A stretch of 50,349 nt of DNA, taken from positions 1-50,349 of the forward strand of contig JBOIGD010000105.1 of the NCBI GenBank assembly GCA_050742615.1, read 5' to 3'. Within the stretch, counting starts at the first letter, position 1. Every line of letters starts with the position of its first letter. This DNA is from Casimicrobiaceae bacterium. GTDB lineage: Bacteria; Pseudomonadota; Gammaproteobacteria; Burkholderiales; Casimicrobiaceae. Below the pieces are notes generated by a model. That model was not told the origin of the DNA and did no database searches. It worked only from the letters and a program-made list of their open reading frames with translations. A program made the position numbers and the translations under genes. Below, in pieces: positions 1 through 50,349 of the stretch.

Positions 1-158
1 CGATTGCCGTCGCGCCGCGCGTCGAGGCCGAATGACCGGTAAAACGCCTCGGCGGGTGCCAGATCCGGAACCGTGAACACGAAACAGTTCAGCGAGTGGA
101 CGCCCAGCGCATTGGGACGCCGTTGCATCGTCGGTTGGCCACTCGCGACCGTTTCCAT
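1..158 (-). CDS. VOC (glyoxalase/bleomycin-resistance/extradiol dioxygenase) family protein, 5' part only; the gene continues past the left edge
   Basis: The reverse complement reads METVASGQPTMQRRPNALGVHSLNCFVFTVPDLAPAEAFYRSFGLDARRDGN..., an opening typical of VOC-fold proteins. GGAGG (complement of 166-170) lies 7 nt upstream of the ATG at 158. Absent from the ORF track because it is truncated by the window edge. Confidence 0.5.
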   Translation of the reverse strand, partial: METVASGQPTMQRRPNALGVHSLNCFVFTVPDLAPAEAFYRSFGLDARRDGN

Positions 159-378
159 GATCATCCTCCAGACGGGGCCGAAGTGCCTGGCCCGACACGA
201 CGATAGCAAATTTCCGGCGTAGGCGCCCATGGTGCCCCGACCGCGGCCTCGGCCGTGATTTTCGCGGCATTTGAGGCCAGACCAGGACCCACTAGTGGCG
301 GATTGACGCCTAATATTCCGTCGGTTAGTTTCCCTACCTTTCAGTCAGGCAGTTGCCGCCCCTTGGAAAGGATCCGTC

Positions 379-1527
379 ATGAAGCGCAGCACCGACAGGT
401 TTCTGACGACCCACACAGGCAGTCTACCGCGCCCCGAAGATCTTATCAGGATGATGTACGCCAAGGAGGAAGGCGTGCCGGTCGACGCCGCCGCGCTCTC
501 GCAGCGAGTGGCCGCTGCGGTCGACGAGGTTGTCCACAAGCAGGCGGCAGTGGGTGTCGATGTGATCAACGACGGTGAGATGAGCAAGCCGAGCTATGCG
601 ACGTACATCAAGGATCGATTGAGCGGATTCGGCGGCACCGGCAACACGTTCGTGTATCAGGACCTGACCGACTTCCCCAACCTCGCCAGGCGCGTGTTCG
701 GCGATCCGGGGCGTTCACGTCGAAAGACGCCCGCGTGCAATGCGACGATCGGTGTGCGTGATCCGCAGGCGGCGCAGGCCGATGTCGACCATTTGAAGGC
801 CGCGTTTGCCAACATTGAAGCACAGGAAGCGTTCATGACGGCGGCCTCACCCGGAGTGGTTTCGCTGTTTTTTCGCAATGAGCACTACCCGACCGAGGAA
901 GCGTACCTGTTCGCGATCGCGGAGGCCATGAGGCACGAGTACGAGACGATTGCCGGAGCCGGCTTCATCCTGCAGATCGACTGCCCTGATCTCGGGATGG
1001 GACGGCATATTCAGCATGCCGACTTGACTCTTGCGGAGTGGCGCAAGAAGGCGCAGCTACACGTGGAGGCCCTCGACCATGCCGTCGCGAATATTCCGCC
1101 CGAACAGCTGCGCATGCACCTCTGCTGGGGCAATTACGAAGGGCCGCATCACTGCGACGTCCCCTTGGCCGACGTGATCGACGTCGTGTTCCGTGCGCGG
1201 CCGAGCGCCATCGCGATCGAAGCCGCCAACCCCCGCCACGCGCACGAATGGAAGCTGTTCGAGACAGTCAAGCTGCCCGACGGCAAGCTGCTCATTCCCG
1301 GCGTGATCGAATCGAAATCGAACTTCATCGAGCATCCCGAGCTCATCGCGCAACGCCTCGGCCGTTACGCGAAGCTTGTCGGCCGGGAAAATGTGATCGC
1401 CGGAAGCGACTGCGGCTTCGGCACATGGGTCGGACAGGCCGCGGTCGATCCCGATGTCGTATGGGCGAAGATGGCCGCAATGGCCGAGGGTGCGCGCATC
1501 GCGTCACGCGAGTTCTGGAAGCACTGA
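379..1527 (+). CDS. Cobalamin-independent methionine synthase C-terminal-domain-like (Meth_synt_2 fold) methyltransferase family protein
   Basis: 382-aa ORF. It has RFLTTHTGSLPRPEDL near the N terminus, NDGEMSKPSY, HLCWGNY and a C-terminal AGSDCGFG Zn-ligand-type region, as in the MetE catalytic domain. GGAAAGGA at 365-372 is a plausible RBS. It is too short to be a two-domain MetE. Confidence 0.75.
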   Translation: MKRSTDRFLTTHTGSLPRPEDLIRMMYAKEEGVPVDAAALSQRVAAAVDEVVHKQAAVGVDVINDGEMSKPSYATYIKDRLSGFGGTGNTFVYQDLTDFPNLARRVFGDPGRSRRKTPACNATIGVRDPQAAQADVDHLKAAFANIEAQEAFMTAASPGVVSLFFRNEHYPTEEAYLFAIAEAMRHEYETIAGAGFILQIDCPDLGMGRHIQHADLTLAEWRKKAQLHVEALDHAVANIPPEQLRMHLCWGNYEGPHHCDVPLADVIDVVFRARPSAIAIEAANPRHAHEWKLFETVKLPDGKLLIPGVIESKSNFIEHPELIAQRLGRYAKLVGRENVIAGSDCGFGTWVGQAAVDPDVVWAKMAAMAEGARIASREFWKH

Positions 1528-1554
1528 AGCGCGCGCGGGCCGCAGGCTGCTTAG

Positions 1555-2523
1555 TCACAGAATCTGGTTGCGCAGCGTCGCTTCACCCTTCCACAGGCGC
1601 TGGAGGTTGTCCTCCAGGACGTCCAGGACATTGTCCTCGTAACGCCGCGTCTCACCGGCGGTGTGCGGCGTGATGAACGTGTTGGGCAAGTCCCACAGCG
1701 CTGAGGTGCCCGGTAGCGGATCCTCCGGTGTCACGTCAATGCCGACGCCGGCGATGCCGCCGGAGCGCATTGTCGCGATCAGCGCCGCCTCGTTGACCAC
1801 CTTGCCGCGCGCGGTATTGATCAGGTAGGCCGATTTCTTCATCCGGCCCAGCGCGTCGGCGTCGATCAGATTTTCCGTGTCCTTGGTCAGGGGGCAGGTC
1901 AACGCGACGATGTCAGCCTGCGGCAGAAGCGATTTCAGCTCGGCGACGGCGTGAACGCTGTCGGCGGCACCCTTGCCGGCGGCCGGGTCGCGCCGCACAC
2001 CGATCACATGCATGTCGAAAGCCTTGGCCAGCTGCGCCAGCCGCCCGCCGATATTGCCCAGGCCCACGATCACGAGGGTCTTGCCGCCCAGCTCGTCTTC
2101 GCGCTGCGTCAGGTCGCCGATCATGCCGCGCCAGTAATGCTTGCGCTGGTTGTCGCGCGCCTCCGGGAGGCGCCGCGCCAGCGCCAGGATCAGCGCCATC
2201 GCGTGTTCGGACACCGCCTTCACATTGACGCCGCTGGCGCTCGCCAGGCGGATGCCCTTTGCTGCCAGCACGTCGCGCCCGAACTGATCGGTACCGGCGC
2301 CGATCGACTGGACGAAGCGCAATCTGGGTGCCTTTTCCACCAGGTCGTTGCGCCATAGACCGGAGATCACCAGCACGTCGGCTTCGCCCACGCGGGCGTC
2401 CAGCTCGTCGCGGTTCCAGACCTGGAAGCTGTTGATGCCGGTCTTGCGCTTCGCGAACTGCGGCATGAAGCCGTAGGCGACGTGGGCGAAACAGACGGTC
2501 AGCTTGTCTTTCGGCGGGATCAT
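1555..2523 (-). CDS. D-isomer-specific 2-hydroxyacid dehydrogenase (NAD-binding)
   Basis: 322-aa ORF with the Rossmann motif GLGNIGGRLAQLAKAFDMHVIGVRR and the catalytic-region motifs INTARG and ITPHTAG. Confidence 0.85.
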   Translation of the reverse strand: MIPPKDKLTVCFAHVAYGFMPQFAKRKTGINSFQVWNRDELDARVGEADVLVISGLWRNDLVEKAPRLRFVQSIGAGTDQFGRDVLAAKGIRLASASGVNVKAVSEHAMALILALARRLPEARDNQRKHYWRGMIGDLTQREDELGGKTLVIVGLGNIGGRLAQLAKAFDMHVIGVRRDPAAGKGAADSVHAVAELKSLLPQADIVALTCPLTKDTENLIDADALGRMKKSAYLINTARGKVVNEAALIATMRSGGIAGVGIDVTPEDPLPGTSALWDLPNTFITPHTAGETRRYEDNVLDVLEDNLQRLWKGEATLRNQIL

Positions 2524-2620
2524 TGGACGCCTTCCTTTTCTTCCAAGTTCGCGTGATCGGTGACCGCATTCCGCGCCAGGCTGAAGATCGAGTAGCGGGG
2601 CATATCAGTCCGGACACCGT

Positions 2621-3409
2621 CTATCCGCGATAGCGCCGCAGAAACTGCTCGAGGCGCGGGCTCGTGACATTGGTGAGCACGCGTTCGGTCGGTCCTTGCT
2701 CGACGGCGAGGCCCGCATCCATGAACGTGACGTCGGTGGCCACTTCGCGCGCGAATTGCATCTCGTGTGTCACCACGACCATGGTCATGCCTTCTTCCGT
2801 CAGCTTGCGTATGACCGCCAGCACCTCGCCAACGAGCTCGGGGTCGAGCGCCGAGGTGACCTCGTCGAAAAGCACCACTTCCGGCGCCATGGCCAGCGCC
2901 CGGGCGATGGCGACGCGTTGCGCCTGCCCGCCGGAGAGGTGCTTCGGATAGACGTCGCGCTTCTCGGCCAAGCCGACCTTCGCGAGCAGGGCTTCGGCGA
3001 TCTCCACGGCCTGGGCCGGCGGCAGACGCTTCACCGTACGCGGGCCTTCCATCACGTTTTGCAGAGCCGTCATGTGCGGGAACAGATGGAATTGCTGGAA
3101 GACCATGCCAACGCGAGCGCGGAACCGCGCCTGCTCGCGTGCCGATAGTGCCTTGGCGCCTTCGCCGAACTGCATCGCCGTGTCGCCGATGCGCAGCGTG
3201 CCGCGCGTCGGCTCTTCCAGCAGGTTGATGCAGCGAAGCAGCGTCGACTTGCCGCAGCCGCTGGGGCCGATGATGAAATGCGCTTCGCCTCGTCCGACGG
3301 CCAGCGATACCCCTTTCACGGCTTCGAGCGGGCCATAGCACTTGTGCAGATCGGCGATCTCCACCATCGGCCGGTCCTCGGCCGTCGTACCGCGATCAAA
3401 TGTCATCAC
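2621..3409 (-). CDS. Polar amino-acid ABC transporter ATP-binding protein (GlnQ/HisP-like)
   Basis: Walker A GPSGCGKST, signature LSGGQAQRVAIARAL, Walker B VVLFDEVTSALD. The alternative ATG at 3367 (MVEIADLHKCYG) is equally plausible. Confidence 0.9.
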   Translation of the reverse strand: MMTFDRGTTAEDRPMVEIADLHKCYGPLEAVKGVSLAVGRGEAHFIIGPSGCGKSTLLRCINLLEEPTRGTLRIGDTAMQFGEGAKALSAREQARFRARVGMVFQQFHLFPHMTALQNVMEGPRTVKRLPPAQAVEIAEALLAKVGLAEKRDVYPKHLSGGQAQRVAIARALAMAPEVVLFDEVTSALDPELVGEVLAVIRKLTEEGMTMVVVTHEMQFAREVATDVTFMDAGLAVEQGPTERVLTNVTSPRLEQFLRRYRG

Positions 3410-4058
3410 GGCGTTCCAGCCTCTTGGCCAGCTTCTGCATCGGGTAGAGGACGATCAGGTAGATGACCCCCAGCGTGGTGTAGATTTCCAGCGGCCGGAA
3501 GGTGTCGGACACGAATACCTGGGCCGTGTACATCAGGTCCGGCACGGCAACGATCGACAGCAGCGAGGTGTTCTTCAATTGCAGGACGGATTGATTGACG
3601 AACGGCGGCATCATGCGGCGCGTAGCCTGCGGCAACACGACGCGACGCATCACCTGCCAGGGCATCATTCCGATGGCCTTGGCGGCTTGCCACTGCCCAC
3701 GATCGATCGACACGATGCCGGCACGAAAAATCTCGGCGGAGAACGCCGCCATGTAGAACGTCAGCCCCATGCCCGCGGCAAGCCAGGCGGGAATCGAGAT
3801 ACGGACGGCAACCGGCAGCGCGTAGTAGAACCAGATGATTTGAATCAGCAGCGGCGTGCAGCGGAAGACTTGCACGAAGGCACCTACCGGGGCGCGGATG
3901 ACCCAATGCCTGCTCAGCAGCATCATGCCGCAGATGACACCGAGGATCAGACCGAGCGCGGTGGTGGCAGCCGCGTATCCGAGAGTGACTGACAGTGCTT
4001 TCAGCCACAGCTCGGGATGGTAGAAGGCGACCCCGAAATTCCACTCATAGGTTCCCAT
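3396..4058 (-). CDS. Polar amino-acid ABC transporter permease (His/Glu/Gln/Arg/opine family)
   Basis: Multi-TM ORF with the EAA-type loop IDRGQWQAAKAIGMMPWQVMRRVVLPQA. I chose the ATG at 4058 (MGTYEWNF...). The ORF-track start at 4109 is an upstream alternative. Confidence 0.88.
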   Translation of the reverse strand: MGTYEWNFGVAFYHPELWLKALSVTLGYAAATTALGLILGVICGMMLLSRHWVIRAPVGAFVQVFRCTPLLIQIIWFYYALPVAVRISIPAWLAAGMGLTFYMAAFSAEIFRAGIVSIDRGQWQAAKAIGMMPWQVMRRVVLPQATRRMMPPFVNQSVLQLKNTSLLSIVAVPDLMYTAQVFVSDTFRPLEIYTTLGVIYLIVLYPMQKLAKRLERRDDI

Positions 4059-4216
4059 GCCGGCCTCGCTGTGTACGGATCGCCCGGTGCCGCGATCGGC
4101 GGCACGCATGAGCGGCTTCGAGAAACACCATTGGCACTTAATTCGTCAGCGACGTAGTATCTTGTCCGGACAAGAATGTCTCAACGATCGTGTTGACCGG
4201 GGAAGTTCTCGCATTC

Positions 4217-4879
4217 ATGAGCGCCACGCCCAAATCGACGTCTTCACCACCTAAGATCAGCCCTGCAACACGCGCTAAGGTCACGAGTGACGCACGCGGG
4301 GACAACGGCCTGGAATCCGCACTGGGCGAGGTCGTACGCGAGTTTCGCAAGCGCCTTGGGCTCGGCATTTCCGAGCTGGGTCAACGCGCAAAGCTCTCGC
4401 CGGGCATGATTTCGAAGATCGAAAACGGCGCCATTTCGCCATCGCTGGCCAGCATCCGCGCGCTGGCACGGGCACTGCAGGTGCCGGTTACTTCGCTGTT
4501 TCGCGAATTCGACGAGGTCACCGATGCCACTTTCGTGCGTGCCGGCGAGGGCAGCCTGGTGCACCGCGACGGCCTGGGCATCGGGCACCAGTATCGCGTG
4601 CTTGGCCAGACGACGGCCAAGGGCATCGCTGTCGAGCCCTACCTGATGTCGTTTCTGGAAACGTCTCAGGTGCTCCCGTTTCTCCACCGGTCCGGCACCC
4701 AATTCGTCTACGTGCTGGAAGGCCAGGTGCTGTATCGCCACGGCAAGAAGACGTTCGACATGTCCGAAGGAGACTCGTTGTTGTTTCAGGCGGACGTTCC
4801 CCATGGACCGGAGAAGCTGTTGCGCACGCCGGTGCGCTATCTCTCCGTCCTGTCCTTCCTCGGCGGCTTCGGCGGTTAG
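4217..4879 (+). CDS. XRE-family transcriptional regulator with C-terminal cupin domain
   Basis: HTH_3 segment LGLGISELGQRAKLSPGMISKIENGAISPSLASIRALARALQV, followed by the cupin-like segment FVYVLEGQVLYRHG...GDSLLFQADVPHG. It is divergent from the transporter operon. ATG at 4217; the track start at 4190 is an alternative. Confidence 0.85.
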   Translation: MSATPKSTSSPPKISPATRAKVTSDARGDNGLESALGEVVREFRKRLGLGISELGQRAKLSPGMISKIENGAISPSLASIRALARALQVPVTSLFREFDEVTDATFVRAGEGSLVHRDGLGIGHQYRVLGQTTAKGIAVEPYLMSFLETSQVLPFLHRSGTQFVYVLEGQVLYRHGKKTFDMSEGDSLLFQADVPHGPEKLLRTPVRYLSVLSFLGGFGG

Positions 4880-4973
4880 GCGGGCGAGCCAAAGGAACGC
4901 CCGGTCGGCGATGGGCTGCAGGCCGGGCGATCAAGGCACTCGGCGGGCTGTTCCGGCGGGCTGTTCCGGCGCG

Positions 4974-5795
4974 CTAGAACGACACCTCCGGCGGTATCGA
5001 TTCCTTCTTGATGCCGATGCTCTCCATCGCCGATGTCAGCCAGAAGTTGATGTTGCCATTGCCGCGGTTGTATTCGGACCACTTCTGCAAGAACTTCTGG
5101 AATCGACCATCGTCCAGGCGCACACCGGCATAGGAAGGCAGCGCATAGTTCGGCGTCATCAGATGGAGGGGACCGAGCTGCGCGTTCTTCGCGCGAGCGC
5201 CCATGCTGCCCATGACGCCGTCGATATACCGATCGGCGCGCCCGGACATGATGGCTAGCACGCAATCGTCCGATTTTGGCAACGCGACCTGGGTCGACTT
5301 CGGTGCGAAGCGCTTGATCTGTTGCTCCGAGCTGTTGCCGACGGCGTAGCAGACCCGGATCGACGGATCGTTCAGATCGGCCCAATGATTACCCTTCGGC
5401 TTCCATCCTGGCCGATCGATCGCCCCGAAGCCCAGCGTATAGAGCGGCCCGGCGAAATCGATGGCGAGCGCACGTTCGGGCGTCGCGTTGAAACCGAAGA
5501 ACGCATGGCACTTGCCGCTCTGGATATCGAGCACCACGGTCTTGAAGCTCGTCTCCACGAACTCGAGTTCAACGTGCAGGCTCGCGGCGACGTCCTTCGC
5601 CATTTCAACGGCGAAGCCGCTCCAGGTTCCACCGGCGTCCTTCGCCGAATAGGGCTGGTACGCAGGGACGACGCAGACCGTGAGCTTCTTCTTGGCCATG
5701 ATGTCGTTCCAGGCGGATGTCGGTTCGGCGGCGAGCGCCGCGGAAGAAGCAACACCGAAAATCACTGCGAGTGACAGAATGATTCGTGTGAACAC
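4974..5795 (-). CDS. Amino-acid ABC transporter periplasmic substrate-binding protein (SBP_bac_3 type)
   Basis: GTG at 5795 is preceded by GGAGGG 6 nt upstream. It yields the signal peptide VFTRIILSLAVIFGVASSAALAAEP. The mature part has LTVCVVPAYQPYS...GFAVEMAKDVA...ALAIDFAGPLY, typical of family-3 binding proteins. The longer track ORF (to 5915) has a non-signal-like N terminus. Confidence 0.85.
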   Translation of the reverse strand: MFTRIILSLAVIFGVASSAALAAEPTSAWNDIMAKKKLTVCVVPAYQPYSAKDAGGTWSGFAVEMAKDVAASLHVELEFVETSFKTVVLDIQSGKCHAFFGFNATPERALAIDFAGPLYTLGFGAIDRPGWKPKGNHWADLNDPSIRVCYAVGNSSEQQIKRFAPKSTQVALPKSDDCVLAIMSGRADRYIDGVMGSMGARAKNAQLGPLHLMTPNYALPSYAGVRLDDGRFQKFLQKWSEYNRGNGNINFWLTSAMESIGIKKESIPPEVSF

Positions 5796-6014
5796 GGTCT
5801 GCCCTCCATTGGCGATGTGAAGCGCCGGATACGCGTCGGATCGCGATTCTGAAACTTTCGAAGCCGCGATGCTTGCGAAAAGATGCTCGTCCGAAGCTTG
5901 ACAAAAGCTTGGCACGTAGCCGATATTCCTGTCAAGAACAGATTATCCTTCCAAGAATAAAAATGCGAATGCCGCCAACGTTTGCGCGTTCCGCCGTCCT
6001 GTTGAGGTCCGAGT
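5796..6014. promoter_or_regulatory. Divergent intergenic region between the binding-protein gene and the flavoenzyme operon (promoters inferred, not mapped)
   Basis: 219 bp, noticeably AT-richer than its flanks, between divergently oriented genes. I could not verify any specific -35/-10 elements. Confidence 0.3.
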
Positions 6015-6287
6015 ATGCCGACCACGTTTCAATTCAGTTTCGAAGGTAAGCCGGTAGCCGGCCGCGAAGGGCAAAGTGTGGCTGCCGCGCTGTTGGCGGC
6101 GGGCGAGCGCTGCTTGCGTATCGATGAGGCCGGCAACGCCAAGGGCGCGGTATGCGGTATCGGCTTCTGCTGGGAATGCCGTTGCAGCATCGACGGTGTT
6201 CCCGACACGCGCGCATGCGTTACCGAAGCCCGGCCCGGGATGATCGTTCGCCGCCAGCACGGCGTCCACCCATGCGACGATCGGTAG
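6015..6287 (+). CDS. (2Fe-2S)-binding small subunit of an HcnA/opine-oxidase/D-hydroxyproline-dehydrogenase-type flavoenzyme
   Basis: 90-aa ORF with the Cys cluster GAVCGIGFCWECRCSIDGVPDTRAC. It overlaps the next subunit gene by 16 nt. Confidence 0.8.
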   Translation: MPTTFQFSFEGKPVAGREGQSVAAALLAAGERCLRIDEAGNAKGAVCGIGFCWECRCSIDGVPDTRACVTEARPGMIVRRQHGVHPCDDR

Positions 6288-7666
6288 TCGTCATCGGCGC
6301 GGGTCCCGCCGGCATGGCAGCCGCCATCGAAGCGGCGGCGCGTGGCTGCGACGTTACCGTCGTCGATGAATCGGCGAGGCCGGGTGGCCAGATCTATCGC
6401 CAAGCCGATTCCCGTCTCGAGGGCAGCGAGTTCGCCGAGCCGACCGAACGGGCGCGCAAGAAGCGGCTGTTGCATCGGTTCGATCAGGCAGTCCGAGGCA
6501 TGGACTATCGCGCCGGCACGGTCGCGTACGCGGCCTTCGACAACGGCGAGATCCAGGTGACGGTTGGAGATCGCACCGAGGCCTTGAAGCCCGCAGCGGT
6601 GATCCTCGCGACCGGCATGCGCGAGCGTGCGATTGCGTTCCCGGGATGGACGCTACCCGGCGTCATGTTCGCCGGCGGCGCGCAGGCCATCCTCAAGTCA
6701 CAGCGCGTTGCTCCCGGGAAGATCGCGGTCGTGGCGGGATGCGGCCCGCTGCCGATCGTGGTGGCGTCGCAACTGACGCGCGCAGGGGTCGCGGTCGCGG
6801 CCTTGGCGAGTCTGCGCTCGCCGCAGGCGATGCTGCGGCACCCGGGCGGCTTGTGGCACGGGCGCGACGTCATGCGCGAGGGCCTGCGCTACGAATGGAC
6901 GCTGCTCCGTGCCCGAGTTCCGCGCTTGACCGGCTTCGTTCCGATACGTGCACTGGGCAGCGAGCGGCTCGAAGCCGTGCAACTGGCGCGCGTCGACGCA
7001 CGCGGGCAGGTGGTATCCGGGACCGTGCGCGAGATCGCCTGCGACCTGCTGGCGATCAACTACGGCTTCGTTGCCAACGGGGAGCTGGCAGCGATGGCGG
7101 GCGCCCGCATGCGGCACGATCCCGACGCCGGGTTCTGGCTGCCCGAGTCCGACGAGGAAGGCCGCACGTCTCTGCCGTGGCTCTACGCTGCCGGCGATAT
7201 GGCCGGCCTTCGGGGCGCGCTGATTGCCGAAAGCGAGGGAACGATCGTTGGCGCCGCCGCGGCGGGCGCGGCACGAACGGCAGCCGCATCCGTTGCGTTG
7301 AGCGAGGCCATCGCAGCGCGACGGCGATATGGCGCATTCCAGCGCGTGGTGCGCGAGACACTGAGGGTCCCGTCGGCGCTGTGGCGCGCCACCACGGACG
7401 AGACCGTCGTATGCCGTTGCGAAAACGTGCGGTTCTCGGAGATTCGCGGCGCGCTCGACAATGGCCACCAGTCGCTCAACGCCATCAAGCGCAACACGCG
7501 TGCCGGTATGGGGTGGTGTGGCGGGCGCATGTGCCTGCATTCGGTCGCTGCGCTGGCCGAACTGCACGCCGGCATCGCACCCGCGAACATGATGACGCCT
7601 CGCCCGCTGGCGCGCCCCGTCGCGTTTGCGGCACTGGCGCAGCAGAAGCGCACCGCGGCGCCATGA
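6272..7666 (+). CDS. FAD/NAD(P)-binding oxidoreductase subunit (HcnB / opine oxidase subunit A-like)
   Basis: The ATG at 6272 gives MRRSVVVIGAGPAGMAAAIEAAARGCDVTVVDE (dinucleotide-binding GxGxxG...D/E). There is a later Cys-rich segment, VVCRCENVRF...GMGWCGGRMC. The first 40 codons of the track ORF (from 6152) overlap the 2Fe-2S gene and are Arg-rich noise. Confidence 0.85.
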   Translation: MRRSVVVIGAGPAGMAAAIEAAARGCDVTVVDESARPGGQIYRQADSRLEGSEFAEPTERARKKRLLHRFDQAVRGMDYRAGTVAYAAFDNGEIQVTVGDRTEALKPAAVILATGMRERAIAFPGWTLPGVMFAGGAQAILKSQRVAPGKIAVVAGCGPLPIVVASQLTRAGVAVAALASLRSPQAMLRHPGGLWHGRDVMREGLRYEWTLLRARVPRLTGFVPIRALGSERLEAVQLARVDARGQVVSGTVREIACDLLAINYGFVANGELAAMAGARMRHDPDAGFWLPESDEEGRTSLPWLYAAGDMAGLRGALIAESEGTIVGAAAAGAARTAAASVALSEAIAARRRYGAFQRVVRETLRVPSALWRATTDETVVCRCENVRFSEIRGALDNGHQSLNAIKRNTRAGMGWCGGRMCLHSVAALAELHAGIAPANMMTPRPLARPVAFAALAQQKRTAAP

Positions 7667-8811
7667 CGACGCATACCACGGATGTGCTGATCGTTGGCGC
7701 GGGACTCTATGGGCTGTCCTGCGCCTGGTGGATGGCACGCCGCCGGTCCGGCGCACGCATCATGGTCGTCGACGAGGGCGAATTCGCGAACGGCGCATCG
7801 GGCCGCAACGGGGCGGGATTCCGGATGCAGTGGGGCCTCGATCTCAATATCCAGCTGAGCCAGGAGAGCACCGCGTTTTTCGAGAAGGCCGCGGAACTGC
7901 TCGACTATCCACGCGGCATCGAGTTGAAGCAGGACGGGTACCTGGTTCTGGCACACAGCCAGAAGGCGTTATCCAAGCTCAACGACAGCATCGCGACCCA
8001 GCACCGGTATCAGGTGCCGAGCGAATTGCTGGATGCCGACGAGTGCATGAAGATGGTGCCGGCCCTGGGACGGGAGCGTCTCGTGGGGGGCACGTACTGC
8101 GCCAAGGATGGCAGTGCGTCGCCCTTCCGCCTGCTCGACGCGCTGCTGATTGCGTCCCGCCGCGACCGGGTTGACGTTCGCTACGGCACCCGGGTCGAGC
8201 GGATCGAGAAGCGCAACGGGGTATTTACGGCGTCGATCAAGGACGGGACGATCGAAGCCGACCGGGTGCTGCTGTGCACCGATTGGGCGGTGCCGCAACT
8301 GCTGCGGCCGTTTGGCGTCGATCTGCCGGTGTCCAGCTTGCCGAAGGAGGTCATCGTCACCGTTCCCTGCACGCCACGCGTGAAGCCGATCCTGATCGCG
8401 CTGGAACACAAGATGTCCGTCAACCAGGTCACGCGCGGATCGATCATCTTCGTGGTTTCGCGCGCGCGTGAAGGCTCGACTGTGGCCTCGACGCCCGAGT
8501 TCCTGGGCTGGGCTGCGCCGAAGGTCGTCGACCTCCTGCCAGGCGTTGCCGATGTCGCGGTTCTGCGCACCTGGGGCGGGGTGTCGAGCGTCACTCCGGA
8601 CATGCAGCCGATTCTTGGGCGGTCGGGGGTCGACGGGCTTTTCGTGGCGGTATCTTCGTACCGCGGCCTCATGACCTCGCCCGCGGTCGGGCGCATGATG
8701 TCGGCTCTGGTGCTGGACGGCGTCTCCGACGATCCCGTCCTGTCCCAGCTGGCGCCCCATCGGTTCGAGACCGGCAGCCTGATCGTTGAACCCCTGCTGA
8801 ACCAGGAATGA
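7663..8811 (+). CDS. FAD-dependent oxidoreductase subunit (HcnC / opine oxidase subunit B / sarcosine-oxidase-beta-like, DAO family)
   Basis: The ATG at 7663 overlaps the upstream stop (ATGA) and gives MTTHTTDVLIVGAGLYGLSCAWWMARR. The 339 codons upstream in the track ORF (6646-7662) are an off-frame overlap with the previous gene. Confidence 0.85.
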   Translation: MTTHTTDVLIVGAGLYGLSCAWWMARRRSGARIMVVDEGEFANGASGRNGAGFRMQWGLDLNIQLSQESTAFFEKAAELLDYPRGIELKQDGYLVLAHSQKALSKLNDSIATQHRYQVPSELLDADECMKMVPALGRERLVGGTYCAKDGSASPFRLLDALLIASRRDRVDVRYGTRVERIEKRNGVFTASIKDGTIEADRVLLCTDWAVPQLLRPFGVDLPVSSLPKEVIVTVPCTPRVKPILIALEHKMSVNQVTRGSIIFVVSRAREGSTVASTPEFLGWAAPKVVDLLPGVADVAVLRTWGGVSSVTPDMQPILGRSGVDGLFVAVSSYRGLMTSPAVGRMMSALVLDGVSDDPVLSQLAPHRFETGSLIVEPLLNQE

Positions 8812-8938
8812 TCGCATCGCGTCCGGTCGCCCGCCGGGCCGCCTCGATCAATCCGGCGCCTTTTCGTCCGGCTCGTGAAGCGCTGCCGGCTTGTCGTCGG
8901 AAGCCGGCACGGTAATCATTTCCCAGGCGAAACTGCGC

Positions 8939-9958
8939 ATGAACTTCTGCAGCGACAACATCAGCGGCGTCCATCCGCGCATCCTCGAAGCCCTAATCGC
9001 GGGCAACGGAGGCGACGTCATGCCCTATGGTGCCGACCCTTACACCCAGCGGGCGGAAGCGCGTTTATGCGCCGTTTTCGAGCGCGACCACGCGGTCGCC
9101 ATGGTGCCGACAGGTACCGCGGCCAACGCCCTGGCGCTTAGCATCCTCGCCTCGCCGATCTCGGCGATCTTCTGCCGGTCCGGCGCACACCTGCAGGACA
9201 ACGAAGCGGGCGCGTCGTTGATGTACACCGGCGGCGCCCGGCTCGTCAGCATCGACGGCAGGAACGGCCTGATCGACCCGGGAGACCTGGATCGCGCGCT
9301 AGCCGGCTTCGATCCGGGGCGCACGTTGTCCCAGCCCGCCGCGGTCAGCGTCACCCAGGCGAGCGAATTCGGCACCGTCTACAGCTTGCAGCATCTTCGC
9401 GACATCGCCGACGTCTGCCGGCGCCATGGCGTTCGCTTGCATATGGACGGCGCGCGGTTTGCCAATGCGCTGGCGCACCTCGGCTGCCAGCCGGCGGAGA
9501 TGAGCTGGCGGGCCGGCGTCGATGTGCTGTCGTTCGGCGCCACGAAAAACGGTGCCATGGCCGCGGACGCGGTCCTGGTCTTCGACCCGGCGCTCGCCGC
9601 CGGCCTGCGCATGCGGCAAAAGCGCGGCGGGCTGATCTTGTCCAAGCACCGCTTCCTGAGCATCCAGTTGGACGCCTACCTCACCGACGGCCTGTGGCTG
9701 GAGCTGGCACGCGCTGCCAACGCGCGCGCGGCGGAGCTAGCAGGGGGATTGGCGCGCTGCGGGCACGCAGAAATCCTCCATCCGGTCGAGGCGAACGAAG
9801 TCTTCGTCCGGCTTCCCGAAAGCACGCTCGCCAGCCTGGAGGCCAAAGGCTTCCAGTTCTACCGCCGGGGCGGCGGAATGATCCGGCTGGTCACCGCTTG
9901 TACCACCTCGCCGGGAGACGTCGCGTCGTTCGTCGCGGCCGTTGCCGAAAGCACTTAG
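8939..9958 (+). CDS. ltaE: Low-specificity L-threonine aldolase (PLP-dependent, Beta_elim_lyase family)
   Basis: MNFCSDNISGVHPRILEAL...YGADPYT...MVPTGTAANALAL...SFGATKNG (PLP lysine region). ATG at 8939; the track start (TTG at 8891) is an upstream alternative. Confidence 0.8.
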   Translation: MNFCSDNISGVHPRILEALIAGNGGDVMPYGADPYTQRAEARLCAVFERDHAVAMVPTGTAANALALSILASPISAIFCRSGAHLQDNEAGASLMYTGGARLVSIDGRNGLIDPGDLDRALAGFDPGRTLSQPAAVSVTQASEFGTVYSLQHLRDIADVCRRHGVRLHMDGARFANALAHLGCQPAEMSWRAGVDVLSFGATKNGAMAADAVLVFDPALAAGLRMRQKRGGLILSKHRFLSIQLDAYLTDGLWLELARAANARAAELAGGLARCGHAEILHPVEANEVFVRLPESTLASLEAKGFQFYRRGGGMIRLVTACTTSPGDVASFVAAVAEST

Positions 9959-10277
9959 CGCGGAGCAGCACAGCCGATCGCGAAGAAGCGTAAGGTTGCG
10001 CTTGCAACGGCCTCGCCATTTTCGTAAACCATCCCCAGTTTGAACTGATCGCCGACATCCCCTGGTCGGCCGCCTTGCGAAACCAGGCTACCGCCTGCGC
10101 GTAGTCCTTCTGCACGCCATTGCACTTGGCGTATATCAGTTCCAGGTCGTACTGAGCCGTCACTTCTCCCTGCGTCGCCGCTTTTTGAAACAACGCAACT
10201 GCCATTTTGTCGTCCCGCTTCGCGCCATCGCCCGTTGCATACATCACGCCCAGTTCGAGTTGGGCTTCCGAAACCAT
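9955..10277 (-). pseudogene. Sel1-repeat (TPR-like) protein remnant, N-terminally truncated and frameshifted
   Basis: The track ORF 9891-10277 reads EAQLELGVMYATGDGAKRDDKMAVALFQKAATQGEVTAQYDLELIYAKCNGVQKDYAQAVAWFRKAADQG, then loses the repeat pattern. Shifting one base near 10060 restores DVGDQFKLGMVYENGE... and ends at a TAA (9955-9957). There is no signal peptide and it starts mid-repeat. Confidence 0.5.
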
Positions 10278-10461
10278 GCCCTGACCTGTGTTTTCGACTC
10301 GGTCACGGTTCTATCCCGCGTAAACCCATAGGCCATAGTCGGCCATAGGGGTATCGTAGCGTCGTGTCTCTTACTGCGATAGTCGCGCAAGGCTCAAAGC
10401 ACTGTTTGTGGCGGGCCGTGCTCCGATCTGCTACCGGATACCCTCGACGTTTCGGGCAACG

Positions 10462-13032
10462 ATGATTCAACCCATTGAGGGGATGCCGACCAGACGGGAC
10501 GCGAAAAATTCGCTGCCCCGCACATTGGTGGGTCGAAATGAACCTTGCCCCTGCGACAGCGGTAGTCGCTATAAGCAGTGTTGTGGCAGGCTGACCTCCG
10601 ACACGCTATCGCCACCCTTCCAGTCATTCGACGCAATCATGGACCGAGCCCTGACGGCACAGCGGTCCGGGCGCCTGGAATCGGCCGAAGAATTTTACCG
10701 GGAAGCGCTGAATATGCAGCCCAAGCATCCCGACGCACTACATATGCTGGGGGTCGTCCTATACAGCCAATGCCGATATCGGGAGTCAGCGCCGCTAATC
10801 CGCTCGGCAGGCGAACTGACCTCGTGGAAACTGCCTGGCGTGTTGCACAATTATGGCTTGGTATTGGGAGTCCGATTGAGTGGGCGGGATGTCGAACGTC
10901 GCGCCCGCGTCAGGCTCGAATATCGGCTATGGTCGGCCGAATGCGCGGTGATGCGTACCATGCAGGAGCCGCTCGTGAGCGTCGTCGTGCCCTCCTATAA
11001 CCATGCCGCCTACATCGAGGAGGCCCTGCACTCGGTATTTGCCCAAACCTACCGTGATCTGGAACTGATCGTGATCGATGATGGCTCCCTTGACGCTTCT
11101 CCCGACATCATTCGCAAAAAACTGCTTGACTGCCCTTTCCCACACCGCTTCATCGCGCGCGACAACCGGGGCGCGCATAGCACGCTGAACGAAGCGATCA
11201 TGCTGGCGAAGGGGATGTACATCAATCCCCTTAATTCCGATGATCGCTTCGAGCCCTCGCGCATGGAGGAGATGGTCGCCGCTATCTCCCGCGCCGGCTA
11301 TGAGTGGGGTTTCTCAAGATGTGCCTGTATCGACTCCATCGGCGCCAGGATTGCCAGCGGCAGTGACCCGCTGATCAAGGACATCACGGGCATCGAGGAA
11401 ATGATCCTGAGTGCCGATACCGTAGGTACCGCGTTTGTTGGGCACAATGTCGCCACCTCCACAAGCAACCTGTTTTTTTCCAGGGATCTGTTCATTCGCC
11501 TCGCCGGCTTCAACGCCTTCTACTCGAACCACGACTGGGATTTCTGCCTACGCGCGCTTTGGCTTGCCGAGCCCTGTTTCGTGCCAGCTGACCTGCTCCA
11601 ATACCGATTGCATGGCACGAATACTATCCGGGAGTCGACGCAGCGAAACAAGTCCGAAGCCGATCAGCTAATCGCCGATTTTCACAGACGCGCGCTATCC
11701 GAGGAACCCGGCAATCCTTTCGCGCCGAGTCGGCGCACGACGGGCATCGGCTATATCGCAACGGGACTGAGGAAAGGCCACGGCGTCGCACTGGAACCCT
11801 CGACACTAAAGAGCCTCGATGACGAACTAAACCTACTGGACGAGCAGAACAGGACGCGATCCGAGCAAACGTCGCCGAATGGCCTGAGCATTGTCGGTTA
11901 TTTCAGCGGCGAGTTCGGGCTCGCGGAGAGCGTGCGCGCGTTGGCCTCCACCTGCCTTCGGCGGGGCATTGCCGCCTCGTTCCGTGACGCCGAATTAGAG
12001 TTAGGATCGCGGCAAGCCAACCGCGTCATGGACAATATGCTCTCTGAGCGCATGCCCTACAAGCCCGTTTTGTTCTACCTCAATCCGGACGCGCTTGCTT
12101 CGGTGTTGCTTCGGCTCAAAGAGCGTGGCGAGCTCGAGAATAGGTACGTGATCGGCTACTGGTACTGGGAAATAGACGCCTTCCCTAGGAAATGGGAGAA
12201 AGCGCTCGGCATGGTCGATGAGATCTGGGTCGCCACCGATTTTGTCTTGAACATCGTCAAGCGCGCCACGACAAGACCGGTCATCAAGATTCCGCACGCG
12301 GTGGATATCACGCTGCCGCGCGACTATCGTCGTTCCGAATTCTCTCTGCCCGAAGACAGGTTCATCTTTCTGTTCACGTTCGATTTCGGATCCTATGCGG
12401 AGCGAAAAAACCCGCAGGCGGTGGTCGAGGCATTCACCCGCGCCTTCGGGAGCCAAGACAGCCGGGTCGGGCTCGTGGTTAAGTGCTCCCAAGGGCACAA
12501 ATTTCCGGAAAAGCTCGATGGTTTGCTTGGCCTAGCCAGAGACGATCCACGCATCGTCATCTTGGACAAACTGCTGTCCAGGGAAGATGTCTACGGTTTA
12601 CAGAGCGTATGCGACGCCTATGTCTCACTGCATCGCGCGGAAGGTCTCGGCCTTGGCATGGCCGAATGCATGGCACAGGGCAAGCCGGTCATTGGTACTG
12701 CCTACTCGGGGAATATGGAATTCATGAATGTCGACAACAGTTGCCTTGTCGATTACCGCCTGATCCCGCTCAGGCCCGGCCAATTCATCGATTACGAGCC
12801 TGGCTGGCAGTGGGCGGACGCGGATATCGACCAGGCGGCGGGCTATATGCGCCGACTCGTCGAAGATCCGAAATACAGGAACCGGATCGCCGATCGAGCA
12901 GCATCGGATATGGCTGGCCAGTATAACCATGCCGCGGTTGGCCGCGCTATCAAACATCGCCTTGCCGAATTGGAGCGACTGCAATTTGTTCACGTTCCCG
13001 GGCAGGAATTGACAACCGAAAATTCCAATTAG
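10462..13032 (+). CDS. Multidomain glycosyltransferase: N-terminal SEC-C zinc motif, TPR, GT2 domain, C-terminal GT4/GT1-type domain
   Basis: The SEC-C motif CPCDSGSRYKQCCG lies at nt 10546-10587. TPR-like segment: AEEFYREALNMQPKHPDALHMLGVVLY. GT2 signature: VSVVVPSYNHAAYIEEALHSVFAQTYRDLELIVIDDGS. GT-B C-terminal signature: AYVSLHRAEGLGLGMAECMAQGKPVIGTAYSGNMEFM. Start ATG at 10462, or GTG at 10408 as in the track. Confidence 0.8.
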   Translation: MIQPIEGMPTRRDAKNSLPRTLVGRNEPCPCDSGSRYKQCCGRLTSDTLSPPFQSFDAIMDRALTAQRSGRLESAEEFYREALNMQPKHPDALHMLGVVLYSQCRYRESAPLIRSAGELTSWKLPGVLHNYGLVLGVRLSGRDVERRARVRLEYRLWSAECAVMRTMQEPLVSVVVPSYNHAAYIEEALHSVFAQTYRDLELIVIDDGSLDASPDIIRKKLLDCPFPHRFIARDNRGAHSTLNEAIMLAKGMYINPLNSDDRFEPSRMEEMVAAISRAGYEWGFSRCACIDSIGARIASGSDPLIKDITGIEEMILSADTVGTAFVGHNVATSTSNLFFSRDLFIRLAGFNAFYSNHDWDFCLRALWLAEPCFVPADLLQYRLHGTNTIRESTQRNKSEADQLIADFHRRALSEEPGNPFAPSRRTTGIGYIATGLRKGHGVALEPSTLKSLDDELNLLDEQNRTRSEQTSPNGLSIVGYFSGEFGLAESVRALASTCLRRGIAASFRDAELELGSRQANRVMDNMLSERMPYKPVLFYLNPDALASVLLRLKERGELENRYVIGYWYWEIDAFPRKWEKALGMVDEIWVATDFVLNIVKRATTRPVIKIPHAVDITLPRDYRRSEFSLPEDRFIFLFTFDFGSYAERKNPQAVVEAFTRAFGSQDSRVGLVVKCSQGHKFPEKLDGLLGLARDDPRIVILDKLLSREDVYGLQSVCDAYVSLHRAEGLGLGMAECMAQGKPVIGTAYSGNMEFMNVDNSCLVDYRLIPLRPGQFIDYEPGWQWADADIDQAAGYMRRLVEDPKYRNRIADRAASDMAGQYNHAAVGRAIKHRLAELERLQFVHVPGQELTTENSN

Positions 13033-13085
13033 CACAAGTCCCGTCTTTCGAATTGTGAAATCCGGGCCGCCACCCCTGTCCAAAC

Positions 13086-13769
13086 ATGATTAACCGCAAC
13101 GGCCTTTGCACATGCGGTAGCGGCAAGCGCTACAAACACTGTTGCGGTGCGATATTAGCGGATTCGCATTCGATCCCTCCGAACAACGGTGTGCCGCTCA
13201 AGGTAAGGAAGACATTTGTCGTCTTGGGCTCTCCGCGAGGTGGCACCTCCTTGATCGCAGGAGCACTGCACTACGCAGGCGTGTACATGGGTGACTTCCG
13301 CACCACCCAGTATGAAGCTCCCGACTTCAAGATACGGCCCACTGAGGCGCACGACGCCGTTGGGCGACTGCGCGAGATAATTGCCCGCAGAAATGAAGAT
13401 CATTCATTCTGGGGCTGGAAGGTTCCAAACAGCATTTACTACATTCGAAGCATCGTGCACCTGCTCCGTGACCCGGTTTTCATGTTCGTGTATCGCGACG
13501 TTCTGGAGATCGCACGCTCCTCGGCCAAACACGACAACAAGGATTGGGACGTGGAGGGGCCGAAACTGATCGACGTTGCCAAGAACCACACCGGCAGAGT
13601 TCAGGAATTTCAGGCGTCGCTACGAAAGCCGCACCACGTGTTTCAATTGGCCGAAATTCATTCCGACCCCGAGAGGTTCGTCGCCGCCCTGGTCGAGATC
13701 ATCCAACCTCTGCAAGCCGATCCTGCACCCATTCTTCGATTCGTGGACCGTTACGGCGGATACCACTGA
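13086..13769 (+). CDS. Sulfotransferase-family protein with N-terminal SEC-C zinc motif
   Basis: MINRNGLCTCGSGKRYKHCCG (motif at nt 13107-13148). This is followed by a PAPS-loop-like VVLGSPRGGTSLIAGAL, then FWGWKVPNS...VFMFVYRDVLEIARS. These match the 5'-PSB and 3'-PB regions and align by eye with the sulfotransferase at 33629-34639. Confidence 0.65.
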   Translation: MINRNGLCTCGSGKRYKHCCGAILADSHSIPPNNGVPLKVRKTFVVLGSPRGGTSLIAGALHYAGVYMGDFRTTQYEAPDFKIRPTEAHDAVGRLREIIARRNEDHSFWGWKVPNSIYYIRSIVHLLRDPVFMFVYRDVLEIARSSAKHDNKDWDVEGPKLIDVAKNHTGRVQEFQASLRKPHHVFQLAEIHSDPERFVAALVEIIQPLQADPAPILRFVDRYGGYH

Positions 13770-13943
13770 GGAACTAGTGGCCGGCCCATCGCATGGCCGT
13801 CATCGGCAACGAAGCCGGTCCGCACGTTCATTGGGCCGGCGGAGGAGTTGCCGCCGATGAAGGGCACGAAGACGACTTTGCAGCCGCTGCACGGCTTGAT
13901 TCCAAGACCATTCGCCTACGAAGATCGCGTACCTGAATCGGTC

Positions 13944-14050
13944 GCCGGGGCGGCGGAGCTATCCGCCCGGTCACCGCTTGTACGACCTCGCCGGAAGACG
14001 TCGCGTCGTTCGCCGAAGCCGTTGGGGAAAGCACTTGGACGGGAGAAGCG
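13944..14050 (+). pseudogene. Diverged duplicate of the 3' end of the threonine aldolase gene (relic/recombination scar)
   Basis: Ungapped alignment to 9863-9969 at a constant offset of 4081 nt, with 90 of 107 positions identical by hand count. It translates to RGGGAIRPVTACTTSPEDVASFAEAVGESTW, against RRGGGMIRLVTACTTSPGDVASFVAAVAEST* in the intact gene. There is no upstream aldolase sequence. Confidence 0.75.
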
Positions 14051-14098
14051 AAGCGAGACACTCTGCCTACGTGCCGCGAATATTGCAGCGTTCGGCAT

Positions 14099-16672
14099 TC
14101 ATCGCGCCGATCTAGGCGAGGTTGGCCTCGCCATCCGCCGCCGATGCGCGAGGATGATGAAGATCAGGATCATGACCGCCGGAAGGAACAGCCATTCCTT
14201 GGCAGGTCGGGGACGCTCGGTTTCGATTCCTGTCACCATGAAGCTCTGCTCGAACCCGGCCTTGTCGGCAGGACTGTGAAGCGCGACCGACATGATCTGC
14301 AGACCCGTTGGTAGCGCCATCACGCGCAGGCCCGCGCCGGCGATGCGCTGCGCACCACTGTCTCCGGCCGCCAGCGGCAGCAGCACCGATTTGCGGACCC
14401 GCCTGCCTTCGAGCGTCGTGCCGGCAATGCGCACCCGAAGGCCGGCTCCGGGAGGCGCTGTATCGGCCTGCTGCATCAGCGCCTGCGGGGGGAGCACGTC
14501 GTAGCGCGGCAAAGCCAAGTCGAGCCAGAAGCCTGGCCGCAGCAGCGTGAACGTGACGAGCAGCAACAAGGCGGACTCATACGAGCGATTGCGCGTCAGC
14601 AGCCAGCCCTGCGTACCGGCCGCGAACGCCAGCATGGCGGTGATCGCCGCTGCGACTATCAGTATCAGTTGCGACCACGACGCGATGTCGATCAGCAAGA
14701 GCTGCGGATTGAAGATGAACATGAAGGGAAGGATCCCGGTGCGGATGCTGTACAAGAACGCCGTAATGCCGGTGCGGATCGGATCCGCACGCGAAATCGC
14801 TGCGGCAGCGAACGATGCCAGTCCCACCGGTGGCGTGACGTCCGCCATCAGCCCGAAATAAAACACGAACATGTGAATGGCGACCAGCGGCACGATGAGG
14901 CCGGCCTGCGCTCCAAGCTCGACCACCACCGGCGCCATCAATGTAGAGACGACGATGTAGCTCGCCGTGGTCGGCATGCCCATTCCAAGCACAAGACAAA
15001 TGAACGCGACGAGAAATAACATCGCAATGATGTTTCCCGCCGAAACCGTCTCGACGAATTCGGTCATGACCAGCCCGAGGCCCGTGACAGAGACCGTGCC
15101 TACGACGATGCCCGCCGCCGCGGTCGCGACCGCGATTCCGATCATGTTGCGCGCGCCCCGCTCCAGCCCGTCCATCAAGTCGGCGAAACCGGCTCGGCAT
15201 ATCATGGACGTTACAGGCTGACGACGAAAGAACGCCAGTAACGGCCTCTGCGTGACGAGAATTACGATGAGCAGAATGGCGGCATAGAACGCCGACAGTC
15301 CCGGGGACAATTCTTCCACCAGCAGCGCCCAAACAAGGACGATCACCGGCAGCAGGAAATGCAGCCCGGCGAGCAATGTCTGCTTGACCGGCGGCAAGGC
15401 CAGCACCGGCGCGGTAGGATCCTCGATGGTAAGATCGGGCTCGGCCGCGACCTGGCGCACGAGCAGCACGTACACGACGGCGATCAGCCCCGCAATAACC
15501 CATGACGCCGCACTTCCCAACAGCGGCTTGAGCCACGCGAGAGCGTAGTAGACGACGTTGGCGACCACGACGATGCCGGCTACCGTCATTAGCACGCCGG
15601 CCAATCGCCGCCAGCCGGAAAAATTGGCGGGGCGTGGCAGGCCGGAAATGCCCGCCTTGCACGCTTCCAGGTGGACGATGTAGAACAACGCGATGTAGGA
15701 AATGATCGCGGGTAGGAAAGCGTTCTTGACGATCTCCGAATACGGTACGCCGACGTATTCCGCCATCAGGAAAGCGGCAGCCCCCATCACCGGCGGCATG
15801 ATCTGGCCGTCGACGCCGGCCGCTACCTCGATAGCGCCCGCCTTCTCGGCCGAGTAGCCCACGCGCTTCATCAGCGGAATCGTGAAGGTGCCGCAGGTAA
15901 CCACGTTCGCCACCGACGACCCGGATATCATGCCCATCAGGCCCGACGAGACGACCGCCGCCTTGGCCGGCCCCCCACGCATGTGGCCGAGCAGCGAAAA
16001 TGCGACCTTGATGAAGTAGTTCCCCGCCCCGGCCTTTTCGAGCAACGCGCCGAAGAGCACGAACAGAAAGATGTAGCTGGCCGAGACCCCCAACGCGACG
16101 CCGAACACGCCCTCGGTCGTGAGCCAGTAATGCGACACTGCCTTGCTGATCGAGATGCCCTTGTGGGCGATGACGTCCGGCATGTGCGGCCCCGCGAACG
16201 CGTACCCCAGCATCAGGATGGCGATGATCGCCAGCGGGGGGCCGACGACACGCCGCGTCGCCTCGAGCAGCAGCAGCATGCCGATGATGGCCGATACGGT
16301 ATCGAGCATCGTCGGCTCGCCGGGCCGGTTCGAAATCTCGCGGTAGAACAGAAACAGGTACGCCGCGCAGAACGCGGCGCCCGCCGCGAGCAGCCAGTCC
16401 TGCGTGGGAATGCGATCGCGGGGCGAACGCTTGGCGAATGGGAAGACGAGGTACGCGAGAAACAGGCCGAAGCCGAGATGCAGCGAGCGCATCTCGGTCG
16501 AATTGAGCACGAACGCGTTGACGATGAAGGGAAGCGGCGACGAGTACCACAGCTGCAGCAGCGACCAGGCGACGCAAGTCCACGCAATGACGCGCGCGAC
16601 CGGCCCGGAAGGCCGACGCCCTCCGAGGTCGGCCTCCTGGACCAGTGTAGCGGCGTCAACGTGATCGATCAC
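14099..16672 (-). CDS. TRAP transporter fused permease (TAXI-type 4TM/12TM fusion with C-terminal extension)
   Basis: Very hydrophobic ORF of about 857 aa. The GTG at 16672 is preceded by AAGGAAAGGA and lies just after the stop of the binding-protein gene. The C-terminal ~150 aa are a soluble segment plus a final TM helix, as seen in many fused TRAP permeases. Confidence 0.88.
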   Translation of the reverse strand: MIDHVDAATLVQEADLGGRRPSGPVARVIAWTCVAWSLLQLWYSSPLPFIVNAFVLNSTEMRSLHLGFGLFLAYLVFPFAKRSPRDRIPTQDWLLAAGAAFCAAYLFLFYREISNRPGEPTMLDTVSAIIGMLLLLEATRRVVGPPLAIIAILMLGYAFAGPHMPDVIAHKGISISKAVSHYWLTTEGVFGVALGVSASYIFLFVLFGALLEKAGAGNYFIKVAFSLLGHMRGGPAKAAVVSSGLMGMISGSSVANVVTCGTFTIPLMKRVGYSAEKAGAIEVAAGVDGQIMPPVMGAAAFLMAEYVGVPYSEIVKNAFLPAIISYIALFYIVHLEACKAGISGLPRPANFSGWRRLAGVLMTVAGIVVVANVVYYALAWLKPLLGSAASWVIAGLIAVVYVLLVRQVAAEPDLTIEDPTAPVLALPPVKQTLLAGLHFLLPVIVLVWALLVEELSPGLSAFYAAILLIVILVTQRPLLAFFRRQPVTSMICRAGFADLMDGLERGARNMIGIAVATAAAGIVVGTVSVTGLGLVMTEFVETVSAGNIIAMLFLVAFICLVLGMGMPTTASYIVVSTLMAPVVVELGAQAGLIVPLVAIHMFVFYFGLMADVTPPVGLASFAAAAISRADPIRTGITAFLYSIRTGILPFMFIFNPQLLLIDIASWSQLILIVAAAITAMLAFAAGTQGWLLTRNRSYESALLLLVTFTLLRPGFWLDLALPRYDVLPPQALMQQADTAPPGAGLRVRIAGTTLEGRRVRKSVLLPLAAGDSGAQRIAGAGLRVMALPTGLQIMSVALHSPADKAGFEQSFMVTGIETERPRPAKEWLFLPAVMILIFIILAHRRRMARPTSPRSAR

Positions 16673-16688
16673 AGCGACTATCCTTTCC

Positions 16689-17684
16689 TTACTTGATCCA
16701 GCCCTTCTCCTTGTAATAGCGCAGCGCGCCCTCATGGATGGGCGCCGAGATCCCGTCCTTGATCATCCGCTGGGCGTCAAGATGGGCGAACGCCGGGTGC
16801 AGCTTCTTGAACTCGTCGAGATTGTCGAACACGGCCTTGGTGATCACGTACACGACATCGGCGGGTACCTTGCTCGAGGTCACCATCGTCGCGGTCACGC
16901 CGTAGGTCGGCGTCGGCTGCGGGTTGTTGGCGTAGATTCCGCCCGGAATCGTGACCTTGGCATAGTACGTATGCTTCTTCACAAGCTCATCGACGGCGGC
17001 ATCCGCAAGCGGCACGAGCTTCGCGCCGCAGGTCGTGGTCGGATCCTGGATGTTCGCCGACGGATGCCCGACGCCATAGAAGAAGGCATCAATCTTGTTG
17101 TCGCACAGCGCCGGTCCGTGCTCATCCGCCTTGAGCTGGGAGGCGAGTGCGAAGTCCGACATCTTCATGTTCTCCGCCGCGAGCAGCTCTTCCATCGCCG
17201 AAAGGGTACCCGATCCCGGGTTACCGACGTTGACCCGCTTGCCCTTGAGGTCGCTGAATTGCTTGATATTGGCTTCCTTTCGCGCCACCAGCGTAAACGG
17301 CTCGGGATGCACCGAGAACACCGCGCGCAGATCCTTGTCCGCCTCCTTGAACGGCGCAACGCCGTGATAGGTCTGATACTGGACGTCGGATTGGGCCATC
17401 CCGAAGTCGAGCTCGCCGCTCTTGACCGCGTTGGCGTTGTAGACCGAGCCGCCGGTCGACTCGACCGAGCAGCGGATGCCGGTCTTCGCGCGGTCCTTGT
17501 TGACCAGCCGGCAGATCGCGCCGCCGACCGCGTAGTAGACGCCGGTGACACCGCCGGTGCCGATGGTCACGAATTTCTGCTGTGCCATGACGGGCAATGG
17601 CACCGCAAGCGCACAAGCGAGCGCGAGCCCCGAAAAGATGGCGGCGTATCGGATCCGGCATGCTTTCAACAGCGACGTGTTCAT
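16689..17684 (-). CDS. TAXI-family TRAP transporter solute-binding subunit
   Basis: The ATG at 17684 is preceded by GAGGAG. Signal peptide [36 protein letters not shown], then [25 protein letters not shown], the hallmark TAXI opening. Confidence 0.9.
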
Positions 17685-17706
17685 GGTTGCTCTCCTCAAC
17701 GGTTGC

Positions 17707-18552
17707 CTATGTCGCCGGTTCGCGGGAATCGAGAAAAAGGCGACGCATCTCTGCGCAACTGGCGTTGCGCAGGCCGAGATGTTCGATGACTTCGCGGCAC
17801 GCTCGGACGAGCTGCGCGTTATCGGTCGCGATGGCGCCCGACGCAAGATGCAGATTATTCTCGAAGCCCACGCGCACGTGGCCGCCGAGCAGCGCCGCCA
17901 TCGTCACGCAGCGCAGCTCCGCGGCGCCGAAGGCGCACGCCGACCATGGCCACGCGGTCGGAAGCCGGGCCACGAGCGGCGGCAGTTCGGCCGGACGGCC
18001 GGCGCGGCGCTGCGCATAGGATCCGAGAACTAGGAGAACATGCGGCGCGGCCTGCGCAATCACGCCATCTGCATGCAGTCGCACCAGGCCCGCCATGTCA
18101 TTTTCGTCGTAGACGATGTACTGCACTAGCGCATCACGCTGAACCAGTTCCGCAATGAAGTGCGCAATCTCTTTTTCGAGCGCCGGATCGCTCCATAACT
18201 CGCGCACGGCGAGCGACAGCGCTTGCGGCGCCAGCTCGCGCGCATGTGCTATCTGCTGTGCCGGCGTATAGCGGCCGCCGCTTTCGGTGGTCACCTGAAG
18301 CACAAGATCGGCGCCCACCCGCCAACGTATGGCGTCGATCGCGGCACGATAGTCGTCGGCCTCGAGGCTATGCCGGCCCGCGGCGTCGCGCACGTGCAGA
18401 TGCATCATCGAGGCGCCGGCCACAAGGCAATCCTCCGCGCATTGCGCGAGCTCGTCGGGGGTAAGCGGAAGGCGCGGATGGTCGCCACGTGTCCTGCGCG
18501 CGCCGTTGGGTGCCACCGCGATCGCCACCGCAAGGCTCGCTTGCTCACTCAT
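17707..18552 (-). CDS. 3-keto-5-aminohexanoate cleavage enzyme family protein (BKACE, DUF849)
   Basis: [54 protein letters not shown] matches the BKACE N-terminal TIM-barrel pattern. Its start overlaps the upstream aminotransferase stop by 4 nt. Confidence 0.75.
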
Positions 18553-19931
18553 GCTGCAGTCGTTCGCAGCATCGGCGCATCGGCGACCGCGGCGTCGATC
18601 GCCTCGCCCAAGCGCTGAACGATCTCGTCGATCTCCGCCGGCGTGCTGATGAACGGCGGCGCCAGGAGCACGTGATCGCCGAGGTTGCCGTCGATCGTGC
18701 CGCCCATCGGATAGACCATCAGGCCGCGCGCCATCGCGGCGGCCTTGATGCGCTTGTGCAACGCGAACGCTGGGTCGAATGGCCGCTTCGAATCGCGATC
18801 GACCACGAGCTCGACAGCCATGAACAGGCCGCGGCCACGGATATCGCCCACGAAGCGATCCGAGTCGAAGCGCTCATGCAACCGATCCGCGAGGCGCGCA
18901 CCGAGCGCGTTGACGGCGTCGAGCAAGCGGTCGCGCTGGATGACCTGCTGCACCGCCAACGCGGCGGCGCACGCGACCGCATGCCCGAGGTAGGTGTGAC
19001 CGTGCTGGAACTGGCCGCTGCCGCGGCTCAGCGCGTCGACGATCCGCCCCTGAACGAGCACCCCACCGATCGCTTGATAGCCGGCCCCCAGCCCCTTGGC
19101 GATGGCCATGAGGTCCGGGATCACTTGTTCCTGTTCGCACGCGTAAAGCGTGCCGGTACGCCCCATGCCGCACATGACCTCGTCGGCGATGAACAGGATG
19201 CCGTGACGATCGCAGACTTCACGGACGCGGCGGAAATAGCCCGGCACCGGCGGCACGGCCCCGGACGTTGCGCCCCCGACGGTCTCCGCGCAAAACGCAA
19301 TCACGCTATCCGGACCGAGCCGCTGCACCGCGTCCTCGAGCTCGCGGCCGAGTCTCTCGCCATAGGCCACCGGCGACTCGCCGTCGCGGCGGTCGCGGTA
19401 TTCGTAGCACGGGGCGACGTGAGTGACATCGATCAAGAGCGGCGCGAACTGCTTGCGCCGCCATGCATTGCCCCCGACGGCCAGCGCGCCGAGCGTATTG
19501 CCGTGATAGCTCTGCCGCCGCGCGATGAAATGGCGTCTCTGTGGCTGGCCGATCTCAACGAAATATTGCCGGGCGAGCTTGAGCGCGGCCTCCATCGCCT
19601 CCGAACCCCCCGATACCAGGTAGACCTGCGCCATGCCGGCCGGCGCATGCTCGATCAGATGATCGGCGAGACTCTCGGCCACTTCAGTGGTGAAGAAGCT
19701 CGTGTGCGCGTACGCGATCTTGTCGATCTGGGCGCGCATCGCGTGGAGGACGTCGGGATGATTGTGACCGAGGCACGACACGGCAGCGCCTCCCGACGCA
19801 TCGAGGTATTCCCGCCCGTCCGCATCGACGACCGTGATGCGGTGTGCGCCCGCTGCTATGGGAGGCGTCACACGCGACTGTCGGTGCAGGATGTGCGTCA
19901 CGCGCGCGCCCGGTACCCAGTCTCGCGCCAA
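18549..19931 (-). CDS. Class-III (omega) aminotransferase, PLP-dependent
   Basis: YLDASGGAAVSCLGHNHP, VSGGSEAMEAALKLAR, LFIADEVMCGMGRTGTLYACEQE (PLP region), HGHTYLGH. The start may be slightly downstream, because 19898-19931 overlaps the RpiR gene. Confidence 0.9.
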   Translation of the reverse strand: MARDWVPGARVTHILHRQSRVTPPIAAGAHRITVVDADGREYLDASGGAAVSCLGHNHPDVLHAMRAQIDKIAYAHTSFFTTEVAESLADHLIEHAPAGMAQVYLVSGGSEAMEAALKLARQYFVEIGQPQRRHFIARRQSYHGNTLGALAVGGNAWRRKQFAPLLIDVTHVAPCYEYRDRRDGESPVAYGERLGRELEDAVQRLGPDSVIAFCAETVGGATSGAVPPVPGYFRRVREVCDRHGILFIADEVMCGMGRTGTLYACEQEQVIPDLMAIAKGLGAGYQAIGGVLVQGRIVDALSRGSGQFQHGHTYLGHAVACAAALAVQQVIQRDRLLDAVNALGARLADRLHERFDSDRFVGDIRGRGLFMAVELVVDRDSKRPFDPAFALHKRIKAAAMARGLMVYPMGGTIDGNLGDHVLLAPPFISTPAEIDEIVQRLGEAIDAAVADAPMLRTTAA

Positions 19932-20818
19932 TACGCGTGCGAGGCCGCGAGCCGACGCTCGACTTCGGCGAGGCGGTTGAGCACCTTCTTCCCGCCACGA
20001 GCCGCGAGCTGGGCAAGCAGCAACTCGACCAGCGCAAGCGGTGCGATCATCGAAGGGAAGAACGACAGCGACTCGGTGCCGAACAGCAACGTATGATCGG
20101 CGCGGCGCGCCAGCGGAGACATCGCGCTATCCGAAAAAGCGATGATCTTGACGCCACGCTGCCGCGCCGCCTCGACGGCCAGCACCGTGGGAGCGGAATA
20201 CGGCAGCTGGCTCACTGCCACCAGCACATCGCCGCGCTCGAGCGCTTCCGCCTGGTCCAGCAGAAATCCGCCCAGACCGTCGAACAACACTCCATTGGTG
20301 GCGATCAGACTGTAGGCGTAGCGAAAGTAAAAGGCGATGCTGAAGCTAGCGCGCACGCCGAGGAATCCGACCCGCCGGGCACGGGCGATGGCCTCGGCCG
20401 TCGCCGTAATCGCTGCCGGCTTGTTAAGCACCTGCACCGATTGAACATCGCCGATCTGCGCGTCGACGATCTTGCGCGCGAGCTTTCCTGTGCGGCTCGC
20501 GGCCGGCGTGGATTGCAGGGCGGAGGCCCGCCGGCCGAAGACGGAGCCGCCGGCTATGGCCTCCCGAAAAGGCCGGCGCAGCGACGCGTAGTCGGCGAAC
20601 CCGAGAACCCTCGCAAGTCGCACCATCGTAGGCGCGGAAACGCCTGCCTGAATTGCCTGTTGCCGCATCGACAGCAACGCTACGTCGCTCGAGTGGTCGC
20701 ACATCCAGCGTGCTGCGCGCTGCAGCTCCGGCGATAGCGCTTCGAATGCCTTCCTCGCGCGACGAAGCACCTCGGCAGGGTCGGTCGGCGGCGCGGACGC
20801 CCGGGCTAAAGCCTTCAT
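19898..20818 (-). CDS. MurR/RpiR-family transcriptional regulator (HTH_6 + SIS domain)
   Basis: N-terminal ELQRAARWMCDHSSDVALLSMRQQAIQAGVSAPTMVRLARVLGFADYASLR. The C-terminal SIS pattern is RRVGFLGVRASFSIAFYF...GDVLVAVSQLPYS. Confidence 0.85.
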   Translation of the reverse strand: MKALARASAPPTDPAEVLRRARKAFEALSPELQRAARWMCDHSSDVALLSMRQQAIQAGVSAPTMVRLARVLGFADYASLRRPFREAIAGGSVFGRRASALQSTPAASRTGKLARKIVDAQIGDVQSVQVLNKPAAITATAEAIARARRVGFLGVRASFSIAFYFRYAYSLIATNGVLFDGLGGFLLDQAEALERGDVLVAVSQLPYSAPTVLAVEAARQRGVKIIAFSDSAMSPLARRADHTLLFGTESLSFFPSMIAPLALVELLLAQLAARGGKKVLNRLAEVERRLAASHAYWRETGYRARA

Positions 20819-21233
20819 TTAACGAATGTTGCACTGGGCTTGCTTTTATTACAAGTGTTTCATCGCGCAAACGTATTCGTCCGAGGCGTCACACGTTATT
20901 CCATCCATTTCCTCAGCGCCGCTGGGGTTCGGCCCCATTTGGTAGGCCCCCGGCAACGGCCGCGAAAAAGGGTTCGCTCGAAAAGACAGGGGGGTGTGAA
21001 AACAGTTCCAGAAGGCGGCCCTCCGAACTATAGTCCCGGCCCACGCTGGCGGAGCGGTCCGAAGTCCTGTGCGGTGTCCTCCGAACTACGCCCGTTGGAG
21101 TAGGCGGCTGTACGGCTATGCCGGCCCGCTGTGAGCCCCACAAAATTGAAAAGGCCTGCGTCTGCGGCAAGCCCTTGAATGTTTGGTTGCGGAAACCTGC
21201 AACCCACGGGAAGCGGATGGTCGGCTCACTCCA

Positions 21234-22097
21234 TCACTGGAGCGCTCGCTTTTTCGATTCATCGCGAAACAATGAATTGAGCTCATGGCCAGAAGGCGCG
21301 TCGATGAACCCATCGAATCTACCTTGCTCCGCAATCAACCTGGCAGCACGCATAAATCCACCCCAGGCTGAGCGCGCGAGCGCACCGCCAACACTGACTC
21401 GCCGCACCCCGAGCGCGGAGATCTCCTGCATCGTGAGCTCGGTCACCGACCCAATCAGCAGATTGAGCGGCTTCGGTGCGACGCCTGCGACCACGGCCGC
21501 GATTTGATCGCGCGTGTGGATACCCGGTGCATAGAGGCAGTCGGCACCGGCCTGTGCGTAGGCCTTGAGCCTCCCGACCGTTTCGTCGAGATCGGGTCGA
21601 CCCACAAGAAAACATTCGGCGCGTGCGACAAGAAGCGTATCTCCGCCCGCCTTATCGACGGCACTTCGCGCGGCGCGAATCCTCTCGACCGCGACGCTCA
21701 GCTCATAGAGCGGCTTCGCCGCATCGCCGGTCGAATCTTCTATCGACAGTCCCGCCACCCCGGTCCCAACGGCGAGACGTACGCTCTCTGCAACGCCGGC
21801 CGCATCGAGCGCGAAGCCACTTTCGAAGTCAGCATTCACCGGCAAATCGGTGGCGGCGACAATGTCCTGCAGGTGGGCGAGCGCCATGGCGCGCGAAATG
21901 GCGCCATCGGGACGTCCCTGCGACCAGGCAAAGCCGGAACTCGTGGTGGCAAGCGCCTTGAAGCCGAGGCGTTGCAGAAAACGCGCGCTTCCCACGTCCC
22001 ACGGATTTGGGATGATAAAACAGCCGGCCTCATGCAACTGCTGAAAAACGCGGCGCTTGTCGGCGATGCTGGGGCGAGTCTCGGCCATTCGAAGCAC
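21234..22097 (-). CDS. Isocitrate lyase / PEP mutase superfamily protein (2-methylisocitrate-lyase/oxaloacetate-decarboxylase-like)
   Basis: IIPNPWDVGSARFLQRLGFKALATTSSGFA...PVNADFESGF...AGLSIEDS are the family's conserved substrate and Mg-binding stretches. Confidence 0.8.
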   Translation of the reverse strand: MLRMAETRPSIADKRRVFQQLHEAGCFIIPNPWDVGSARFLQRLGFKALATTSSGFAWSQGRPDGAISRAMALAHLQDIVAATDLPVNADFESGFALDAAGVAESVRLAVGTGVAGLSIEDSTGDAAKPLYELSVAVERIRAARSAVDKAGGDTLLVARAECFLVGRPDLDETVGRLKAYAQAGADCLYAPGIHTRDQIAAVVAGVAPKPLNLLIGSVTELTMQEISALGVRRVSVGGALARSAWGGFMRAARLIAEQGRFDGFIDAPSGHELNSLFRDESKKRALQ

Positions 22098-22172
22098 TCC
22101 TGGTTCGATACAGTTGGTTGCAGAAATCCAACGTCGCGATGGCCTTTGGCGATCCGGTCCATGCGGATGCGC

Positions 22173-23033
22173 TCAGACAGCGCGGTTTGGCAAAGATCTC
22201 GGATCGTTGTAGCTCTTCACGTCGGTGCCCCGATAGAGAATCTGCGCATTGCGCTCGGCGATCTTCTTGTGCAGGGCGATGAATTCAGGGTCCATGTCCC
22301 GTGAGGGACGCGGCTCAAGCTCGAAATGATGATGGCGGTCGACGCCCCGCACCAGCGTAGCGCTGTCCTCGCCGGCAATCTGTGAGACGCTGGTCGGGAT
22401 ATAGCGGATGGCGAAGCCTATGCGCCGGTCGTTCGACGGATTCGGGGGCGACCCGTGCACGAGGCGCACATGGTGCAGCGACATTTCGCCGGGCTGCAAT
22501 TCGATCACCGTGGCCTTCGACGGATCCACCTGCACTGTGACTTCCTGGCCCCGGGTGAGCAGGTTGTTCCGGGAGAAGGTATCGCGATGAGGAATCTGCT
22601 CCGAAGTGTGCGTGCCAGGTATGAATCCCATGGCGCCGTTGGCCCGATTGCTCGGCGTAAAGGCGACCCACGTGGTGACCACATCCGGCCTGCTCAGGCC
22701 CCAATAGGTCGAATCCTGGTGCCAGGAGACGAAGGCCGGATGGTTCGCCTCCTTGATGAAGAAGTTCGTCGTCCAGCACAGCAGGTCGGGACCGTACAGG
22801 TCGGCTACCGCGTCGACAATGCGGGCTTGCCGAACGAGATCGCCGAGCCAGGAGAACAGAAGATGCGACTTGTGGCGCAGGTCTCCGCCGAGCGGCCCTC
22901 CGGCCTTGGCTTCGAACGCCTCGAGCCGGTGCCGGAACTCCAGCGCATCGCTTTCCGACATCACCCGGATGGGAAAAACGCAGCCATCGCGCCAGAACTG
23001 TTCAACCTGCGACTGACTGAGGACATTGGGCAT
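22173..23033 (-). CDS. Phytanoyl-CoA dioxygenase (PhyH) family Fe(II)/2-oxoglutarate dioxygenase
   Basis: LSQSQVEQFWRDGCVFPIRVMSE opening, WHQDSTYW (HxD iron ligands) and a distal LHHVRLVHGSPPN. Confidence 0.8.
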   Translation of the reverse strand: MPNVLSQSQVEQFWRDGCVFPIRVMSESDALEFRHRLEAFEAKAGGPLGGDLRHKSHLLFSWLGDLVRQARIVDAVADLYGPDLLCWTTNFFIKEANHPAFVSWHQDSTYWGLSRPDVVTTWVAFTPSNRANGAMGFIPGTHTSEQIPHRDTFSRNNLLTRGQEVTVQVDPSKATVIELQPGEMSLHHVRLVHGSPPNPSNDRRIGFAIRYIPTSVSQIAGEDSATLVRGVDRHHHFELEPRPSRDMDPEFIALHKKIAERNAQILYRGTDVKSYNDPRSLPNRAV

Positions 23034-23146
23034 GTCGGTTCTCCGATGAGATTGGCGGAGCCATGTCCGGCGACGGCCGTCCCAGCCGTCGACGACCGCC
23101 GCAGGGTCCCGGCAGGGCGGGTGCAGGTCCGTCCCGATTGGAGGGC

Positions 23147-23851
23147 TCAGGTTCCCAGGTAGTTTCGCCGCACGGCCTCGTCATCCGCGAGGTCGGCACC
23201 CGTTCCTTCGAGTGTTACTCGGCCCGTTTCGAGCACGTAGGCGCGGCCAGCCACGTCAAGGGCCATGGCCGCATTCTGCTCCGCCAGCAGAACCGCCATG
23301 CCCTTGCCGGCCAGCATCCGAATGATGCGGCTAATCTCTTGCACGATGAGCGGGGCGAGCCCGAGCGTCGGCTCGTCGAGCAGCAAGCACTTTGGTTGGG
23401 CGATGAGCCCGCGAGCGATAGCCAGCATCTGCTGCTCGCCTCCCGACATTAATCCGGCCTTCTGGCTGCGCCGCTCGGCCAGACGCGGAAACATGCTGAA
23501 CAGCGCGTCAAGGTCACCGTTGAGGTGATTGCGGTCGCGGCGATGGTAAGCGCCCATAAGCAGGTTTTCCGTGACCGTGAATTTCGGGAATATCTGTCGC
23601 CCCTCCGGCACCAGGACAATGCCGCTGTTCACGCGCTCCGCGGTAGAAGCTTCGTTCATTTTCTTGCCCTGGAACGCAATCGATCCGGAGGTCGGTTCCT
23701 TGAGTCCCATAATGGTGCGCAACGTCGTGGTCTTGCCGGCAGCATTGGCGCCGACCATGGCGACCACCTCTCCTTCGTACACCGCAAGCGACACGTCCTT
23801 AAGAACGTGGTTCTTGTCGTAATGGACGTTGATCCCCGAAAGCTCAAGCAT
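23147..23851 (-). CDS. livF: Branched-chain amino-acid ABC transporter ATP-binding protein (LivF-like)
   Basis: Walker A GANAAGKTTTL, signature MSGGEQQMLAIARGL, Walker B LLLDEPTLGLAP. There is an 8-nt overlap with livG. Confidence 0.9.
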   Translation of the reverse strand: MLELSGINVHYDKNHVLKDVSLAVYEGEVVAMVGANAAGKTTTLRTIMGLKEPTSGSIAFQGKKMNEASTAERVNSGIVLVPEGRQIFPKFTVTENLLMGAYHRRDRNHLNGDLDALFSMFPRLAERRSQKAGLMSGGEQQMLAIARGLIAQPKCLLLDEPTLGLAPLIVQEISRIIRMLAGKGMAVLLAEQNAAMALDVAGRAYVLETGRVTLEGTGADLADDEAVRRNYLGT

Positions 23852-24650
23852 GCCCGCGTCCCAGGTACGCCTCGATCACCGCGCTATCTCGCAGCACTTC
23901 GTCCGGACGTCCTTCGGCGATCTTGGCTCCGTGATGAATGACGATAGCGCGGTCGGCGAGCTTGCCCAGGAAGCTCACCCGATGGTCGATGACGCAAAGC
24001 GTCGTCCCATGCTGGCGCAGGTCCCGCAGAACTTCATCGAGATTCTGGATTTCCTCGTGACCGAGGCCGCTACCCGGCTCGTCGAGTAGCAGCAGCTCGG
24101 GCTCGCACATCAGCGCCATCGCCACGCCCAACATCTTCTCGCCCCCGTACGACAGGCTGCTGGCCGGCTGGTCGCGGAATGCGTCCAGACGGCATAGTCG
24201 GAGTATGCGGCCAATGCGCTCCACAAAATCGGCCGTGCTGGTGTCAAGGCGGAATCGAGGCAACAAGGTCGCAACCCGCCGCCATCCGGACTGGCGCTTC
24301 AGCCGAAGGTGTCCGGCGATCGCAATGTTGTCGAATACCGAGAGCTCACGGAACAGTTGCGGATTCTGGAAGGTCTTCACGATTCCGGCTTCGGCAATTT
24401 CGTGCGGTTGGCGACCGTTTAGCTCGTGCGATTTCCACAGCAGCGTGCCCTCGGATGGAAGATAAACGCCGGAAATGAGGTTGAGCAGCGTCGTCTTGCC
24501 GGAACCATTGGGTCCGAACACGCCGACAATCTCGCCTTTGTCGAGACGGAACGACATGTCCGACACTGCGGTCAGGCCGCCGAAGCGTTTGGTCAGATTG
24601 CGGACTTCAAGAAACACGGCGCAGCCTCGACAGAATTCCGACAATGCCAT
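23844..24650 (-). CDS. livG: Branched-chain amino-acid ABC transporter ATP-binding protein (LivG-like)
   Basis: LEVRNLTKRFGGLTAVSDMSF, Walker A GPNGSGKTT, signature LSYGGEKMLGVAMAL, Walker B LLLDEPGSGL. The GTG at 24617 (VFLEVRN...) is a likely alternative start. Confidence 0.9.
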   Translation of the reverse strand: MALSEFCRGCAVFLEVRNLTKRFGGLTAVSDMSFRLDKGEIVGVFGPNGSGKTTLLNLISGVYLPSEGTLLWKSHELNGRQPHEIAEAGIVKTFQNPQLFRELSVFDNIAIAGHLRLKRQSGWRRVATLLPRFRLDTSTADFVERIGRILRLCRLDAFRDQPASSLSYGGEKMLGVAMALMCEPELLLLDEPGSGLGHEEIQNLDEVLRDLRQHGTTLCVIDHRVSFLGKLADRAIVIHHGAKIAEGRPDEVLRDSAVIEAYLGRGHA

Positions 24651-25542
24651 GCGGCATCGCGAGGATGGTCGTGATCAAGATCAGTCCATACACCAGCAGC
24701 CTCGCTTCGGCGTTGAGATCGATTACATGCGGCAGCGCGGTCAGCACCAGAGCACCGACAATCGGTGCCGCCACGAAATCGCGGCCGCCCAAGAGAACCA
24801 TCGCGATGATCGCGAGTGACTGATCGATCGAGAAGTAGTTGGGATCGATGTAGCCTATGTAGAACGCGTACAGGCTGCCGGCCACGGCCGCGCCGGCATT
24901 CGCGGCCACGAACGATATCAACTTGTAGCGGAAAACATTGATGCCCAGCGTGTCCGCAAGTTCGTCATTGAGTCGAATCGACGCGAAGCACCGCCCCATC
25001 CATGAGTGGACGATGCGTGAATAAAAAATTACGGCTATGACCACCAGGGCCAGACTCAGGTAGTACCACATCAGCGTTCCCTCGACCGCGATCGTGCCAC
25101 GCCCGGGAAGCCACAATGTAGGCGTCATCGTGAAATTGACGCCGAGCGAGCCATTAGTGAAGCTGTTCCAGTTCAGGATGATAAGCCGGGCGAGCTCGGA
25201 GAATGCCAGCGTGACAATGGCGAAATACAGTTCCCTCAGCTTGAAGCGGAAACAGATAGCGCCAACGATGATCGAGATCAGCACAACGAACACGACCCCC
25301 ACGGCCATGCCCAGCCAGAACGAGATCGCCCAATGGGCCATCGAGAGATAGGTGGCGTAGGCGGACAGTCCGAAGGCACCCGCGTGGAACAGCGACAACT
25401 GCCCGGTAAAGCCAAAGATTAGATTGAAGCTTACGGCGAGGATTCCGAGAATGAACGTGAATATCAGTATGGTGAGGACGACGTTGCTGTGTACCACCGC
25501 CGGTACCAACAGCAGGGGAATCCAGAGGAGCCACGGTCTCAT
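24607..25542 (-). CDS. livM: Branched-chain amino-acid ABC transporter permease (LivM-like)
   Basis: The ATG at 25542 overlaps the livH stop (ATGA) and gives a hydrophobic protein, MRPWLLWIPLLLVPAVV.... The 173 codons upstream in the track ORF (to 26061) are off-frame over livH. Confidence 0.9.
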   Translation of the reverse strand: MRPWLLWIPLLLVPAVVHSNVVLTILIFTFILGILAVSFNLIFGFTGQLSLFHAGAFGLSAYATYLSMAHWAISFWLGMAVGVVFVVLISIIVGAICFRFKLRELYFAIVTLAFSELARLIILNWNSFTNGSLGVNFTMTPTLWLPGRGTIAVEGTLMWYYLSLALVVIAVIFYSRIVHSWMGRCFASIRLNDELADTLGINVFRYKLISFVAANAGAAVAGSLYAFYIGYIDPNYFSIDQSLAIIAMVLLGGRDFVAAPIVGALVLTALPHVIDLNAEARLLVYGLILITTILAMPHGIVGILSRLRRVS

Positions 25543-26399
25543 CGGTTGGAAGCGAACAATCCGGCAGGCTTTAACAGCAGTATCAGCACCAGGAAAATCA
25601 GCCCGTAGGCATCGTTGTAGGCCGATGGAAGAAAGATCGATCCAACGCCTTCCGCAACGCCAATGATGATGCCGCCGGCGAAGGAGCCCATCACGCTGCC
25701 GATGCCAGCGAGAATCGCGCCTTCCACTCCTTTGAGAATGTAACCGCTGCCGATTTCGGGCGTGATCGAGTAAAGACTCGCGTAGAGAGCCCCACCGAGC
25801 CCTGCCAGAGCTGCCGAATAGGCGGCGACCCCCGCCTGCAACAGCTTGGTCCGCACGCCCATCAACGCCGCGGCTTCCGGGTTCTGAGCGTACGCGTAGG
25901 CGGCACGGCCAGCCCAGGTCCGCGTAAGCGCGGCATAGGTGAACAAAATCACTCCGAGCAGCACGACGAACACCACCGCCTTCATTTTCGGCACGATCAC
26001 TCCACCGATCCTGAAGACGCCCGGAAGCACATAATGCATGTTCTGCGGCGTGGTGGTCCACACCATCAGTACCACGGCCACGATCACGGAAATCAGCCCG
26101 ATCGACACGATCAAGCCGTTGATCAGGTTGTTACGGGTAAAGCGAAACAACACCTGATCGGCAACCAGCCCGAGTACGGCAACGCAGACCACCGCCAGGG
26201 GCACCGCCAACGGATAGGCGAGCCCGGTACCGTCGGTCAGGTACCATGTGATGTAGGCTCCGAGCATCATGAACGCGCCAAGCGCGAAGTTCACAATGCC
26301 CGTAATGCCGAACGTCAATGTTACACCCAGCGCGATGATTGCATAGAGCGTTCCGACAATGATGCCGTTGAGCAGCTGGCCTACGACAAGCTGCAGCAT
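25539..26399 (-). CDS. livH: Branched-chain amino-acid ABC transporter permease (LivH-like)
   Basis: 286-aa polytopic ORF. MLQLVVGQLLNGIIVGTLYAIIALGVTLTFGITGIVNFALGAF is the canonical LivH opening. Confidence 0.9.
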   Translation of the reverse strand: MLQLVVGQLLNGIIVGTLYAIIALGVTLTFGITGIVNFALGAFMMLGAYITWYLTDGTGLAYPLAVPLAVVCVAVLGLVADQVLFRFTRNNLINGLIVSIGLISVIVAVVLMVWTTTPQNMHYVLPGVFRIGGVIVPKMKAVVFVVLLGVILFTYAALTRTWAGRAAYAYAQNPEAAALMGVRTKLLQAGVAAYSAALAGLGGALYASLYSITPEIGSGYILKGVEGAILAGIGSVMGSFAGGIIIGVAEGVGSIFLPSAYNDAYGLIFLVLILLLKPAGLFASNR

Positions 26400-26402
26400 G
26401 CC

Positions 26403-27581
26403 TTACTTCGGCTGCGGGTGAGTTACCGTGATCTTGCCGCCTTTCTGCACATCGACGATGTCAAAATTGAATATCTCTTCACCCGTCTGATCATAGCGAA
26501 TCTTCCACAGTCCGTCGTAAGTGAACGACTCTAGCGCCTTCTTCACTTTCGCGACATCATCCACCGTTCCCGCGCGTTTCATCGCCTCCACCAGCATATA
26601 GACGTGGTCGTAGCATGACGACGAGCACAACGGCGCCTGGTCGTAAGGAAACTCCTTGGTCTTGTAGTACGTTTTGTAGTCTTCGATGAATTTCTTCACC
26701 TTCGGCTCAGTGTTCTGCGCCTCTTCGAAGTATTTCGGAATATAGGCGACGTAGTCGTCGATGTAGTCCTTGTTCTTGAGTGCCGGCCCGAGCGAGCCGC
26801 GAACCAGCCAGAACTTCGTCAGCCCGAGCTGGGTCGCTTGCTGCACGATATCGTAGAGCACTGAGTCAGTGTATCCGGGGAACAGGTAATCGGGCTTCGC
26901 CGCCGCGATTTTGGCAAGTACCGCGGAATAGTCCTTGCTGCCGGGCTCGAACCAGTTTTCCTGAAATTCGATGCCTGCGCTCTTGAACGCCGCCCGGTAG
27001 ATGTCTGCAGCCACATGCCCGAAAGCGTCGTTCTGCATCAGCATCGCAACGTTCTTGATACCCTTTTTTTTCAGGTAATCGACCATCAAAGTGCCGAAAC
27101 CGCTCTCTCCCGCATCCCAATTCCAACTGCGCATCAGGTAGGTATTGCCGGGCTTGCCCAGTTCGTAGTGAATCTGGGTCGCGCCACCCATCAACAGAAA
27201 CGTGCCGTCATGTTGCCTGGCGTAGCCTTCGATACCCTTGAACACATTGGTGAGGAATGGGCCGAACACATACTTGACCTTGTCCTCCTCCAGCAGCTTC
27301 TTGAGCTGGATCAGCGCCTGCTGGGGGTTGCCCTGCGTGTCAGGATTGATCAACTGCAGCTTGTAGGTCTTGCCCGCGACCTGGAATCCGCCGGCCTTGT
27401 TGATTTCGTCCACAGCCATGCGCACGCCCTGCGATGACATCCAGCCGTAGGTATTGAGCGAGCCGGTCTGGGCCTCGATCTCGCCGAGTTTCACGACTTC
27501 CTGCGCGCCCGCTGTACACGCAAAGACGGCAAATCCCATCGAAACGGCAAAGAGCCTCAGTGACAAGACTAAAACTTTCAT
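26403..27581 (-). CDS. Branched-chain/aliphatic amino-acid-type ABC substrate-binding protein (Peripla_BP_6, LivK-like)
   Basis: The ATG at 27581 is preceded by GGAGGGGA. Signal peptide MKVLVLSLRLFAVSMGFAVFACTAGAQE, then VKLGEIEAQTGSLNTYG...AVDEINKAGG. Confidence 0.88.
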   Translation of the reverse strand: MKVLVLSLRLFAVSMGFAVFACTAGAQEVVKLGEIEAQTGSLNTYGWMSSQGVRMAVDEINKAGGFQVAGKTYKLQLINPDTQGNPQQALIQLKKLLEEDKVKYVFGPFLTNVFKGIEGYARQHDGTFLLMGGATQIHYELGKPGNTYLMRSWNWDAGESGFGTLMVDYLKKKGIKNVAMLMQNDAFGHVAADIYRAAFKSAGIEFQENWFEPGSKDYSAVLAKIAAAKPDYLFPGYTDSVLYDIVQQATQLGLTKFWLVRGSLGPALKNKDYIDDYVAYIPKYFEEAQNTEPKVKKFIEDYKTYYKTKEFPYDQAPLCSSSCYDHVYMLVEAMKRAGTVDDVAKVKKALESFTYDGLWKIRYDQTGEEIFNFDIVDVQKGGKITVTHPQPK

Positions 27582-27738
27582 ATCCCCTCCGTTAGCACTC
27601 GATTGGCAAATCAACCCTTCCGGACGTTGCGCTCGCGCGCGCCTCCGCAAATCGGCGTTTTATTTGCGGTCAATACCGATCGGTCATGCGTCGCGACCGA
27701 TCTTCAAGCGGTGGTTCACGCGACCCTTCGCGGCAGGA

Positions 27739-28656
27739 CTACAACGTTGCCACCACCTTTTGCGTCTGCGCATTCTCCTGCTGTTGCAAGGCGAAGATAG
27801 AGGTATAGCCGTGCGACCAGTCCGGTGGCACTTCGCACGCTTCCGGGTCGATATGCGCGTAACGCGCCGGCTTGCCGCGAATAATGGCGCCGCCGTATTT
27901 CTTTGAGGGAATGGGGTTAGGCGTGTAGGGGAACGCGTCGGCCGAAGTCAGGGTATAGAGAAGCAGCGGTCTGCCGTGGTCGGAGGTATTGGCTGGTGAC
28001 CCGTGCAGCGTGCGGCAATTGTGGATGGTCACCGAACCGGCCGGGCCTACCATGTACTTCGCCTTGCTCAGATCGATCTCGGCCACATCGTTTTCCGACA
28101 GGCAGCCTAGCCACCGGCCCTTGTCGTCGTATTGCGTCGGCATCTTCCAGCGATGACTGCCGGGCAGGAATCCCACCGGCCCCTGATCCATCTCGCAATC
28201 GTAGAGGTAGGTCCCGATCGTCAGCGGCGAGTAATTGGAGTGCGGCCAGAAGGAAATGTCGTAGTGCCATTTGACCTCCGCCCCACCTCTTGCCCATTTG
28301 AAGTTGAGCTTGGATTGGTGATATTTGACGTCCGGTCCGACGAGGTCCGCGACAATATCGCCCAGGGGCGATTGCGAGACGTAATCCCAGAACACCTGAT
28401 GCTCGTCGACCGGGCTCGATACACGGCGCAGGCGCGGATTCGTCGGCGTATGATCCGGCTCGAGATCGAATACCGCATCGGATTTCGTCACTTTGCGGCT
28501 CCTCTCCACAAGCTCCTCCGTAGCGGCGCGGAGCTGCCGAAGCCGTTCTTCCGGAACGATCTTCTGCAACAGGATAAAGCCATCGTCGAAATACGCTTCG
28601 CGCTGCTTTTGCGTGAGCACATTGGGGGAAAGCGCCAGAATCTGCTCAGGTGTCAT
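27739..28656 (-). CDS. Phytanoyl-CoA dioxygenase (PhyH) family Fe(II)/2-oxoglutarate dioxygenase, second copy
   Basis: LTQKQREAYFDDGFILLQKIVPEE opening, WHYDISFW (HxD) and a distal TIHNCRTLHGSPAN. Same family as 22173-23033 but clearly diverged. Confidence 0.8.
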   Translation of the reverse strand: MTPEQILALSPNVLTQKQREAYFDDGFILLQKIVPEERLRQLRAATEELVERSRKVTKSDAVFDLEPDHTPTNPRLRRVSSPVDEHQVFWDYVSQSPLGDIVADLVGPDVKYHQSKLNFKWARGGAEVKWHYDISFWPHSNYSPLTIGTYLYDCEMDQGPVGFLPGSHRWKMPTQYDDKGRWLGCLSENDVAEIDLSKAKYMVGPAGSVTIHNCRTLHGSPANTSDHGRPLLLYTLTSADAFPYTPNPIPSKKYGGAIIRGKPARYAHIDPEACEVPPDWSHGYTSIFALQQQENAQTQKVVATL

Positions 28657-28704
28657 GATCCGTTCCTCGCGAGAAATTGCCGTGTCGCCGCCCGCGCCGA
28701 TCCA

Positions 28705-29451
28705 TCAGCTATCAGTTCCGACGGTAGCGCGGGTGAATTGCTCGATGCTGTCGATCAACCTGTCCAAGGCCTTGGCGGCAGCGTCTTCTTCGCCCTTGGA
28801 TATGGCGCGCGCAATATCCGCGTGCAGTTTGGCAGTCAGCGGCATGTCGGCCGCCTGCTTGTAGTGAATGAACCAGAAGCGCCGCGACAATGAGTGCATC
28901 AGGGTCATCGCACCCGCGCAAAACTCGTTGCGGGATGCTTGCGAGCACAATTCGTTGAATTCGCGATCGATCCGCATGAACGTGGTTTCGTCGTTTGTTT
29001 TCGCAGACTGCTCGAAGATTCGTGCAATCTCCGCAAAGCGCGTGCGTTCGTCCGGAAGCGCCCGGCGCGCCGCGCTTCTTGCCACCAGCCGCTCGACCTC
29101 GCGACGGACCTCGAGCAGGCGCAACTGGCTCTTGACGTTGATTTCGGAGACGATTATGCCGCGCCGTGGCAGGATCGTTATCAGCCGTTCGCGGGCAAGC
29201 CGATGCAAGGCCTCTCGAATGGGGGTGCGCCCGATCCCCAACGCTTGACTCAGCCTGGCCTCGGACACTGCCGTTCCCGGATGCAGCTTGAGCGTGACGA
29301 TCATCTCTTCCAGGATCGAATACGCCTGATCGGTCAGGCTGCGCTCGTTATCGTGAAGCAATGTGGCGTCGATTGCACTGGCGACCTCGTGGGCGACGAC
29401 CTTTTCGCTCCGGTTCATCACTCGTTCCGCGGAAAGCCTGCCTGCGGTCAT
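28705..29451 (-). CDS. GntR-family transcriptional regulator (FadR/FCD subfamily)
   Basis: Winged-helix segment LTDQAYSILEEMIVTLKLHPGTAVSEARLSQALGIGRTPIREALHRLARERLITILPRRG, followed by a helical FCD-like C-terminal half. Its ATG overlaps the PanB-like stop (ATGA at 29448-29451). Confidence 0.85.
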   Translation of the reverse strand: MTAGRLSAERVMNRSEKVVAHEVASAIDATLLHDNERSLTDQAYSILEEMIVTLKLHPGTAVSEARLSQALGIGRTPIREALHRLARERLITILPRRGIIVSEINVKSQLRLLEVRREVERLVARSAARRALPDERTRFAEIARIFEQSAKTNDETTFMRIDREFNELCSQASRNEFCAGAMTLMHSLSRRFWFIHYKQAADMPLTAKLHADIARAISKGEEDAAAKALDRLIDSIEQFTRATVGTDS

Positions 29452-30350
29452 ACGTGCCTGCGCTTGTCGACGAGGCTCAGGAATGCTTCGTATTCCTTCG
29501 GGTCCACGCCGTAGCTGTGATCGTCGTCGGGAAACTGGCCCGATTTCACCTCTGCAACGTACTGCTTGAGACCGTTGACGGCGACCTCCGTGAGATTGGC
29601 ATAGCGCTTCGTGAACTTCGGCTTGAAATCGGTAAAGACGCCCAGCAGATCATAACTGAGGAGGATTTGTCCGTCGGTTCCCGCGCCCGCCCCGATTCCG
29701 ATCGTTGGAATCTCGAGTTGCGCAGAGATTACCTTGGCTATGGGTGCGGGCACGGCTTCAAACTCCAGCATGAAGCATCCGGCATCCTGAATCGCCAACG
29801 CATCGGTCAGGATTTTCATCGCCGCCGCTGCAGTGCGCCCCTGAATCCTGAATCCTCCAAAGACGGCGATGGTGTGGGGCGTCAGTCCGATATGCGACGC
29901 CGTTGGAATTCCGGCATCCACAAGCGCTTTCAATATGTGTCCTTGCGACTTGCCGCCTTGGGGCTTTATCGCATCGCAGGCCGCCTCCTGCATGAACCGC
30001 GTCGCGTTGCAAAGTGCGCGATCGATCGTGTTGTAGCTTTGGTAAGGCATGCACCCGAGCACGAACGTGTTAGGGGCGCCACGACGCACGGCCGCGGAGT
30101 GCAGAATCATCATATCCATGGTTGCGGGAATGGTATTGGGATGCCCATGGGCGACCATGGCCAGGCTGTCTCCGACCACCGCGACATCAACACCCGCCAT
30201 TTCCGCCCACCGCGCCGAGGTGTAGTCCGGCACGGACGTGTAGACCATCTTCTCACCGGATTGTTTGGAGTCCCGGATTTCGCCGATCGTGCGCTTCTTG
30301 CGAGCGGGTTGGTCCACGCGTGCCTCCCCGGAGCCCGTTGCGCTGCTCAT
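29448..30350 (-). CDS. panB: 3-methyl-2-oxobutanoate hydroxymethyltransferase (PanB) family protein, probably a catabolic paralog
   Basis: KMVYTSVPDYTSARWAEMAGVDVAVVGDSLAMVAHGH...TMDMMILHSAAVRRGAP...VLGCMPYQSY...IKPQGG match PanB conserved blocks. No other pantothenate genes are nearby. Confidence 0.75.
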   Translation of the reverse strand: MSSATGSGEARVDQPARKKRTIGEIRDSKQSGEKMVYTSVPDYTSARWAEMAGVDVAVVGDSLAMVAHGHPNTIPATMDMMILHSAAVRRGAPNTFVLGCMPYQSYNTIDRALCNATRFMQEAACDAIKPQGGKSQGHILKALVDAGIPTASHIGLTPHTIAVFGGFRIQGRTAAAAMKILTDALAIQDAGCFMLEFEAVPAPIAKVISAQLEIPTIGIGAGAGTDGQILLSYDLLGVFTDFKPKFTKRYANLTEVAVNGLKQYVAEVKSGQFPDDDHSYGVDPKEYEAFLSLVDKRRHV

Positions 30351-30553
30351 CGGTCGGTTCGCTCGTAATCGATAGCGTTACGCTCCTGTATGTTGAAACG
30401 ACCGTCGTAGATCGGTCGTCCAGCGGTGGTCGGGCCGGGATACTGAACGAACAGCATCTTGCCCGTCTGCCCCGGCCACCGGATGGTCTCCCAATCACGG
30501 TCGTCACGATGGACATTTTCCGCAGCGTGGTGCCTATGATTCGTTGCGTCCAA
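30347..30553 (-). CDS. Small hypothetical protein (~68 aa)
   Basis: The TTG at 30553 lies 5 nt after AAGAGGAGAAG. The ORF reads LDATNHRHHAAENVHRDDRDWETIRWPGQTGKMLFVQYPGPTTAGRPIYDGRFNIQERNAIDYERTDR. Its TGA overlaps the PanB-like ATG (ATGA at 30347-30350). It is the 3' part of the track ORF 30347-30859, whose upstream part is off-frame over the oxidoreductase gene. I recognised no family. Confidence 0.4.
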   Translation of the reverse strand: MDATNHRHHAAENVHRDDRDWETIRWPGQTGKMLFVQYPGPTTAGRPIYDGRFNIQERNAIDYERTDR

Positions 30554-30578
30554 GGACTTCTCCTCTTGGGGTTGCCGA

Positions 30579-31988
30579 CTAACCGGCCGCCGGCTGCAAT
30601 GCTTTACCTGCTTGCTCAGCTCCTCGGCGCAACGGCGCGGCGCCCAATCCGGCATGGTCCCGGTTGAGCAGCTCCCGAACGGCCGTGCCGTCGAGTTGGC
30701 GCGGCGGCAGCCCTTCGCGGATTGCCATGGCGGCTGCGTGGCCGATCGCATGACCGTAGGAAAAGCACTGTGCGGTGACGCGCGCCGATGCCATGGCCTC
30801 GTGCTGCGCCGACAGGCAACGTCCAACCGCCAGCAGCGATTCTCCGCGTTGAGGCACAAAGCATTCGTAGGGAATCTCGTAGTAGTCGTCGATCAACCAC
30901 GAAAGACGCGGCTTGGCGCCTGCATGTAATTCGATCGGCCACGCCGAGCGGGCAATGCCGGTGACGAATTTGATCCCCGCCACGACATCTTCGTTGGCGA
31001 GTGTCCGAACTCCAACGATCTGGCGGGTTTGGCGCACGCCGACCTGCACGCCGGTGTCGTTGATCCAGCTCCTTTCGCAGCCTGCGAGGTGATCGCGGAA
31101 GAAGCGCGCGTACTCAGCGGCCTGCTTGCGCCCTTCGATCTCCGCTTCCGTGAAGTCGCGCACGAAAATGGTGTTCAGCTCGCGCCCATCGGCGCCCAGG
31201 ATCCGCGTGCAGTTGCAGAGCAGCTCGCCGGGGCGCGGTGTGGGAAACAGAAAGGCCTTTGCGCGCGGCAGCTTGTAGGCACCGGAAGCGTTCAGCTCGA
31301 CGATCTTGCGGGTGACGGCATCGCCCATGATGGCATCCGGCCCGTATCTGGCGCGGAAGCGTTCCGTGTCGACCCCTTGGATGCGGAAAATCATGGTCGG
31401 ATTCTGCACGACGCCTTCATGCCCCATGGTGGTTGCAAAGCCCGCCATCGCCGAAAGATCGGCGTCGCCGGTGGCGTCTACCGTCAGTGCAGCTTCGATC
31501 GATAACTTACCCCGCTTGGTATAGGCCTGCACACCCGCTACCCGTTCGCCGCCCTCGATTAGGACCTCGGTTGCCATCGTATGAAACAGGACCCGCACAC
31601 CCGCGTCGGCGAGTAGCCCATCGGCGACGTTGCGCCAAACCAGGGGATCATGCACAAGACTGAAGGTCTTGCCATAGCGTACCGGCGGGGTAAGGCCGCC
31701 GGCGGCGGTCATTCGCTCGGCGAATTCGGCGGCAAAGCCGTGCACCAACTGCTCGGGCTTTGAATCCGCCGCTTCGCTCGCCATGAACATGCCGCAGATC
31801 GTGCCTGACATGCCGGCAACCGCCCCGCCGCCACAGAAGCCATAGCGCTCGAGCAGCGTCACCTGAAGCCCTTGGCGCGCGGCGGTAACGGCCGCAGCCA
31901 CGCCGGCCGCGCCTCCGCCCACGACCAAGACTTGCGTCGTGATCCGCTCTAGCGGGCGGTTGTCTGCAGTCAGGGCGGCGGACTTCAT
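30579..31988 (-). CDS. FAD-dependent oxidoreductase (FAD_oxidored/GIDA-like N terminus)
   Basis: VLVVGGGAAGVAAAVTAARQGLQVTLLERYGFCGGGAVAGMSGTICG is a dinucleotide-binding fold followed by the CGG motif typical of the PF12831-type family. Confidence 0.8.
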   Translation of the reverse strand: MKSAALTADNRPLERITTQVLVVGGGAAGVAAAVTAARQGLQVTLLERYGFCGGGAVAGMSGTICGMFMASEAADSKPEQLVHGFAAEFAERMTAAGGLTPPVRYGKTFSLVHDPLVWRNVADGLLADAGVRVLFHTMATEVLIEGGERVAGVQAYTKRGKLSIEAALTVDATGDADLSAMAGFATTMGHEGVVQNPTMIFRIQGVDTERFRARYGPDAIMGDAVTRKIVELNASGAYKLPRAKAFLFPTPRPGELLCNCTRILGADGRELNTIFVRDFTEAEIEGRKQAAEYARFFRDHLAGCERSWINDTGVQVGVRQTRQIVGVRTLANEDVVAGIKFVTGIARSAWPIELHAGAKPRLSWLIDDYYEIPYECFVPQRGESLLAVGRCLSAQHEAMASARVTAQCFSYGHAIGHAAAMAIREGLPPRQLDGTAVRELLNRDHAGLGAAPLRRGAEQAGKALQPAAG

Positions 31989-32139
31989 GTCGTATTCGTG
32001 AGGACGCGAGTCAATACTCTAATCTCGGCGTGCGCGCCGACGCGCGTGTGCCGCGCGACCGAGGTTCCAATTTGACAGACGGTCTAATCTACGACTAATA
32101 TATCAGTCGTCTACTAGTAAGGCAAGCTGGGGAATAGCC

Positions 32140-32970
32140 ATGATGACCGAACGCCAGCGTAAGTTCCGGGAACAGTACATCGCCGCAATCAGCCCGTTCT
32201 ACTACGGGCTCGTGCACATCGGTGTGATGTATGCGGCGGGGCTCACCGCGATCTGGTATTGCGTCAGCCGGCTCCAAGGCGCGACGTGGGAGTGGGCGCT
32301 GCTCATTCCCGTGCTGATTGCCGGAAACTTTGGCGAATGGGCACTGCACCGATACGTCATGCACCGCAAGATTGACGTGTTCGCGTTGCGCGCGGTCTAT
32401 GACCGCCATACCCGCCAGCACCACCAGTACTTCACCGACAACGACGTGACGATCGATACGACACGCGAGTTTCGCATCGTATTCTTCCCGTGGCGTGTGC
32501 TGATCGTGCTGGGCGTGTTCGGAGTCATTCTCGGCTGGGTCGCCGCCCTGCTGATCAATCCCAACGCCGGATACATCGTCTTCATCGGAATGATCGGCCA
32601 TTACGTGACTTACGAGACGTTCCACTTTTGCTGCCACGTCCACGACAACTGGTTGGTTCGCAACGTGCCGTTCATCAATACCATTCGCCGGCATCACAGC
32701 GCTCACCACAACATGGGAATCATGATGCACTTCAACATGAATCTCACATTCCCCGTTGCGGACTGGTTCTTGAACACCAGCGACCTGAACCGCGGGCTGG
32801 CCGGGCATCTTTTCAACGGCTACAACGAGACTTATATCAAGCCAGAGCTAAAGCCCGTAATGGCGCGCTTTCGTATGGGGGAGACTCAGGACAAGCGATG
32901 CACGCTCGACGGGCCGAGACTCGACCCCGAGGAGATGCGCGTCTTAGCAAGCGTCGGCAGCCACATCTAG
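32140..32970 (+). CDS. Fatty acid hydroxylase / sterol desaturase superfamily membrane protein
   Basis: Hydrophobic N-terminal half plus the three histidine boxes: HRYVMH, HTRQHHQY and RRHHSAHH. Confidence 0.8.
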   Translation: MMTERQRKFREQYIAAISPFYYGLVHIGVMYAAGLTAIWYCVSRLQGATWEWALLIPVLIAGNFGEWALHRYVMHRKIDVFALRAVYDRHTRQHHQYFTDNDVTIDTTREFRIVFFPWRVLIVLGVFGVILGWVAALLINPNAGYIVFIGMIGHYVTYETFHFCCHVHDNWLVRNVPFINTIRRHHSAHHNMGIMMHFNMNLTFPVADWFLNTSDLNRGLAGHLFNGYNETYIKPELKPVMARFRMGETQDKRCTLDGPRLDPEEMRVLASVGSHI

Positions 32971-33014
32971 TTGTGAAGCGTCAAGAGGTTGTTTGTGTTT
33001 CATTCGGACTGGAT

Positions 33015-33370
33015 TTGAGAAACTGGGAATCGCCAAACCCCCGGTTACGGGTGGATACTGGCATTCGTCGCTGGAACGACGCTCGCGGTGATTGTCGCAC
33101 GGCACGCTATTTCCGAAGCGCAGGCGGCGCCCGGCGTAACCGCGATCAATTTGTCCGTCAGCCCTGCAACTGGGGCCGCTTTGGGATGCCGACAATGATC
33201 CGCTGACCGTTACGGTAACCAACACCACGGGGCAGATCGTGCACGTTACTTCGATTTCGGTCGACAATAATGACTTGTACGACCTGGCGGTGGGACCGCC
33301 AAGCACATGCACCGTCGGTGAGACACTGCCACCGAATGGCCAATGCACGATCGTGCTGGGTATCGAGTAA
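33015..33370 (+). pseudogene. Small secreted Ig-like/beta-sandwich-type protein gene, apparently disrupted by frameshifts
   Basis: Frame 33019-33198 encodes GWILAFVAGTTLAVIVARHAISEAQAAPGVTAINLSVSPATGAALG (signal-peptide-like). Frame 33140-33370 continues WDADNDPLTVTVTNTTGQIVHVTSISVDNNDLYDLAVGPPSTCTVGETLPPNGQCTIVLGIE*. There is no in-frame start. A TTG at 33015 lies in a third frame, upstream of a C5 run (33038-33042). A hairpin terminator follows. Confidence 0.35.
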
Positions 33371-33390
33371 CCAATCCCGGTCAAACAAAA

Positions 33391-33417
33391 GCGCCCCTGC
33401 GGGGGCGGCTTTATTTT
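33391..33417. terminator. Rho-independent-type terminator hairpin, possibly bidirectional
   Basis: CGCCCC-TGCG-GGGGCG stem-loop followed by GCTTTATTTT on the plus strand. The complement is followed by TTTTGTTTG. It sits between convergent genes, the small + strand gene and the - strand sulfotransferase. Confidence 0.6.
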
Positions 33418-33628
33418 GTGCCGCGAAACACGCTTCTTTCAGTTGCTTAAAAGTGGTGACCGTTTTCGACCGAGCAATCGATCGAGCTCGCGGAAAGCCG
33501 ACATTCGGCGGCTGAGACGCGGCGGTTGGCCATGGTCCGGCCGCACGGGACGGCGGAGGAATCCCGCGCTAGGGTCGCGCTCCGCCGATCGGTCCTAGCG
33601 GTCGTCCCCGACGCGCGGGCGGCGTAGA

Positions 33629-34639
33629 TCATCCATCGCTGCCGCCCCGCCGCGAAAGGCGCCGGCGCCACGACGCGAGCAGCGTTCCCTTGCGCCGGCG
33701 GTCAAGCAGATCGTCGGCGAAACGCGAGTAGCGGACGGAGGGGCGCGGCCGCTCGGGGTCGCGCTCGAGGTAGCCGAAGCTCAGGAGCTCGGGCTTCGCG
33801 ATCTCGACGACCTCCTGCAACGCCCGCGCCGGCGCGCGCCGGTGCTTGCCGAGCGAGGTCAGCCGCACGAGCGGGGCGACACGCGATATGGCCCCCGCCG
33901 GATCCGGGGCGCCGGCGAAGCGGAGCACCCGCTCGGCGGTCGCGGCGAAGTCCGCGCATAGGTCCTCGTAGCGGACTTCCAGATAGCGCTCGCCAAGCAT
34001 CGATCCGTACGCGCGTCCCACGCGGACGGCATTGCTCCAGTGCACGGCGTTGTAGAGATGGCTGCGCCGCCGGTACGACGGCCCCGTGAGCCGCAGGCCG
34101 CGCCAGGTCGCGATCCGGTCGGTGTCGAAGTAGACCTTGCGCCAGAACGGATCGTCGGGCGCGCGGTGGTCGCAGAACGCGACGTCCCGCCCGTCGCGCA
34201 CCAAGTGCACGACGCGCAGACGGCGGAAGAGTCGCACGAGGATTGGCAGCGCGTACCCGCTCTCGCAAACCTTCCAGCCCCAGGGCGCCGTCGACGTCCG
34301 GTCGAAGCCCTCAAGATGCGCATCGAAGCATTCGCGCGCGCGCCGGCCCACGTCGCGGGTGGCACACCCGGCCGAGCGGAGCCTTGCGTAGTCCGGGTAG
34401 TAGCATCGCACCAGATGCTCGATCAGCGCGAGCACGTCGAGCGAGTCCTCAGACTCGTTGCGGTGTGCGCCCATGAAGATCCCGGCCTCGGTGAGGAGGA
34501 GCGCGAGCAGGCGGCTTCCCGAGTGCGACTTGTTATAGACGATCACCGGCCCGCTCAGCCCGGCGTACGCATCGCTGACGGCATCCAGCGTCGTCTCGTC
34601 GTTCCCAATCATGGCTATATCGAATGGCCGGTCGCGCAC
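33629..34639 (-). CDS. Sulfotransferase-family protein
   Basis: PAPS-loop-like VIVYNKSHSGSRLLALLL, PWGWKVCESGYALPILVRLFRRLRVVHLVRDGRDVAF (3'-PB-type RDxRDV), and a C-terminal YLEVRYEDL. It is homologous by eye to 13086-13769. Start GTG at 34639 or ATG at 34612. Confidence 0.7.
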   Translation of the reverse strand: MRDRPFDIAMIGNDETTLDAVSDAYAGLSGPVIVYNKSHSGSRLLALLLTEAGIFMGAHRNESEDSLDVLALIEHLVRCYYPDYARLRSAGCATRDVGRRARECFDAHLEGFDRTSTAPWGWKVCESGYALPILVRLFRRLRVVHLVRDGRDVAFCDHRAPDDPFWRKVYFDTDRIATWRGLRLTGPSYRRRSHLYNAVHWSNAVRVGRAYGSMLGERYLEVRYEDLCADFAATAERVLRFAGAPDPAGAISRVAPLVRLTSLGKHRRAPARALQEVVEIAKPELLSFGYLERDPERPRPSVRYSRFADDLLDRRRKGTLLASWRRRLSRRGGSDG

Positions 34640-34669
34640 TCTGGGCCGAGGCCGGGATTAGAATGGGTC

Positions 34670-35923
34670 ATGCAGGATCCCGCTTCCCGAACAGACTATC
34701 ATGCGCCCTCCGGCCCGCTCGCGCGGCGGCGCCTGGGAGCCGGCAAGGCGGCCGCGGCACGCTTCGCCGTCCAGCGCTTCGGGTTCGGCGGTCGGCGCGC
34801 GAGGATGTCCGTGTGGTTCCACGGCGCGAGCGACGCGCAGTTCGATGCGGCGGCCGGCGTTGTCCGCGCCGTCATGGGCGGCCGCGGCGACCTTGCGCTC
34901 GTCGTGACGGCGCGCGACGCCGCCGTGGTCGAGGTGCTACGCCGAAGGTTCCCCGACGATCTCGCGCTCGCCGCACCTTGTGGCAAAGGGGGCAGCATCG
35001 CGCGGTTTCTCGCCCGCGTGCGTCCGTGCGCGCTCGTTCTTCTCGACGATGGCCGCGGCCTTGATCCGGCGGCCCTCGCGCGGCTGCGCGCGTCGCCGCT
35101 GCCCATCGTCGCGATGGGTGACGGTGCAGGCGCTGCAGCGGCAATCGGCGCGCTGTCCGCGTCGCTGCGCGACCTTCCTCCGGCCGTGCCAGCGGGCGCG
35201 CTGGTGGGACCGGCGTGGCAGGTGCCGACGCTGCGCGACCGGGTGGGGCAGAGCCGATCGTGGAAGGCCGTGGCGCCGCTCCTTATGCTTCGCCGCATCG
35301 ACGGCTGGGAGCGTCTTCGCGAGCGCCTCTCGCGGCCGCGCTCCGTGCTCTGCCTGGGCAACGGCCCGTCGTCGGAGGATCCGCAGTTGGCGGCGGTCGG
35401 GCACGACTGTCTCATCCGGGTGAACTGGCGCTGGCGGGAGCGCGGATTTTTGGTCCGACCGAACATCGTCTTCGTTGGCGACGCGGCCACGATCCATAAG
35501 GCGCCGCCGTGCATCTTCGGCTTGTGGAGCGTGAATCTCGAGCACGCGATGCTGTTGCGGCATCTGGTCACGCACGGCCCCATCGCGATGGAGTATTTCA
35601 CCGCCGAACGGCTTTCGCCGCTGGCCGCGGAGCAGCGCTGGCAGGTGCGGCCAAGCAACGGCGCGCTCGCGATCGTCACGGCCGCGGCGCTCGCGCCGGA
35701 GCGCCTGATCATCGGTGGCATGGACCTCTTCCGGCATCCCGACGGCCGCTATCCGGGCGAAGGCAGGTCGCGCAACGAATACTCCACGGCGCACAAGCTC
35801 GAGACCGAGCTTGCCATCATTGATCTCGCGCTTCGCAACTTCCGCGGCGAAGTCGTCATCCTCAGCGGAATCCTGCGCGACCATCTCGAACACTACCGCG
35901 AGAGCACGCGTCGTGTTGCCTGA
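34670..35923 (+). CDS. Chimeric glycosyltransferase: Kdo-transferase N-terminal-domain-like region fused to a CstII/GT42-like (sialyltransferase-type) domain
   Basis: The N half, RFAVQRFGFGG...VWFHGASDAQFDAA...LVVTARD...FPDDLALAAPCGKGGSIARFLARVRPCALVLLDD...LPIVAM, parallels WaaA RWGERYGF...HSVSVGE...VTTMT...YLPYD...RFL...P.LVLIME. The C half, VLCLGNGPSSED...DCLIRVNWRW, RPSNGALAIVTAAALAPERLIIGGMDLF and YSTAHKLETELAIIDLAL, parallels CstII AGNGPSLKE...DVFRCNQFY, ITSGVYMCAVAIALGYKEIYLSGIDFY and IGHSKNTDIKALEFL. The track ORF upstream of 34670 is antisense to the sulfotransferase. Confidence 0.6.
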   Translation: MQDPASRTDYHAPSGPLARRRLGAGKAAAARFAVQRFGFGGRRARMSVWFHGASDAQFDAAAGVVRAVMGGRGDLALVVTARDAAVVEVLRRRFPDDLALAAPCGKGGSIARFLARVRPCALVLLDDGRGLDPAALARLRASPLPIVAMGDGAGAAAAIGALSASLRDLPPAVPAGALVGPAWQVPTLRDRVGQSRSWKAVAPLLMLRRIDGWERLRERLSRPRSVLCLGNGPSSEDPQLAAVGHDCLIRVNWRWRERGFLVRPNIVFVGDAATIHKAPPCIFGLWSVNLEHAMLLRHLVTHGPIAMEYFTAERLSPLAAEQRWQVRPSNGALAIVTAAALAPERLIIGGMDLFRHPDGRYPGEGRSRNEYSTAHKLETELAIIDLALRNFRGEVVILSGILRDHLEHYRESTRRVA

Positions 35924-36983
35924 CGCCATCTTCGGGGACGTTCCGCCGCGCAGGATACTCGCCGTCAAGCTGGGCTCGTTCGGCGACATCGTGCAGACGA
36001 CGGCGAGCCTGCGGGCGCTGCGGCGCGCATTTCCTGCCGCCGACATCCGCGTTGCCGTCGAGCGGCGCTGGGCACCACTGCTCGCTGCCTGCCCCGACGT
36101 GAACGGCGTCCTCGAAGCGTCGTCCCGCCAGCGGCTCACGCCGAGCCACGTCTGGGAGGTGCGGCGCCTGCTTGCTGAGGCTTGCCGCCGACCGGGACCT
36201 TTCGACCTCGCCCTGGACTTCCAGGGAACGCGACGGAGCGCCGCGTGGGTCTATCTGAGCGGCGCCCGCGTCAAGGCCGGCAGGGGGAAGCCCCGCCCCG
36301 GCTGGCGCGCGGCCATCGCAATGGACCGCACGCGCCACGCCGTGCGCGGGTACGCCGACGTCTGCGAGTGCATCGGGATCGCGGCCGGCGACCTCGACCC
36401 GGCACTGTACACGTCGCCCGACGACGAAGCGCGGATCGAGGCGATCCTCGACGGCGCGCGGCTTCCGCGCAGCGGATTCGTGCTGCTCAACCCGTTCAGC
36501 GTGTGGCCTTCGAAGAGCTGGGATGAGCGTCGCGCTGCGGAACTCGCGTCGCAGGTGGCGAGCGTGACACGCGCGGCCGTCGTCGTGACCGGCGGGGACA
36601 ACGAGAGCGCCCGCGCCGCCGACGTCGTCCGCCTTGCCCGCCATGGAAGCGTGTCGTCGCTCGCGGGCCGGCTCTCTCTCGGCGAGGCGCTGTGCCTGTT
36701 CCGGCGCGCGCGCCTCATGATCTCCTGCGATTCGGGTCCGATGCATGCGGCGGCTGCCCTGGGAACCCCGGTCGTCGCGCTCTTCGGCCCGACACTCCCC
36801 GAGCACACGGGGCCGTGGGGACCGGGGCACAGGGTCGTGCAGGCATCGCGGCCGCCCGATCATCATGCGTATCGGCGGGACCACGGGCGGCAGCACATGG
36901 GGGCGCTTGGCGTGCAGGCGGTTGCCGATGCCGTCCAGGGGGCCATGCGCGCGACCGCCGCGGCCGCGGCAACGCCGCGATGA
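35913..36983 (+). CDS. Glycosyltransferase family 9 (heptosyltransferase-like)
   Basis: RRILAVKLGSFGDIVQTTASLRALRRAFPAADIRVAVERRWAPLLAACPDVNGVLE, and a C-terminal LMISCDSGPMHAAAALGTPVVALFGPT. The GTG at 35913 overlaps the upstream gene by 11 nt. Confidence 0.85.
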   Translation: MLPDAIFGDVPPRRILAVKLGSFGDIVQTTASLRALRRAFPAADIRVAVERRWAPLLAACPDVNGVLEASSRQRLTPSHVWEVRRLLAEACRRPGPFDLALDFQGTRRSAAWVYLSGARVKAGRGKPRPGWRAAIAMDRTRHAVRGYADVCECIGIAAGDLDPALYTSPDDEARIEAILDGARLPRSGFVLLNPFSVWPSKSWDERRAAELASQVASVTRAAVVVTGGDNESARAADVVRLARHGSVSSLAGRLSLGEALCLFRRARLMISCDSGPMHAAAALGTPVVALFGPTLPEHTGPWGPGHRVVQASRPPDHHAYRRDHGRQHMGALGVQAVADAVQGAMRATAAAAATPR

Positions 36984-38071
36984 TCCGCCGCATCGCGGTC
37001 TTCCTGCCTAACTGGGTTGGCGACGCCGCGATGGCGACGCCGACACTGCGGGCATTGCGGAACCGCTTCGGTGCGGCCGTCGAGATGATCGGCATCATGC
37101 GCCCGCTCGTCGAAGAGGTCCTCTTTGGAACGCGGTGGATCGACACCGTGTGGCACTACGACCCTGCGGGCGCGGACCCGCGCCTGCGCTGGCCCGCGCT
37201 CGTCCGCCGGCTCCGCGGCGCCGCGGTCGATCTTTCGATCCACCTCACCAACGATTTCAAATCCGCCCTCGCGGCGCGGCTCGGCGGCGCGCGCCAGCGC
37301 GCGGGCTACGCGCGCAACGGGCGTGCCTGGCTGCTTACGACGCGGCTCGATCCCCCGCGACGAGGGCGCGAACTGCTGTCCGTCCCGGCGCTCGACTATT
37401 ACCTCGAGCTTGCTTACGCGCTCGGGTGCGCCAAGGAGTCGCCGCGGCTCGAGCTCGCCACCACGGCGCGCGACGACGAAGCGGCGGACCGCGCGTGGGC
37501 CGCGATCGGCATCCCCCCGGGCGAGGCGCCGGTCATCATCAATTCGAGCGGCACCTTCGGCTCGGCCAAGCTCTGGCCGGAACGCCACTGCGCCGCGCTT
37601 GCTGCGCGCATCGCCCGCGAACTCGGGCTCCACGTCGTCATTCTTTGCGGTCCCGCCGAGCGCGAGCACGCCGCGCGGGTCACGGTCGCGGCCGGCCACG
37701 CACGAGTGGCGAGCCTTGCCGGAATGCCGCTCTCGATCGGGCTCAGCAAGGCCTGCGTGCGCCGCGCGCGCTGCCTCGTGAGTACGGACAGTGGCCCGCG
37801 ACACTTCGGCGCGGCGTTCGGCGTGCCCGTTGTCGCACTCTTCGGACCGACGGACCCGGCGTGGACCGACACGCGCTACCCCGGTGAGGTTCGTCTCGCC
37901 AAGCCGGTCCCTTGCGGACCCTGCGGGCAGCGCGAGTGCGCGCTGCGCCACCACGCGTGCATGGAGCAGCTGTTGGTCGACGAGGTGTACCGCGAGGTCG
38001 CGCGCGCCGTTGCCGGCGGCAGCCCGCGACACGCGACGCCTCGTGCGACGTTACGCGGAGCTACGGCGTGA
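36980..38071 (+). CDS. Glycosyltransferase family 9, WaaF (heptosyltransferase II)-like
   Basis: IRRIAVFLPNWVGDAAMATPTLRALRNRF (compare PSWVGDMMM in WaaF), CLVSTDSGPRHFGAAFGVPVVALFGPTDP, and PCGPCGQRECALRHHACMEQL. ATGA overlap at 36980-36983. Confidence 0.85.
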   Translation: MIRRIAVFLPNWVGDAAMATPTLRALRNRFGAAVEMIGIMRPLVEEVLFGTRWIDTVWHYDPAGADPRLRWPALVRRLRGAAVDLSIHLTNDFKSALAARLGGARQRAGYARNGRAWLLTTRLDPPRRGRELLSVPALDYYLELAYALGCAKESPRLELATTARDDEAADRAWAAIGIPPGEAPVIINSSGTFGSAKLWPERHCAALAARIARELGLHVVILCGPAEREHAARVTVAAGHARVASLAGMPLSIGLSKACVRRARCLVSTDSGPRHFGAAFGVPVVALFGPTDPAWTDTRYPGEVRLAKPVPCGPCGQRECALRHHACMEQLLVDEVYREVARAVAGGSPRHATPRATLRGATA

Positions 38072-39228
38072 AGGTCGCACTCGTCTGCGATCGCTTCGAT
38101 CCCGCGGGCGGCGGCCTCGAGCAGTGGCTCTGCCAGCTCGCGCCACGGCTAGAGCGGCGCGGCCACGAGGTGCACGTCATCGCCTTTCGTGTCGCCGCAG
38201 ATGTTGGACGCGAGCGGATGCATAGGCTCGCGTGGAGCGCGGACCGCCTCGAACGCGCTGCCGCCGTCGAGCGCACCGTCGTCGCCCTCGCGCCGGACGT
38301 CACCCACGACACCGGGGTCGGGTGGAGCTACGACGTCCTCCAGCCGCAGGCGGGCTCGATGCTCGCGAACCACCGACGCGACCTCGCGAGCCTGTCGCCC
38401 GGCGCGCGGATGCGCCGGTGGGTGAGTCCTGCCTGGCATCGCTGGCGACGCGAAGCGCGGGAGCTGGAGCGACGCCAGTACGTCCTCGCGAAAGGCCTCG
38501 TGATCGCCGTCTCCGGCATGGTCGCGCGCGAGATCCAGTCGCGCTTCGGGGTTGGGGCCGAGCGCCTGCGCGTCGTCCCGAACGGCGTCGACACCGACCG
38601 CTATGCGCCCGCGCGATGCGCCGCGGTGCGCGCCACCGCGCGCGCGCACGTCGGTGCCGACAGGACGGCATCGGTCTTTCTGTTCGCGGCCCGCAACCCG
38701 GGGCTCAAGGGGCTTTTGCCGCTGCTTCGGGCCACCGCCATCCTCCGCGCGAGCGGCGCGCCCATCCGGGTCGTCGCGATTGGAAGCGAGCCGGACGCGC
38801 TGTTCCGGCGCGAGGCCGTGCGCCTTCGCGTCGACGACGTCGTGACCTTCGCGGGCGTCGTCGACGATCCGGCGCTCCACTACGCAGCGGCGGACGCGTT
38901 CGTCCTGCCGACCTACTACGACGCCTGCAGTCTCACCGCCCTCGAGGCGTGCGCGTGCGGCCTGCCCGTCATCACGTCCCGCCACAACGGCGCCGCCGAG
39001 CTCATGTCGCACGATCGCGACGGCTTCGTGCTGGACGAGCCCGACAACGTGCGTAGCCTCGCGGCGCTCATGACTCGGGCCACCGACGTGGGAGTGTGGC
39101 AGCGGGTGTCGCTCGCGGCGCGGCAGCTCGCGCTTCGCAACACGCTGGAGCGCAATGTCGACGCCGTCGAGAATGCGTACTTCGAAGCGCTCGCCCGCCG
39201 GGCCACCGCGTCGCGCCCCGCCGGGTGA
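38068..39228 (+). CDS. Glycosyltransferase family 4 (GT-B, group 1)
   Basis: VKVALVCDRFDPAGGGLEQWLCQLAPRLERRGHEVHVIA at the N terminus. The C-terminal FVLPTYYDACSLTALEACACGLPVITSRHNGAAEL is an E-x7-E-type motif. GTGA overlap at 38068-38071. Confidence 0.85.
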   Translation: MKVALVCDRFDPAGGGLEQWLCQLAPRLERRGHEVHVIAFRVAADVGRERMHRLAWSADRLERAAAVERTVVALAPDVTHDTGVGWSYDVLQPQAGSMLANHRRDLASLSPGARMRRWVSPAWHRWRREARELERRQYVLAKGLVIAVSGMVAREIQSRFGVGAERLRVVPNGVDTDRYAPARCAAVRATARAHVGADRTASVFLFAARNPGLKGLLPLLRATAILRASGAPIRVVAIGSEPDALFRREAVRLRVDDVVTFAGVVDDPALHYAAADAFVLPTYYDACSLTALEACACGLPVITSRHNGAAELMSHDRDGFVLDEPDNVRSLAALMTRATDVGVWQRVSLAARQLALRNTLERNVDAVENAYFEALARRATASRPAG

Positions 39229-39259
39229 TCGCCGTCCGGACGCTTTCGCACATGCCGAC

Positions 39260-40243
39260 ATGCTGAAGACAGCGCGACGAATATTGGTCACCGGAGCCGG
39301 CGGATTCATCGGCTCGCACCTCGTCGAGTCACTCGTCGAGCGCGGCTGCCGGGTGCGCGCCATGGTCCGGTACACGTCCGGTGGCGGGCGGGGGTGGCTC
39401 GATGACGTACCCGCCGCCGCCGATGTCGAGTTCGCGGCCGGCGACGTGCGCGATCACGACACGGTGCTGGCGGCGATGACCGGGTGCGACGTCGTGTTTC
39501 ACCTGGCCGCGCTGATCGGGATTCCCTACTCGTACGTCTCTCCGCTCGCCTACGTGCGGACGAACGTCGATGGCATGCTCAACGTACTCGAAGCGGCCCG
39601 GGCGCTCGGCGTGGCCCGGGTCGTCGTGACCTCGACGAGCGAAGTCTACGGGACCGCGCAGTACTGCCCGATGGACGAAGCGCATCCGGTGCATTGCCAG
39701 TCACCGTACGCGGCGAGCAAGGCGGGCGCGGACCAGCTGGCCATAAGCTATCACCGCTCGTTCGGCCTGCCGGTCGCCATCGCCCGTCCGTTCAACGTCT
39801 ACGGGCCGCGCCAGTCGGACCGCGCGCTGATCCCGACGATCGCGACGCAACTCCTGGCGGGCGGCCCTGTCCGCCTCGGCAACGCCAGTCCCACCCGCGA
39901 CTTCACCTACGTCGTGGACACCGTTCGCGCCCTTGCCGCGGTTGCCAGCGCCGAGCACCTCATCGGCGAGGCTGCGAACATCGGCAGCGGCAACGAGATA
40001 TCCGTCGGCGCGCTGGCGAAACTGGTCGGCGAAGTTGCCGGCCGCGAAACGACGATCGCAAGCGACGACGACCGCGCGCGCCCGGGCACCAGCGAGGTCG
40101 AGCGCCTGTGCTGCGACAGCACGAAGCTGCGCTCGCTGACGGGATGGCGCCCCGCGACCCCGCTGGAGGACGGTCTGCGCCGGACGCTCGAGTGGATCGA
40201 GCCGCGCCTCGCGCGCTTCCGGATCGGTGAATACCGCGTGTGA
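39260..40243 (+). CDS. NAD-dependent epimerase/dehydratase (extended SDR, sugar-nucleotide 4,6-dehydratase-like)
   Basis: ILVTGAGGFIGSHLVESL (GxxGxxG), STSEVYG, and YAASKAGAD (YxxxK). Confidence 0.85.
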   Translation: MLKTARRILVTGAGGFIGSHLVESLVERGCRVRAMVRYTSGGGRGWLDDVPAAADVEFAAGDVRDHDTVLAAMTGCDVVFHLAALIGIPYSYVSPLAYVRTNVDGMLNVLEAARALGVARVVVTSTSEVYGTAQYCPMDEAHPVHCQSPYAASKAGADQLAISYHRSFGLPVAIARPFNVYGPRQSDRALIPTIATQLLAGGPVRLGNASPTRDFTYVVDTVRALAAVASAEHLIGEAANIGSGNEISVGALAKLVGEVAGRETTIASDDDRARPGTSEVERLCCDSTKLRSLTGWRPATPLEDGLRRTLEWIEPRLARFRIGEYRV

Positions 40244-40246
40244 CAC

Positions 40247-40942
40247 ATGAAGGCAGTCATCCTCGCGGGCGGCGAAGGACGCCGGCTCCATCCTTACACG
40301 CTCACGATCCCGAAACCGATGATGCCGATCGGCGACCGGCCGATCCTTGAACTCCTGGTCGAGCAGCTGCGCCGATGCGGAATCACCGACCTTGTCCTGG
40401 CAACCGGCCACCTCAGCGAGATCATTCGCGGCCACTTCGGCGACGGCCGCGACTTCGGTGTGTCGATCCGCTATTCGAAGGAGGAGAACGCGCTCGGCAC
40501 GGCCGGGCCCCTCGGCCTCGTCCGGACGGCGCTCGACCGGACGTTCCTGGTGCTCAACGGAGACATCTTCGCCGATCTCGATCTTGGGGCGATCATCGCG
40601 GATCATCGACACAGGGCAAGCGACGCGACCGTGGTCCTCGCGCGCCACGCCGAGACGTTCGAGTTCGGCGTCGTCGGTCTGGACGAGCGCGGCGACGTCA
40701 CTTCGTGGGACGAAAAGCCGGTCGTCGAGCGCCTCGTGAGCGCCGGCGCCTACGTCATGGAGCCCGCAACGCTCGCGCACCTCGAGCCGTCTGCGTACGC
40801 CAACCTCCCGGACCTCGTCATGGCGCTCGTCCGCGCGCGACTGCGTGTTCGTGGGCACGTGCACACAGGTTATTGGTACGACATCGGCAGCCCCGGCGAC
40901 TACGAGCGCGCGTGCGCCGCCGCGCGCGTTGCGCAGCAATGA
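40247..40942 (+). CDS. Sugar-1-phosphate nucleotidyltransferase (NTP_transferase family; size and opening resemble HddC-type heptose-1-P guanylyltransferases)
   Basis: MKAVILAGGEGRRLHPYTLTIPKPMMPIGDRPILE is the canonical G-x-G-x-R-L signature. At 231 aa it has no left-handed beta-helix extension. Confidence 0.8.
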   Translation: MKAVILAGGEGRRLHPYTLTIPKPMMPIGDRPILELLVEQLRRCGITDLVLATGHLSEIIRGHFGDGRDFGVSIRYSKEENALGTAGPLGLVRTALDRTFLVLNGDIFADLDLGAIIADHRHRASDATVVLARHAETFEFGVVGLDERGDVTSWDEKPVVERLVSAGAYVMEPATLAHLEPSAYANLPDLVMALVRARLRVRGHVHTGYWYDIGSPGDYERACAAARVAQQ

Positions 40943-41811
40943 GCGAAGCGCTGCGCGTGCTCGTCGCGGGCGGCAGCGGGTTCATCGGCGCCGCGATCGC
41001 GCGACGGCTGCGCGCAGAAGGCGCAAATGTTACGATCGCGAGCCTTGCCAGCGGCGTCGATCTCGCCCGTTGGGAGGCCGTCGAGGGCCTGGGTCCCTTC
41101 GCCGCGATCGTGCATGCGGCGGGGCGCGCGTCGGTGCAGGATTCGTTCGCGTCGCCGCGCTCGTACTATCGCGACCATCTTCTCATCACGCTCAACCTGC
41201 TCGAGCTGGCACGGCTATCGCACGCCCGACTCGTGCTCGCGAGCACCTACGTCTACGGCACGGCGCCGCGCGTGCCCGCGGCGGAGGACGATGCCATCGG
41301 GGCGCACTCGCCCTACACGGCGAGCAAGCTGCTGGCGGAACGCCTCTGCCGCGAGTACCACCGCGACTTCGGGGTGCCCGTCGACGTTCTGCGCGTCTTC
41401 AATGCCTACGGTCCCGGCCAGCCGGACACGTTCCTCATCCCGCGAATCGTCGCCGGCGCCGTCGCCGGCCGCATCGAACTTGCTGACCCGGCGCCGCGAC
41501 GCGATTTCGTCCATGTCGACGACGTCGCGCGCGCTTTCGCACTCGCTGCGCGGCGCGCTGCAGGAGACTTCGAGATCTTCAACATCGGGTCGGGCGAAAG
41601 CCGCTCAGCCGACGCGGTCGCCAGGACCGCGGCGAGACTGGCCGGCGGCGCAGTTGAGATCTTCTACTCCGGCGTGATTCGCGCAGCCGAAATGGCCGAC
41701 GCGCGCGCCGATGTCGCCGAGGCCGCGCGGGAGCTCGCGTGGCGGGCGACGATCGATTTCGAGGCGGGCCTCGCGTCGCTGGTCGCGGCGGCCAAGGGTG
41801 CGCGATCGTGA
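40939..41811 (+). CDS. NAD-dependent epimerase/dehydratase (SDR), reductase/epimerase-like
   Basis: VLVAGGSGFIGAAIARRL, and YTASKLLAE (YxxxK). ATGA overlap at 40939-40942. Confidence 0.8.
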   Translation: MSEALRVLVAGGSGFIGAAIARRLRAEGANVTIASLASGVDLARWEAVEGLGPFAAIVHAAGRASVQDSFASPRSYYRDHLLITLNLLELARLSHARLVLASTYVYGTAPRVPAAEDDAIGAHSPYTASKLLAERLCREYHRDFGVPVDVLRVFNAYGPGQPDTFLIPRIVAGAVAGRIELADPAPRRDFVHVDDVARAFALAARRAAGDFEIFNIGSGESRSADAVARTAARLAGGAVEIFYSGVIRAAEMADARADVAEAARELAWRATIDFEAGLASLVAAAKGARS

Positions 41812-42902
41812 CGCCCCGCCGCCTCATCGCCTACACCCACGCGCGCGACGACCCGGCCGCGCGCTTCCGGATACGCCAGTTCATTCCCCGCTTCGAGCGC
41901 GCCGGCTGGAGCGTGTCGCACCGGACCAACCACCCGGAGCGTCCGTGGCAGAGTCCTTTCTCCGCGCAATCCGCACGCTGGGTGCACCAGCATGCGGGTG
42001 TCGCGGTCCGCCGGCTCTGGCGACGATGGGATATCCGCGCCGCGGCTGCGTTCGACGTCGCCTTCGTCAACCGCGACCTGCTGGAAGGCCGCGTTGCGTA
42101 CGAGGCCGCGCTCCTGCGCCGCAACGCCCGGGTTGTCTTCGACTTCGACGACGCGATCCATCTCGGACGGAAGGAAGCGCACGTCGCATGGATCTGCGCG
42201 CATGCCGCCTGGGTCACCGCAGGGAACGCGCTGCTCGCCCATGTCGCCCGCCGCTATACAGACCGAGTGAGCGTGGTCCCGACCGTCGTCGACACCGATA
42301 CGTATTCGGCGCCCGCCGATCCGCGGGAGGACGGCCCGCTGCGTCTCGGCTGGCTCGGCTCGGACCTTTCAATCCGCGAGACGCTCTTTCCGTTCCTGCC
42401 GACGCTCGCAGCGCTGCAGCAGGCGATCGGCTTCGAATTCGTCGTGGTATCGAAACCGCGCCCGAACCTGCCGAGCAGCCCGCTGCGCTGGCGGTTCGTC
42501 GAGTGGAACCCCGAGGTCGAGACCCGGATCGCCGGGCTCTTCGACGTCGGAATCATGCCGCTGGAGGACAACGCATTCCAACGCGGCAAGTGCGGGTGCA
42601 AGCTGCTGCAGTACATGGCGGCCGGCCTCCCCGCCGTAGCGTCGCCCGTCGGCGTAAACGCGCGACTCCTCGACGATGGACGGGGCTTCCTCGCGAACGA
42701 TCGCGACGCATGGGGCGCGGCGTTGATGCGACTCCGCGACACCGCGCTGCGTCGCGAACAGGGCGCCGCCGCGCGCCGGTTCGTCGAACGCGAGTACTCG
42801 GTCACCGCCTGGTTCCCGCATCTGCTCGACATCGTCGAGAGCGTGCGGGTGGGTGAGCGCCCCGACGGGGCCGGCGTCCGGGCGTCCGAAAATGGCGGCT
42901 GA
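41808..42902 (+). CDS. Glycosyltransferase (GT-B, group-1-like C-terminal domain)
   Basis: LRLGWLGSDLSIRETLFPFLP...VGIMPLEDNAFQRGKCGCKLLQYMAAGLPAVASPVGVN resembles the Glyco_trans_1_2-type C terminus. GTGA overlap at 41808-41811. Confidence 0.7.
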   Translation: MTPRRLIAYTHARDDPAARFRIRQFIPRFERAGWSVSHRTNHPERPWQSPFSAQSARWVHQHAGVAVRRLWRRWDIRAAAAFDVAFVNRDLLEGRVAYEAALLRRNARVVFDFDDAIHLGRKEAHVAWICAHAAWVTAGNALLAHVARRYTDRVSVVPTVVDTDTYSAPADPREDGPLRLGWLGSDLSIRETLFPFLPTLAALQQAIGFEFVVVSKPRPNLPSSPLRWRFVEWNPEVETRIAGLFDVGIMPLEDNAFQRGKCGCKLLQYMAAGLPAVASPVGVNARLLDDGRGFLANDRDAWGAALMRLRDTALRREQGAAARRFVEREYSVTAWFPHLLDIVESVRVGERPDGAGVRASENGG

Positions 42903-43113
42903 GGCTTTCCCGGCCGCTGGCCGAGTGGCCGGTCGGGCATGCGCGGCTTTGTGGCGGGCTTCCTCATGGCCGCAGGCAGGCCCGTCGATCCGCGATCAAC
43001 GCGGTTCATCACCGATGCCGATGGCCGCTGAGATGCATATGCAGGCGATCGCGGAGGCCTCGCCGGCCCGACGCGAGTGTCGGTCGGCATGTTGGTGCGG
43101 TTGAGGCGTGCCG

Positions 43114-43725
43114 ATGCACCCCCGTGTCTTCGCCGAGTTCGACCGCATCTGCCGCGAGCGCCGGGCCGGCGGCGATGTGCTCGAGATCGGTGCGGTCGCG
43201 CCGCCCGACGCGTTGCTTTGCCTGCCCGCACTCGCGCAGGCGCGGAGTCGCATCGGGGTGAACCTGACCGGCGACGCCTGCTTCGAGGGCTGGCGGATCG
43301 TCGGCGCCAACGCCAACGACCTCGGCTGCTTCGCCGACGCGTCGTTCGACACCGTGCTGGCGAACTCGGTCTTCGAGCACGATCCGTTCTTCTGGCGCTC
43401 GCTGCGGGCGATGCGCCGCGTCGCGCGCCCGGGCGCCGTGATCGTCGTCGGCGTCCCAGGCTATGCGACGGACGGCCCCGGGCGATTGCTGAAACGGCTC
43501 GCGCACCTGCCGGTGCTCGGTGCCGCGGTGCGCCGCTGCGCGGCCTCGCGTCTCGCGTCGACCGCGACGCTGGGCATCCACGACTTCCCTGGAGACTACT
43601 ACCGCTTCAGCCCGCAGGCCGTGCGCGAAGTGCTGCTCGACGGGCTCGTCGACCGCGACGTTCGTCGTATCCTCTTGCCGCCCCGTCTGGTGGGCTCGGG
43701 GATCGTCCCGGCGCGCCCGGCGTGA
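43114..43725 (+). CDS. Class I SAM-dependent methyltransferase
   Basis: DVLEIGAV (motif I-like), ASFDTVLANSVFEHDPFFWRSLRAMRRVARPGAVIVVGVP (Methyltransf_11-type). The ATG at 43114 lies 7 nt after GAGG. The track start is the GTG at 43108. Confidence 0.7.
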   Translation: MHPRVFAEFDRICRERRAGGDVLEIGAVAPPDALLCLPALAQARSRIGVNLTGDACFEGWRIVGANANDLGCFADASFDTVLANSVFEHDPFFWRSLRAMRRVARPGAVIVVGVPGYATDGPGRLLKRLAHLPVLGAAVRRCAASRLASTATLGIHDFPGDYYRFSPQAVREVLLDGLVDRDVRRILLPPRLVGSGIVPARPA

Positions 43726-43750
43726 TCGACGCCCCACCGGCGCGCGGCCC

Positions 43751-44131
43751 ATGTCGGCGGCCTTGGCCGTGCTTGCGCGCACCGCGGTGGCGGACGACAT
43801 TCGCGCGGTCTTCTGCGCGTCCATGAACATCGCCGCAACGATGCTCCCCACCGGAGTCAGGATTCTCGAGATCGGCGAGTTCTCGCTGTTCAAGCGCAAC
43901 CTTCCCGGGCAAACGACCCTCGTCTTCACCGGCGACAACCCGGACCGGCTGGCGGGCTCGATCACCGCCGGTTCGGCCCCGCGATGCTGCCGGGCCTGTT
44001 GCGGTCGCTGCGCCGTGGTTTTGAGCCACTATTCGCTGCCCCGGATCTTGCGAAGCACCTTGCGGCAGATCAAGTACGCGCGTAGCGACGGCTTGGTCAG
44101 CGGCAGCCGCGCGAACATCCCGCGCAAGTAG
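43751..44131 (+). other. Coding-like ORF of uncertain status at the right border of the GC-rich island (possible truncated gene)
   Basis: MSAALAVLARTAVADDIRAVFCASMNIAATMLPTGVRILEIGEFSLFKRNLPGQTTLVFTGDNPD... has strong GC3 bias up to about 43990. After that the ORF turns Cys/Arg-rich and overlaps the convergent deacetylase gene by about 100 nt. Confidence 0.25.
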
Positions 44132-44739
44132 TGCGCGTCGACCCGCGGCAATTGAGATCGCGTGGTGCGTGTCGACAGGAAACCGAGGCGAGCCGTGAAC
44201 GCCGCCACGTACCTTGCTCCGATGCGCTCCGCGACGCGGTCGCTGCAGTAGCCAAATGGGTAAGCGAAATACTGCGGCCGCCGACCGACATGACGTTCGA
44301 TAAGCGTGTCCCCCATCGCACATTCGGCATCGATCTCGGAGTCGGAGAGCGCGCGCAAATCCCGGTGGCTATGCGTGTGGCTCTCAATCACAACACCGCC
44401 TTCGGCGAGGCGGTTGATCTGGTCCCAGTTCAGCATCGGATACGCGCTCGCTCCCGTCGCAGTGCCTTCCACCGCGCCGGTGTGGAGGAACAAATGGGCT
44501 GGGGCACGATATTGGCGCAAAATGGGAAATGCCACGTCGAACACTGACCGCATGCCATCGTCGAAAGTCAGCGCCACCCCGGACATCGTTTCGGTTGCAA
44601 GCAGCGCATCGAGACTGACGATCGGCACGTTCGCTGCGGCCAGCGTCGCGAGCAGAACCTCGAAATCCACGGGTGTGTACGACATTGCCCCCGCGCCGTG
44701 GTCTACGCTGTGGAATGTAAGTACCGCACGCATAGTCAC
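44029..44739 (-). CDS. Polysaccharide deacetylase (NodB-homology) family protein
   Basis: VLTFHSVDHG...VALTFDDGMRSVFDVAFPILRQYRAPAHLFL...ESHTHSHRDL are the NodB-type metal and catalytic motifs. Start GTG at 44739 (overlapping the GT4 stop) or ATG at 44733. Confidence 0.8.
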   Translation of the reverse strand: MTMRAVLTFHSVDHGAGAMSYTPVDFEVLLATLAAANVPIVSLDALLATETMSGVALTFDDGMRSVFDVAFPILRQYRAPAHLFLHTGAVEGTATGASAYPMLNWDQINRLAEGGVVIESHTHSHRDLRALSDSEIDAECAMGDTLIERHVGRRPQYFAYPFGYCSDRVAERIGARYVAAFTARLGFLSTRTTRSQLPRVDAHYLRGMFARLPLTKPSLRAYLICRKVLRKIRGSE

Positions 44740-45956
44740 GCGGACTCACGGCTGGCGCCGACGGCGAGGAGGCTCTCCACGTGGCTGAGATAAGCGGCAA
44801 CATGCACCTGTTCTGTATATCGCTCCAGGTATGCTTTGCGTCCAAGAGAGCCCAGTTCGTGACCGAGCTTGCGGTCCATCGCCAAACGATGAATGGCGCC
44901 CGCCAGTTCCTCCATGTCTCGGCACACGATCCCGGCGCCGGTCGCGCGCATCGTCTCGCCACAACCGCCCGTATCGAGCGCGATGACGGGCGTTCCGTGG
45001 GCAAACGACTCGAGCATGACGAGCGCGAGCACCTCCGGCGCCAGCGACGGAATGATCGTCGCCGTTGCTGCGCCATATAACGCCGGCAACTGCGCCGCCT
45101 CGACGCGACCGAGAAAGCGAATGTTGGCGAGACTCCTGCACCGCGTCACCAGTGCGTGCAGCTCATCGCCCTCCCCGGCCACCCATAGGTCGTACTGCGG
45201 AAGCTGAGCGAACACGTCGACCAAGCGACTGATGCCCTTGGCCGCAATGACTCGGCCGACGAACAGGAAGCGCGGCGGCTCGGGAATCGCGCCGTCGAAA
45301 GCGGAACTGGGCGCAAACCGAGAAAAATTCGGGAGCACGGCCATCGGACGCGTAATCCCCGCCTCGCGATGCCGCCGCGCGCAGAATTCGCTCGGCGCGA
45401 GCAGCAGGTCTACATGCTGCAGCTCTCGCGCGGTCAGGTTCGAAAGCCGCCAGAGCTGGGGCGGGACGCCCGAACGAATGCTGCAAGTCCCACACGTGGG
45501 CTTATCGCACGCTCGCTGCCGATTCTTCCATAGAATATGGGTCGGACAGAGTAGCCAGAAGTCGTGCAACGTGTACAGCCGGGTCCGTGCCTGTCCCATG
45601 CCGAGCACGCCCGGGCCGCCGACGAGCGAGATGTTATGAAAGTGAATGACGTCGAAGCTGCGCTCGAGGATGGCTTTCAGCGCGTGTTGCTTCAGACCGG
45701 GCCGACCGGTCTGCTGGGTGTAGAGCGGCGATAGGGGGCCCAACGGATGCCTCAGCCGATGCACAATGATCCCATCATCGCCACCCTGCTGCGCCTCAGG
45801 CACGTGGACGTTGCAGACCCGGAACGCGTCTTCGCAGTGGACGACCTCGACATCATGACCCGCACGGTGCAACGCACGTGCCAGCGTCTGCACAAAGATG
45901 GCGTCGCCGCCCGTGTGGAAAGGCGGATAGAACGTCGTCACCATGCAAAACCGCAT
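44736..45956 (-). CDS. Glycosyltransferase family 4 (GT-B) with a Cys4 insert
   Basis: MRFCMVTTFYPPFHTGGDAIFVQTLARALHRAGHDVEVV at the N terminus. The C-terminal TIIPSLAPEVLALVMLESFAHGTPVIALDTGG is E-x7-E-like. The insert is CPTHILWKNRQRACDKPTCGTC. Confidence 0.85.
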   Translation of the reverse strand: MRFCMVTTFYPPFHTGGDAIFVQTLARALHRAGHDVEVVHCEDAFRVCNVHVPEAQQGGDDGIIVHRLRHPLGPLSPLYTQQTGRPGLKQHALKAILERSFDVIHFHNISLVGGPGVLGMGQARTRLYTLHDFWLLCPTHILWKNRQRACDKPTCGTCSIRSGVPPQLWRLSNLTARELQHVDLLLAPSEFCARRHREAGITRPMAVLPNFSRFAPSSAFDGAIPEPPRFLFVGRVIAAKGISRLVDVFAQLPQYDLWVAGEGDELHALVTRCRSLANIRFLGRVEAAQLPALYGAATATIIPSLAPEVLALVMLESFAHGTPVIALDTGGCGETMRATGAGIVCRDMEELAGAIHRLAMDRKLGHELGSLGRKAYLERYTEQVHVAAYLSHVESLLAVGASRESA

Positions 45957-46156
45957 TTTTCCCCCGATACGGCTCGGCGCTCTAGCGCGGAGGAATGAGT
46001 GCCGCGGCGACCGCCCGACCTCAACTTCAAGCCGATGTCCAATTTACTACGAGGCAACCGCAGATGTGTGCGAGTGCGGCGCGAAGGGTTACATTGGCAC
46101 CAACAGCTCGAGCACACCGATTATTACGGCCCAAAAGACAAACGAAGGCAAGATAA

Positions 46157-46369
46157 TTCAACCCAAAAGGACCACAACAAGATAGCAAGCGAAGCGTCGT
46201 CGAGTCGCGTCTGCTGGCCGGCATCAAGGAAGGACGGCCGGCGCCCGACGTCGTGCGAGAGAAACGCGCGCGATTTCAGAAGGCGATGGCCGACCGCGTC
46301 AATGCCGCGAAGCCCGATACCAAACGAATCGGCGTGCTGACGACCGAAGTCGGGGATCTGAGCGATTAG
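46157..46369 (+). pseudogene. Possible remnant of a large serine recombinase gene (internal fragment, no start codon)
   Basis: This open frame has no usable start. It reads ...RSVVESRLLAGIKEGRPAPDVVREKRARFQKAMADRVNAAKPDTKRIGVLTTEVGDLSD*. The LExRVLxGLKxxLxxPE...coiled-coil pattern resembles the region after the zinc-ribbon of large serine recombinases. The surroundings (45990-46640) are AT-richer and non-coding. Confidence 0.3.
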
Positions 46370-46642
46370 AACTCGGCTCATCTCCGCGCTAACGGGTTAT
46401 GAGGCCGATTTAGTCAATGTAGCACATTTGTAAATCAGCAACTTGCAGCGCTTTGCCGACCCTGGCAGCTATGTGATCAAGGCACAATTGAGGCACATCA
46501 ATTCTGAGCGGGTCACAGAACGGTTTTCGCCGTGCACCCTGGACTCGAAAGTCCAATAAGGTAAGGCGACCGCAGCGGACGGGGCTCGCGGCTTCGCTGG
46601 AACACTTGCATCGCCGTCGAAGGGCTCCGGCGCAGTTCCCAC

Positions 46643-47845
46643 CTACGGCCGTCCGCCGCCTTGGCGGCCCGGTTGCTGGCGACCGCCTCGACGCGCTGGC
46701 CGATTGGTGCCAGCAGTCGGCCTGCGCGTCTGCGGGCTTCGCGCGTCGCGCCACTCGTAGCGCAACCCGCGCCAGAGGCGCAGCGGAAGGTGTCCGAGCG
46801 ACGGCAGCCGCCAGCGCGCGAGCAAGTAGCCCGGAAGCTGGCGCGATGCGCGGGCAAAGGAGTAACGCTCGCCCCAAGCTTGGCGATATCTCGACGCGTG
46901 CGCAGCGATGCGTTCGCGCATCGTGCCTGTCGCTCCCGGCCGCAGCGGCGGCGACCCTTGCGGCGGCCACTCGGTGCCGATCGACGCTGGCAGCATCTTT
47001 GGCACCAGTTCCCGCAAGTCGCGAAGGATCCCCTGCCATTCCGGCGCGATCGGGGCTTGCCGGGCGCGCGCGAAAAAGCGCTGCCAATCTGGCACCGCCC
47101 TCATCGCGTCCAGAGACAGTAGCAAGTCGGCGATCTGCCCGAATGCGTTCCCCACGACCGGTCGCCGGCAGAGATCGTGGACGGTGTCGGCTCCGCCCAA
47201 TATCAGCACCGGCTCGCTCGCCATTCGTGCGCGACCGGCACGCTCCCAGACCTCCGTGGGGAACCGACCGCGCCGATCGCACGGGTCGCATTGCCATTGC
47301 AGGTCCAGCGTCTGTCCATCGCCGTGCTGCCACACCAGGCGATCGGCGCCCAGCACGTAGCCGGCTAGGAACCAGCGCGGCAAGCGCACGCCGGCGTGCC
47401 AGCCCAGTCGCCACAGACAGCGGATCGCCGCCTCCGCCTGCGAGCCACGCACTGCACAGGCGAGCGGCACCTGCCTTCGGAGCACTGCGGTTACATCATG
47501 CAGCAGCACTGCCGCGGGCGGCACGATCAACAACTCGATGCCCGCCGCGGCGAGCGCCTGGAGGGTGGGGTGGAATTGTCGCGCGCGGCGCTGGTTCGCA
47601 TACCACGCCTGCAACGTGATGCCCTTCAGTCGAGGTAGCAGTGGATCGTCGCCGCCCTGTCGGCGCAGGTTGCGGTAGGTCCTGGGCAGCAGCCGGAAGG
47701 CGTCGTGATCGAGGTGCGCCTCCCAGTCGATGGCATCGCGCCAGCGGCGCCACGCCTCGACGGCGGTCTCGTCCGTACCGAAGGCGGCCCGCAGCAAGTC
47801 CGCCTGTAACGGCGTCAACGAAGCAACGCCCGGCGTTACGCTCAT
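46643..47845 (-). CDS. PF14907-like (uncharacterised nucleotidyltransferase family) protein, possibly non-catalytic
   Basis: LTPLQADLLRAAFGTDETAVEAWRRWRDAIDWEAHLDHDAFRLLPRTYRNLRR...RLKGITLQAWYANQRR...LAAAGIELLIV follows the family's N-terminal pattern as I remember it. Its ATG overlaps the ABC exporter stop (ATGA at 47842-47845). Confidence 0.5.
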   Translation of the reverse strand: MSVTPGVASLTPLQADLLRAAFGTDETAVEAWRRWRDAIDWEAHLDHDAFRLLPRTYRNLRRQGGDDPLLPRLKGITLQAWYANQRRARQFHPTLQALAAAGIELLIVPPAAVLLHDVTAVLRRQVPLACAVRGSQAEAAIRCLWRLGWHAGVRLPRWFLAGYVLGADRLVWQHGDGQTLDLQWQCDPCDRRGRFPTEVWERAGRARMASEPVLILGGADTVHDLCRRPVVGNAFGQIADLLLSLDAMRAVPDWQRFFARARQAPIAPEWQGILRDLRELVPKMLPASIGTEWPPQGSPPLRPGATGTMRERIAAHASRYRQAWGERYSFARASRQLPGYLLARWRLPSLGHLPLRLWRGLRYEWRDARSPQTRRPTAGTNRPARRGGRQQPGRQGGGRP

Positions 47846-49659
47846 GTCACCCCGAGGTGCCGGCGGTGCAGATCGTAGAGCGCGGCATAACGCCCGTTCA
47901 GCCGCACCAACTCGTCATGCGAACCGCTTTCGACGACGTGCCCGGCGTCGAGGACGAGGATGCGATCAGCCATGCGCACCGTGGAAAAGCGATGAGAAAT
48001 TAGCAGAATCGTGCGCCCCTTGGCGAGCGCGCGGTAGCGCAGGAACAGCTGGTATTCGGTGTCGATGTCGAGATTGGCGGTGGGCTCGTCGAGGATCAGT
48101 AGGCGGGCATCGCGGGCGATGGCCCGCGCGATGCCCAGCTGCTGCCACTGGCCTCCCGACGGATCGTGCTTGCCGAATAGGCGGCCAAGCAGGGTTTGAT
48201 AGCCCTGCGGCATCCCGCTGATCAGGTCATGGACACCCACGGCACGGGCGACCTTCTCGATTGCCGCATTATCGCCCAGCAGGCGCTTCCAGTCGCCAAA
48301 GGCGATGTTGTCGGCAGCCGTCGCGGCGTAGCGGCCGAAATGCTGGAACAGGCAAGTCACCTGGCCGCGAAGGTCGTCGACGTCGAGATCGCGCGAGTCC
48401 ACGCCGTCGAGTAGCACTGCGCCGTCGGTCGGATCGTAAAGCCGCGCGATCAGTTTCGCGATCGTCGTCTTGCCTGCGCCGTTGTCTCCGACGAGGCCGA
48501 CGGTTTCTCCGGGCTCGATGGCAAACGAGAGGTTCGACAGTGTCGGCTTGGCGGCTCCAGGATAGGTGAACGTCACGTTGCGAAACGCGATGCCGCCGGT
48601 GAGTGAAGTCCGTCGCGCGGCGGCACGCCGCGGTTCCTCTGACGGCAGCGCGAGAAACTTGCGCAGATTGCCGATGTGCAGGAGTTCCCACCGCAGGCTG
48701 ACGATGAGCGCGATGCTACTTTCGACCAGCGCGCGCAATTGCGCGGCGGCGCTGGCGTAAATGGCGAGGTCACCGATCGTCAACCGACCGTCCACGATCG
48801 AAAACGCGGCGCGACTCATCGCGAGATAGACTGCGACGACCGAGAACAGCGCGAAGACAAGATTGCCGAGAAACTCGAAACGCTGATAGTTCGCTAGCAG
48901 TTCGCGAAACTCCTCCATCAGGACGCGGCAGCGCTCGATGAAGAGCGGCGCGAGGCCGAGCAGCTTGATTTCGGCGGCCTGCTGCTCGCTGCTCAGTACG
49001 CCGGTGTGGTAACCGATCCAACGGTGCTTCTCGACCCGTACATCGAGCTCCTCGAATTGGCGGCGTGACAGCCGCCACTGGAACAGGAGGTAGGGAATTC
49101 CGACGGGGACCAGCAGTAGAAAGAGGATCGGTTCGATGACGAACAAGATCGCCATCAGCGACAGGATCTGGATGCCCTTGGTCGCTAGATCGAGCGTGAA
49201 GCCGAGACCGCGCGAGACATGCACATCGGGGTTGTCCTGCGCGCGGCGCAGTGCATCGTGGAAGCGCGGGTCCTCGAAGCTGGCGAAAGCCATCGCGTCA
49301 TTGTGCCGCAGGATGTCGAGGCGCAGACGATAGTGGAGATCGATCTCGAAGCGCCGGGCGAGGTACCGGTTGGCCGAGCCGGTGATCACCGTGCCCACCG
49401 TAGCCACAAAGCCAAGGAGCAGCCACAAATAGACGGCTCGCGGCTCGAATGCGGCCGCTTGCGAGAGACCACCATTCACAGCGTTGACCAGGCCCCGAAC
49501 CGCAAGCGCGGCACCGGCCGGAAATACGGTGGCGACCAGCGCGTTCAGCCAAAACGCTGTGTATAGCGCGGGGTGGGTCGTCCGACAGACGCGGAAAGCC
49601 CAGCGAATGTGGCGGAGCGTTGCGCGCACGCCGGCGTCGGCGTGGACCGATTCGCTCAT
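47842..49659 (-). CDS. ABC exporter, fused permease/ATPase half-transporter (MsbA/McjD-like), no C39 peptidase domain
   Basis: The N-terminal ~300 aa have 6 predicted TM segments. Walker A GDNGAGKTT, signature SGGQWQQLGIARAI, Walker B LLILDEPTANLD. I chose the ATG at 49659 (MSESVHADAG...); the track start is 49788. Confidence 0.9.
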   Translation of the reverse strand: MSESVHADAGVRATLRHIRWAFRVCRTTHPALYTAFWLNALVATVFPAGAALAVRGLVNAVNGGLSQAAAFEPRAVYLWLLLGFVATVGTVITGSANRYLARRFEIDLHYRLRLDILRHNDAMAFASFEDPRFHDALRRAQDNPDVHVSRGLGFTLDLATKGIQILSLMAILFVIEPILFLLLVPVGIPYLLFQWRLSRRQFEELDVRVEKHRWIGYHTGVLSSEQQAAEIKLLGLAPLFIERCRVLMEEFRELLANYQRFEFLGNLVFALFSVVAVYLAMSRAAFSIVDGRLTIGDLAIYASAAAQLRALVESSIALIVSLRWELLHIGNLRKFLALPSEEPRRAAARRTSLTGGIAFRNVTFTYPGAAKPTLSNLSFAIEPGETVGLVGDNGAGKTTIAKLIARLYDPTDGAVLLDGVDSRDLDVDDLRGQVTCLFQHFGRYAATAADNIAFGDWKRLLGDNAAIEKVARAVGVHDLISGMPQGYQTLLGRLFGKHDPSGGQWQQLGIARAIARDARLLILDEPTANLDIDTEYQLFLRYRALAKGRTILLISHRFSTVRMADRILVLDAGHVVESGSHDELVRLNGRYAALYDLHRRHLGVT

Positions 49660-49672
49660 CAGGCGGCAGCTT

Positions 49673-50349
49673 TCATAAGCGCTGGTAGACCTCGCTCGCC
49701 TCGAAGCTCTCGCGAAAGTAGCCGGGATCGAGCTTGGCGCGGATGTCGCAACCCAGGAGATACTGGTGCGCGGCGCGCAGGCGGCCAAGATCCGTCACCC
49801 TTGCGGCCGCATCGGCCGGGTCGCAGCAGTACAGCGGGTAGCTTGCTCCGAGATACTCCACCACCGCCGGCAGCGGATTGACCAGCAGCGGCGTGCCCCG
49901 GACGATGCATTCGATGACCGTGTTGTTCGCGCTAGCGTCGTGCAGCTCGACAAAGACGACATTCTCGGCCAGCAAGGCGTCGTATGCGTCGTTGGGCAGG
50001 TGCGCGCGCGTCTCGACGTCGTCGCCGTCCGGATCGAGCGTGAGGCCGAGCATGGCACATTCCCGCGCGAATAGCTCGCGCAGGTGCGCCTCGGCGCCGG
50101 GAGCGAAGTCGGGCGCAAGCCGCAGCTTGCGATAGCCGAGCGGGTTGTCGGCCGCGATCGGAAGGCGATAGAGGGCGGTCAGCCGGCGCAGCCACCAGCC
50201 GATCTGCACGATCCGCTTGCACGGATTGCCGAGAAAGCGATCGAAATCGAACGTCACGGCCGGCCGAACCGTCGGGTGGATCAGCGCCGACACCGGCTTT
50301 CCGGTCGTCTTTCTCAACCAGCGGGCGAGATGCTCGGACAGGGCGAACA
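49673..50349 (-). CDS. Hypothetical protein, 3' part only (continues past the right edge); C terminus faintly GT-B-like
   Basis: The frame is open to the window edge. The segment VVFVELHDASANNTVIECIVRGTPLLVNPLPAVVEYLG resembles the donor-binding helix region of GT-B enzymes. The stop lies 13 nt before the ABC exporter start. Confidence 0.45.
   Translation of the reverse strand, partial: FALSEHLARWLRKTTGKPVSALIHPTVRPAVTFDFDRFLGNPCKRIVQIGWWLRRLTALYRLPIAADNPLGYRKLRLAPDFAPGAEAHLRELFARECAMLGLTLDPDGDDVETRAHLPNDAYDALLAENVVFVELHDASANNTVIECIVRGTPLLVNPLPAVVEYLGASYPLYCCDPADAAARVTDLGRLRAAHQYLLGCDIRAKLDPGYFRESFEASEVYQRL

Follow-up and report, generated by a model that had tools for sequence, protein, structure and literature searches.

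Adjacent genes for a double glycosyltransferase and a predicted minimal sulfotransferase that both begin with a SecA-type SEC-C motif

Background

SecA-type metal-binding domains (MBDs; SEC-C, PF02810) have been studied so far on SecA, YecA and YchJ; they bind SecB and ribosomes, the only partners that have been characterised experimentally, and their listed features are CxCx8C(H/C) ligand spacing, a conserved serine and an aromatic residue (10.1101/613315). MBD-cysteine mutants of SecA lose co-purifying phospholipid, and a SecA-like MBD is also found on methionine aminopeptidase, a nascent-chain enzyme, where it presumably serves to reach the ribosome (10.1101/613315). The aminopeptidases show that an enzyme can bear such a domain, but they belong to another catalytic class, and neither glycan enzymes nor an operon of two tagged enzymes has been described among them. 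A search of the literature found no published description of a SEC-C glycosyltransferase/sulfotransferase pair.

Polypeptides which carry two transferase domains are exemplified by the soluble enzymes K4CP (chondroitin, PDB 2z86) and PmHS2 (heparosan, PDB 8vh7), and by Cps3D of Actinobacillus pleuropneumoniae (PDB 8qoy), in which the two transferase domains, GT-B and TagF-like, are combined with a TPR array, and which is encoded in a group 2 capsule locus that includes an ABC transporter (PMC11666461). In such capsule multienzymes the TPRs provide scaffolding or dimerisation within a machine that faces the membrane (PMC11666461). Among sulfotransferases, Stf0 (trehalose), STF9 and TPST1/2 have cores of 250-300 residues and a phosphosulfate-binding loop of the type GxPR(S/G)GT(T/S). 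In the O9a O-antigen system of Escherichia coli, WbdA, a soluble polymerase, is recruited to the membrane by WbdD through an amphipathic helix and a coiled coil, so that polymerising glycosyltransferases and a chain-modifying enzyme are brought together at the inner membrane, and ABC transporter genes lie adjacent.

The locus described here, part of a 50,349-nt stretch of DNA from a Casimicrobiaceae bacterium that was analysed as a whole (the window), resembles each of these systems in part. Its two SEC-C motifs are N-terminal (the motif is internal in some relatives) and sit on carbohydrate-modifying enzymes, not on a translocase or chaperone. The first enzyme, ORF1, is like K4CP and PmHS2 at the level of domains only, at about 25% identity, and unlike them it has a GT4-like GT-B partner domain, a TPR segment and a SEC-C motif, and no adjacent capsule export genes. 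The second, ORF2, shares its loop type with the sulfotransferases above, but it is SEC-C-tagged and its core is only about 187 residues long. To WbdD and WbdA there is no sequence relationship, and Cps3D, though it shares the TPR array and the two transferase domains, has neither SEC-C nor sulfation (PMC11666461).

The SEC-C motifs and their translation

An earlier note on this DNA had proposed a SEC-C-type motif at both N termini, and this is borne out: PF02810 scores 27.9 bits in ORF1 and 27.4 bits in ORF2, against a curated Pfam cutoff of 20.4. The motifs, assigned by PF02810, PDB matches and codon selection, are RNEPCPCDSGSRYKQCCG in ORF1 (aa 25-42 of 856; 10534..10587, plus strand) and RNGLCTCGSGKRYKHCCG in ORF2 (aa 4-21 of 227; 13095..13148, plus strand). 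Both fit CxCxSGx(K/R)YKxCCG, and they are the sole two sites at which the strict form of this expression is found in the six frames of the window; no site was found in 300 shuffles. The CxCx8C(H/C) spacing, the conserved serine and the aromatic residue are present in CPCDSGSRYKQCC and CTCGSGKRYKHCC, and the tags further share with the MBDs of SecA, YecA and YchJ the basic K/R-Y-K and the preceding G/x-R-N. In the PDB both stretches match best, by sequence, to YchJ and to C-terminal peptides of SecA, with 14-15 of 19 residues identical to the structurally solved SecA peptides, and the ORF2 family profile matches the SecA peptide 1ozb at E 1e-5. The extreme C-terminal position which characterises the motif of SecA and YecA is not shared, since both tags are N-terminal; a flexible linker is present in both proteins, but it lies C-terminal to the motif. 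In the AlphaFold2 models each tag is flanked by low-confidence linkers, and the tags are thus predicted to be tethered and not packed against the enzyme bodies.

The source gene calls start 3' of both motifs (P0026, 797 aa; P0003, 160 aa), and no clear Shine-Dalgarno sequence precedes the ATG of ORF2. Both observations would favour reading the motifs as chance matches or as parts of untranslated leaders. Across the 18 motif codons, however, homologues differ by 6-9 synonymous and 3-6 non-synonymous changes, and the Cys, Ser, Gly and aromatic positions are invariant among the homologues compared at codon level; the dominance of synonymous change implies that the motifs are translated, a point which the earlier note had named as decisive for its proposal. 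The 160-aa call would moreover remove the invariant PRGGTS loop of ORF2, and the same under-calling recurs at another locus (L001), where the conserved motif lies 5' of the called start in the same reading frame. To judge from these sequence comparisons, the shorter calls for both ORFs are wrong.

The two enzymes

ORF1 (10462..13032, plus strand) encodes a soluble multidomain glycosyltransferase of 856 aa, counted from the ATG, and not of 857 as previously given; an alternative GTG start at 10408 would yield 874 aa. Its AlphaFold2 model (pLDDT 88.9, pTM 0.83) and Pfam matches give the order SEC-C, flexible linker, TPR, GT-A, GT-B, with disordered linkers beside the SEC-C motif at aa 1-21 and 42-51 (pLDDT below 50). 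The TPR segment noted earlier is confirmed as a TPR-like helical array (aa 56-163; 10627..10950, plus strand; TPR_2 29.0 bits against a cutoff of 27), which is modelled as six helices, or about three TPR-like helix pairs. The glycosyltransferase identity of the gene likewise holds for two domains. The first is a GT-A (GT2) domain (aa 172-413; 10975..11700, plus strand; PF00535 E 2e-23, 83.6 bits against a cutoff of 23.3) with intact DDGS (aa 206) and SDD (aa 259) motifs, whose matches by Foldseek and by PDB sequence are K4CP, PmHS2, WrtF and SpsA, K4CP and PmHS2 being the best in both sequence (4e-20) and fold. The second is a GT-B (GT1/GT4-like) domain (aa 475-841; 11884..12984, plus strand; PF00534 E 5e-10, 39.7 bits against a cutoff of 26.4) with an intact EX7E motif (EGLGLGMAE, aa 727-735), both glutamates of which, E727 and E735, are conserved without exception in 32 homologues, and with Foldseek matches to 3oy2, BshA and HepE. 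Cps3D (8qoy) is also among the Foldseek matches of ORF1.

A TPR-GT41 protein O-glycosyltransferase of the OGT/SPINDLY type was considered and rejected for ORF1, because its catalytic domains are GT2 and GT1/GT4 and because about three helix pairs do not make up the TPR superhelix of GT41 enzymes; the match to SPINDLY is a low-TM, whole-chain Foldseek match. The earlier reading of the TPR segment as a hint of a protein substrate is weak: the TPRs of bacterial capsule polymerases are dimerisation or scaffold elements (PMC11666461), and the domains found in the wider family are of polysaccharide type.

ORF2 (13086..13769, plus strand) begins 53 nt 3' of ORF1 and encodes 227 aa: the SEC-C motif, a flexible linker (aa 27-40; 13164..13205, plus strand; placed by the model and by homologue alignment) which differs in length and sequence between homologues and has a pLDDT below 50 for aa 27-34, and a sulfotransferase core (aa 41-227; 13206..13766, plus strand; placed by alignment and Foldseek). 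PF13469 (Sulfotransfer_3) scores 20.0 bits, under its cutoff of 27, although a precomputed match to it exists for 16 of 25 close homologues. The sulfotransferase identity that had been proposed is nonetheless upheld by fold and by sequence conservation. Foldseek of the AlphaFold2 model (pLDDT 89) against the PDB returns almost exclusively PAPS sulfotransferases, with Stf0, STF9, TPST1/2 and SULTs at the top (probability 1.0, TM 0.45-0.57), at sequence identities to solved sulfotransferase structures of 12-18%. In the family alignment the putative phosphosulfate-binding loop G48-x-x-R51-G-G-T-S55 (nt 13227-13250) is invariant at G48, R51, G52, G53, T54 and S55; E77, K112 and A143 are also invariant and R137 nearly so, at positions plausible for the 3'-phosphate motif or a catalytic base. 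The model is that of a minimal PAPS-type sulfotransferase fold, and PAPS-dependent activity is predicted. Transmembrane-like segments were found in neither ORF1 nor ORF2.

Distribution of the pair and of the tag

The pair forms a tight operon in at least eight other metagenomic lineages, with different neighbours in each. Adjacent genes of the two types occur in L001, L004, L006, L030/L038, L037, L051 and on the contig of P0016, with intergenic gaps from -4 to 73 nt, and the protein P0046 is a natural in-frame fusion of the two types which retains the second SEC-C. That the two genes are neighbours elsewhere, as the earlier note's proposal required, is thus borne out on many other contigs. On the P0016 contig an APS kinase gene, which serves PAPS supply, adjoins the orthologous pair.

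On the sulfotransferase side, the tag follows the partner. SEC-C is present in 12 of 25 close relatives of ORF2, most of which adjoin a SEC-C glycosyltransferase, while among about 10 close tag-less relatives none has a full ORF1-type neighbour (in one, L016, a partial GT-B-like match lies upstream), and in the wider sulfotransferase family none of the 145 representatives checked carries the tag. Within this family SEC-C is therefore confined to the clade that is partnered with SEC-C glycosyltransferases, apart from two lineages, L009 and L029, where a tagged sulfotransferase has no ORF1-type neighbour. The tagged clade is probably monophyletic, and the correlation between tag and partner may represent a single evolutionary event.

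On the glycosyltransferase side, 120 relatives of ORF1 were listed, and SEC-C is carried by at least 83 of them. SEC-C-TPR-GT2 is a widespread conserved module, in some members of which SEC-C is internal, as in Nitrotoga-type relatives, where it follows a propeller domain; the family is widespread in uncultured Betaproteobacteria. Two clusters (L049, L050) contain two SEC-C-tagged enzymes, and three proteins (P0095, P0119, P0124) are GT2-sulfotransferase fusions with a single N-terminal SEC-C. The wider ORF1 family carries pyruvyl-transferase, methyltransferase and RgpF-type domains, which are typical of polysaccharide synthesis. Its genes often lie among housekeeping genes (dnaB with ribosomal proteins, minCDE, zapA), without export genes, and one relative is located 46 nt downstream of secA. 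The conserved module, together with the motif-less source gene calls and the inserted segment described below, was absent from the earlier note.

The role of the tag

Here SEC-C is under selection and sits as a tethered extension on two glycan-modifying enzymes of one operon. Neither protein has a transmembrane segment, which makes some recruitment device plausible. The explanation which we favour, and to which we give about an even chance of being right, is that the pair is a mobile module for glycosylation and sulfation, and that a tethered docking tag is common to its two enzymes. ORF1 would be a soluble bifunctional enzyme with GT-A and GT-B domains on a TPR scaffold, a layout like that of enzymes which attach two kinds of sugar or assemble a disaccharide repeat, and ORF2 a minimal PAPS-dependent sulfotransferase acting on its product. 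In each protein the knuckle, on a flexible tether of 10-15 residues, would most likely coordinate Zn or Fe through Cys-x-Cys...Cys-Cys and serve as a common address label, docking both enzymes at one site. This would most probably be anionic lipid on the cytoplasmic side of the inner membrane, or an acidic protein located there that is a partner of both. The product of ORF1, a glycan, would then be sulfated by ORF2 and the intermediate kept from diffusing away. Metal binding, docking, its site and the order of reactions are what we infer from these data, as is a glycolipid or polysaccharide, and not a protein, as substrate.

The sulfotransferase fold of ORF2 and the APS kinase beside one pair agree with this proposal, as do the polysaccharide-type domains of relatives, the multi-tag clusters L049 and L050, the fusions P0046, P0095, P0119 and P0124, and the loss of phospholipid from SecA when its MBD cysteines are mutated (10.1101/613315). 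Against it stand the internal SEC-C of Nitrotoga-type relatives, the second SEC-C retained by the P0046 fusion, the unpartnered tagged sulfotransferases of L009 and L029, and the lack of flanking export genes; against the membrane in particular, it is SecB and the ribosome, and not the membrane itself, that have been characterised as partners of SecA-type MBDs (10.1101/613315). The earlier suggestion that the tag links the two enzymes is supported indirectly by the tie between the sulfotransferase tag and a SEC-C glycosyltransferase neighbour, and by the multi-tag clusters; docking itself is a proposed step.

The known partners are the starting point of an alternative, which we consider unlikely, in which the tag would bind SecB or the ribosome near the exit tunnel, and the enzymes would act, ahead of export, on nascent or pre-secretory proteins whose chains the TPR array would hold. 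The presence of the motif on methionine aminopeptidase (10.1101/613315) is in keeping with this, and so are the basic K/R-Y-K of the tags, which is absent from the SecB-non-binding N-terminal motif of YchJ, the relative 46 nt 3' of secA, and the housekeeping neighbourhoods without export genes. The best structural matches of ORF2 include tyrosylprotein sulfotransferases, and among the Foldseek matches of ORF1 are the protein glycosyltransferases SPINDLY and SdgB. The top match of ORF2, however, is Stf0, a sugar sulfotransferase; the GT2 and GT4 domains of ORF1 have polysaccharide polymerases as their best matches; the accessory domains of relatives are those of polysaccharide tailoring; and no conserved candidate substrate protein lies beside the pair. 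That a portable ribosome/SecB tag confers co-translational or pre-translocational, Sec-coupled glycosylation and sulfation of proteins in bacteria is decidedly doubtful.

It is also quite unlikely that the knuckle targets nothing and acts in metal or redox sensing, in autoinhibition like the C-terminal tail of SecA, or in oligomerisation, so that its presence on both proteins would mean common regulation and not common location. The SecA MBD does autoinhibit SecA and may bind iron (10.1101/613315), and YchJ is described in a 2026 report as a redox-sensitive regulator (PMC13377102). The second SEC-C kept in P0046, although the enzymes are already joined, suggests that the tag may do more than co-localise, and its internal position in some relatives points the same way. 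Yet the tags are predicted to lie on flexible tethers without packing on the catalytic bodies, and the correlation of the sulfotransferase tag with a SEC-C glycosyltransferase partner is more simply explained by co-localisation than by independent regulation.

Tailoring of a natural product, in which a small non-ribosomal peptide or lipid produced elsewhere would receive sugar and sulfate from the pair, with the tag docking the enzymes on the synthetase or its carrier, is highly improbable. An orthologous two-module NRPS (A-T-C-A-T-TE) does lie beside the tagged sulfotransferase in L006, L030, L009 and L029 (53-78% identity between loci), and a distant NRPS lies near the SEC-C GT2-sulfotransferase fusion in L049; but NRPS genes are absent from the window, L001, L004, L051 and the Nitrotoga locus, the loci that have them are probably close relatives in shared synteny, and their position and orientation relative to the pair vary. 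The artefactual reading of the motifs retains almost no probability and is essentially refuted already.

Sulfated bacterial glycans are rare and of biotechnological interest, and the pair is a compact, mobile candidate route to them, small enough at 3.3 kb for direct heterologous expression. The SEC-C knuckle becomes a candidate for an address label of general use on cytoplasmic enzymes. Should the tag dock enzymes on the membrane or on a partner common to them, glycan-tailoring pathways would be assembled in a way that is simple and new, and reusable in engineering; should it dock them on the ribosome or SecB, a Sec-coupled modification of proteins not yet described would be indicated.

The inserted segment and its surroundings

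Together with a Sel1-repeat gene, the pair occupies a 4.1-kb low-GC segment bounded by a duplicated gene end. The left copy of this 112-nt direct repeat (9863..9974, plus strand) is the 3' end of an intact aldolase-like gene (8891-9958), and the right copy (13943..14054, plus strand; 83% identity) is an orphan copy of that gene's final ~31 codons, at the far edge of the low-GC cassette. The Sel1-repeat ORF (128 aa; 9891..10277, minus strand; Pfam Sel1 E 1e-16) lies within the segment and is divergent from ORF1; no homologue of it was found beside the pair at the other loci compared. Export, priming and sugar-nucleotide genes flank the pair neither in the window nor in most other loci, and the flanking genes in the window, L001, L004, L006, L048 and L051 are unrelated and have transport or housekeeping functions. 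We read the locus as a self-contained two-gene operon that was acquired by horizontal insertion.

An ABC-transporter polysaccharide (O-antigen or capsule) locus was rejected as a description of this region, given that no Wzm/Wzt, KpsMT, priming or sugar-nucleotide genes lie beside the pair. A separate cluster of glycosyltransferase and ABC-exporter genes is found 20 kb from the pair in the window, and an ABC2_membrane gene lies 9 kb from a relative in L050.

The SEC-C motifs of the two adjacent enzymes

Two adjacent, co-oriented genes of the window each carry near the N terminus of their product a SEC-C motif (PF02810), the motif of the SecA-type metal-binding domain (MBD): ORF1 (10462-13032, forward strand; 856 aa, with an alternative GTG start possible at 10408), which encodes a double glycosyltransferase, and, 53 nt away, ORF2 (13086-13769, forward strand; 227 aa), which encodes a putative minimal sulfotransferase. 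The Pfam match in ORF1 covers aa 25-43 and scores 27.9 bits against a curated cutoff of 20.4, and that in ORF2 covers aa 4-21 and scores 27.4 bits; the motifs read RNEPCPCDSGSRYKQCCG (nt 10534-10587, forward strand) and RNGLCTCGSGKRYKHCCG (nt 13095-13148, forward strand). The strict pattern C.C.S[GS]..[YFW]..C[CH] has exactly two sites in the six frames of the whole window and none in 300 shuffles of it, and the solved structures closest in sequence to both motifs are C-terminal peptides of SecA (1ozb, 1tm6 and 1sx0) and YchJ. The claim of the earlier note that both neighbouring enzymes bear the motif is thus borne out.

The source gene calls begin 3' of the motifs, both in the window (10462-10640 for the 797-aa P0026, the call for ORF1, and 13086-13286 for the 160-aa P0003, the call for ORF2) and in the homologous locus L001 (74-241, the 791-aa P0027), where the motif RNAPCPCGSGRRHKNCCG is conserved in frame upstream of the called start of the ORF1 homologue. 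These shorter starts for ORF1 and ORF2 were rejected in view of the in-frame motif in L001, of codon conservation, and of the loss of an invariant loop (G48-x-x-R-G-G-T-S55), which is removed when ORF2 is begun at Met68, as in the 160-aa call. Over the 18 motif codons the window differs from homologous loci by 6-9 synonymous and 3-6 non-synonymous changes, and the Cys, Ser, Gly and aromatic positions are unchanged in all of the loci compared; the synonymous excess and the fixed positions together indicate purifying selection on a peptide, which contradicts a translation start downstream of the motifs, the outcome that the earlier note had named as fatal to its claim. In ORF2, the ATG at 13086, which has no obvious Shine-Dalgarno sequence before it, is the sole start codon between the in-frame stop at 13056 and the motif. 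A chance match or an untranslated-leader artefact is essentially excluded as the source of the motifs. Because gene callers repeatedly begin these genes 3' of SEC-C, database counts of SEC-C-tagged enzymes are too low.

Architecture of the two proteins

Every domain of ORF1 and ORF2 belongs to a known family. In ORF1, Pfam recognizes TPR_2 (aa 58-89, 29.0 bits, cutoff 27), Glycos_transf_2 (aa 173-280, E 2e-23) and Glycos_transf_1 (aa 629-814, E 5e-10). The structure predicted from a 32-sequence alignment (pLDDT 88.9, pTM 0.83) places a small knuckle formed by the SEC-C motif (aa 22-41, pLDDT about 67) between disordered segments (aa 1-21 and 42-51), followed by six TPR-like helices (aa 56-163), a GT-A domain (aa 172-413), a helical connector (aa 424-467) and a GT-B domain (aa 475-841). 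The GT-A motifs DDGS (aa 206) and SDD (aa 259) are intact, as is the GT-B motif EX7E (aa 727-735), both Glu residues of which are invariant in the family. At the level of single domains, Foldseek and sequence matches relate the GT-A half to K4CP chondroitin polymerase, WrtF, SpsA and PmHS2, and Foldseek relates the GT-B half to a chlorovirus glycosyltransferase (3oy2), BshA and HepE; the multidomain Foldseek matches, to the TPR enzymes Cps3D, a capsule multienzyme (8qoy), and SPINDLY, are of low TM.

The ORF2 model, built from 19 sequences (pLDDT 89.2), begins with the SEC-C knuckle (aa 1-26); a disordered linker, whose length and sequence vary among homologues, spans aa 27-40 and leads into a compact alpha/beta core (aa 41-227). 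Nearly all of the best matches to the model in the PDB are PAPS sulfotransferases (Stf0, STF9, TPST1/2, SULTs and an olefin-synthase sulfotransferase), with a probability of 1.0 and TM of 0.45-0.57. The Pfam match to Sulfotransfer_3 is sub-threshold (20 bits, cutoff 27), so that the assignment of ORF2 as a probable sulfotransferase is based on predicted fold and motifs. Neither protein has a transmembrane-like segment, so both are soluble enzymes, with a predicted metal knuckle tethered at the N terminus. Tandem fusions that double the sulfotransferase-like domain (~450-520 aa, no SEC-C) are numerous among relatives of the ORF2 core (P0146, P0148 and P0150-P0155).

The pair in other genomes

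The association of a SEC-C glycosyltransferase with a SEC-C sulfotransferase, which the earlier note had suggested could be a co-localized enzyme pair, recurs in other genomes. Directly adjacent, co-oriented genes of the ORF1 and ORF2 types are found at the loci L001 (with L002 and L003), L004 (with L005) and L006, and further such pairs at L030 and L038, at L037, where the ORF1 homologue is frameshifted, at L051, and on the contig that encodes P0016 and P0043. The gaps within pairs are -4 (an ATGA overlap), 11, 12, 16, 53 and 73 nt, and P0046 is an in-frame fusion of the two types in which an internal SEC-C (CSCGSGKRYEYCCG) is retained. The flanking genes differ from locus to locus (peptidase S9 and MarC; SIR2 and BON; GreA, ZapA and a nonribosomal peptide synthetase (NRPS); EVE and TauE; APS kinase), so the two enzymes constitute the conserved unit. 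The APS kinase gene (1395-2018, reverse strand) lies on the P0016 contig (JGI 3300075153) beside an unannotated 466-aa gene (1-1398, reverse strand), both divergent from the pair. In L051 (4265-5617) the sulfotransferase gene is followed by genes for an EVE-domain protein and a TauE/SafE-family transporter; apparent EVE and TauE/SafE genes, assigned by reading ORF translations only, follow the sulfotransferase in L009 (~10.7-12.3 kb).

The presence of the tag on the sulfotransferase is correlated with the presence of the partner. A word-indexed search places the close family of ORF2 in 25 clusters, 12 of which have SEC-C. Close relatives without the tag occur in Thiocapsa, Thiohalocapsa, Competibacteraceae, Saprospiraceae, Ahrensia and others, and none has a complete ORF1-type gene beside it; one of them, in L016 (Chthoniobacteraceae), has upstream a partial match to the connector and GT-B regions only. 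Tagged sulfotransferases with no ORF1-type neighbour are found in two lineages, L009 and L029. The sulfotransferase-like domain defines a large family, with 4842 representatives at E<=1e-3 in an exhaustive profile search; outside the close ORF2 family the motif was found in 0 of the 145 representatives checked within the best 150 of these. Since the tagged sulfotransferases probably form one monophyletic clade, this tag-partner correlation may count as a single evolutionary event only.

The wider SEC-C-TPR-GT2 family

The relatives of ORF1 number in the hundreds (254 at E<=1e-3 among the candidates scored), and those named come from Candidatus Nitrotoga, Gallionellaceae, Casimicrobiaceae and an uncultured betaproteobacterium. 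Of the best 120, at least 83 have the strict SEC-C motif; this is a minimum, since some of the gene calls are truncated at the N terminus. The SEC-C-TPR-GT2 module is combined with GT1, a second GT2, methyltransferases, pyruvyl-transferase or RgpF, and, in P0095, P0119 and P0124, which have a single N-terminal SEC-C, with a single or double sulfotransferase domain of a different subtype. SEC-C is internal in the Nitrotoga protein P0038, which has a beta-propeller at its N terminus, and in pyruvyl-transferase relatives such as P0112. In the subfamily P0062-P0087 of alignment A2, SEC-C ends in C-H, as it does in SecA; SEC-C, TPR and an intact GT-B are kept, while the GT-A DDGS is lost and DxD often lost, and the GT-A domain is probably a pseudo-enzyme. 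A search with the SEC-C-TPR module (ORF1 aa 1-166) identified only two proteins, small stand-alone SEC-C and TPR proteins with no catalytic domain, P0291 (276 aa) and P0292 (289 aa), which could be adaptors related to this module.

Some clusters contain two tagged enzymes each: SEC-C-GT2-ST (where ST is a sulfotransferase domain) with DUF5672-SEC-C-TPR in L049, and SEC-C-TPR-GT2-GT2 with DUF5672-SEC-C-TPR in L050. In L050 (7210-13006) the tagged glycosyltransferase gene starts 46 nt past secA and is followed by two methyltransferase genes and then the DUF5672-SEC-C-TPR gene, with an ABC2_membrane gene 9 kb away; look-up reported five more places of this kind. The L050 tag (RRNQPCPCGSGLKYKHCCG) closely resembles the end of the same organism's SecA (GRNDPCPCGSGKKYKHCHG), but an origin by recent duplication of the secA 3' end is excluded by a nucleotide identity of only 62%.

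Database labels of the relatives read only 'glycosyltransferase' or 'hypothetical protein'. The full-text literature on SEC-C with glycosyltransferase, sulfotransferase or TPR yielded nothing relevant, and no description was found of a SecA-type MBD tethered to glycosyltransferase and sulfotransferase enzymes and common to two genes of one operon. The tagged architecture is widespread, mobile and open to direct testing.

Possible functions of the tag

The ligands by which the MBD of SecA coordinates Zn, and in vivo probably Fe, are those of CxCx8C(H/C), aided by a conserved Ser; SecB and ribosomes are binding partners of this domain, mutation of its cysteines abolishes the co-purification of SecA with phospholipid, and the methionine aminopeptidases of many bacteria have the same module (bioRxiv 10.1101/613315). 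The ORF1 and ORF2 tags retain all of these sequence features. The knuckle may accordingly be read as a shared docking tag, a proposal to which we give about an even chance of being right: it would recruit the soluble glycosyltransferase, with its two domains, and the sulfotransferase that partners it to one location, most likely the inner membrane on its cytoplasmic side or an acidic partner there, where the enzymes would build and sulfate a glycan. The proposal draws on the tethering of the tags, on their correlation with the partner, the clusters with several tagged enzymes, the fusions of glycosyltransferase and sulfotransferase, the polysaccharide-type accessory domains in the family, and the APS kinase gene beside one pair.

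The main alternative, docking on ribosomes or SecB, takes the known partners of the MBD at face value and would imply that nascent or pre-secretory proteins are modified; we consider it unlikely. The TPR segment, which the earlier note took as a hint of a protein substrate, is no argument for one, since TPR arrays are scaffolds in capsule polymerases (PMC11666461). A regulatory, redox-sensing or oligomerization role for the knuckle is somewhat less likely still. Tailoring of an NRPS product is improbable: an orthologous two-module NRPS (A-T-C-A-T-TE, 53-78% identity between loci) does lie beside the SEC-C sulfotransferase in L006 (5358-11048), L009 (1771-8604), L029 (~5-1813) and L030 (8116-9399), on the reverse strand in each, and a distant NRPS lies near the SEC-C GT2-ST fusion in L049 (18190-22169, forward strand), but the window contains none.

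Insertion of the pair and its surroundings

GC content is 55-60% in ~9975-13942 and 64-70% on either side, and this segment is bracketed by a direct repeat of 112 nt with 83% identity (9863-9974 and 13943-14054). The left copy is the 3' end of an intact aldolase-like gene (8891-9958); the right copy, whose translation is RRGGGAIRPVTACTTSPEDVASFAEAVGEST, repeats the last ~31 codons of that gene as an orphan. The low GC and the bracketing repeat with its orphan gene end argue that a Sel1-repeat ORF, ORF1 and ORF2 entered the end of the aldolase-like gene together, in one 4.1-kb insertion. No integrase, transposase or tRNA (a possible integration site) is present. Such an insertion fits the behaviour of the pair elsewhere as a self-contained mobile unit. 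The Sel1-repeat ORF (9891-10277, reverse strand; 128 aa, Pfam E 1e-16) shares ~68 nt with the 3' end of the aldolase-like gene, with which it is convergent; neither gene has a homologue near the pair elsewhere, and both were rejected as members of the module. An anti-phage defence role was also rejected, because the PADLOC matches are weak and all come from the SEC-C stretch itself.

Around the pair there is no sigma-70-like promoter and no excess of terminators, and the window has no Rfam match. The flanks of the pair are concerned with transport and catabolism (a DAO-type oxidoreductase, a threonine-aldolase-like beta-eliminating lyase, a TRAP transporter with a TAXI binding protein, an aminotransferase, PhyH dioxygenases and a Liv-type ABC system), with no export, priming, sugar-nucleotide or PAPS gene among them. 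A separate polysaccharide-type cluster of unusually high GC (0.70-0.73) lies ~20 kb from the pair, at 34040-49788, and encodes a Kdo-transferase-like domain protein, two GT4 and one GT1 enzymes, a polysaccharide deacetylase, an NTP_transf_5 protein and a fused ABC exporter; several of its ORFs (39701-40939, 43009-43965) have no Pfam match. At 6646-8811 (forward strand), a mechanical ORF of 721 aa matches DAO-type FAD oxidoreductases only at aa 346-687; its Arg-rich first ~340 residues are probably non-coding, with the true start near 7.66 kb.

Follow-up and report, generated by a model that had tools for sequence, protein, structure and literature searches.

A GC-rich ten-gene cassette from a Casimicrobiaceae bacterium with a predicted role in lipopolysaccharide inner-core assembly

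A GC-rich block from an uncultured, Casimicrobiaceae-like betaproteobacterium is a discrete and real cassette of ten genes, nine on the plus strand and one, encoding a sulfotransferase, divergent from them. The reading that we favor, with confidence a little above even, is that it represents a mobile accessory assembly line for the inner core of lipopolysaccharide (LPS). The earlier note had interpreted the block as a horizontally acquired line that builds a heptose-containing, possibly sulfated and methylated oligosaccharide on a lipid A/Kdo-like or other acceptor; taken as a whole, this interpretation is supported in part. The window is the entire 50,349-nt stretch analyzed, contig JBOIGD010000105.1 of assembly GCA_050742615.1 from a Casimicrobiaceae bacterium (Burkholderiales).

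Composition and gene content of the cassette

The GC content calculated in 1-kb windows is 0.69-0.74 at 34-44 kb versus 0.57-0.65 on both sides, and the block extends from ~33.5 to 44.0 kb (~10.4 kb). In 200-nt windows, GC jumps sharply on the left, from 0.56-0.64 at positions up to 33,400 to 0.75 at 33,500, and declines gradually on the right, from 0.69 at 43,700 to 0.62 by 44,200. The steps previously placed at about 33.6 and 44.0 kb are present in the computed profile and affect all three codon positions, with GC1/GC2/GC3 of 0.74/0.53/0.86 in the island genes versus 0.64/0.46/0.77 in 27 other window genes (Mann-Whitney p = 3e-5, 3e-4, and 1.5e-5, respectively). The island genes also encode less Lys (1.2% versus 3.1% in the other window genes) and more Arg (11.9% versus 8.1%). 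This composition is foreign to the Casimicrobiaceae-like host. In locus L009, the cassette is likewise slightly GC-richer than its own flanks, so that some of the excess may be a property of the cassette genes themselves. Four off-frame open reading frames (34937-36139, 38149-39375, 39701-40939, and 43009-43965), previously dismissed as artifacts, have GC1 (0.77-0.86) above GC3 (0.71-0.77), which is an antisense-shadow pattern. Elsewhere in the window, a second GC high (0.66-0.685) is found at 6-10 kb.

The features of the cassette and its surroundings are as follows.

33392..33407, no strand: hairpin resembling a bidirectional terminator, located in the native flank immediately beyond the left border
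33629..34639, minus strand: G0, PAPS-type sulfotransferase (PF13469, 39 bits versus a cut-off of 27), divergent from the array
34670..35923, plus strand: G1, WaaA (GT30) N-domain remnant plus CstII/GT42-fold domain (PF04413; AlphaFold2; Foldseek)
35913..36983, plus strand: G2, GT9 (heptosyltransferase family; PF01075, 109 bits), overlapping the G1 stop
36980..38071, plus strand: G3, second GT9 (PF01075, 105 bits), ATGA junction with G2
38068..39228, plus strand: G4, GT4 retaining-type glycosyltransferase (PF13692, PF00534, PF13439), GTGA junction with G3
39260..40243, plus strand: G5, extended SDR of the NDP-sugar 4,6-dehydratase type (PF16363, 234 bits)
40247..40942, plus strand: G6, sugar-1-phosphate nucleotidylyltransferase (PF00483, 142 bits)
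40939..41811, plus strand: G7, short SDR epimerase/reductase (PF01370, 155 bits), ATGA junction with G6
41808..42902, plus strand: G8, GT-B glycosyltransferase of the Glycos_transf_1 type (PF13692, 36 bits; PF13524, 26 bits), GTGA junction with G7
42903..43107, plus strand: variable spacer, an indel hot spot, with a third GT9 gene in L001-L003
43108..43725, plus strand: G9, SAM-dependent methyltransferase (PF08241, 34 bits)
47842..49794, minus strand: MsbA-like fused ABC exporter (ABC_membrane plus ABC_tran), outside the GC island

The array, its divergent sulfotransferase, and all the junctions described in the earlier note can be read in the sequence, and Pfam and NCBIfam agree on the families that it named, except for the CstII-like half of G1. 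The junctions comprise ATGA at 36980 and 40939, GTGA at 38068 and 41808, the GTG of G2 at 35913 overlapping the G1 TGA at 35921-35923, and a 3-nt separation of G5 and G6 (40244-40246). Two looser spacings, absent from the earlier note, separate genes 4 and 5 (31 nt) and genes 8 and 9 (205 nt); the third GT9 gene of L003 is located at 18238-19359 (PF01075, 89 bits). The more likely start of G0 is the ATG at 34612, giving a 327-aa product, in agreement with gene callers on identical contigs. The G0 sequence contains the motifs SGS (aa 40-42) and RDGRD (aa 148-152), and G9 contains VLEIG (aa 24-28).

The heptose, sulfate, methyl, and 6-deoxy sugar of the product are predicted from family membership. 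In NCBIfam, G2 scores under the equivalog cut-offs for HepI, HepII, and HepIII (best for HepIII, 121 versus 170), and its nearest PDB relatives are 3tov, WaaF 1psw, and WaaC 2gt1. The best NCBIfam match of G3 is HepII TIGR02195 (116 versus a cut-off of 135). G5 scores 431 against TIGR04180 (LegB; cut-off, 475) and has dTDP-glucose 4,6-dehydratase 1r66 as its best PDB match, whereas G6 is closest in the PDB to UTP-glucose-1-P and GDP-mannose pyrophosphorylases. The exporter matches TIGR02203 (MsbA) best, with 272 versus a cut-off of 602. Neither the GT9s nor G5 nor the exporter reach the WaaC/F/Q, LegB, and MsbA equivalog cut-offs, which is a point against an LPS assignment. A scan of gene products throughout the window detected no Wzx/Wzy, Wzm/Wzt, or phosphoglycosyl transferase, as reported before, but that survey overlooked the MsbA-like exporter at 47842-49794.

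The WaaA remnant and the CstII-like domain

G1 consists of a WaaA N-domain (aa 35-147, about nt 34772-35110) and a CstII/GT42-fold domain (aa 205-417, about nt 35282-35920). This agrees with the KdtA-N/CstII-like chimera recognized earlier, its N-terminal half being detected by PF04413 (32.6 bits, aa 35-126 only) and its C-terminal half by structure prediction, Foldseek, and a profile run against PDB sequences. Compared with the long forms, G1 is missing a central stretch of roughly 230 aa, and it lacks the entire CMP-binding half of WaaA. WaaA residues S28-I29-G30-E31 align with S54-D55-A56-Q57 of G1, so that the catalytic pair G30/E31 is lost, and the lipid IVA phosphate contacts S54/R56 of WaaA are replaced by D83/A85. 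Judging from these alignments and the structural model, G1 is a degenerate, catalytically dead WaaA N-domain joined to a predicted CstII-fold domain. With both the CMP-binding domain and G30/E31 lost, the WaaA-like part cannot transfer Kdo. Because the phosphate contacts are missing, the acceptor may not be lipid A-proximal.

Foldseek searches with the AlphaFold2 model of G1 (pLDDT 85.8, pTM 0.83) retrieve CstII/Cst-I with a probability of 1.0 and a TM(target) of about 0.5, as well as WaaA 2xci. The top matches of the C-domain profile among PDB sequences are nine GT42 chains (E 1e-3 to 0.1). The GT42 motifs GNGPS...RxN and R-x-T/S-x-G...G-I/M-D-x-F/Y...Y align in this domain, at positions equivalent to R129, T131, G133, D154, and Y162 of CstII. 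H375 is invariant among 52 diverse family members, which resembles CstII, where the general base is a His (H188; PMC4202792). Thus, the G1 C-domain shares with the Campylobacter jejuni lipooligosaccharide sialyltransferases CstII/Cst-I (GT42) the fold, the CMP-binding motifs, and a locus of the lipooligosaccharide type. In contrast, identity in the structural alignments is just 13-17%, the domain has zero Pfam matches, CST-I included (no Pfam model covers it, and two G1 relatives match CST-I at 2.8e-5), and it is always located C-terminally to another GT-like or sulfotransferase module.

The CstII-like domain family is small and uncharacterized, with only 295 representatives in 1.84 billion protein clusters, and all its homologs come from metagenome-assembled genomes (MAGs) or metagenomes. 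The WaaA N-domain is found in 35 of the 52 family members. In P0151, P0200, and P0197, the fusion partner is a strong WaaA match over the full length, with both the G-E catalytic motif and E98 intact; the P0200 gene is directly followed by a GT9 gene. In P0249 and P0180, the partner is a KdoT-like PF06258 domain, the family to which the KdoIII transferase KdoT of Acinetobacter baumannii is annotated (PMC12856342). A KdsB/NeuA-type cytidylyltransferase gene is found 2 kb from P0249, and lptF/lptG are 7-9 kb away; L016 has a KdoO fragment upstream. The repeated fusion of the CstII-like domain to lipid A-core Kdo transferases from two unrelated families suggests a link to LPS and, together with the nearby LPS genes, indirectly favors the lipid A/Kdo-like acceptor envisaged earlier. 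Further fusions, to GT4 in P0085 and P0142 and to a sulfotransferase in P0140, suggest functional linkage within the cassette.

Distribution of the cassette and its flanks

The cassette is found in several phyla and was probably acquired horizontally. DNA similarity to four related MAGs (L001-L004) is 92-95% and confined to the cassette, starting at 33,546-33,633 and ending at 43,740-44,019; each genome has its own unrelated upstream flank, and the GC step is repeated in L002-L004. Other, high-GC Burkholderiales have the same gene set and order at 63-75% protein identity. In these genomes, the cassette is located between dnaE and a housekeeping pyridine-nucleotide oxidoreductase gene, without a GC step. 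It is also present in Acidobacteriia and in part (most of the core) in Isosphaeraceae. The foreign origin proposed earlier fits the compositional shift, the cassette-limited similarity with unrelated flanks, and the occurrence in other phyla. PanB, by which the host is classed as Casimicrobiaceae-like, likewise shares about 89% identity with proteins of Casimicrobiaceae, so a cassette identity of 92-95% is no proof of recent transfer.

An ordinary, sole LPS core-oligosaccharide locus, inherited vertically within Casimicrobiaceae and GC-rich through amino acid composition and codon bias, is unlikely. Such a locus could explain a content resembling waaA-waaC-waaF-waaG, the presence of the cassette in 5/5 close relatives examined, an identity similar to that of PanB versus family members, the small GC excess in L009, and the lack of mobility genes at the cassette. 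However, G1, lacking the CMP-binding domain and G30/E31, cannot replace WaaA, so a real waaA would have to lie elsewhere, and the GT9s score under the WaaC/F/Q cut-offs. Similarity ends at the GC borders, with unrelated upstream flanks in every genome, and the same genes recur in Acidobacteriia and, for most of the core, in Isosphaeraceae. In addition, the window and L001-L003 share only 78% identity in the neighboring ABC gene, versus 93-95% in the cassette.

Among L001-L003 themselves, the cassette and the ABC gene have diverged equally. This discordance, along with a composition that has not ameliorated (GC3 of 0.86 versus 0.77), makes it very unlikely that the cassette is an old, fixed acquisition, no longer mobile, with flanks that differ by rearrangement around a stable island. 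That scenario is consistent with the identity levels, which fit family-level divergence, with the MsbA-like gene downstream in both the window and L001-L003, and with the finding of no integrase, transposase, tRNA, or flanking repeats at the cassette.

The invariant core includes the CstII-like domain, GT4, the G8-type glycosyltransferase, the methyltransferase, and the sulfotransferase. The sulfotransferase gene adjoins the cassette in ten related loci with most or all genes and in L013, L014, and L017. G5 and G6 are jointly absent from L001 and L007, and the GT9 genes are absent from L014 and L017. Accordingly, the earlier description of the product as heptose-containing fits the window version, with its two GT9s, but not the core, and the conserved chemistry need not involve heptose. 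The MsbA-like exporter, a possible export partner, adjoins G9 in L001-L003, and in L014, an unrelated locus, a comparable exporter follows the sulfotransferase gene. L005, L006, L007, L009, and L011 gave no ABC match, nor is an ABC exporter among the called genes of L013 and L017.

A core that works without GT9, the adjoining exporter in L001-L003 and L014, and the loss of both the lipid IVA phosphate contacts and the catalytic pair could also indicate a non-LPS glycoconjugate, with the WaaA remnant serving as a membrane-binding module only. The candidates, which jointly are unlikely, are a sulfated and methylated glycolipid on another anchor, exported by the MsbA-like protein, a capsule linker or terminus, and a glycosylated protein; Kdo glycosylation of proteins is reportedly possible for sialyltransferase-fold enzymes (bioRxiv 10.1101/2020.06.03.131540). 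Against them stand the recurrent fusions to two unrelated lipid A-core Kdo-transferase families, some with an intact WaaA active site, and the LPS genes close by in other genomes. Moreover, the examined loci offer no candidate for a conserved acceptor-protein or lipid-synthesis gene beside the cassette.

Related systems and proposed assembly

In enterobacterial waa/rfa inner-core assembly, WaaA (GT30), WaaC/WaaF/WaaQ (GT9), and WaaG (GT4) act before the product is flipped by MsbA. The cassette has the same family order, a Kdo-transferase-related protein, two GT9s, and a GT4, and likewise implies sequential assembly without undecaprenyl-phosphate initiation or Wzx/Wzy, with an MsbA-like exporter nearby. 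Unlike in waa/rfa, the donor domain and catalytic pair of the first protein are gone, a GT42-fold domain has been added to it, and the GT9s are under the equivalog cut-offs. The cassette also includes a sugar-nucleotide module as well as methyltransferase and sulfotransferase genes, and it is compositionally foreign and cassette-like.

A. baumannii KdoT, a WaaA-independent KdoIII transferase, is a precedent for the addition of a further Kdo to Kdo2-lipid A by a non-GT30 enzyme, a step followed by the GT4 enzyme GnaT (PMC12856342). Its PF06258 family provides the fusion partner in P0249 and P0180, whereas G1 has no such GT-B, ELM1-like domain, and its catalytic candidate is the GT42 fold. Plant GT29-like RG-II Kdo transferase candidates and Maf flagellin glycosyltransferases are sialyltransferase-fold enzymes reportedly proposed or shown to use CMP-Kdo (PMC11288761; bioRxiv 10.1101/2020.06.03.131540). 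They would extend the fold class beyond sialic acids, but they belong to other families, with other acceptors and organisms, and are not known to be joined to WaaA-like modules.

The gene set, its coupling, the G1 fold and degenerate motifs, the cassette-wise conservation, the compositional shift, and the Kdo-transferase fusions are direct results; from this point on, we infer the donor, acceptor, step order, and product. In the favored inner-core reading, extension would take place at the cytoplasmic face of the inner membrane, with the dead WaaA N-domain of G1 docking on the membrane and a Kdo-lipid A-type acceptor. The CstII-like domain would transfer an ulosonic acid from its CMP-activated form. 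Kdo is the most plausible choice, because neither the cassette nor the window encodes a nonulosonic-acid synthase or CMP-sugar synthetase; a CstII-type sialic acid is improbable, because genes for the synthesis of sialic, legionaminic, or pseudaminic acid are absent from the window. G2 and G3 would then add heptose-type residues and G4 a hexose; G6, G5, and G7 might make an NDP-6-deoxy-hexose for transfer by G8. Methylation by G9 and sulfation by G0 would complete the product, which could be flipped by MsbA or the nearby MsbA-like exporter. Most likely, then, the cassette adds a short methylated and sulfated sugar chain to the lipopolysaccharide inner core.

Composition and gene content of the cassette

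The glycan cassette consists of a divergent sulfotransferase gene (G0) and a plus-strand array of nine genes (G1 to G9). Apart from the CstII-like half of G1, the content claimed for it in the earlier note is matched by Pfam and NCBIfam, and all of the junctions quoted there are seen in the sequence: ATGA at 36980 and 40939, GTGA at 38068 and 41808, an overlap at 35913-35923, and a 3-nt gap at 40244-40246.

Genes of the cassette and of the stretch that follows it in the window
G0, 33629-34639, minus strand: sulfotransferase (Pfam/NCBIfam)
G1, 34670-35923, plus strand: KdtA N-domain, aa 35-126 only (Pfam/NCBIfam)
G2, 35913-36983, plus strand: GT9, under the HepI/II/III equivalog cut-offs
G3, 36980-38071, plus strand: GT9, under the HepI/II/III equivalog cut-offs
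G4, 38068-39228, plus strand: GT4
G5, 39260-40243, plus strand: extended SDR dehydratase
G6, 40247-40942, plus strand: sugar-1-P nucleotidylyltransferase
G7, 40939-41811, plus strand: short SDR
G8, 41808-42902, plus strand: Glycos_transf_1-type glycosyltransferase
G9, 43108-43725, plus strand: methyltransferase
44029-47845, minus strand: polysaccharide deacetylase, GT4, and NTP_transf_5 protein; GC ~0.63, host-like

The GC step proposed at ~33.6 and 44.0 kb is present. GC was profiled at 1 kb and, for the borders, at 200 nt; it is 0.69-0.74 over 34-44 kb versus 0.57-0.65 on both sides. The left border is sharp, with 0.56-0.64 until 33,400 and a jump to 0.75 at 33,500, and the right border is gradual, falling from 0.69 at 43,700 to 0.62 by 44,200 (200-nt GC). 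Mean GC1/GC2/GC3 values are 0.74/0.53/0.86 for the ten island genes and 0.64/0.46/0.77 for 27 genes elsewhere in the window (Mann-Whitney P = 3e-5, 3e-4, and 1.5e-5, respectively). Lys accounts for 1.2% of the residues in island proteins versus 3.1% in the other window proteins, and Arg for 11.9% versus 8.1%. The shifts in GC1, GC2, Lys, and Arg indicate that the higher-GC signature extends beyond silent sites into the proteins themselves. The composition thus deviates from that of the host, as is typical of genomic islands. Four long off-frame ORFs, previously regarded as artefacts, are indeed present where the earlier note placed them and have GC1 > GC3, the mark of an antisense shadow. A second, weaker high-GC patch is found at 6001-10000 (0.66-0.685 in 1-kb windows), so that high GC in the window is not confined to the cassette; it codes for an FAD/BFD-type oxidoreductase and a beta-eliminating lyase.

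Both G2 and G3 belong to the GT9 family (PF01075, 109 and 105 bits, respectively; cut-off, 22), and neither reaches the equivalog level of HepI, HepII, or HepIII. The best equivalog is HepIII for G2 (121 versus a cut-off of 170) and HepII for G3 (116 versus 135). No gmhA, hldE, gmhB, or hldD was found among the window genes. A legionaminic-acid role of G5 was considered and rejected: G5 scores 430.8 bits against the LegB model TIGR04180, under its cut-off of 475, and no aminotransferase, NeuB-like synthase, or CMP synthetase gene was detected alongside it. Generic dTDP-, UDP-, and GDP-sugar enzymes resemble G5 and G6 to much the same extent and give the predicted 6-deoxy sugar no more specific name. 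The G0 sulfotransferase has no match among PDB sequences.

Elsewhere in the window, the gene products that were scanned are metabolic enzymes and transporters. None of the scanned window products is a Wzx/Wzy, Wzm/Wzt, or phosphoglycosyl transferase, consistent with the absence claimed earlier, and no WaaA is found among those of the rest of the window. The earlier interpretation is largely right but incomplete: it overlooked a fused ABC exporter of 650 aa, located downstream of the cassette on the minus strand. Its best NCBIfam match is MsbA (TIGR02203, 272 bits versus a cut-off of 602), which makes it MsbA-like only. The deacetylase/GT4/NTP_transf_5 stretch separates the cassette from the exporter in the window only; in L002 and L003, two related loci from other genomes, the exporter directly follows G9.

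A short plus-strand ORF within 33100-33407 ends at ~33,365 (...VTVTNTTGQIVHVTSISVDNNDLYDLAVGPPSTCTVGETLPPNGQCTIVLGIE) and is followed, just outside the island border, by a bidirectional terminator-like hairpin at 33392-33407. The divergent starts of G0 and G1 (34612-34670) are separated by only 30-57 nt, according to the start assumed for G0; at this distance, the two promoters must overlap or sit inside the neighbouring gene. A sigma-70 consensus scan of 32.9-44.8 kb, uninformative at such GC, returned no promoter. Elsewhere in the window, the 10360-13769 region, with a low GC of 0.57-0.59, encodes an 890-aa protein with a SEC-C motif, TPR repeats, GT2, and Glycos_transf_1, followed by a 236-aa SEC-C-motif protein. 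It may be a second, compositionally distinct glycan-related insertion.

The CstII-like domain and its WaaA-derived partner

The earlier note described G1 as a chimera of a KdtA N-domain and a CstII-like domain, and Foldseek searches of PDB agree, with WaaA matched by the N-domain and CstII/Cst-I by the C-domain. An AlphaFold2 model of G1, built from 38 homologs (pLDDT, 85.8; pTM, 0.83), indicates that the C-domain has the single-Rossmann GT-A-variant fold of GT42. Its top 10 Foldseek matches are all CstII or Cst-I (probability, 1.0; TM(target), 0.48-0.51), and the nine best PDB matches of a C-domain-only profile are GT42 chains (E values of 1e-3 to 0.1). HMM alignments to 9c08 and 2drj point to a GT42-type CMP-binding motif. 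Here, the GNGPS, R-P-T/S-N-G, G-I/M-D, and G-R-Y motifs of the G1 family fall on CstII motifs; the profile aligns GNGPS...RxN and R-x-T/S-x-G...G-I/M-D-x-F/Y...Y with those that include R129, T131, G133, D154, and Y162. The CMP-motif columns are invariant or nearly so in the family. H375, invariant in 52 diverse members, follows the GT42 motifs and lies 14 residues past the Y162 equivalent. It is a candidate general base, a role played by His in CstII (H188) and in Cst-I (H202) (PMC4202792).

The CstII-like domain of G1 has no existing Pfam model. Neither the C-domain alone nor a standalone homolog matches any Pfam family at E values up to 10; G1 does not match CST-I (PF06002), for which an E value of 2.8e-5 is seen in only two of 52 relatives. 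Across 1.84 billion cluster representatives, the CstII-like domain turned up in only 295 proteins, and among the best 150 of these it is nearly always the C-terminal module. No neuB/neuA-type genes are found in the cassette or the window, which points to a CMP-sugar other than CMP-sialic acid as the predicted donor.

The N-terminal part of G1 is a GT30 acceptor domain (PF04413, 32.6 bits; cut-off, 23.9; aa 35-126), with a PDB profile match to WaaA (2xci; E value, 1e-3) as well as Foldseek matches. Long relatives of ~630 aa contain a full WaaA-like GT-B structure followed by the CstII-like domain, and G1 corresponds to this long form minus the ~230-residue second Rossmann half. It therefore has no GT30 C-terminal domain, the part of WaaA that binds CMP (R212, N273, and E276 in the Aquifex aeolicus enzyme; PMC6286764). 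The G30/E31 catalytic pair of WaaA is replaced by A56/Q57, and the phosphate contacts S54/R56 by D83/A85; against the WaaA equivalog NF004388, G1 scores 28.5 bits, with a cut-off of 438. The loss of the CMP-binding half, of G30/E31, and of S54/R56 makes the WaaA-like part of G1 a noncatalytic remnant, plausibly retained as a module that binds the membrane or the acceptor. The cassette could instead be an ordinary LPS core locus and the only one in the organism, but this appears quite unlikely, given that G1 is unable to act as WaaA, that both GT9s fall under the equivalog thresholds, and that the block behaves as a cassette.

A WaaA N-domain is present in 35 of the 52 diverse family members. 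Individual proteins with the CstII-like domain are joined to, or encoded next to, a range of partners.

Fusion partners and neighbours of the CstII-like domain in individual proteins (P numbers) and one related locus (L016)
P0151, P0200, P0197: strong full-length WaaA (78-103 bits), then the CstII-like domain; G-E motif and E98 kept
P0200: GT9 gene directly after
P0249, P0180: PF06258 domain, then the C-domain; in P0249, a WaaA N-domain in between
P0249: KdsB/NeuA-type cytidylyltransferase gene at a distance of 2 kb, lptF/lptG at 7-9 kb
P0142, P0085: GT4 fusions
P0140: sulfotransferase fusion
L016: KdoO fragment upstream

PF06258 is the family in which KdoT, the KdoIII transferase of Acinetobacter baumannii, was annotated. 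This domain (KdoT, ELM1-like) is absent from G1, and the KdoT paper concerns a different fold. That the CstII-like domain acts at the Kdo region of LPS is best supported by its fusion to lipid A-core Kdo transferases of two families unrelated to each other. The GT4 and sulfotransferase fusions, for their part, appear to tie members of the cassette together functionally. The intact WaaA fusions, the degenerate WaaA-like fusions, and the N-domain remnant of G1 form a series, which we read, from sequence comparison, as a probable stepwise loss of WaaA function with the CstII-like domain retained. At another related locus (L021, 7125-9854), a KdoT-like::WaaA-N::CstII-like fusion lies beside a CTP_transf_3 cytidylyltransferase, a 384-aa protein with no Pfam match, and a histidine phosphatase. 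These neighbours may serve the fusion enzyme as a small module for CMP-sugar supply.

Distribution and exchange of the cassette

With G1 as the query, twelve loci were found among species-representative genomes. Four of them (L001-L004), from uncultured betaproteobacterial or Casimicrobiaceae MAGs, share 92-95% DNA identity with the window, and this similarity is limited to 33,633 (33,546 in L004) through 43,740-44,019, nearly the GC borders. The upstream flanks of L001-L004 are related neither to the window nor among themselves; those of L002-L004 encode, directly upstream of the cassette, an amine-oxidase-like protein, a GntR-type regulator, and an MFS transporter. The sole flank match to the window is the MsbA-like gene, at 78%, whereas among L001-L003 the cassette and the MsbA-like gene are conserved to the same degree, ~95%. 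The GC step recurs in L002-L004 (from 0.55-0.65 to 0.69-0.74). Three Burkholderiales MAGs (L005, L006, and L011), with 71-77% GC throughout, have the same genes in the same order (63-75% protein identity), placed between dnaE and a pyridine-nucleotide disulfide oxidoreductase gene with no GC step; here, the cassette looks native. More distant versions (~42-62% protein identity) are found in an Acidobacteriia MAG and, in part, in an Isosphaeraceae MAG, which makes Betaproteobacteria, Acidobacteriia, and, in part, Isosphaeraceae the carrier taxa. Cluster look-ups for a cultured carrier yielded MAG and metagenome proteins only. An Acidobacteriota locus (L015, 10001-12104) encodes the CstII-like domain alone (289 aa), with a GT2 gene and an IS110-family transposase as neighbours; no other part of the cassette is present there, and this standalone domain may be a remnant.

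The horizontal acquisition proposed earlier agrees with the compositional shift, the discrete borders with unrelated flanks in relatives, and the patchy phylogenetic distribution, all of which are marks of genomic islands. There is good support for a foreign origin of the cassette and for its exchange through recombination at the borders. Mobility signatures are absent from the window and the neighbouring genes: no tRNA or tmRNA was found across the window, the island is not bracketed by direct or inverted repeats (short chance-level GC-rich matches only), and no integrase is found among the genes next to the cassette, the window flank genes being metabolic or regulatory. With a PanB that shares 88-89% identity with named Casimicrobiaceae proteins, the host of the window is Casimicrobiaceae-like. 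Casimicrobium huifangae SJ-1 is reported to have been transformed with plasmid pBBR1MCS-2 (PMC13515534). Since PanB shows similar identity to family members, the 92-95% identity of the cassette is by itself no sign of recency, and a recent transfer was not accepted on that ground. The remaining evidence on recency is the discordance of the cassette (92-95%) with the ABC gene (78%), and we rate it very improbable that the cassette is an old, immobile acquisition.

Gene content varies among the loci. G5 and G6 are missing from L001 (5777-6274) and L007 (9624-9690), which retain G7 and G8, indicating that the sugar-nucleotide module can be dispensed with or comes from another source. The gap between G8 and G9, a 205-nt spacer in the window (42903-43107), is an indel hot spot; it holds a third GT9 in L001-L003 (18238-19359 in L003) and a different ~1-kb insert in L004. 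GT9 is absent from L017, which encodes G1, a GT4, a G8-type glycosyltransferase, a methyltransferase, and a sulfotransferase, and from L014, which encodes a fusion of GT4 and the CstII-like domain, a G8-type glycosyltransferase, a methyltransferase, a sulfotransferase, and an ABC exporter. The invariant core thus consists of the CstII-like domain, GT4, a second glycosyltransferase, methyltransferase, and sulfotransferase, and the GT9s and sugar-nucleotide genes are add-ons. A core free of GT9, together with the lost lipid IVA contacts in G1 and a dedicated exporter, would suit a non-LPS glycoconjugate as the product, an alternative that we consider unlikely.

Predicted assembly pathway and its implications

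We lean slightly towards sequential assembly at the cytoplasmic face on an acceptor of the Kdo-lipid A type. This reading builds on the observed gene set, folds, motifs, fusions, and conservation, from which we infer donor, acceptor, order, and product. G1 would move a CMP-activated ulosonic acid to the acceptor; the absence of genes for nonulosonic-acid synthesis makes Kdo the most plausible candidate. Heptose-type residues would then be added by G2 and G3 and a hexose by G4. G6, G5, and G7 would make an NDP-6-deoxy-hexose, to be transferred by G8. Methylation by G9 and sulfation by G0 would follow, and the product would be flipped by MsbA or the MsbA-like pump.

Assembly of the LPS inner core is generally seen as conserved, chromosomally fixed, and WaaA initiated, and the WaaA-independent Kdo transferase KdoT has been recognised only recently. 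Glycan islands of foreign composition are common, so that finding one is no surprise in itself; what deserves attention here is the G1 family, together with a predicted inner-core-type chemistry that is portable between phyla. No description of this gene combination was found in the literature, and we know of no previous account of portable sulfated/O-methylated inner-core chemistry or of core-locus mobility. A broader proposal, which we put forward as tentative, is that the C-domain of G1 represents a new GT42-offshoot family that moves Kdo or another CMP-ulosonic acid to lipid A-Kdo, having arisen from a fusion with a working WaaA and later dispensed with WaaA catalysis. With GT4, the second glycosyltransferase, methyltransferase, and sulfotransferase, it might form a cross-phylum portable module that gives a sulfated, O-methylated LPS inner core.

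The cassette would add a further candidate family of enzymes that transfer a CMP-ulosonic acid at the lipid A-proximal core, one in which a path can be followed from the intact WaaA fusion through degenerate WaaA to the N-domain remnant. It would also make inner-core-type chemistry, with predicted sulfation and methylation, a unit common to Betaproteobacteria, Acidobacteriota, and Planctomycetota. With the functions as predicted, both points touch on glycosyltransferase classification and on the outer-membrane charge and the phage and antimicrobial-peptide susceptibility of soil and wastewater bacteria.

Follow-up and report, generated by a model that had tools for sequence, protein, structure and literature searches.

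A conserved protein family fusing a WaaA-derived domain to a sialyltransferase-like domain: a probable glycosyltransferase of inner-core-like glycolipids

Introduction

To our knowledge, WaaA (KdtA; GT30) was long regarded as the sole enzyme of inner-core Kdo addition. The existence of accessory Kdo transferases was established in 2025 with KdoT of Acinetobacter baumannii, an ELM1-like protein (PF06258) that adds an extra Kdo onto Kdo2-lipid A from CMP-Kdo independently of WaaA (PMC12856342). Use of CMP-beta-Kdo has been shown or proposed for two kinds of protein with the sialyltransferase fold, namely plant RCKT1/MGP2 (GT29; PMC11288761) and flagellin Maf (PF01973; bioRxiv 10.1101/2020.06.03.131540). 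Two further reports describe WbbB (GT99) and KpsC (GT107) as multi-domain proteins in which a Kdo-transferring module is combined with others for lipid-linked glycan assembly (PMC9587256, PMC10148158). A further point of reference is provided by the sialyltransferases CstII and CstI of Campylobacter jejuni (GT42, PF06002; structures 1ro7 and 2p2v), which have a modified GT-A fold and transfer a 2-keto-3-deoxy acid from its CMP-linked form with inversion. In CstII, His188 serves as the catalytic base (PMC4202792).

Here, we analyzed a gene of a Casimicrobiaceae bacterium that relates to several of these systems at once. It lies in a 50,349-nt stretch of DNA, hereafter the window, and an earlier note made from the sequence alone had read it as a chimera of a Kdo-transferase N-domain and a CstII/GT42-like half. 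Our literature search found no published description of a fusion of WaaA-type and sialyltransferase-type domains.

Results

One open reading frame encodes both domains

The gene (34670..35923, + strand) starts with ATG and encodes 417 aa followed by a stop codon; an identical 417-aa gene call is present on one NCBI contig and one Logan contig. An artefact, in which a frameshift or the joining of two genes had produced the fusion, was not supported, as both domains lie in one open reading frame at 76 of 83 loci. An origin from a phage or plasmid was also considered, but nothing that came up in the analysis hinted at one. The AlphaFold2 (AF2) model of the whole protein reached a pLDDT of 84.2 and a pTM of 0.80. 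In it, a disordered stretch (residues 1–21) precedes a Rossmann-like domain of the WaaA GT-B N-domain type (aa ∼25–172; 34742..35185, +), which is followed by a flexible linker (aa ∼173–182; 35186..35215, +; pLDDT <50 at residues 174–184) and a sialyltransferase-like C-terminal domain (CTD). The CTD consists of a helical lead-in (aa 183–222; 35216..35335, +), delimited by conservation and by helices at residues 188–193, 196–205 and 213–219 of the model, and a predicted catalytic core (aa 223–417; 35336..35920, +). W183, R189, D190, S195, W198 and D211 of the lead-in are conserved at at least 90%, and the segment is also found in CTD-only proteins.

The sequence motifs on which the two-domain reading had been based were all located as described, both in the N-terminal half (QRFGFGG at residue 35, WFHGAS at 49, ASDAQ at 53, LVVTARD at 77, RPCALVLLDD at 118 and LPIVAM at 144) and in the C-terminal half (LGNGPS at 229, LIRVNWRW at 248, SNGAL...GGMDLF at 329 and STAHKLE... 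at 372). The predicted lack of an N-terminal hydrophobic helix was also borne out, with a maximal Kyte–Doolittle mean over 19 residues of 0.48 for windows starting within residues 1–45. As detailed below, the assignment of each half to its proposed relatives survived both profile and structure tests.

The N-terminal domain is a degenerate WaaA domain

A Pfam search of the protein matched PF04413 at aa 35–126 (E = 7.6e-8), with 32.6 bits where the gathering score is 23.9. The NCBIfam WaaA model NF004388 aligned with aa 34–147 and gave 28.5 bits, far below its equivalog cut-off of 438. Six beta/alpha units make up the domain in the model, and Foldseek matched it to Aquifex aeolicus WaaA (2xci; E = 7e-4); it is homologous to the N-domain of that enzyme.

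We then compared the residues for which roles in WaaA have been reviewed (G30/E31, K162, H272, N273 and E276; PMC6286764). Short forms of the family were aligned with a separate N-domain model, since the long-form model had left their N-domain unaligned. Alignment with a WaaA sequence by hmmalign placed the S-x-G-E motif at S54-D55-A56-Q57 (34829..34840, +), which agrees with the proposed replacement of this motif by ASDAQ: S28 of WaaA is kept, G30 is replaced by A56 and the putative catalytic base E31 by Q57. Among 51 short forms, the position equivalent to E31 was Q in 23, A in 13 and E in only 3. Unlike WaaA, the protein also has neither an N-terminal membrane helix nor the GT-B C-domain with the CMP ligands R212, N273 and E276, as its N-domain ends at about aa 172 and the CTD begins at about aa 183. 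In addition, the ligands of the lipid IVA 1-phosphate, S54 and R56 in WaaA numbering, are lost, which makes it possible that the acceptor is something other than lipid A.

Judged by its sequence, the N-domain is thus a catalytically dead remnant of WaaA. With the catalytic G30/E31 pair gone and no CMP-binding domain present at all, catalysis must fall to the CTD. Since CTD-only proteins exist, for example P0086, which is encoded on a complete chromosome, the N-domain is not an absolute requirement.

The C-terminal domain resembles sialyltransferases

No Pfam family covers residues ∼183–417, and single-sequence searches (phmmer against the PDB, Pfam and NCBIfam) returned nothing for the C-terminal half. 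Its relationship to sialyltransferases, which is clearly above the level of chance, came to light only through family profiles and structure prediction. Searching all PDB sequences with the family profile yielded nine matches, all of them sialyltransferases (CstII/CstI and one LOS alpha-2,3-sialyltransferase; E ∼1e-4), and hhalign aligned the profile with CstII over 164 columns (E = 5.6e-5). The model of the CTD alone was of high confidence (pLDDT 91.1, pTM 0.90), and its top 11 Foldseek matches were all sialyltransferases (TM 0.45–0.56), with the next match at a TM of only 0.25. The best matches were GT42/GT29 sialyltransferases for both the whole protein and the CTD alone (probability 1.00, TM ∼0.5). 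Those of the CTD included GT29 ST6GALNAC2 as well as CstI, CstII and 9c08, the latter three at probability 1.00 and TM 0.47–0.56, so that the CTD is predicted to adopt the sialyltransferase-type modified GT-A fold.

The sequence motifs of CstII/CstI (GNGPS loop, R-x-N, R-x-[TS]-x-G, G-x-D and a Tyr) are common to the CTD as well. By both HMMER and hhalign, the nucleotide-binding loop G8-N-G-P-S12 of CstII corresponds to G230-N-G-P-S234 (35357..35371, +), R129-I-T-S-G133 to R327-P-S-N-G331 (35648..35662, +), and G152-I-D154 through Y162 to G350-M-D352 through Y361 (35717..35752, +). Across 51 homologues, G230, N231, G232, P233, G331, G350, D352, G359 and Y361 are invariant, while S234, R327, P328 and N330 are conserved at at least 90%. 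The hhalign alignment further paired R29 and N31 of CstII with invariant family residues and its catalytic base His188 with H375 (35792..35794, +), which is invariant in every family alignment and lies in the stretch that the earlier note had matched to the GHS catalytic-base region. Judged by alignment, the CTD carries the GT42 catalytic set (H188, R129, Y162 and the GNGPS loop).

This likeness to GT42 has limits, with 14–19% identity and a TM of ∼0.5. The query did not match PF06002 (CST-I; gathering score 25 bits) even at E ≤10. Eight of 26 family CTDs matched it weakly and below threshold (best E = 0.0012; one reported score, 15.7 bits), and no other Pfam family recurred among the 26. As the Pfam CST-I threshold was failed, the CTD is a separate family rather than a member of GT42, though it is GT42-like in fold and catalytic residues. 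CstII also differs in having no counterpart to the conserved helical lead-in of ∼40 aa, and its N170–H188 stretch, which holds the lid, is replaced in the query by the much shorter N369–H375 loop.

Other sialyltransferase-fold groups were considered. Membership in the MptE-like/DUF115/Maf group was rejected, since PF01973 matched neither the query nor any of the 26 CTDs, and Maf structures were absent from the top 50 Foldseek matches of the CTD. SteA (9hmy/9hmz), which we take to have an MptE-like fold, was matched only by the whole-protein model, with an rmsd >15 Å, and was absent from the CTD-only list. WbbB and KpsC did not appear in any sequence or structure search result for the query; according to the reports cited above, both transfer beta-Kdo with retention and have a GT-B architecture that is heavily modified, unlike the protein described here.

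With half of the protein being the remnant of a dead enzyme, one could imagine that the whole has left catalysis of sugar transfer behind and instead hydrolyzes CMP-sugars, has a regulatory function or serves the neighboring GT9/GT4 enzymes as a pseudoenzyme scaffold. We consider this very improbable: the alignable catalytic and nucleotide-binding positions of CstII are invariant or conserved at at least 90% across at least six phyla, and the CTD is far better conserved than the N-domain across the family, which is the pattern expected for an active site under selection.

The fusion defines an old and widespread family

Globally, the family comprises 295 clusters (50% identity) among 1.84 billion representatives and is sharply bounded. 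It is carried by 161 of 185,579 species genomes from at least six phyla. Several of the carriers are cultured, among them Pelagibius litoralis DSM 21314, Arboricoccus pini B29T1, Hansschlegelia plantiphila VKM B-2347 and Mesorhizobium loti CJ3sym, and complete or near-complete genomes with the family gene include CAVZQQ010000004.1, OZ240092.1, OZ272519.1 and NZ_OZ245757.1. The chimera proposed from the window thus holds as a fusion, but not as a unique or recent one: it is an old, conserved family.

We observed three architectures. In a few relatives from Planctomycetota, an intact WaaA precedes the CTD, and the WaaA module retains GxGEF and GH(N/S)LxEP; these few are the long forms that keep every WaaA motif. 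In the second, mostly from Acidobacteriota, a degenerate full-length WaaA is fused to the CTD. The third, found in the window, retains only the WaaA N-domain. The long-form profile matched WaaA (2xci) with E = 1e-21, spanning both GT-B domains. In 36 long forms, the positions of WaaA H272, N273, E276 and K162 are mostly substituted. A neighbor-joining tree built from 250 CTDs had a comb-like topology, from which no polarity between long and short forms can be read; all that it resolved was one small clade of the intact-WaaA fusions.

The gene neighborhood points to the LPS inner core

Neighbor counts were obtained from targeted phmmer searches and pooled Pfam scans of related loci. Clustering the six-frame ORFs of 81 loci by single linkage was dropped, because it merged the target with GT9 and produced antisense shadow clusters in high-GC DNA.

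Divergent from the target lies a sulfotransferase gene (33629..34612, − strand; 327 aa; PF13469), a homologue of which was present within 4 kb of the family gene in 23 related loci, including a distant long-form locus. Downstream, the start of a GT9 heptosyltransferase-like gene (35916..36983, +; PF01075) overlaps the target stop codon. GT9 homologues were found within 4 kb downstream in 29 loci and directly abut the family gene in most (∼25 loci from several phyla), and a location beside GT9 heptosyltransferase genes is a feature shared with waaA. A second GT9 heptosyltransferase-like gene (36980..38071, +; PF01075) and a GT4 glycosyltransferase gene (38068..39228, +; PF00534/PF13439) follow, with GT4 homologues within 4 kb in 34 loci. 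Next come a 4,6-dehydratase-like sugar-nucleotide gene (39260–40243, +), an NTP_transferase gene (40247–40942, +; PF00483, which is not a CMP-sugar synthetase family) and an epimerase/reductase gene, also of sugar-nucleotide type (40939–41811, +). A GT4-like gene (41808–42902, +) and a methyltransferase gene (43114–43725, +), both assigned by tblastn and Pfam, complete the conserved operon, which ends with the latter; the genes of the related locus L084 were 92–94% identical to the 41808..43725 region (tblastn). An ORF on the opposite strand (43009–43965, −) was discarded as a conserved neighbor or second sulfotransferase, as it had no Pfam match and no sulfotransferase similarity and is an antisense shadow of the methyltransferase gene.

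In 21 alphaproteobacterial loci, an ELM1-like gene (PF06258) lies immediately upstream on the same strand. They are homologues of KdoT, which sets the precedent in function for an accessory Kdo transferase of the inner core, and are neighbors rather than relatives of the family: KdoT belongs to the GT-B proteins and is unrelated in sequence to both query domains, and the Pfam search of the query gave no PF06258 match. An ABC exporter with fused membrane and ATPase domains, an MsbA-like architecture, was found near 7 of 12 alphaproteobacterial loci. Altogether, these neighbors suggest a link to the LPS inner core.

As had been noted from the sequence, CMP-sugar synthesis genes are missing from the island, with no CMP-sugar synthetase or nonulosonic-acid synthase family in the window cluster. 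Similarly, CTP_transf_3, NeuB and other nonulosonate genes were not among the 25 most frequent families of 24 related neighborhoods (∼20 kb each). This bears on the possibility that the CTD is a true sialyl- or nonulosonyltransferase, which would use CMP-Neu5Ac, CMP-legionaminic acid, CMP-pseudaminic acid or CMP-Kdn to modify the core of LPS or some other glycan. Sialyltransferases are indeed its only structural and sequence relatives, and its catalytic residues agree with those of CstII. We nevertheless regard this possibility as unlikely, because NeuA/NeuB/NeuC-type genes were likewise not seen among these top families or in the window cluster, and because the WaaA fusions and the KdoT-like and GT9 neighbors all belong to Kdo chemistry. 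The family is also spread across soil and aquatic phyla, in which sialic acid pathways are not known to be common. The query thus differs from CstII in its WaaA-derived fusion, in having no sialic acid pathway nearby and in an inner-core rather than outer-core LOS context.

No canonical waaA is present in the 50-kb window either, and the gene occupies the usual place of waaA relative to heptosyltransferase genes. With an N-domain that corresponds to the acceptor-binding half of WaaA and a pTM of the whole model suggesting a fixed inter-domain arrangement, the hybrid might have replaced the primary lipid A Kdo transferase, adding the first Kdo to lipid IVA as sole enzyme with a GT42-like domain in place of the lost GT-B donor domain. 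Such a replacement seems quite unlikely to us, since the family is rare while LPS is widespread and the 1-phosphate ligands of lipid IVA are lost. Moreover, locus L057, the only one where a canonical WaaA was seen, carries it 6 kb from the family gene, and the intact WaaA module beside the CTD in Planctomycetota suggests that the two activities are complementary, not redundant.

Discussion

We propose that the protein is a two-module glycosyltransferase in which the CTD is the catalyst and the WaaA remnant serves for docking, and that it probably transfers a Kdo-type sugar to a lipid A/inner-core-like glycolipid. This is close to the CMP-ulosonic-acid transferase with a lipid A/core-type acceptor module suggested in the earlier note, with which both the gene context and the Rosetta-stone fusions agree.

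For the reaction, we infer the following order of steps. The CTD (aa ∼183–417) would bind a CMP-activated 2-keto-3-deoxy acid sugar, with the nucleotide held by the GNGPS loop and G350-x-D352. The acceptor hydroxyl would be activated by His375 as general base and the leaving CMP phosphate stabilized by R327 and Y361, in an inverting transfer like that of CstII. CMP-beta-Kdo is the most probable donor, as no nonulosonic-acid genes were seen in the window cluster or among the most frequent families of the ∼20-kb neighborhoods, though these could sit elsewhere in the genome, and as RCKT1 and Maf provide sialyltransferase-fold precedents for the use of CMP-Kdo. The N-domain (aa ∼25–172) may only dock the enzyme, either to the inner-membrane surface or to a lipid A-Kdo acceptor; the acceptor would in any case differ from those of RCKT1, a eukaryotic Golgi enzyme, and of the flagellin-modifying Maf. 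The lipid A/inner-core-like glycolipid with its new Kdo-type residue could next serve as substrate for elongation by the GT9 heptosyltransferase-like and GT4 enzymes, whose genes lie downstream in the same operon, and for modification by the neighboring sulfotransferase and methyltransferase.

If this is true, the family would join KdoT as another class of accessory inner-core transferase, unrelated to it in structure, and would also be a bacterial sialyltransferase-fold family that acts where lipid A and Kdo meet. That sulfotransferase, GT9 and GT4 genes conservedly accompany the family gene in different phyla also suggests that bacteria common in soil and water make a sulfated LPS core or glycolipid that is as yet undescribed.

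The family also offers a clear natural series in which a catalytic domain decays to a substrate-docking module. A more far-reaching and rather tentative reading is that the extant intermediates record the swap of a GT-B donor domain for an unrelated GT-A-type domain, from the intact WaaA fusion of Planctomycetota through the dead full-length WaaA of Acidobacteriota to the WaaA acceptor domain alone in Beta- and Alphaproteobacteria. This series would end in a Kdo transferase of hybrid fold, with the domain derived from WaaA offering a lipid A/Kdo acceptor to an active site like that of CstII, and would found a separate pathway to a sulfated, heptose-rich, inner-core-like glycolipid. The cultured carriers of the family make the hypothesis directly testable.

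Architecture of the target and loss of WaaA active-site residues

The target ORF (34670–35923, + strand) begins with ATG and translates into a protein of 417 aa. An identical protein is encoded by a single called gene on an NCBI MAG contig (GCA_050742715.1) and by one Logan contig, and the nearest genome matches come from Casimicrobiaceae and uncultured betaproteobacterial MAGs, with 90–95% identity in the C-terminal domain (CTD). The motifs cited in the earlier note were all found at the positions it gave. The only Pfam match was PF04413 (Glycos_transf_N, the Kdo transferase N-domain) at aa 35–126 (E = 7.6e-8; 32.6 bits versus a gathering score of 23.9), and the NCBIfam WaaA equivalog aligned over aa 34–147 with a score of 28.5, below its cut-off of 438. 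In the AlphaFold2 model of the full protein (51-sequence alignment, pLDDT 84.2, pTM 0.80), a six-stranded Rossmann-like domain (aa 47–168) is followed by a disordered linker (aa 174–184) and a second domain; Foldseek listed WaaA of A. aeolicus (2xci, E = 7e-4). The proposed Kdo-transferase-like N-half is thereby borne out, as is the absence of an N-terminal membrane helix (Kyte–Doolittle 19-residue maximum of 0.48 for windows that begin within residues 1–45).

WaaA activity requires G30, E31, E98 and K162, its residues S28, S54 and R56 are proposed ligands of the lipid IVA 1-phosphate, and CMP is bound by R212, N273 and E276 (PMC6286764). According to our alignment to WaaA, the target retains S28 (as its own S54), whereas G30 is replaced by A56 and the putative catalytic base E31 by Q57, in line with the loss of S-x-G-E described earlier. 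Further substitutions, in WaaA numbering, are S54 to D, R56 to A and E98 to D. No GT-B C-domain is present in the 417 aa, and the N-half alone therefore cannot be a glycosyltransferase. We regard this architecture with a dead N-domain as nearly certain.

The C-terminal domain resembles sialyltransferases

The C-half gave no match in any single-sequence search. When a profile of 26 diverse CTDs of the family (A2) was compared with all PDB sequences, we obtained nine matches, every one a sialyltransferase (CstII/CstI and one LOS α-2,3-sialyltransferase; E ∼1e-4), with the GNGPS loop as well as the R-x-T-S-G...G-I-D-F-Y segment aligned. PF06002 (CST-I) matched 8 of the 26 CTDs below threshold, and no other family recurred. 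By hhalign, A2 aligned to a single-sequence CstII template over 164 columns (E = 5.6e-5, 66% probability). The template is what we take to be the CstII sequence; its register fits the published numbers N31, N51, Y81, R129 and H188. This alignment paired G230-N-G-P-S234 of the target with G8–S12 of CstII, R250/N252 with R29/N31, R327-P-S-N-G331 with R129-I-T-S-G133, G350-x-D352 with G152-x-D154, Y361 with Y162, and H375 with His188. Across 51 full-length homologues, G230–P233, R250, N252, G331, G350, D352, Y361 and H375 are invariant, and S234, R327, P328 and N330 are conserved at ≥90%. In CstII, the accepted role of His188 is that of catalytic base (PMC4202792).

For a CTD-only model (pLDDT 91.1, pTM 0.90), the best eleven Foldseek matches were all sialyltransferases (GT42 CstI, CstII and 9c08, and GT29 ST6GALNAC2; probability 1.00, TM 0.45–0.56), and the next match reached a TM of only 0.25. 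Since profile, hhalign and Foldseek results agree, we consider the predicted sialyltransferase-type fold and active site of the CTD solid. The CstII/GT42-like C-half of the earlier note thus holds for fold and active-site residues, but not for GT42 membership by sequence, for which the CTD stays below threshold; Pfam has no model for it. That the target is a non-catalytic or hydrolytic protein, as its N-domain alone might suggest, is very improbable alongside such a conserved active site. A strongly conserved helical segment of ∼40 residues (aa 183–222, window 35216–35335; W183, R189, D190, S195, W198 and D211) lies just before the GNGPS loop; CTD-only proteins share this segment, and nothing equivalent exists in CstII.

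A small family with intact, degenerate and truncated WaaA modules

A homologous protein search with the target returned 123 relatives. An exhaustive phmmer search of 1.84 billion 50%-identity representatives with the CTD found 295 proteins at E ≤ 1e-3, 256 of them at E ≤ 1e-10; the CTD family is small, has sharp limits and does not grade into GT42. In a scan of GTDB species genomes it occurred in 161 species, among them Burkholderiales/Casimicrobiaceae, Acidobacteriota, Aminicenantes, Planctomycetota, Verrucomicrobiota, Rokubacteria, Binatia and many Alphaproteobacteria; cultured carriers are Pelagibius litoralis, Arboricoccus pini, Hansschlegelia plantiphila and Mesorhizobium loti. The search for the same fusion in other genomes, suggested earlier, found a WaaA-like N-domain and the CTD within one ORF at 76 of 83 loci, so the target is a family member and not a one-off. 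The 256 representatives comprise 160 short forms like the target, 57 long forms (∼600–680 aa) and 39 CTD-only or partial proteins. In one protein (P0085), a GT4 domain follows the CTD. At a Rokubacteria MAG locus (L045:8964–10635), N-domain and CTD occupy two adjoining ORFs, through a split gene or a frameshift, and one alphaproteobacterial chromosome (OZ272519.1) has two family copies at separate sites (L059 and L066).

A profile of 36 long forms matched A. aeolicus WaaA over both GT-B domains (E = 1e-21); by this alignment, the long forms are complete WaaA homologues extended by the CTD. Most have lost the catalytic and CMP-binding residues of WaaA: G30 is L/I, E31 is Q in 16 and still E in 9, and mostly K162 is D, H272 is A, N273 is V/S/Y and E276 is A/L, with R212 retained in 23. 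WaaA-type names given to most long forms are probably incorrect for their WaaA module. GxGEF and GH(N/S)L(L/I/V)EP are kept in a small, mostly Planctomycetota clade (loci L032, L030 and L041; proteins P0110, P0187, P0138, P0184 and P0149), whose WaaA module is apparently functional. Retention of GMGEF and GH(S/N)L(I/L)EP in L032:8608–10710 and the partial L030 and L041 (Planctomycetota/Gemmataceae) suggests that these long forms are probably bifunctional WaaA–CTD enzymes. This fusion to an intact WaaA (Rosetta stone) is the strongest single argument for placing the CTD in WaaA's pathway, on the lipid A–Kdo region. The three architectures plausibly represent a decay series from intact to degenerate to truncated WaaA; the NJ tree gives no direction.

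Genomic context

In the window, the target heads a tightly packed operon on the + strand, divergent from a sulfotransferase gene (33629–34612, −). A GT9 gene (35916–36983) overlaps the stop of the target and is followed by a second GT9 (36980–38071), a GT4 (38068–39228), a 4,6-dehydratase-like gene (39260–40243), an NTP_transferase (40247–40942), an epimerase/reductase (40939–41811), a GT4-like gene (41808–42902) and a methyltransferase (43114–43725). The set of sulfotransferase, GT9, GT4, dehydratase, nucleotidyltransferase and epimerase recurs on a 1.3-Mb contig around a long-form gene whose CTD is only ∼57% identical to that of the target. Among clade-A loci, homologues of the GT9, GT4 and sulfotransferase lie within 4 kb of the family gene at 29, 34 and 23 loci, respectively, and when 100 neighbouring ORFs of 12 such loci were pooled and scanned with Pfam, the families found were mainly GT4, GT9, Sulfotransfer_3, methyltransferase, GT2 and GMD/epimerase. 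In a 90%-identical relative (L084), the GT4-like gene and the methyltransferase are separated by a third GT9 gene (353 aa; L084:18331–19392), which is missing from the window (42902–43114). An ORF at 43009–43965 (−, 318 aa) with apparent homologues in 23 loci was rejected because it is the methyltransferase gene read in antisense, a kind of shadow ORF to watch for when high-GC DNA is interpreted from ORFs.

At 21 alphaproteobacterial loci (within L037–L079; e.g. L055:8232–9422 and L060:8058–9290), the family gene is immediately preceded, on its own strand, by an abutting ELM1-like gene (PF06258). KdoT belongs to this Pfam family; in A. baumannii it moves KdoIII from CMP-Kdo to Kdo2-lipid A in vitro (2025), and a kdoT mutant was complemented by a Rickettsia homologue (PMC12856342). 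Downstream lie a GT8-like/methyltransferase fusion (∼497 aa) and a 2OG-Fe(II) oxygenase; together with the upstream gene, this looks like a conserved, undescribed inner-core operon. Of 12 alphaproteobacterial loci scanned, 7 have an ABC exporter whose membrane and ATPase domains are fused, the MsbA architecture. This context differs from the one described above, yet points the same way.

Proposed function

We favor, with some confidence, the reading that the target transfers a CMP-activated ulosonate, probably Kdo, in the assembly of a glycolipid resembling the LPS inner core. The CTD would bind a CMP-activated 2-keto-3-deoxy acid sugar, most likely housekeeping CMP-β-Kdo, because the gene travels with no other CMP-sugar pathway and enzymes of sialyltransferase fold can use CMP-Kdo, as shown or proposed for the plant GT29 enzyme RCKT1 (PMC11288761) and for Maf (bioRxiv 10.1101/2020.06.03.131540). 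Indeed, CMP-sugar synthetase (PF02348) and nonulosonate synthase were absent among the families reported for the pooled neighbour scans and, as the earlier note had remarked, for the window cluster; a true nonulosonic-acid transferase, to which the CstII-like active site would also be suited, is therefore unlikely. We consider it slightly more unlikely that the target is the organism's primary lipid A Kdo transferase, its GT42-like domain replacing the lost GT-B donor domain; at the alphaproteobacterial locus L057, a canonical, motif-intact WaaA lies 6 kb from the family gene. As the favored CMP-ulosonate transferase, the target would be an inverting enzyme with His375 as its base, tethered by its WaaA remnant to the lipid A/Kdo acceptor in the membrane. 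The GT9 and GT4 enzymes may then lengthen the product, which may also be sulfated and methylated.

Our full-text literature search found no description of the fusion, in agreement with the earlier impression, or of the CTD family. What appears to be new is a glycosyltransferase family with a sialyltransferase fold that falls outside GT42 by sequence and is fused to a pseudo-WaaA module in an inner-core context. It would offer a clean example of a catalytic domain turned docking domain and, being open to experiment, would bear on how the inner core can be assembled independently of WaaA, a question raised only recently.

Surroundings of the operon

The G+C content of the glycan operon (33629–43725) is 0.708, versus 0.622 in the 33.6 kb upstream and 0.645 after 44 kb. 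Synteny with L084 stops at about 43.8–44.0 kb; of the next gene in L084 (374 aa), only the first ∼87 residues are recognizable, in two frames, which suggests a rearrangement or insertion breakpoint. Upstream, a low-GC stretch (0.57–0.59) encodes an 874-aa protein of unusual architecture (10408–13032, +; SEC-C motif, TPR, GT2 and GT1). A minus-strand run at 14099–30350 resembles an island for catabolism or transport with no relation to the glycan operon (fused TRAP DctM/DUF3394 transporter, NMT1-like binding protein, BKACE, class III aminotransferase, RpiR/SIS regulator, PEP-mutase-family protein, two PhyH dioxygenases, branched-chain-type ABC system, GntR and PanB). Beyond the synteny breakpoint, a second polysaccharide gene set in the opposite orientation (44029–49788, −) encodes a polysaccharide deacetylase, a GT4 and an NTP_transf_5 protein. 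It also includes a 647-aa ABC exporter in which membrane and ATPase domains are joined in one chain, an MsbA-like architecture.
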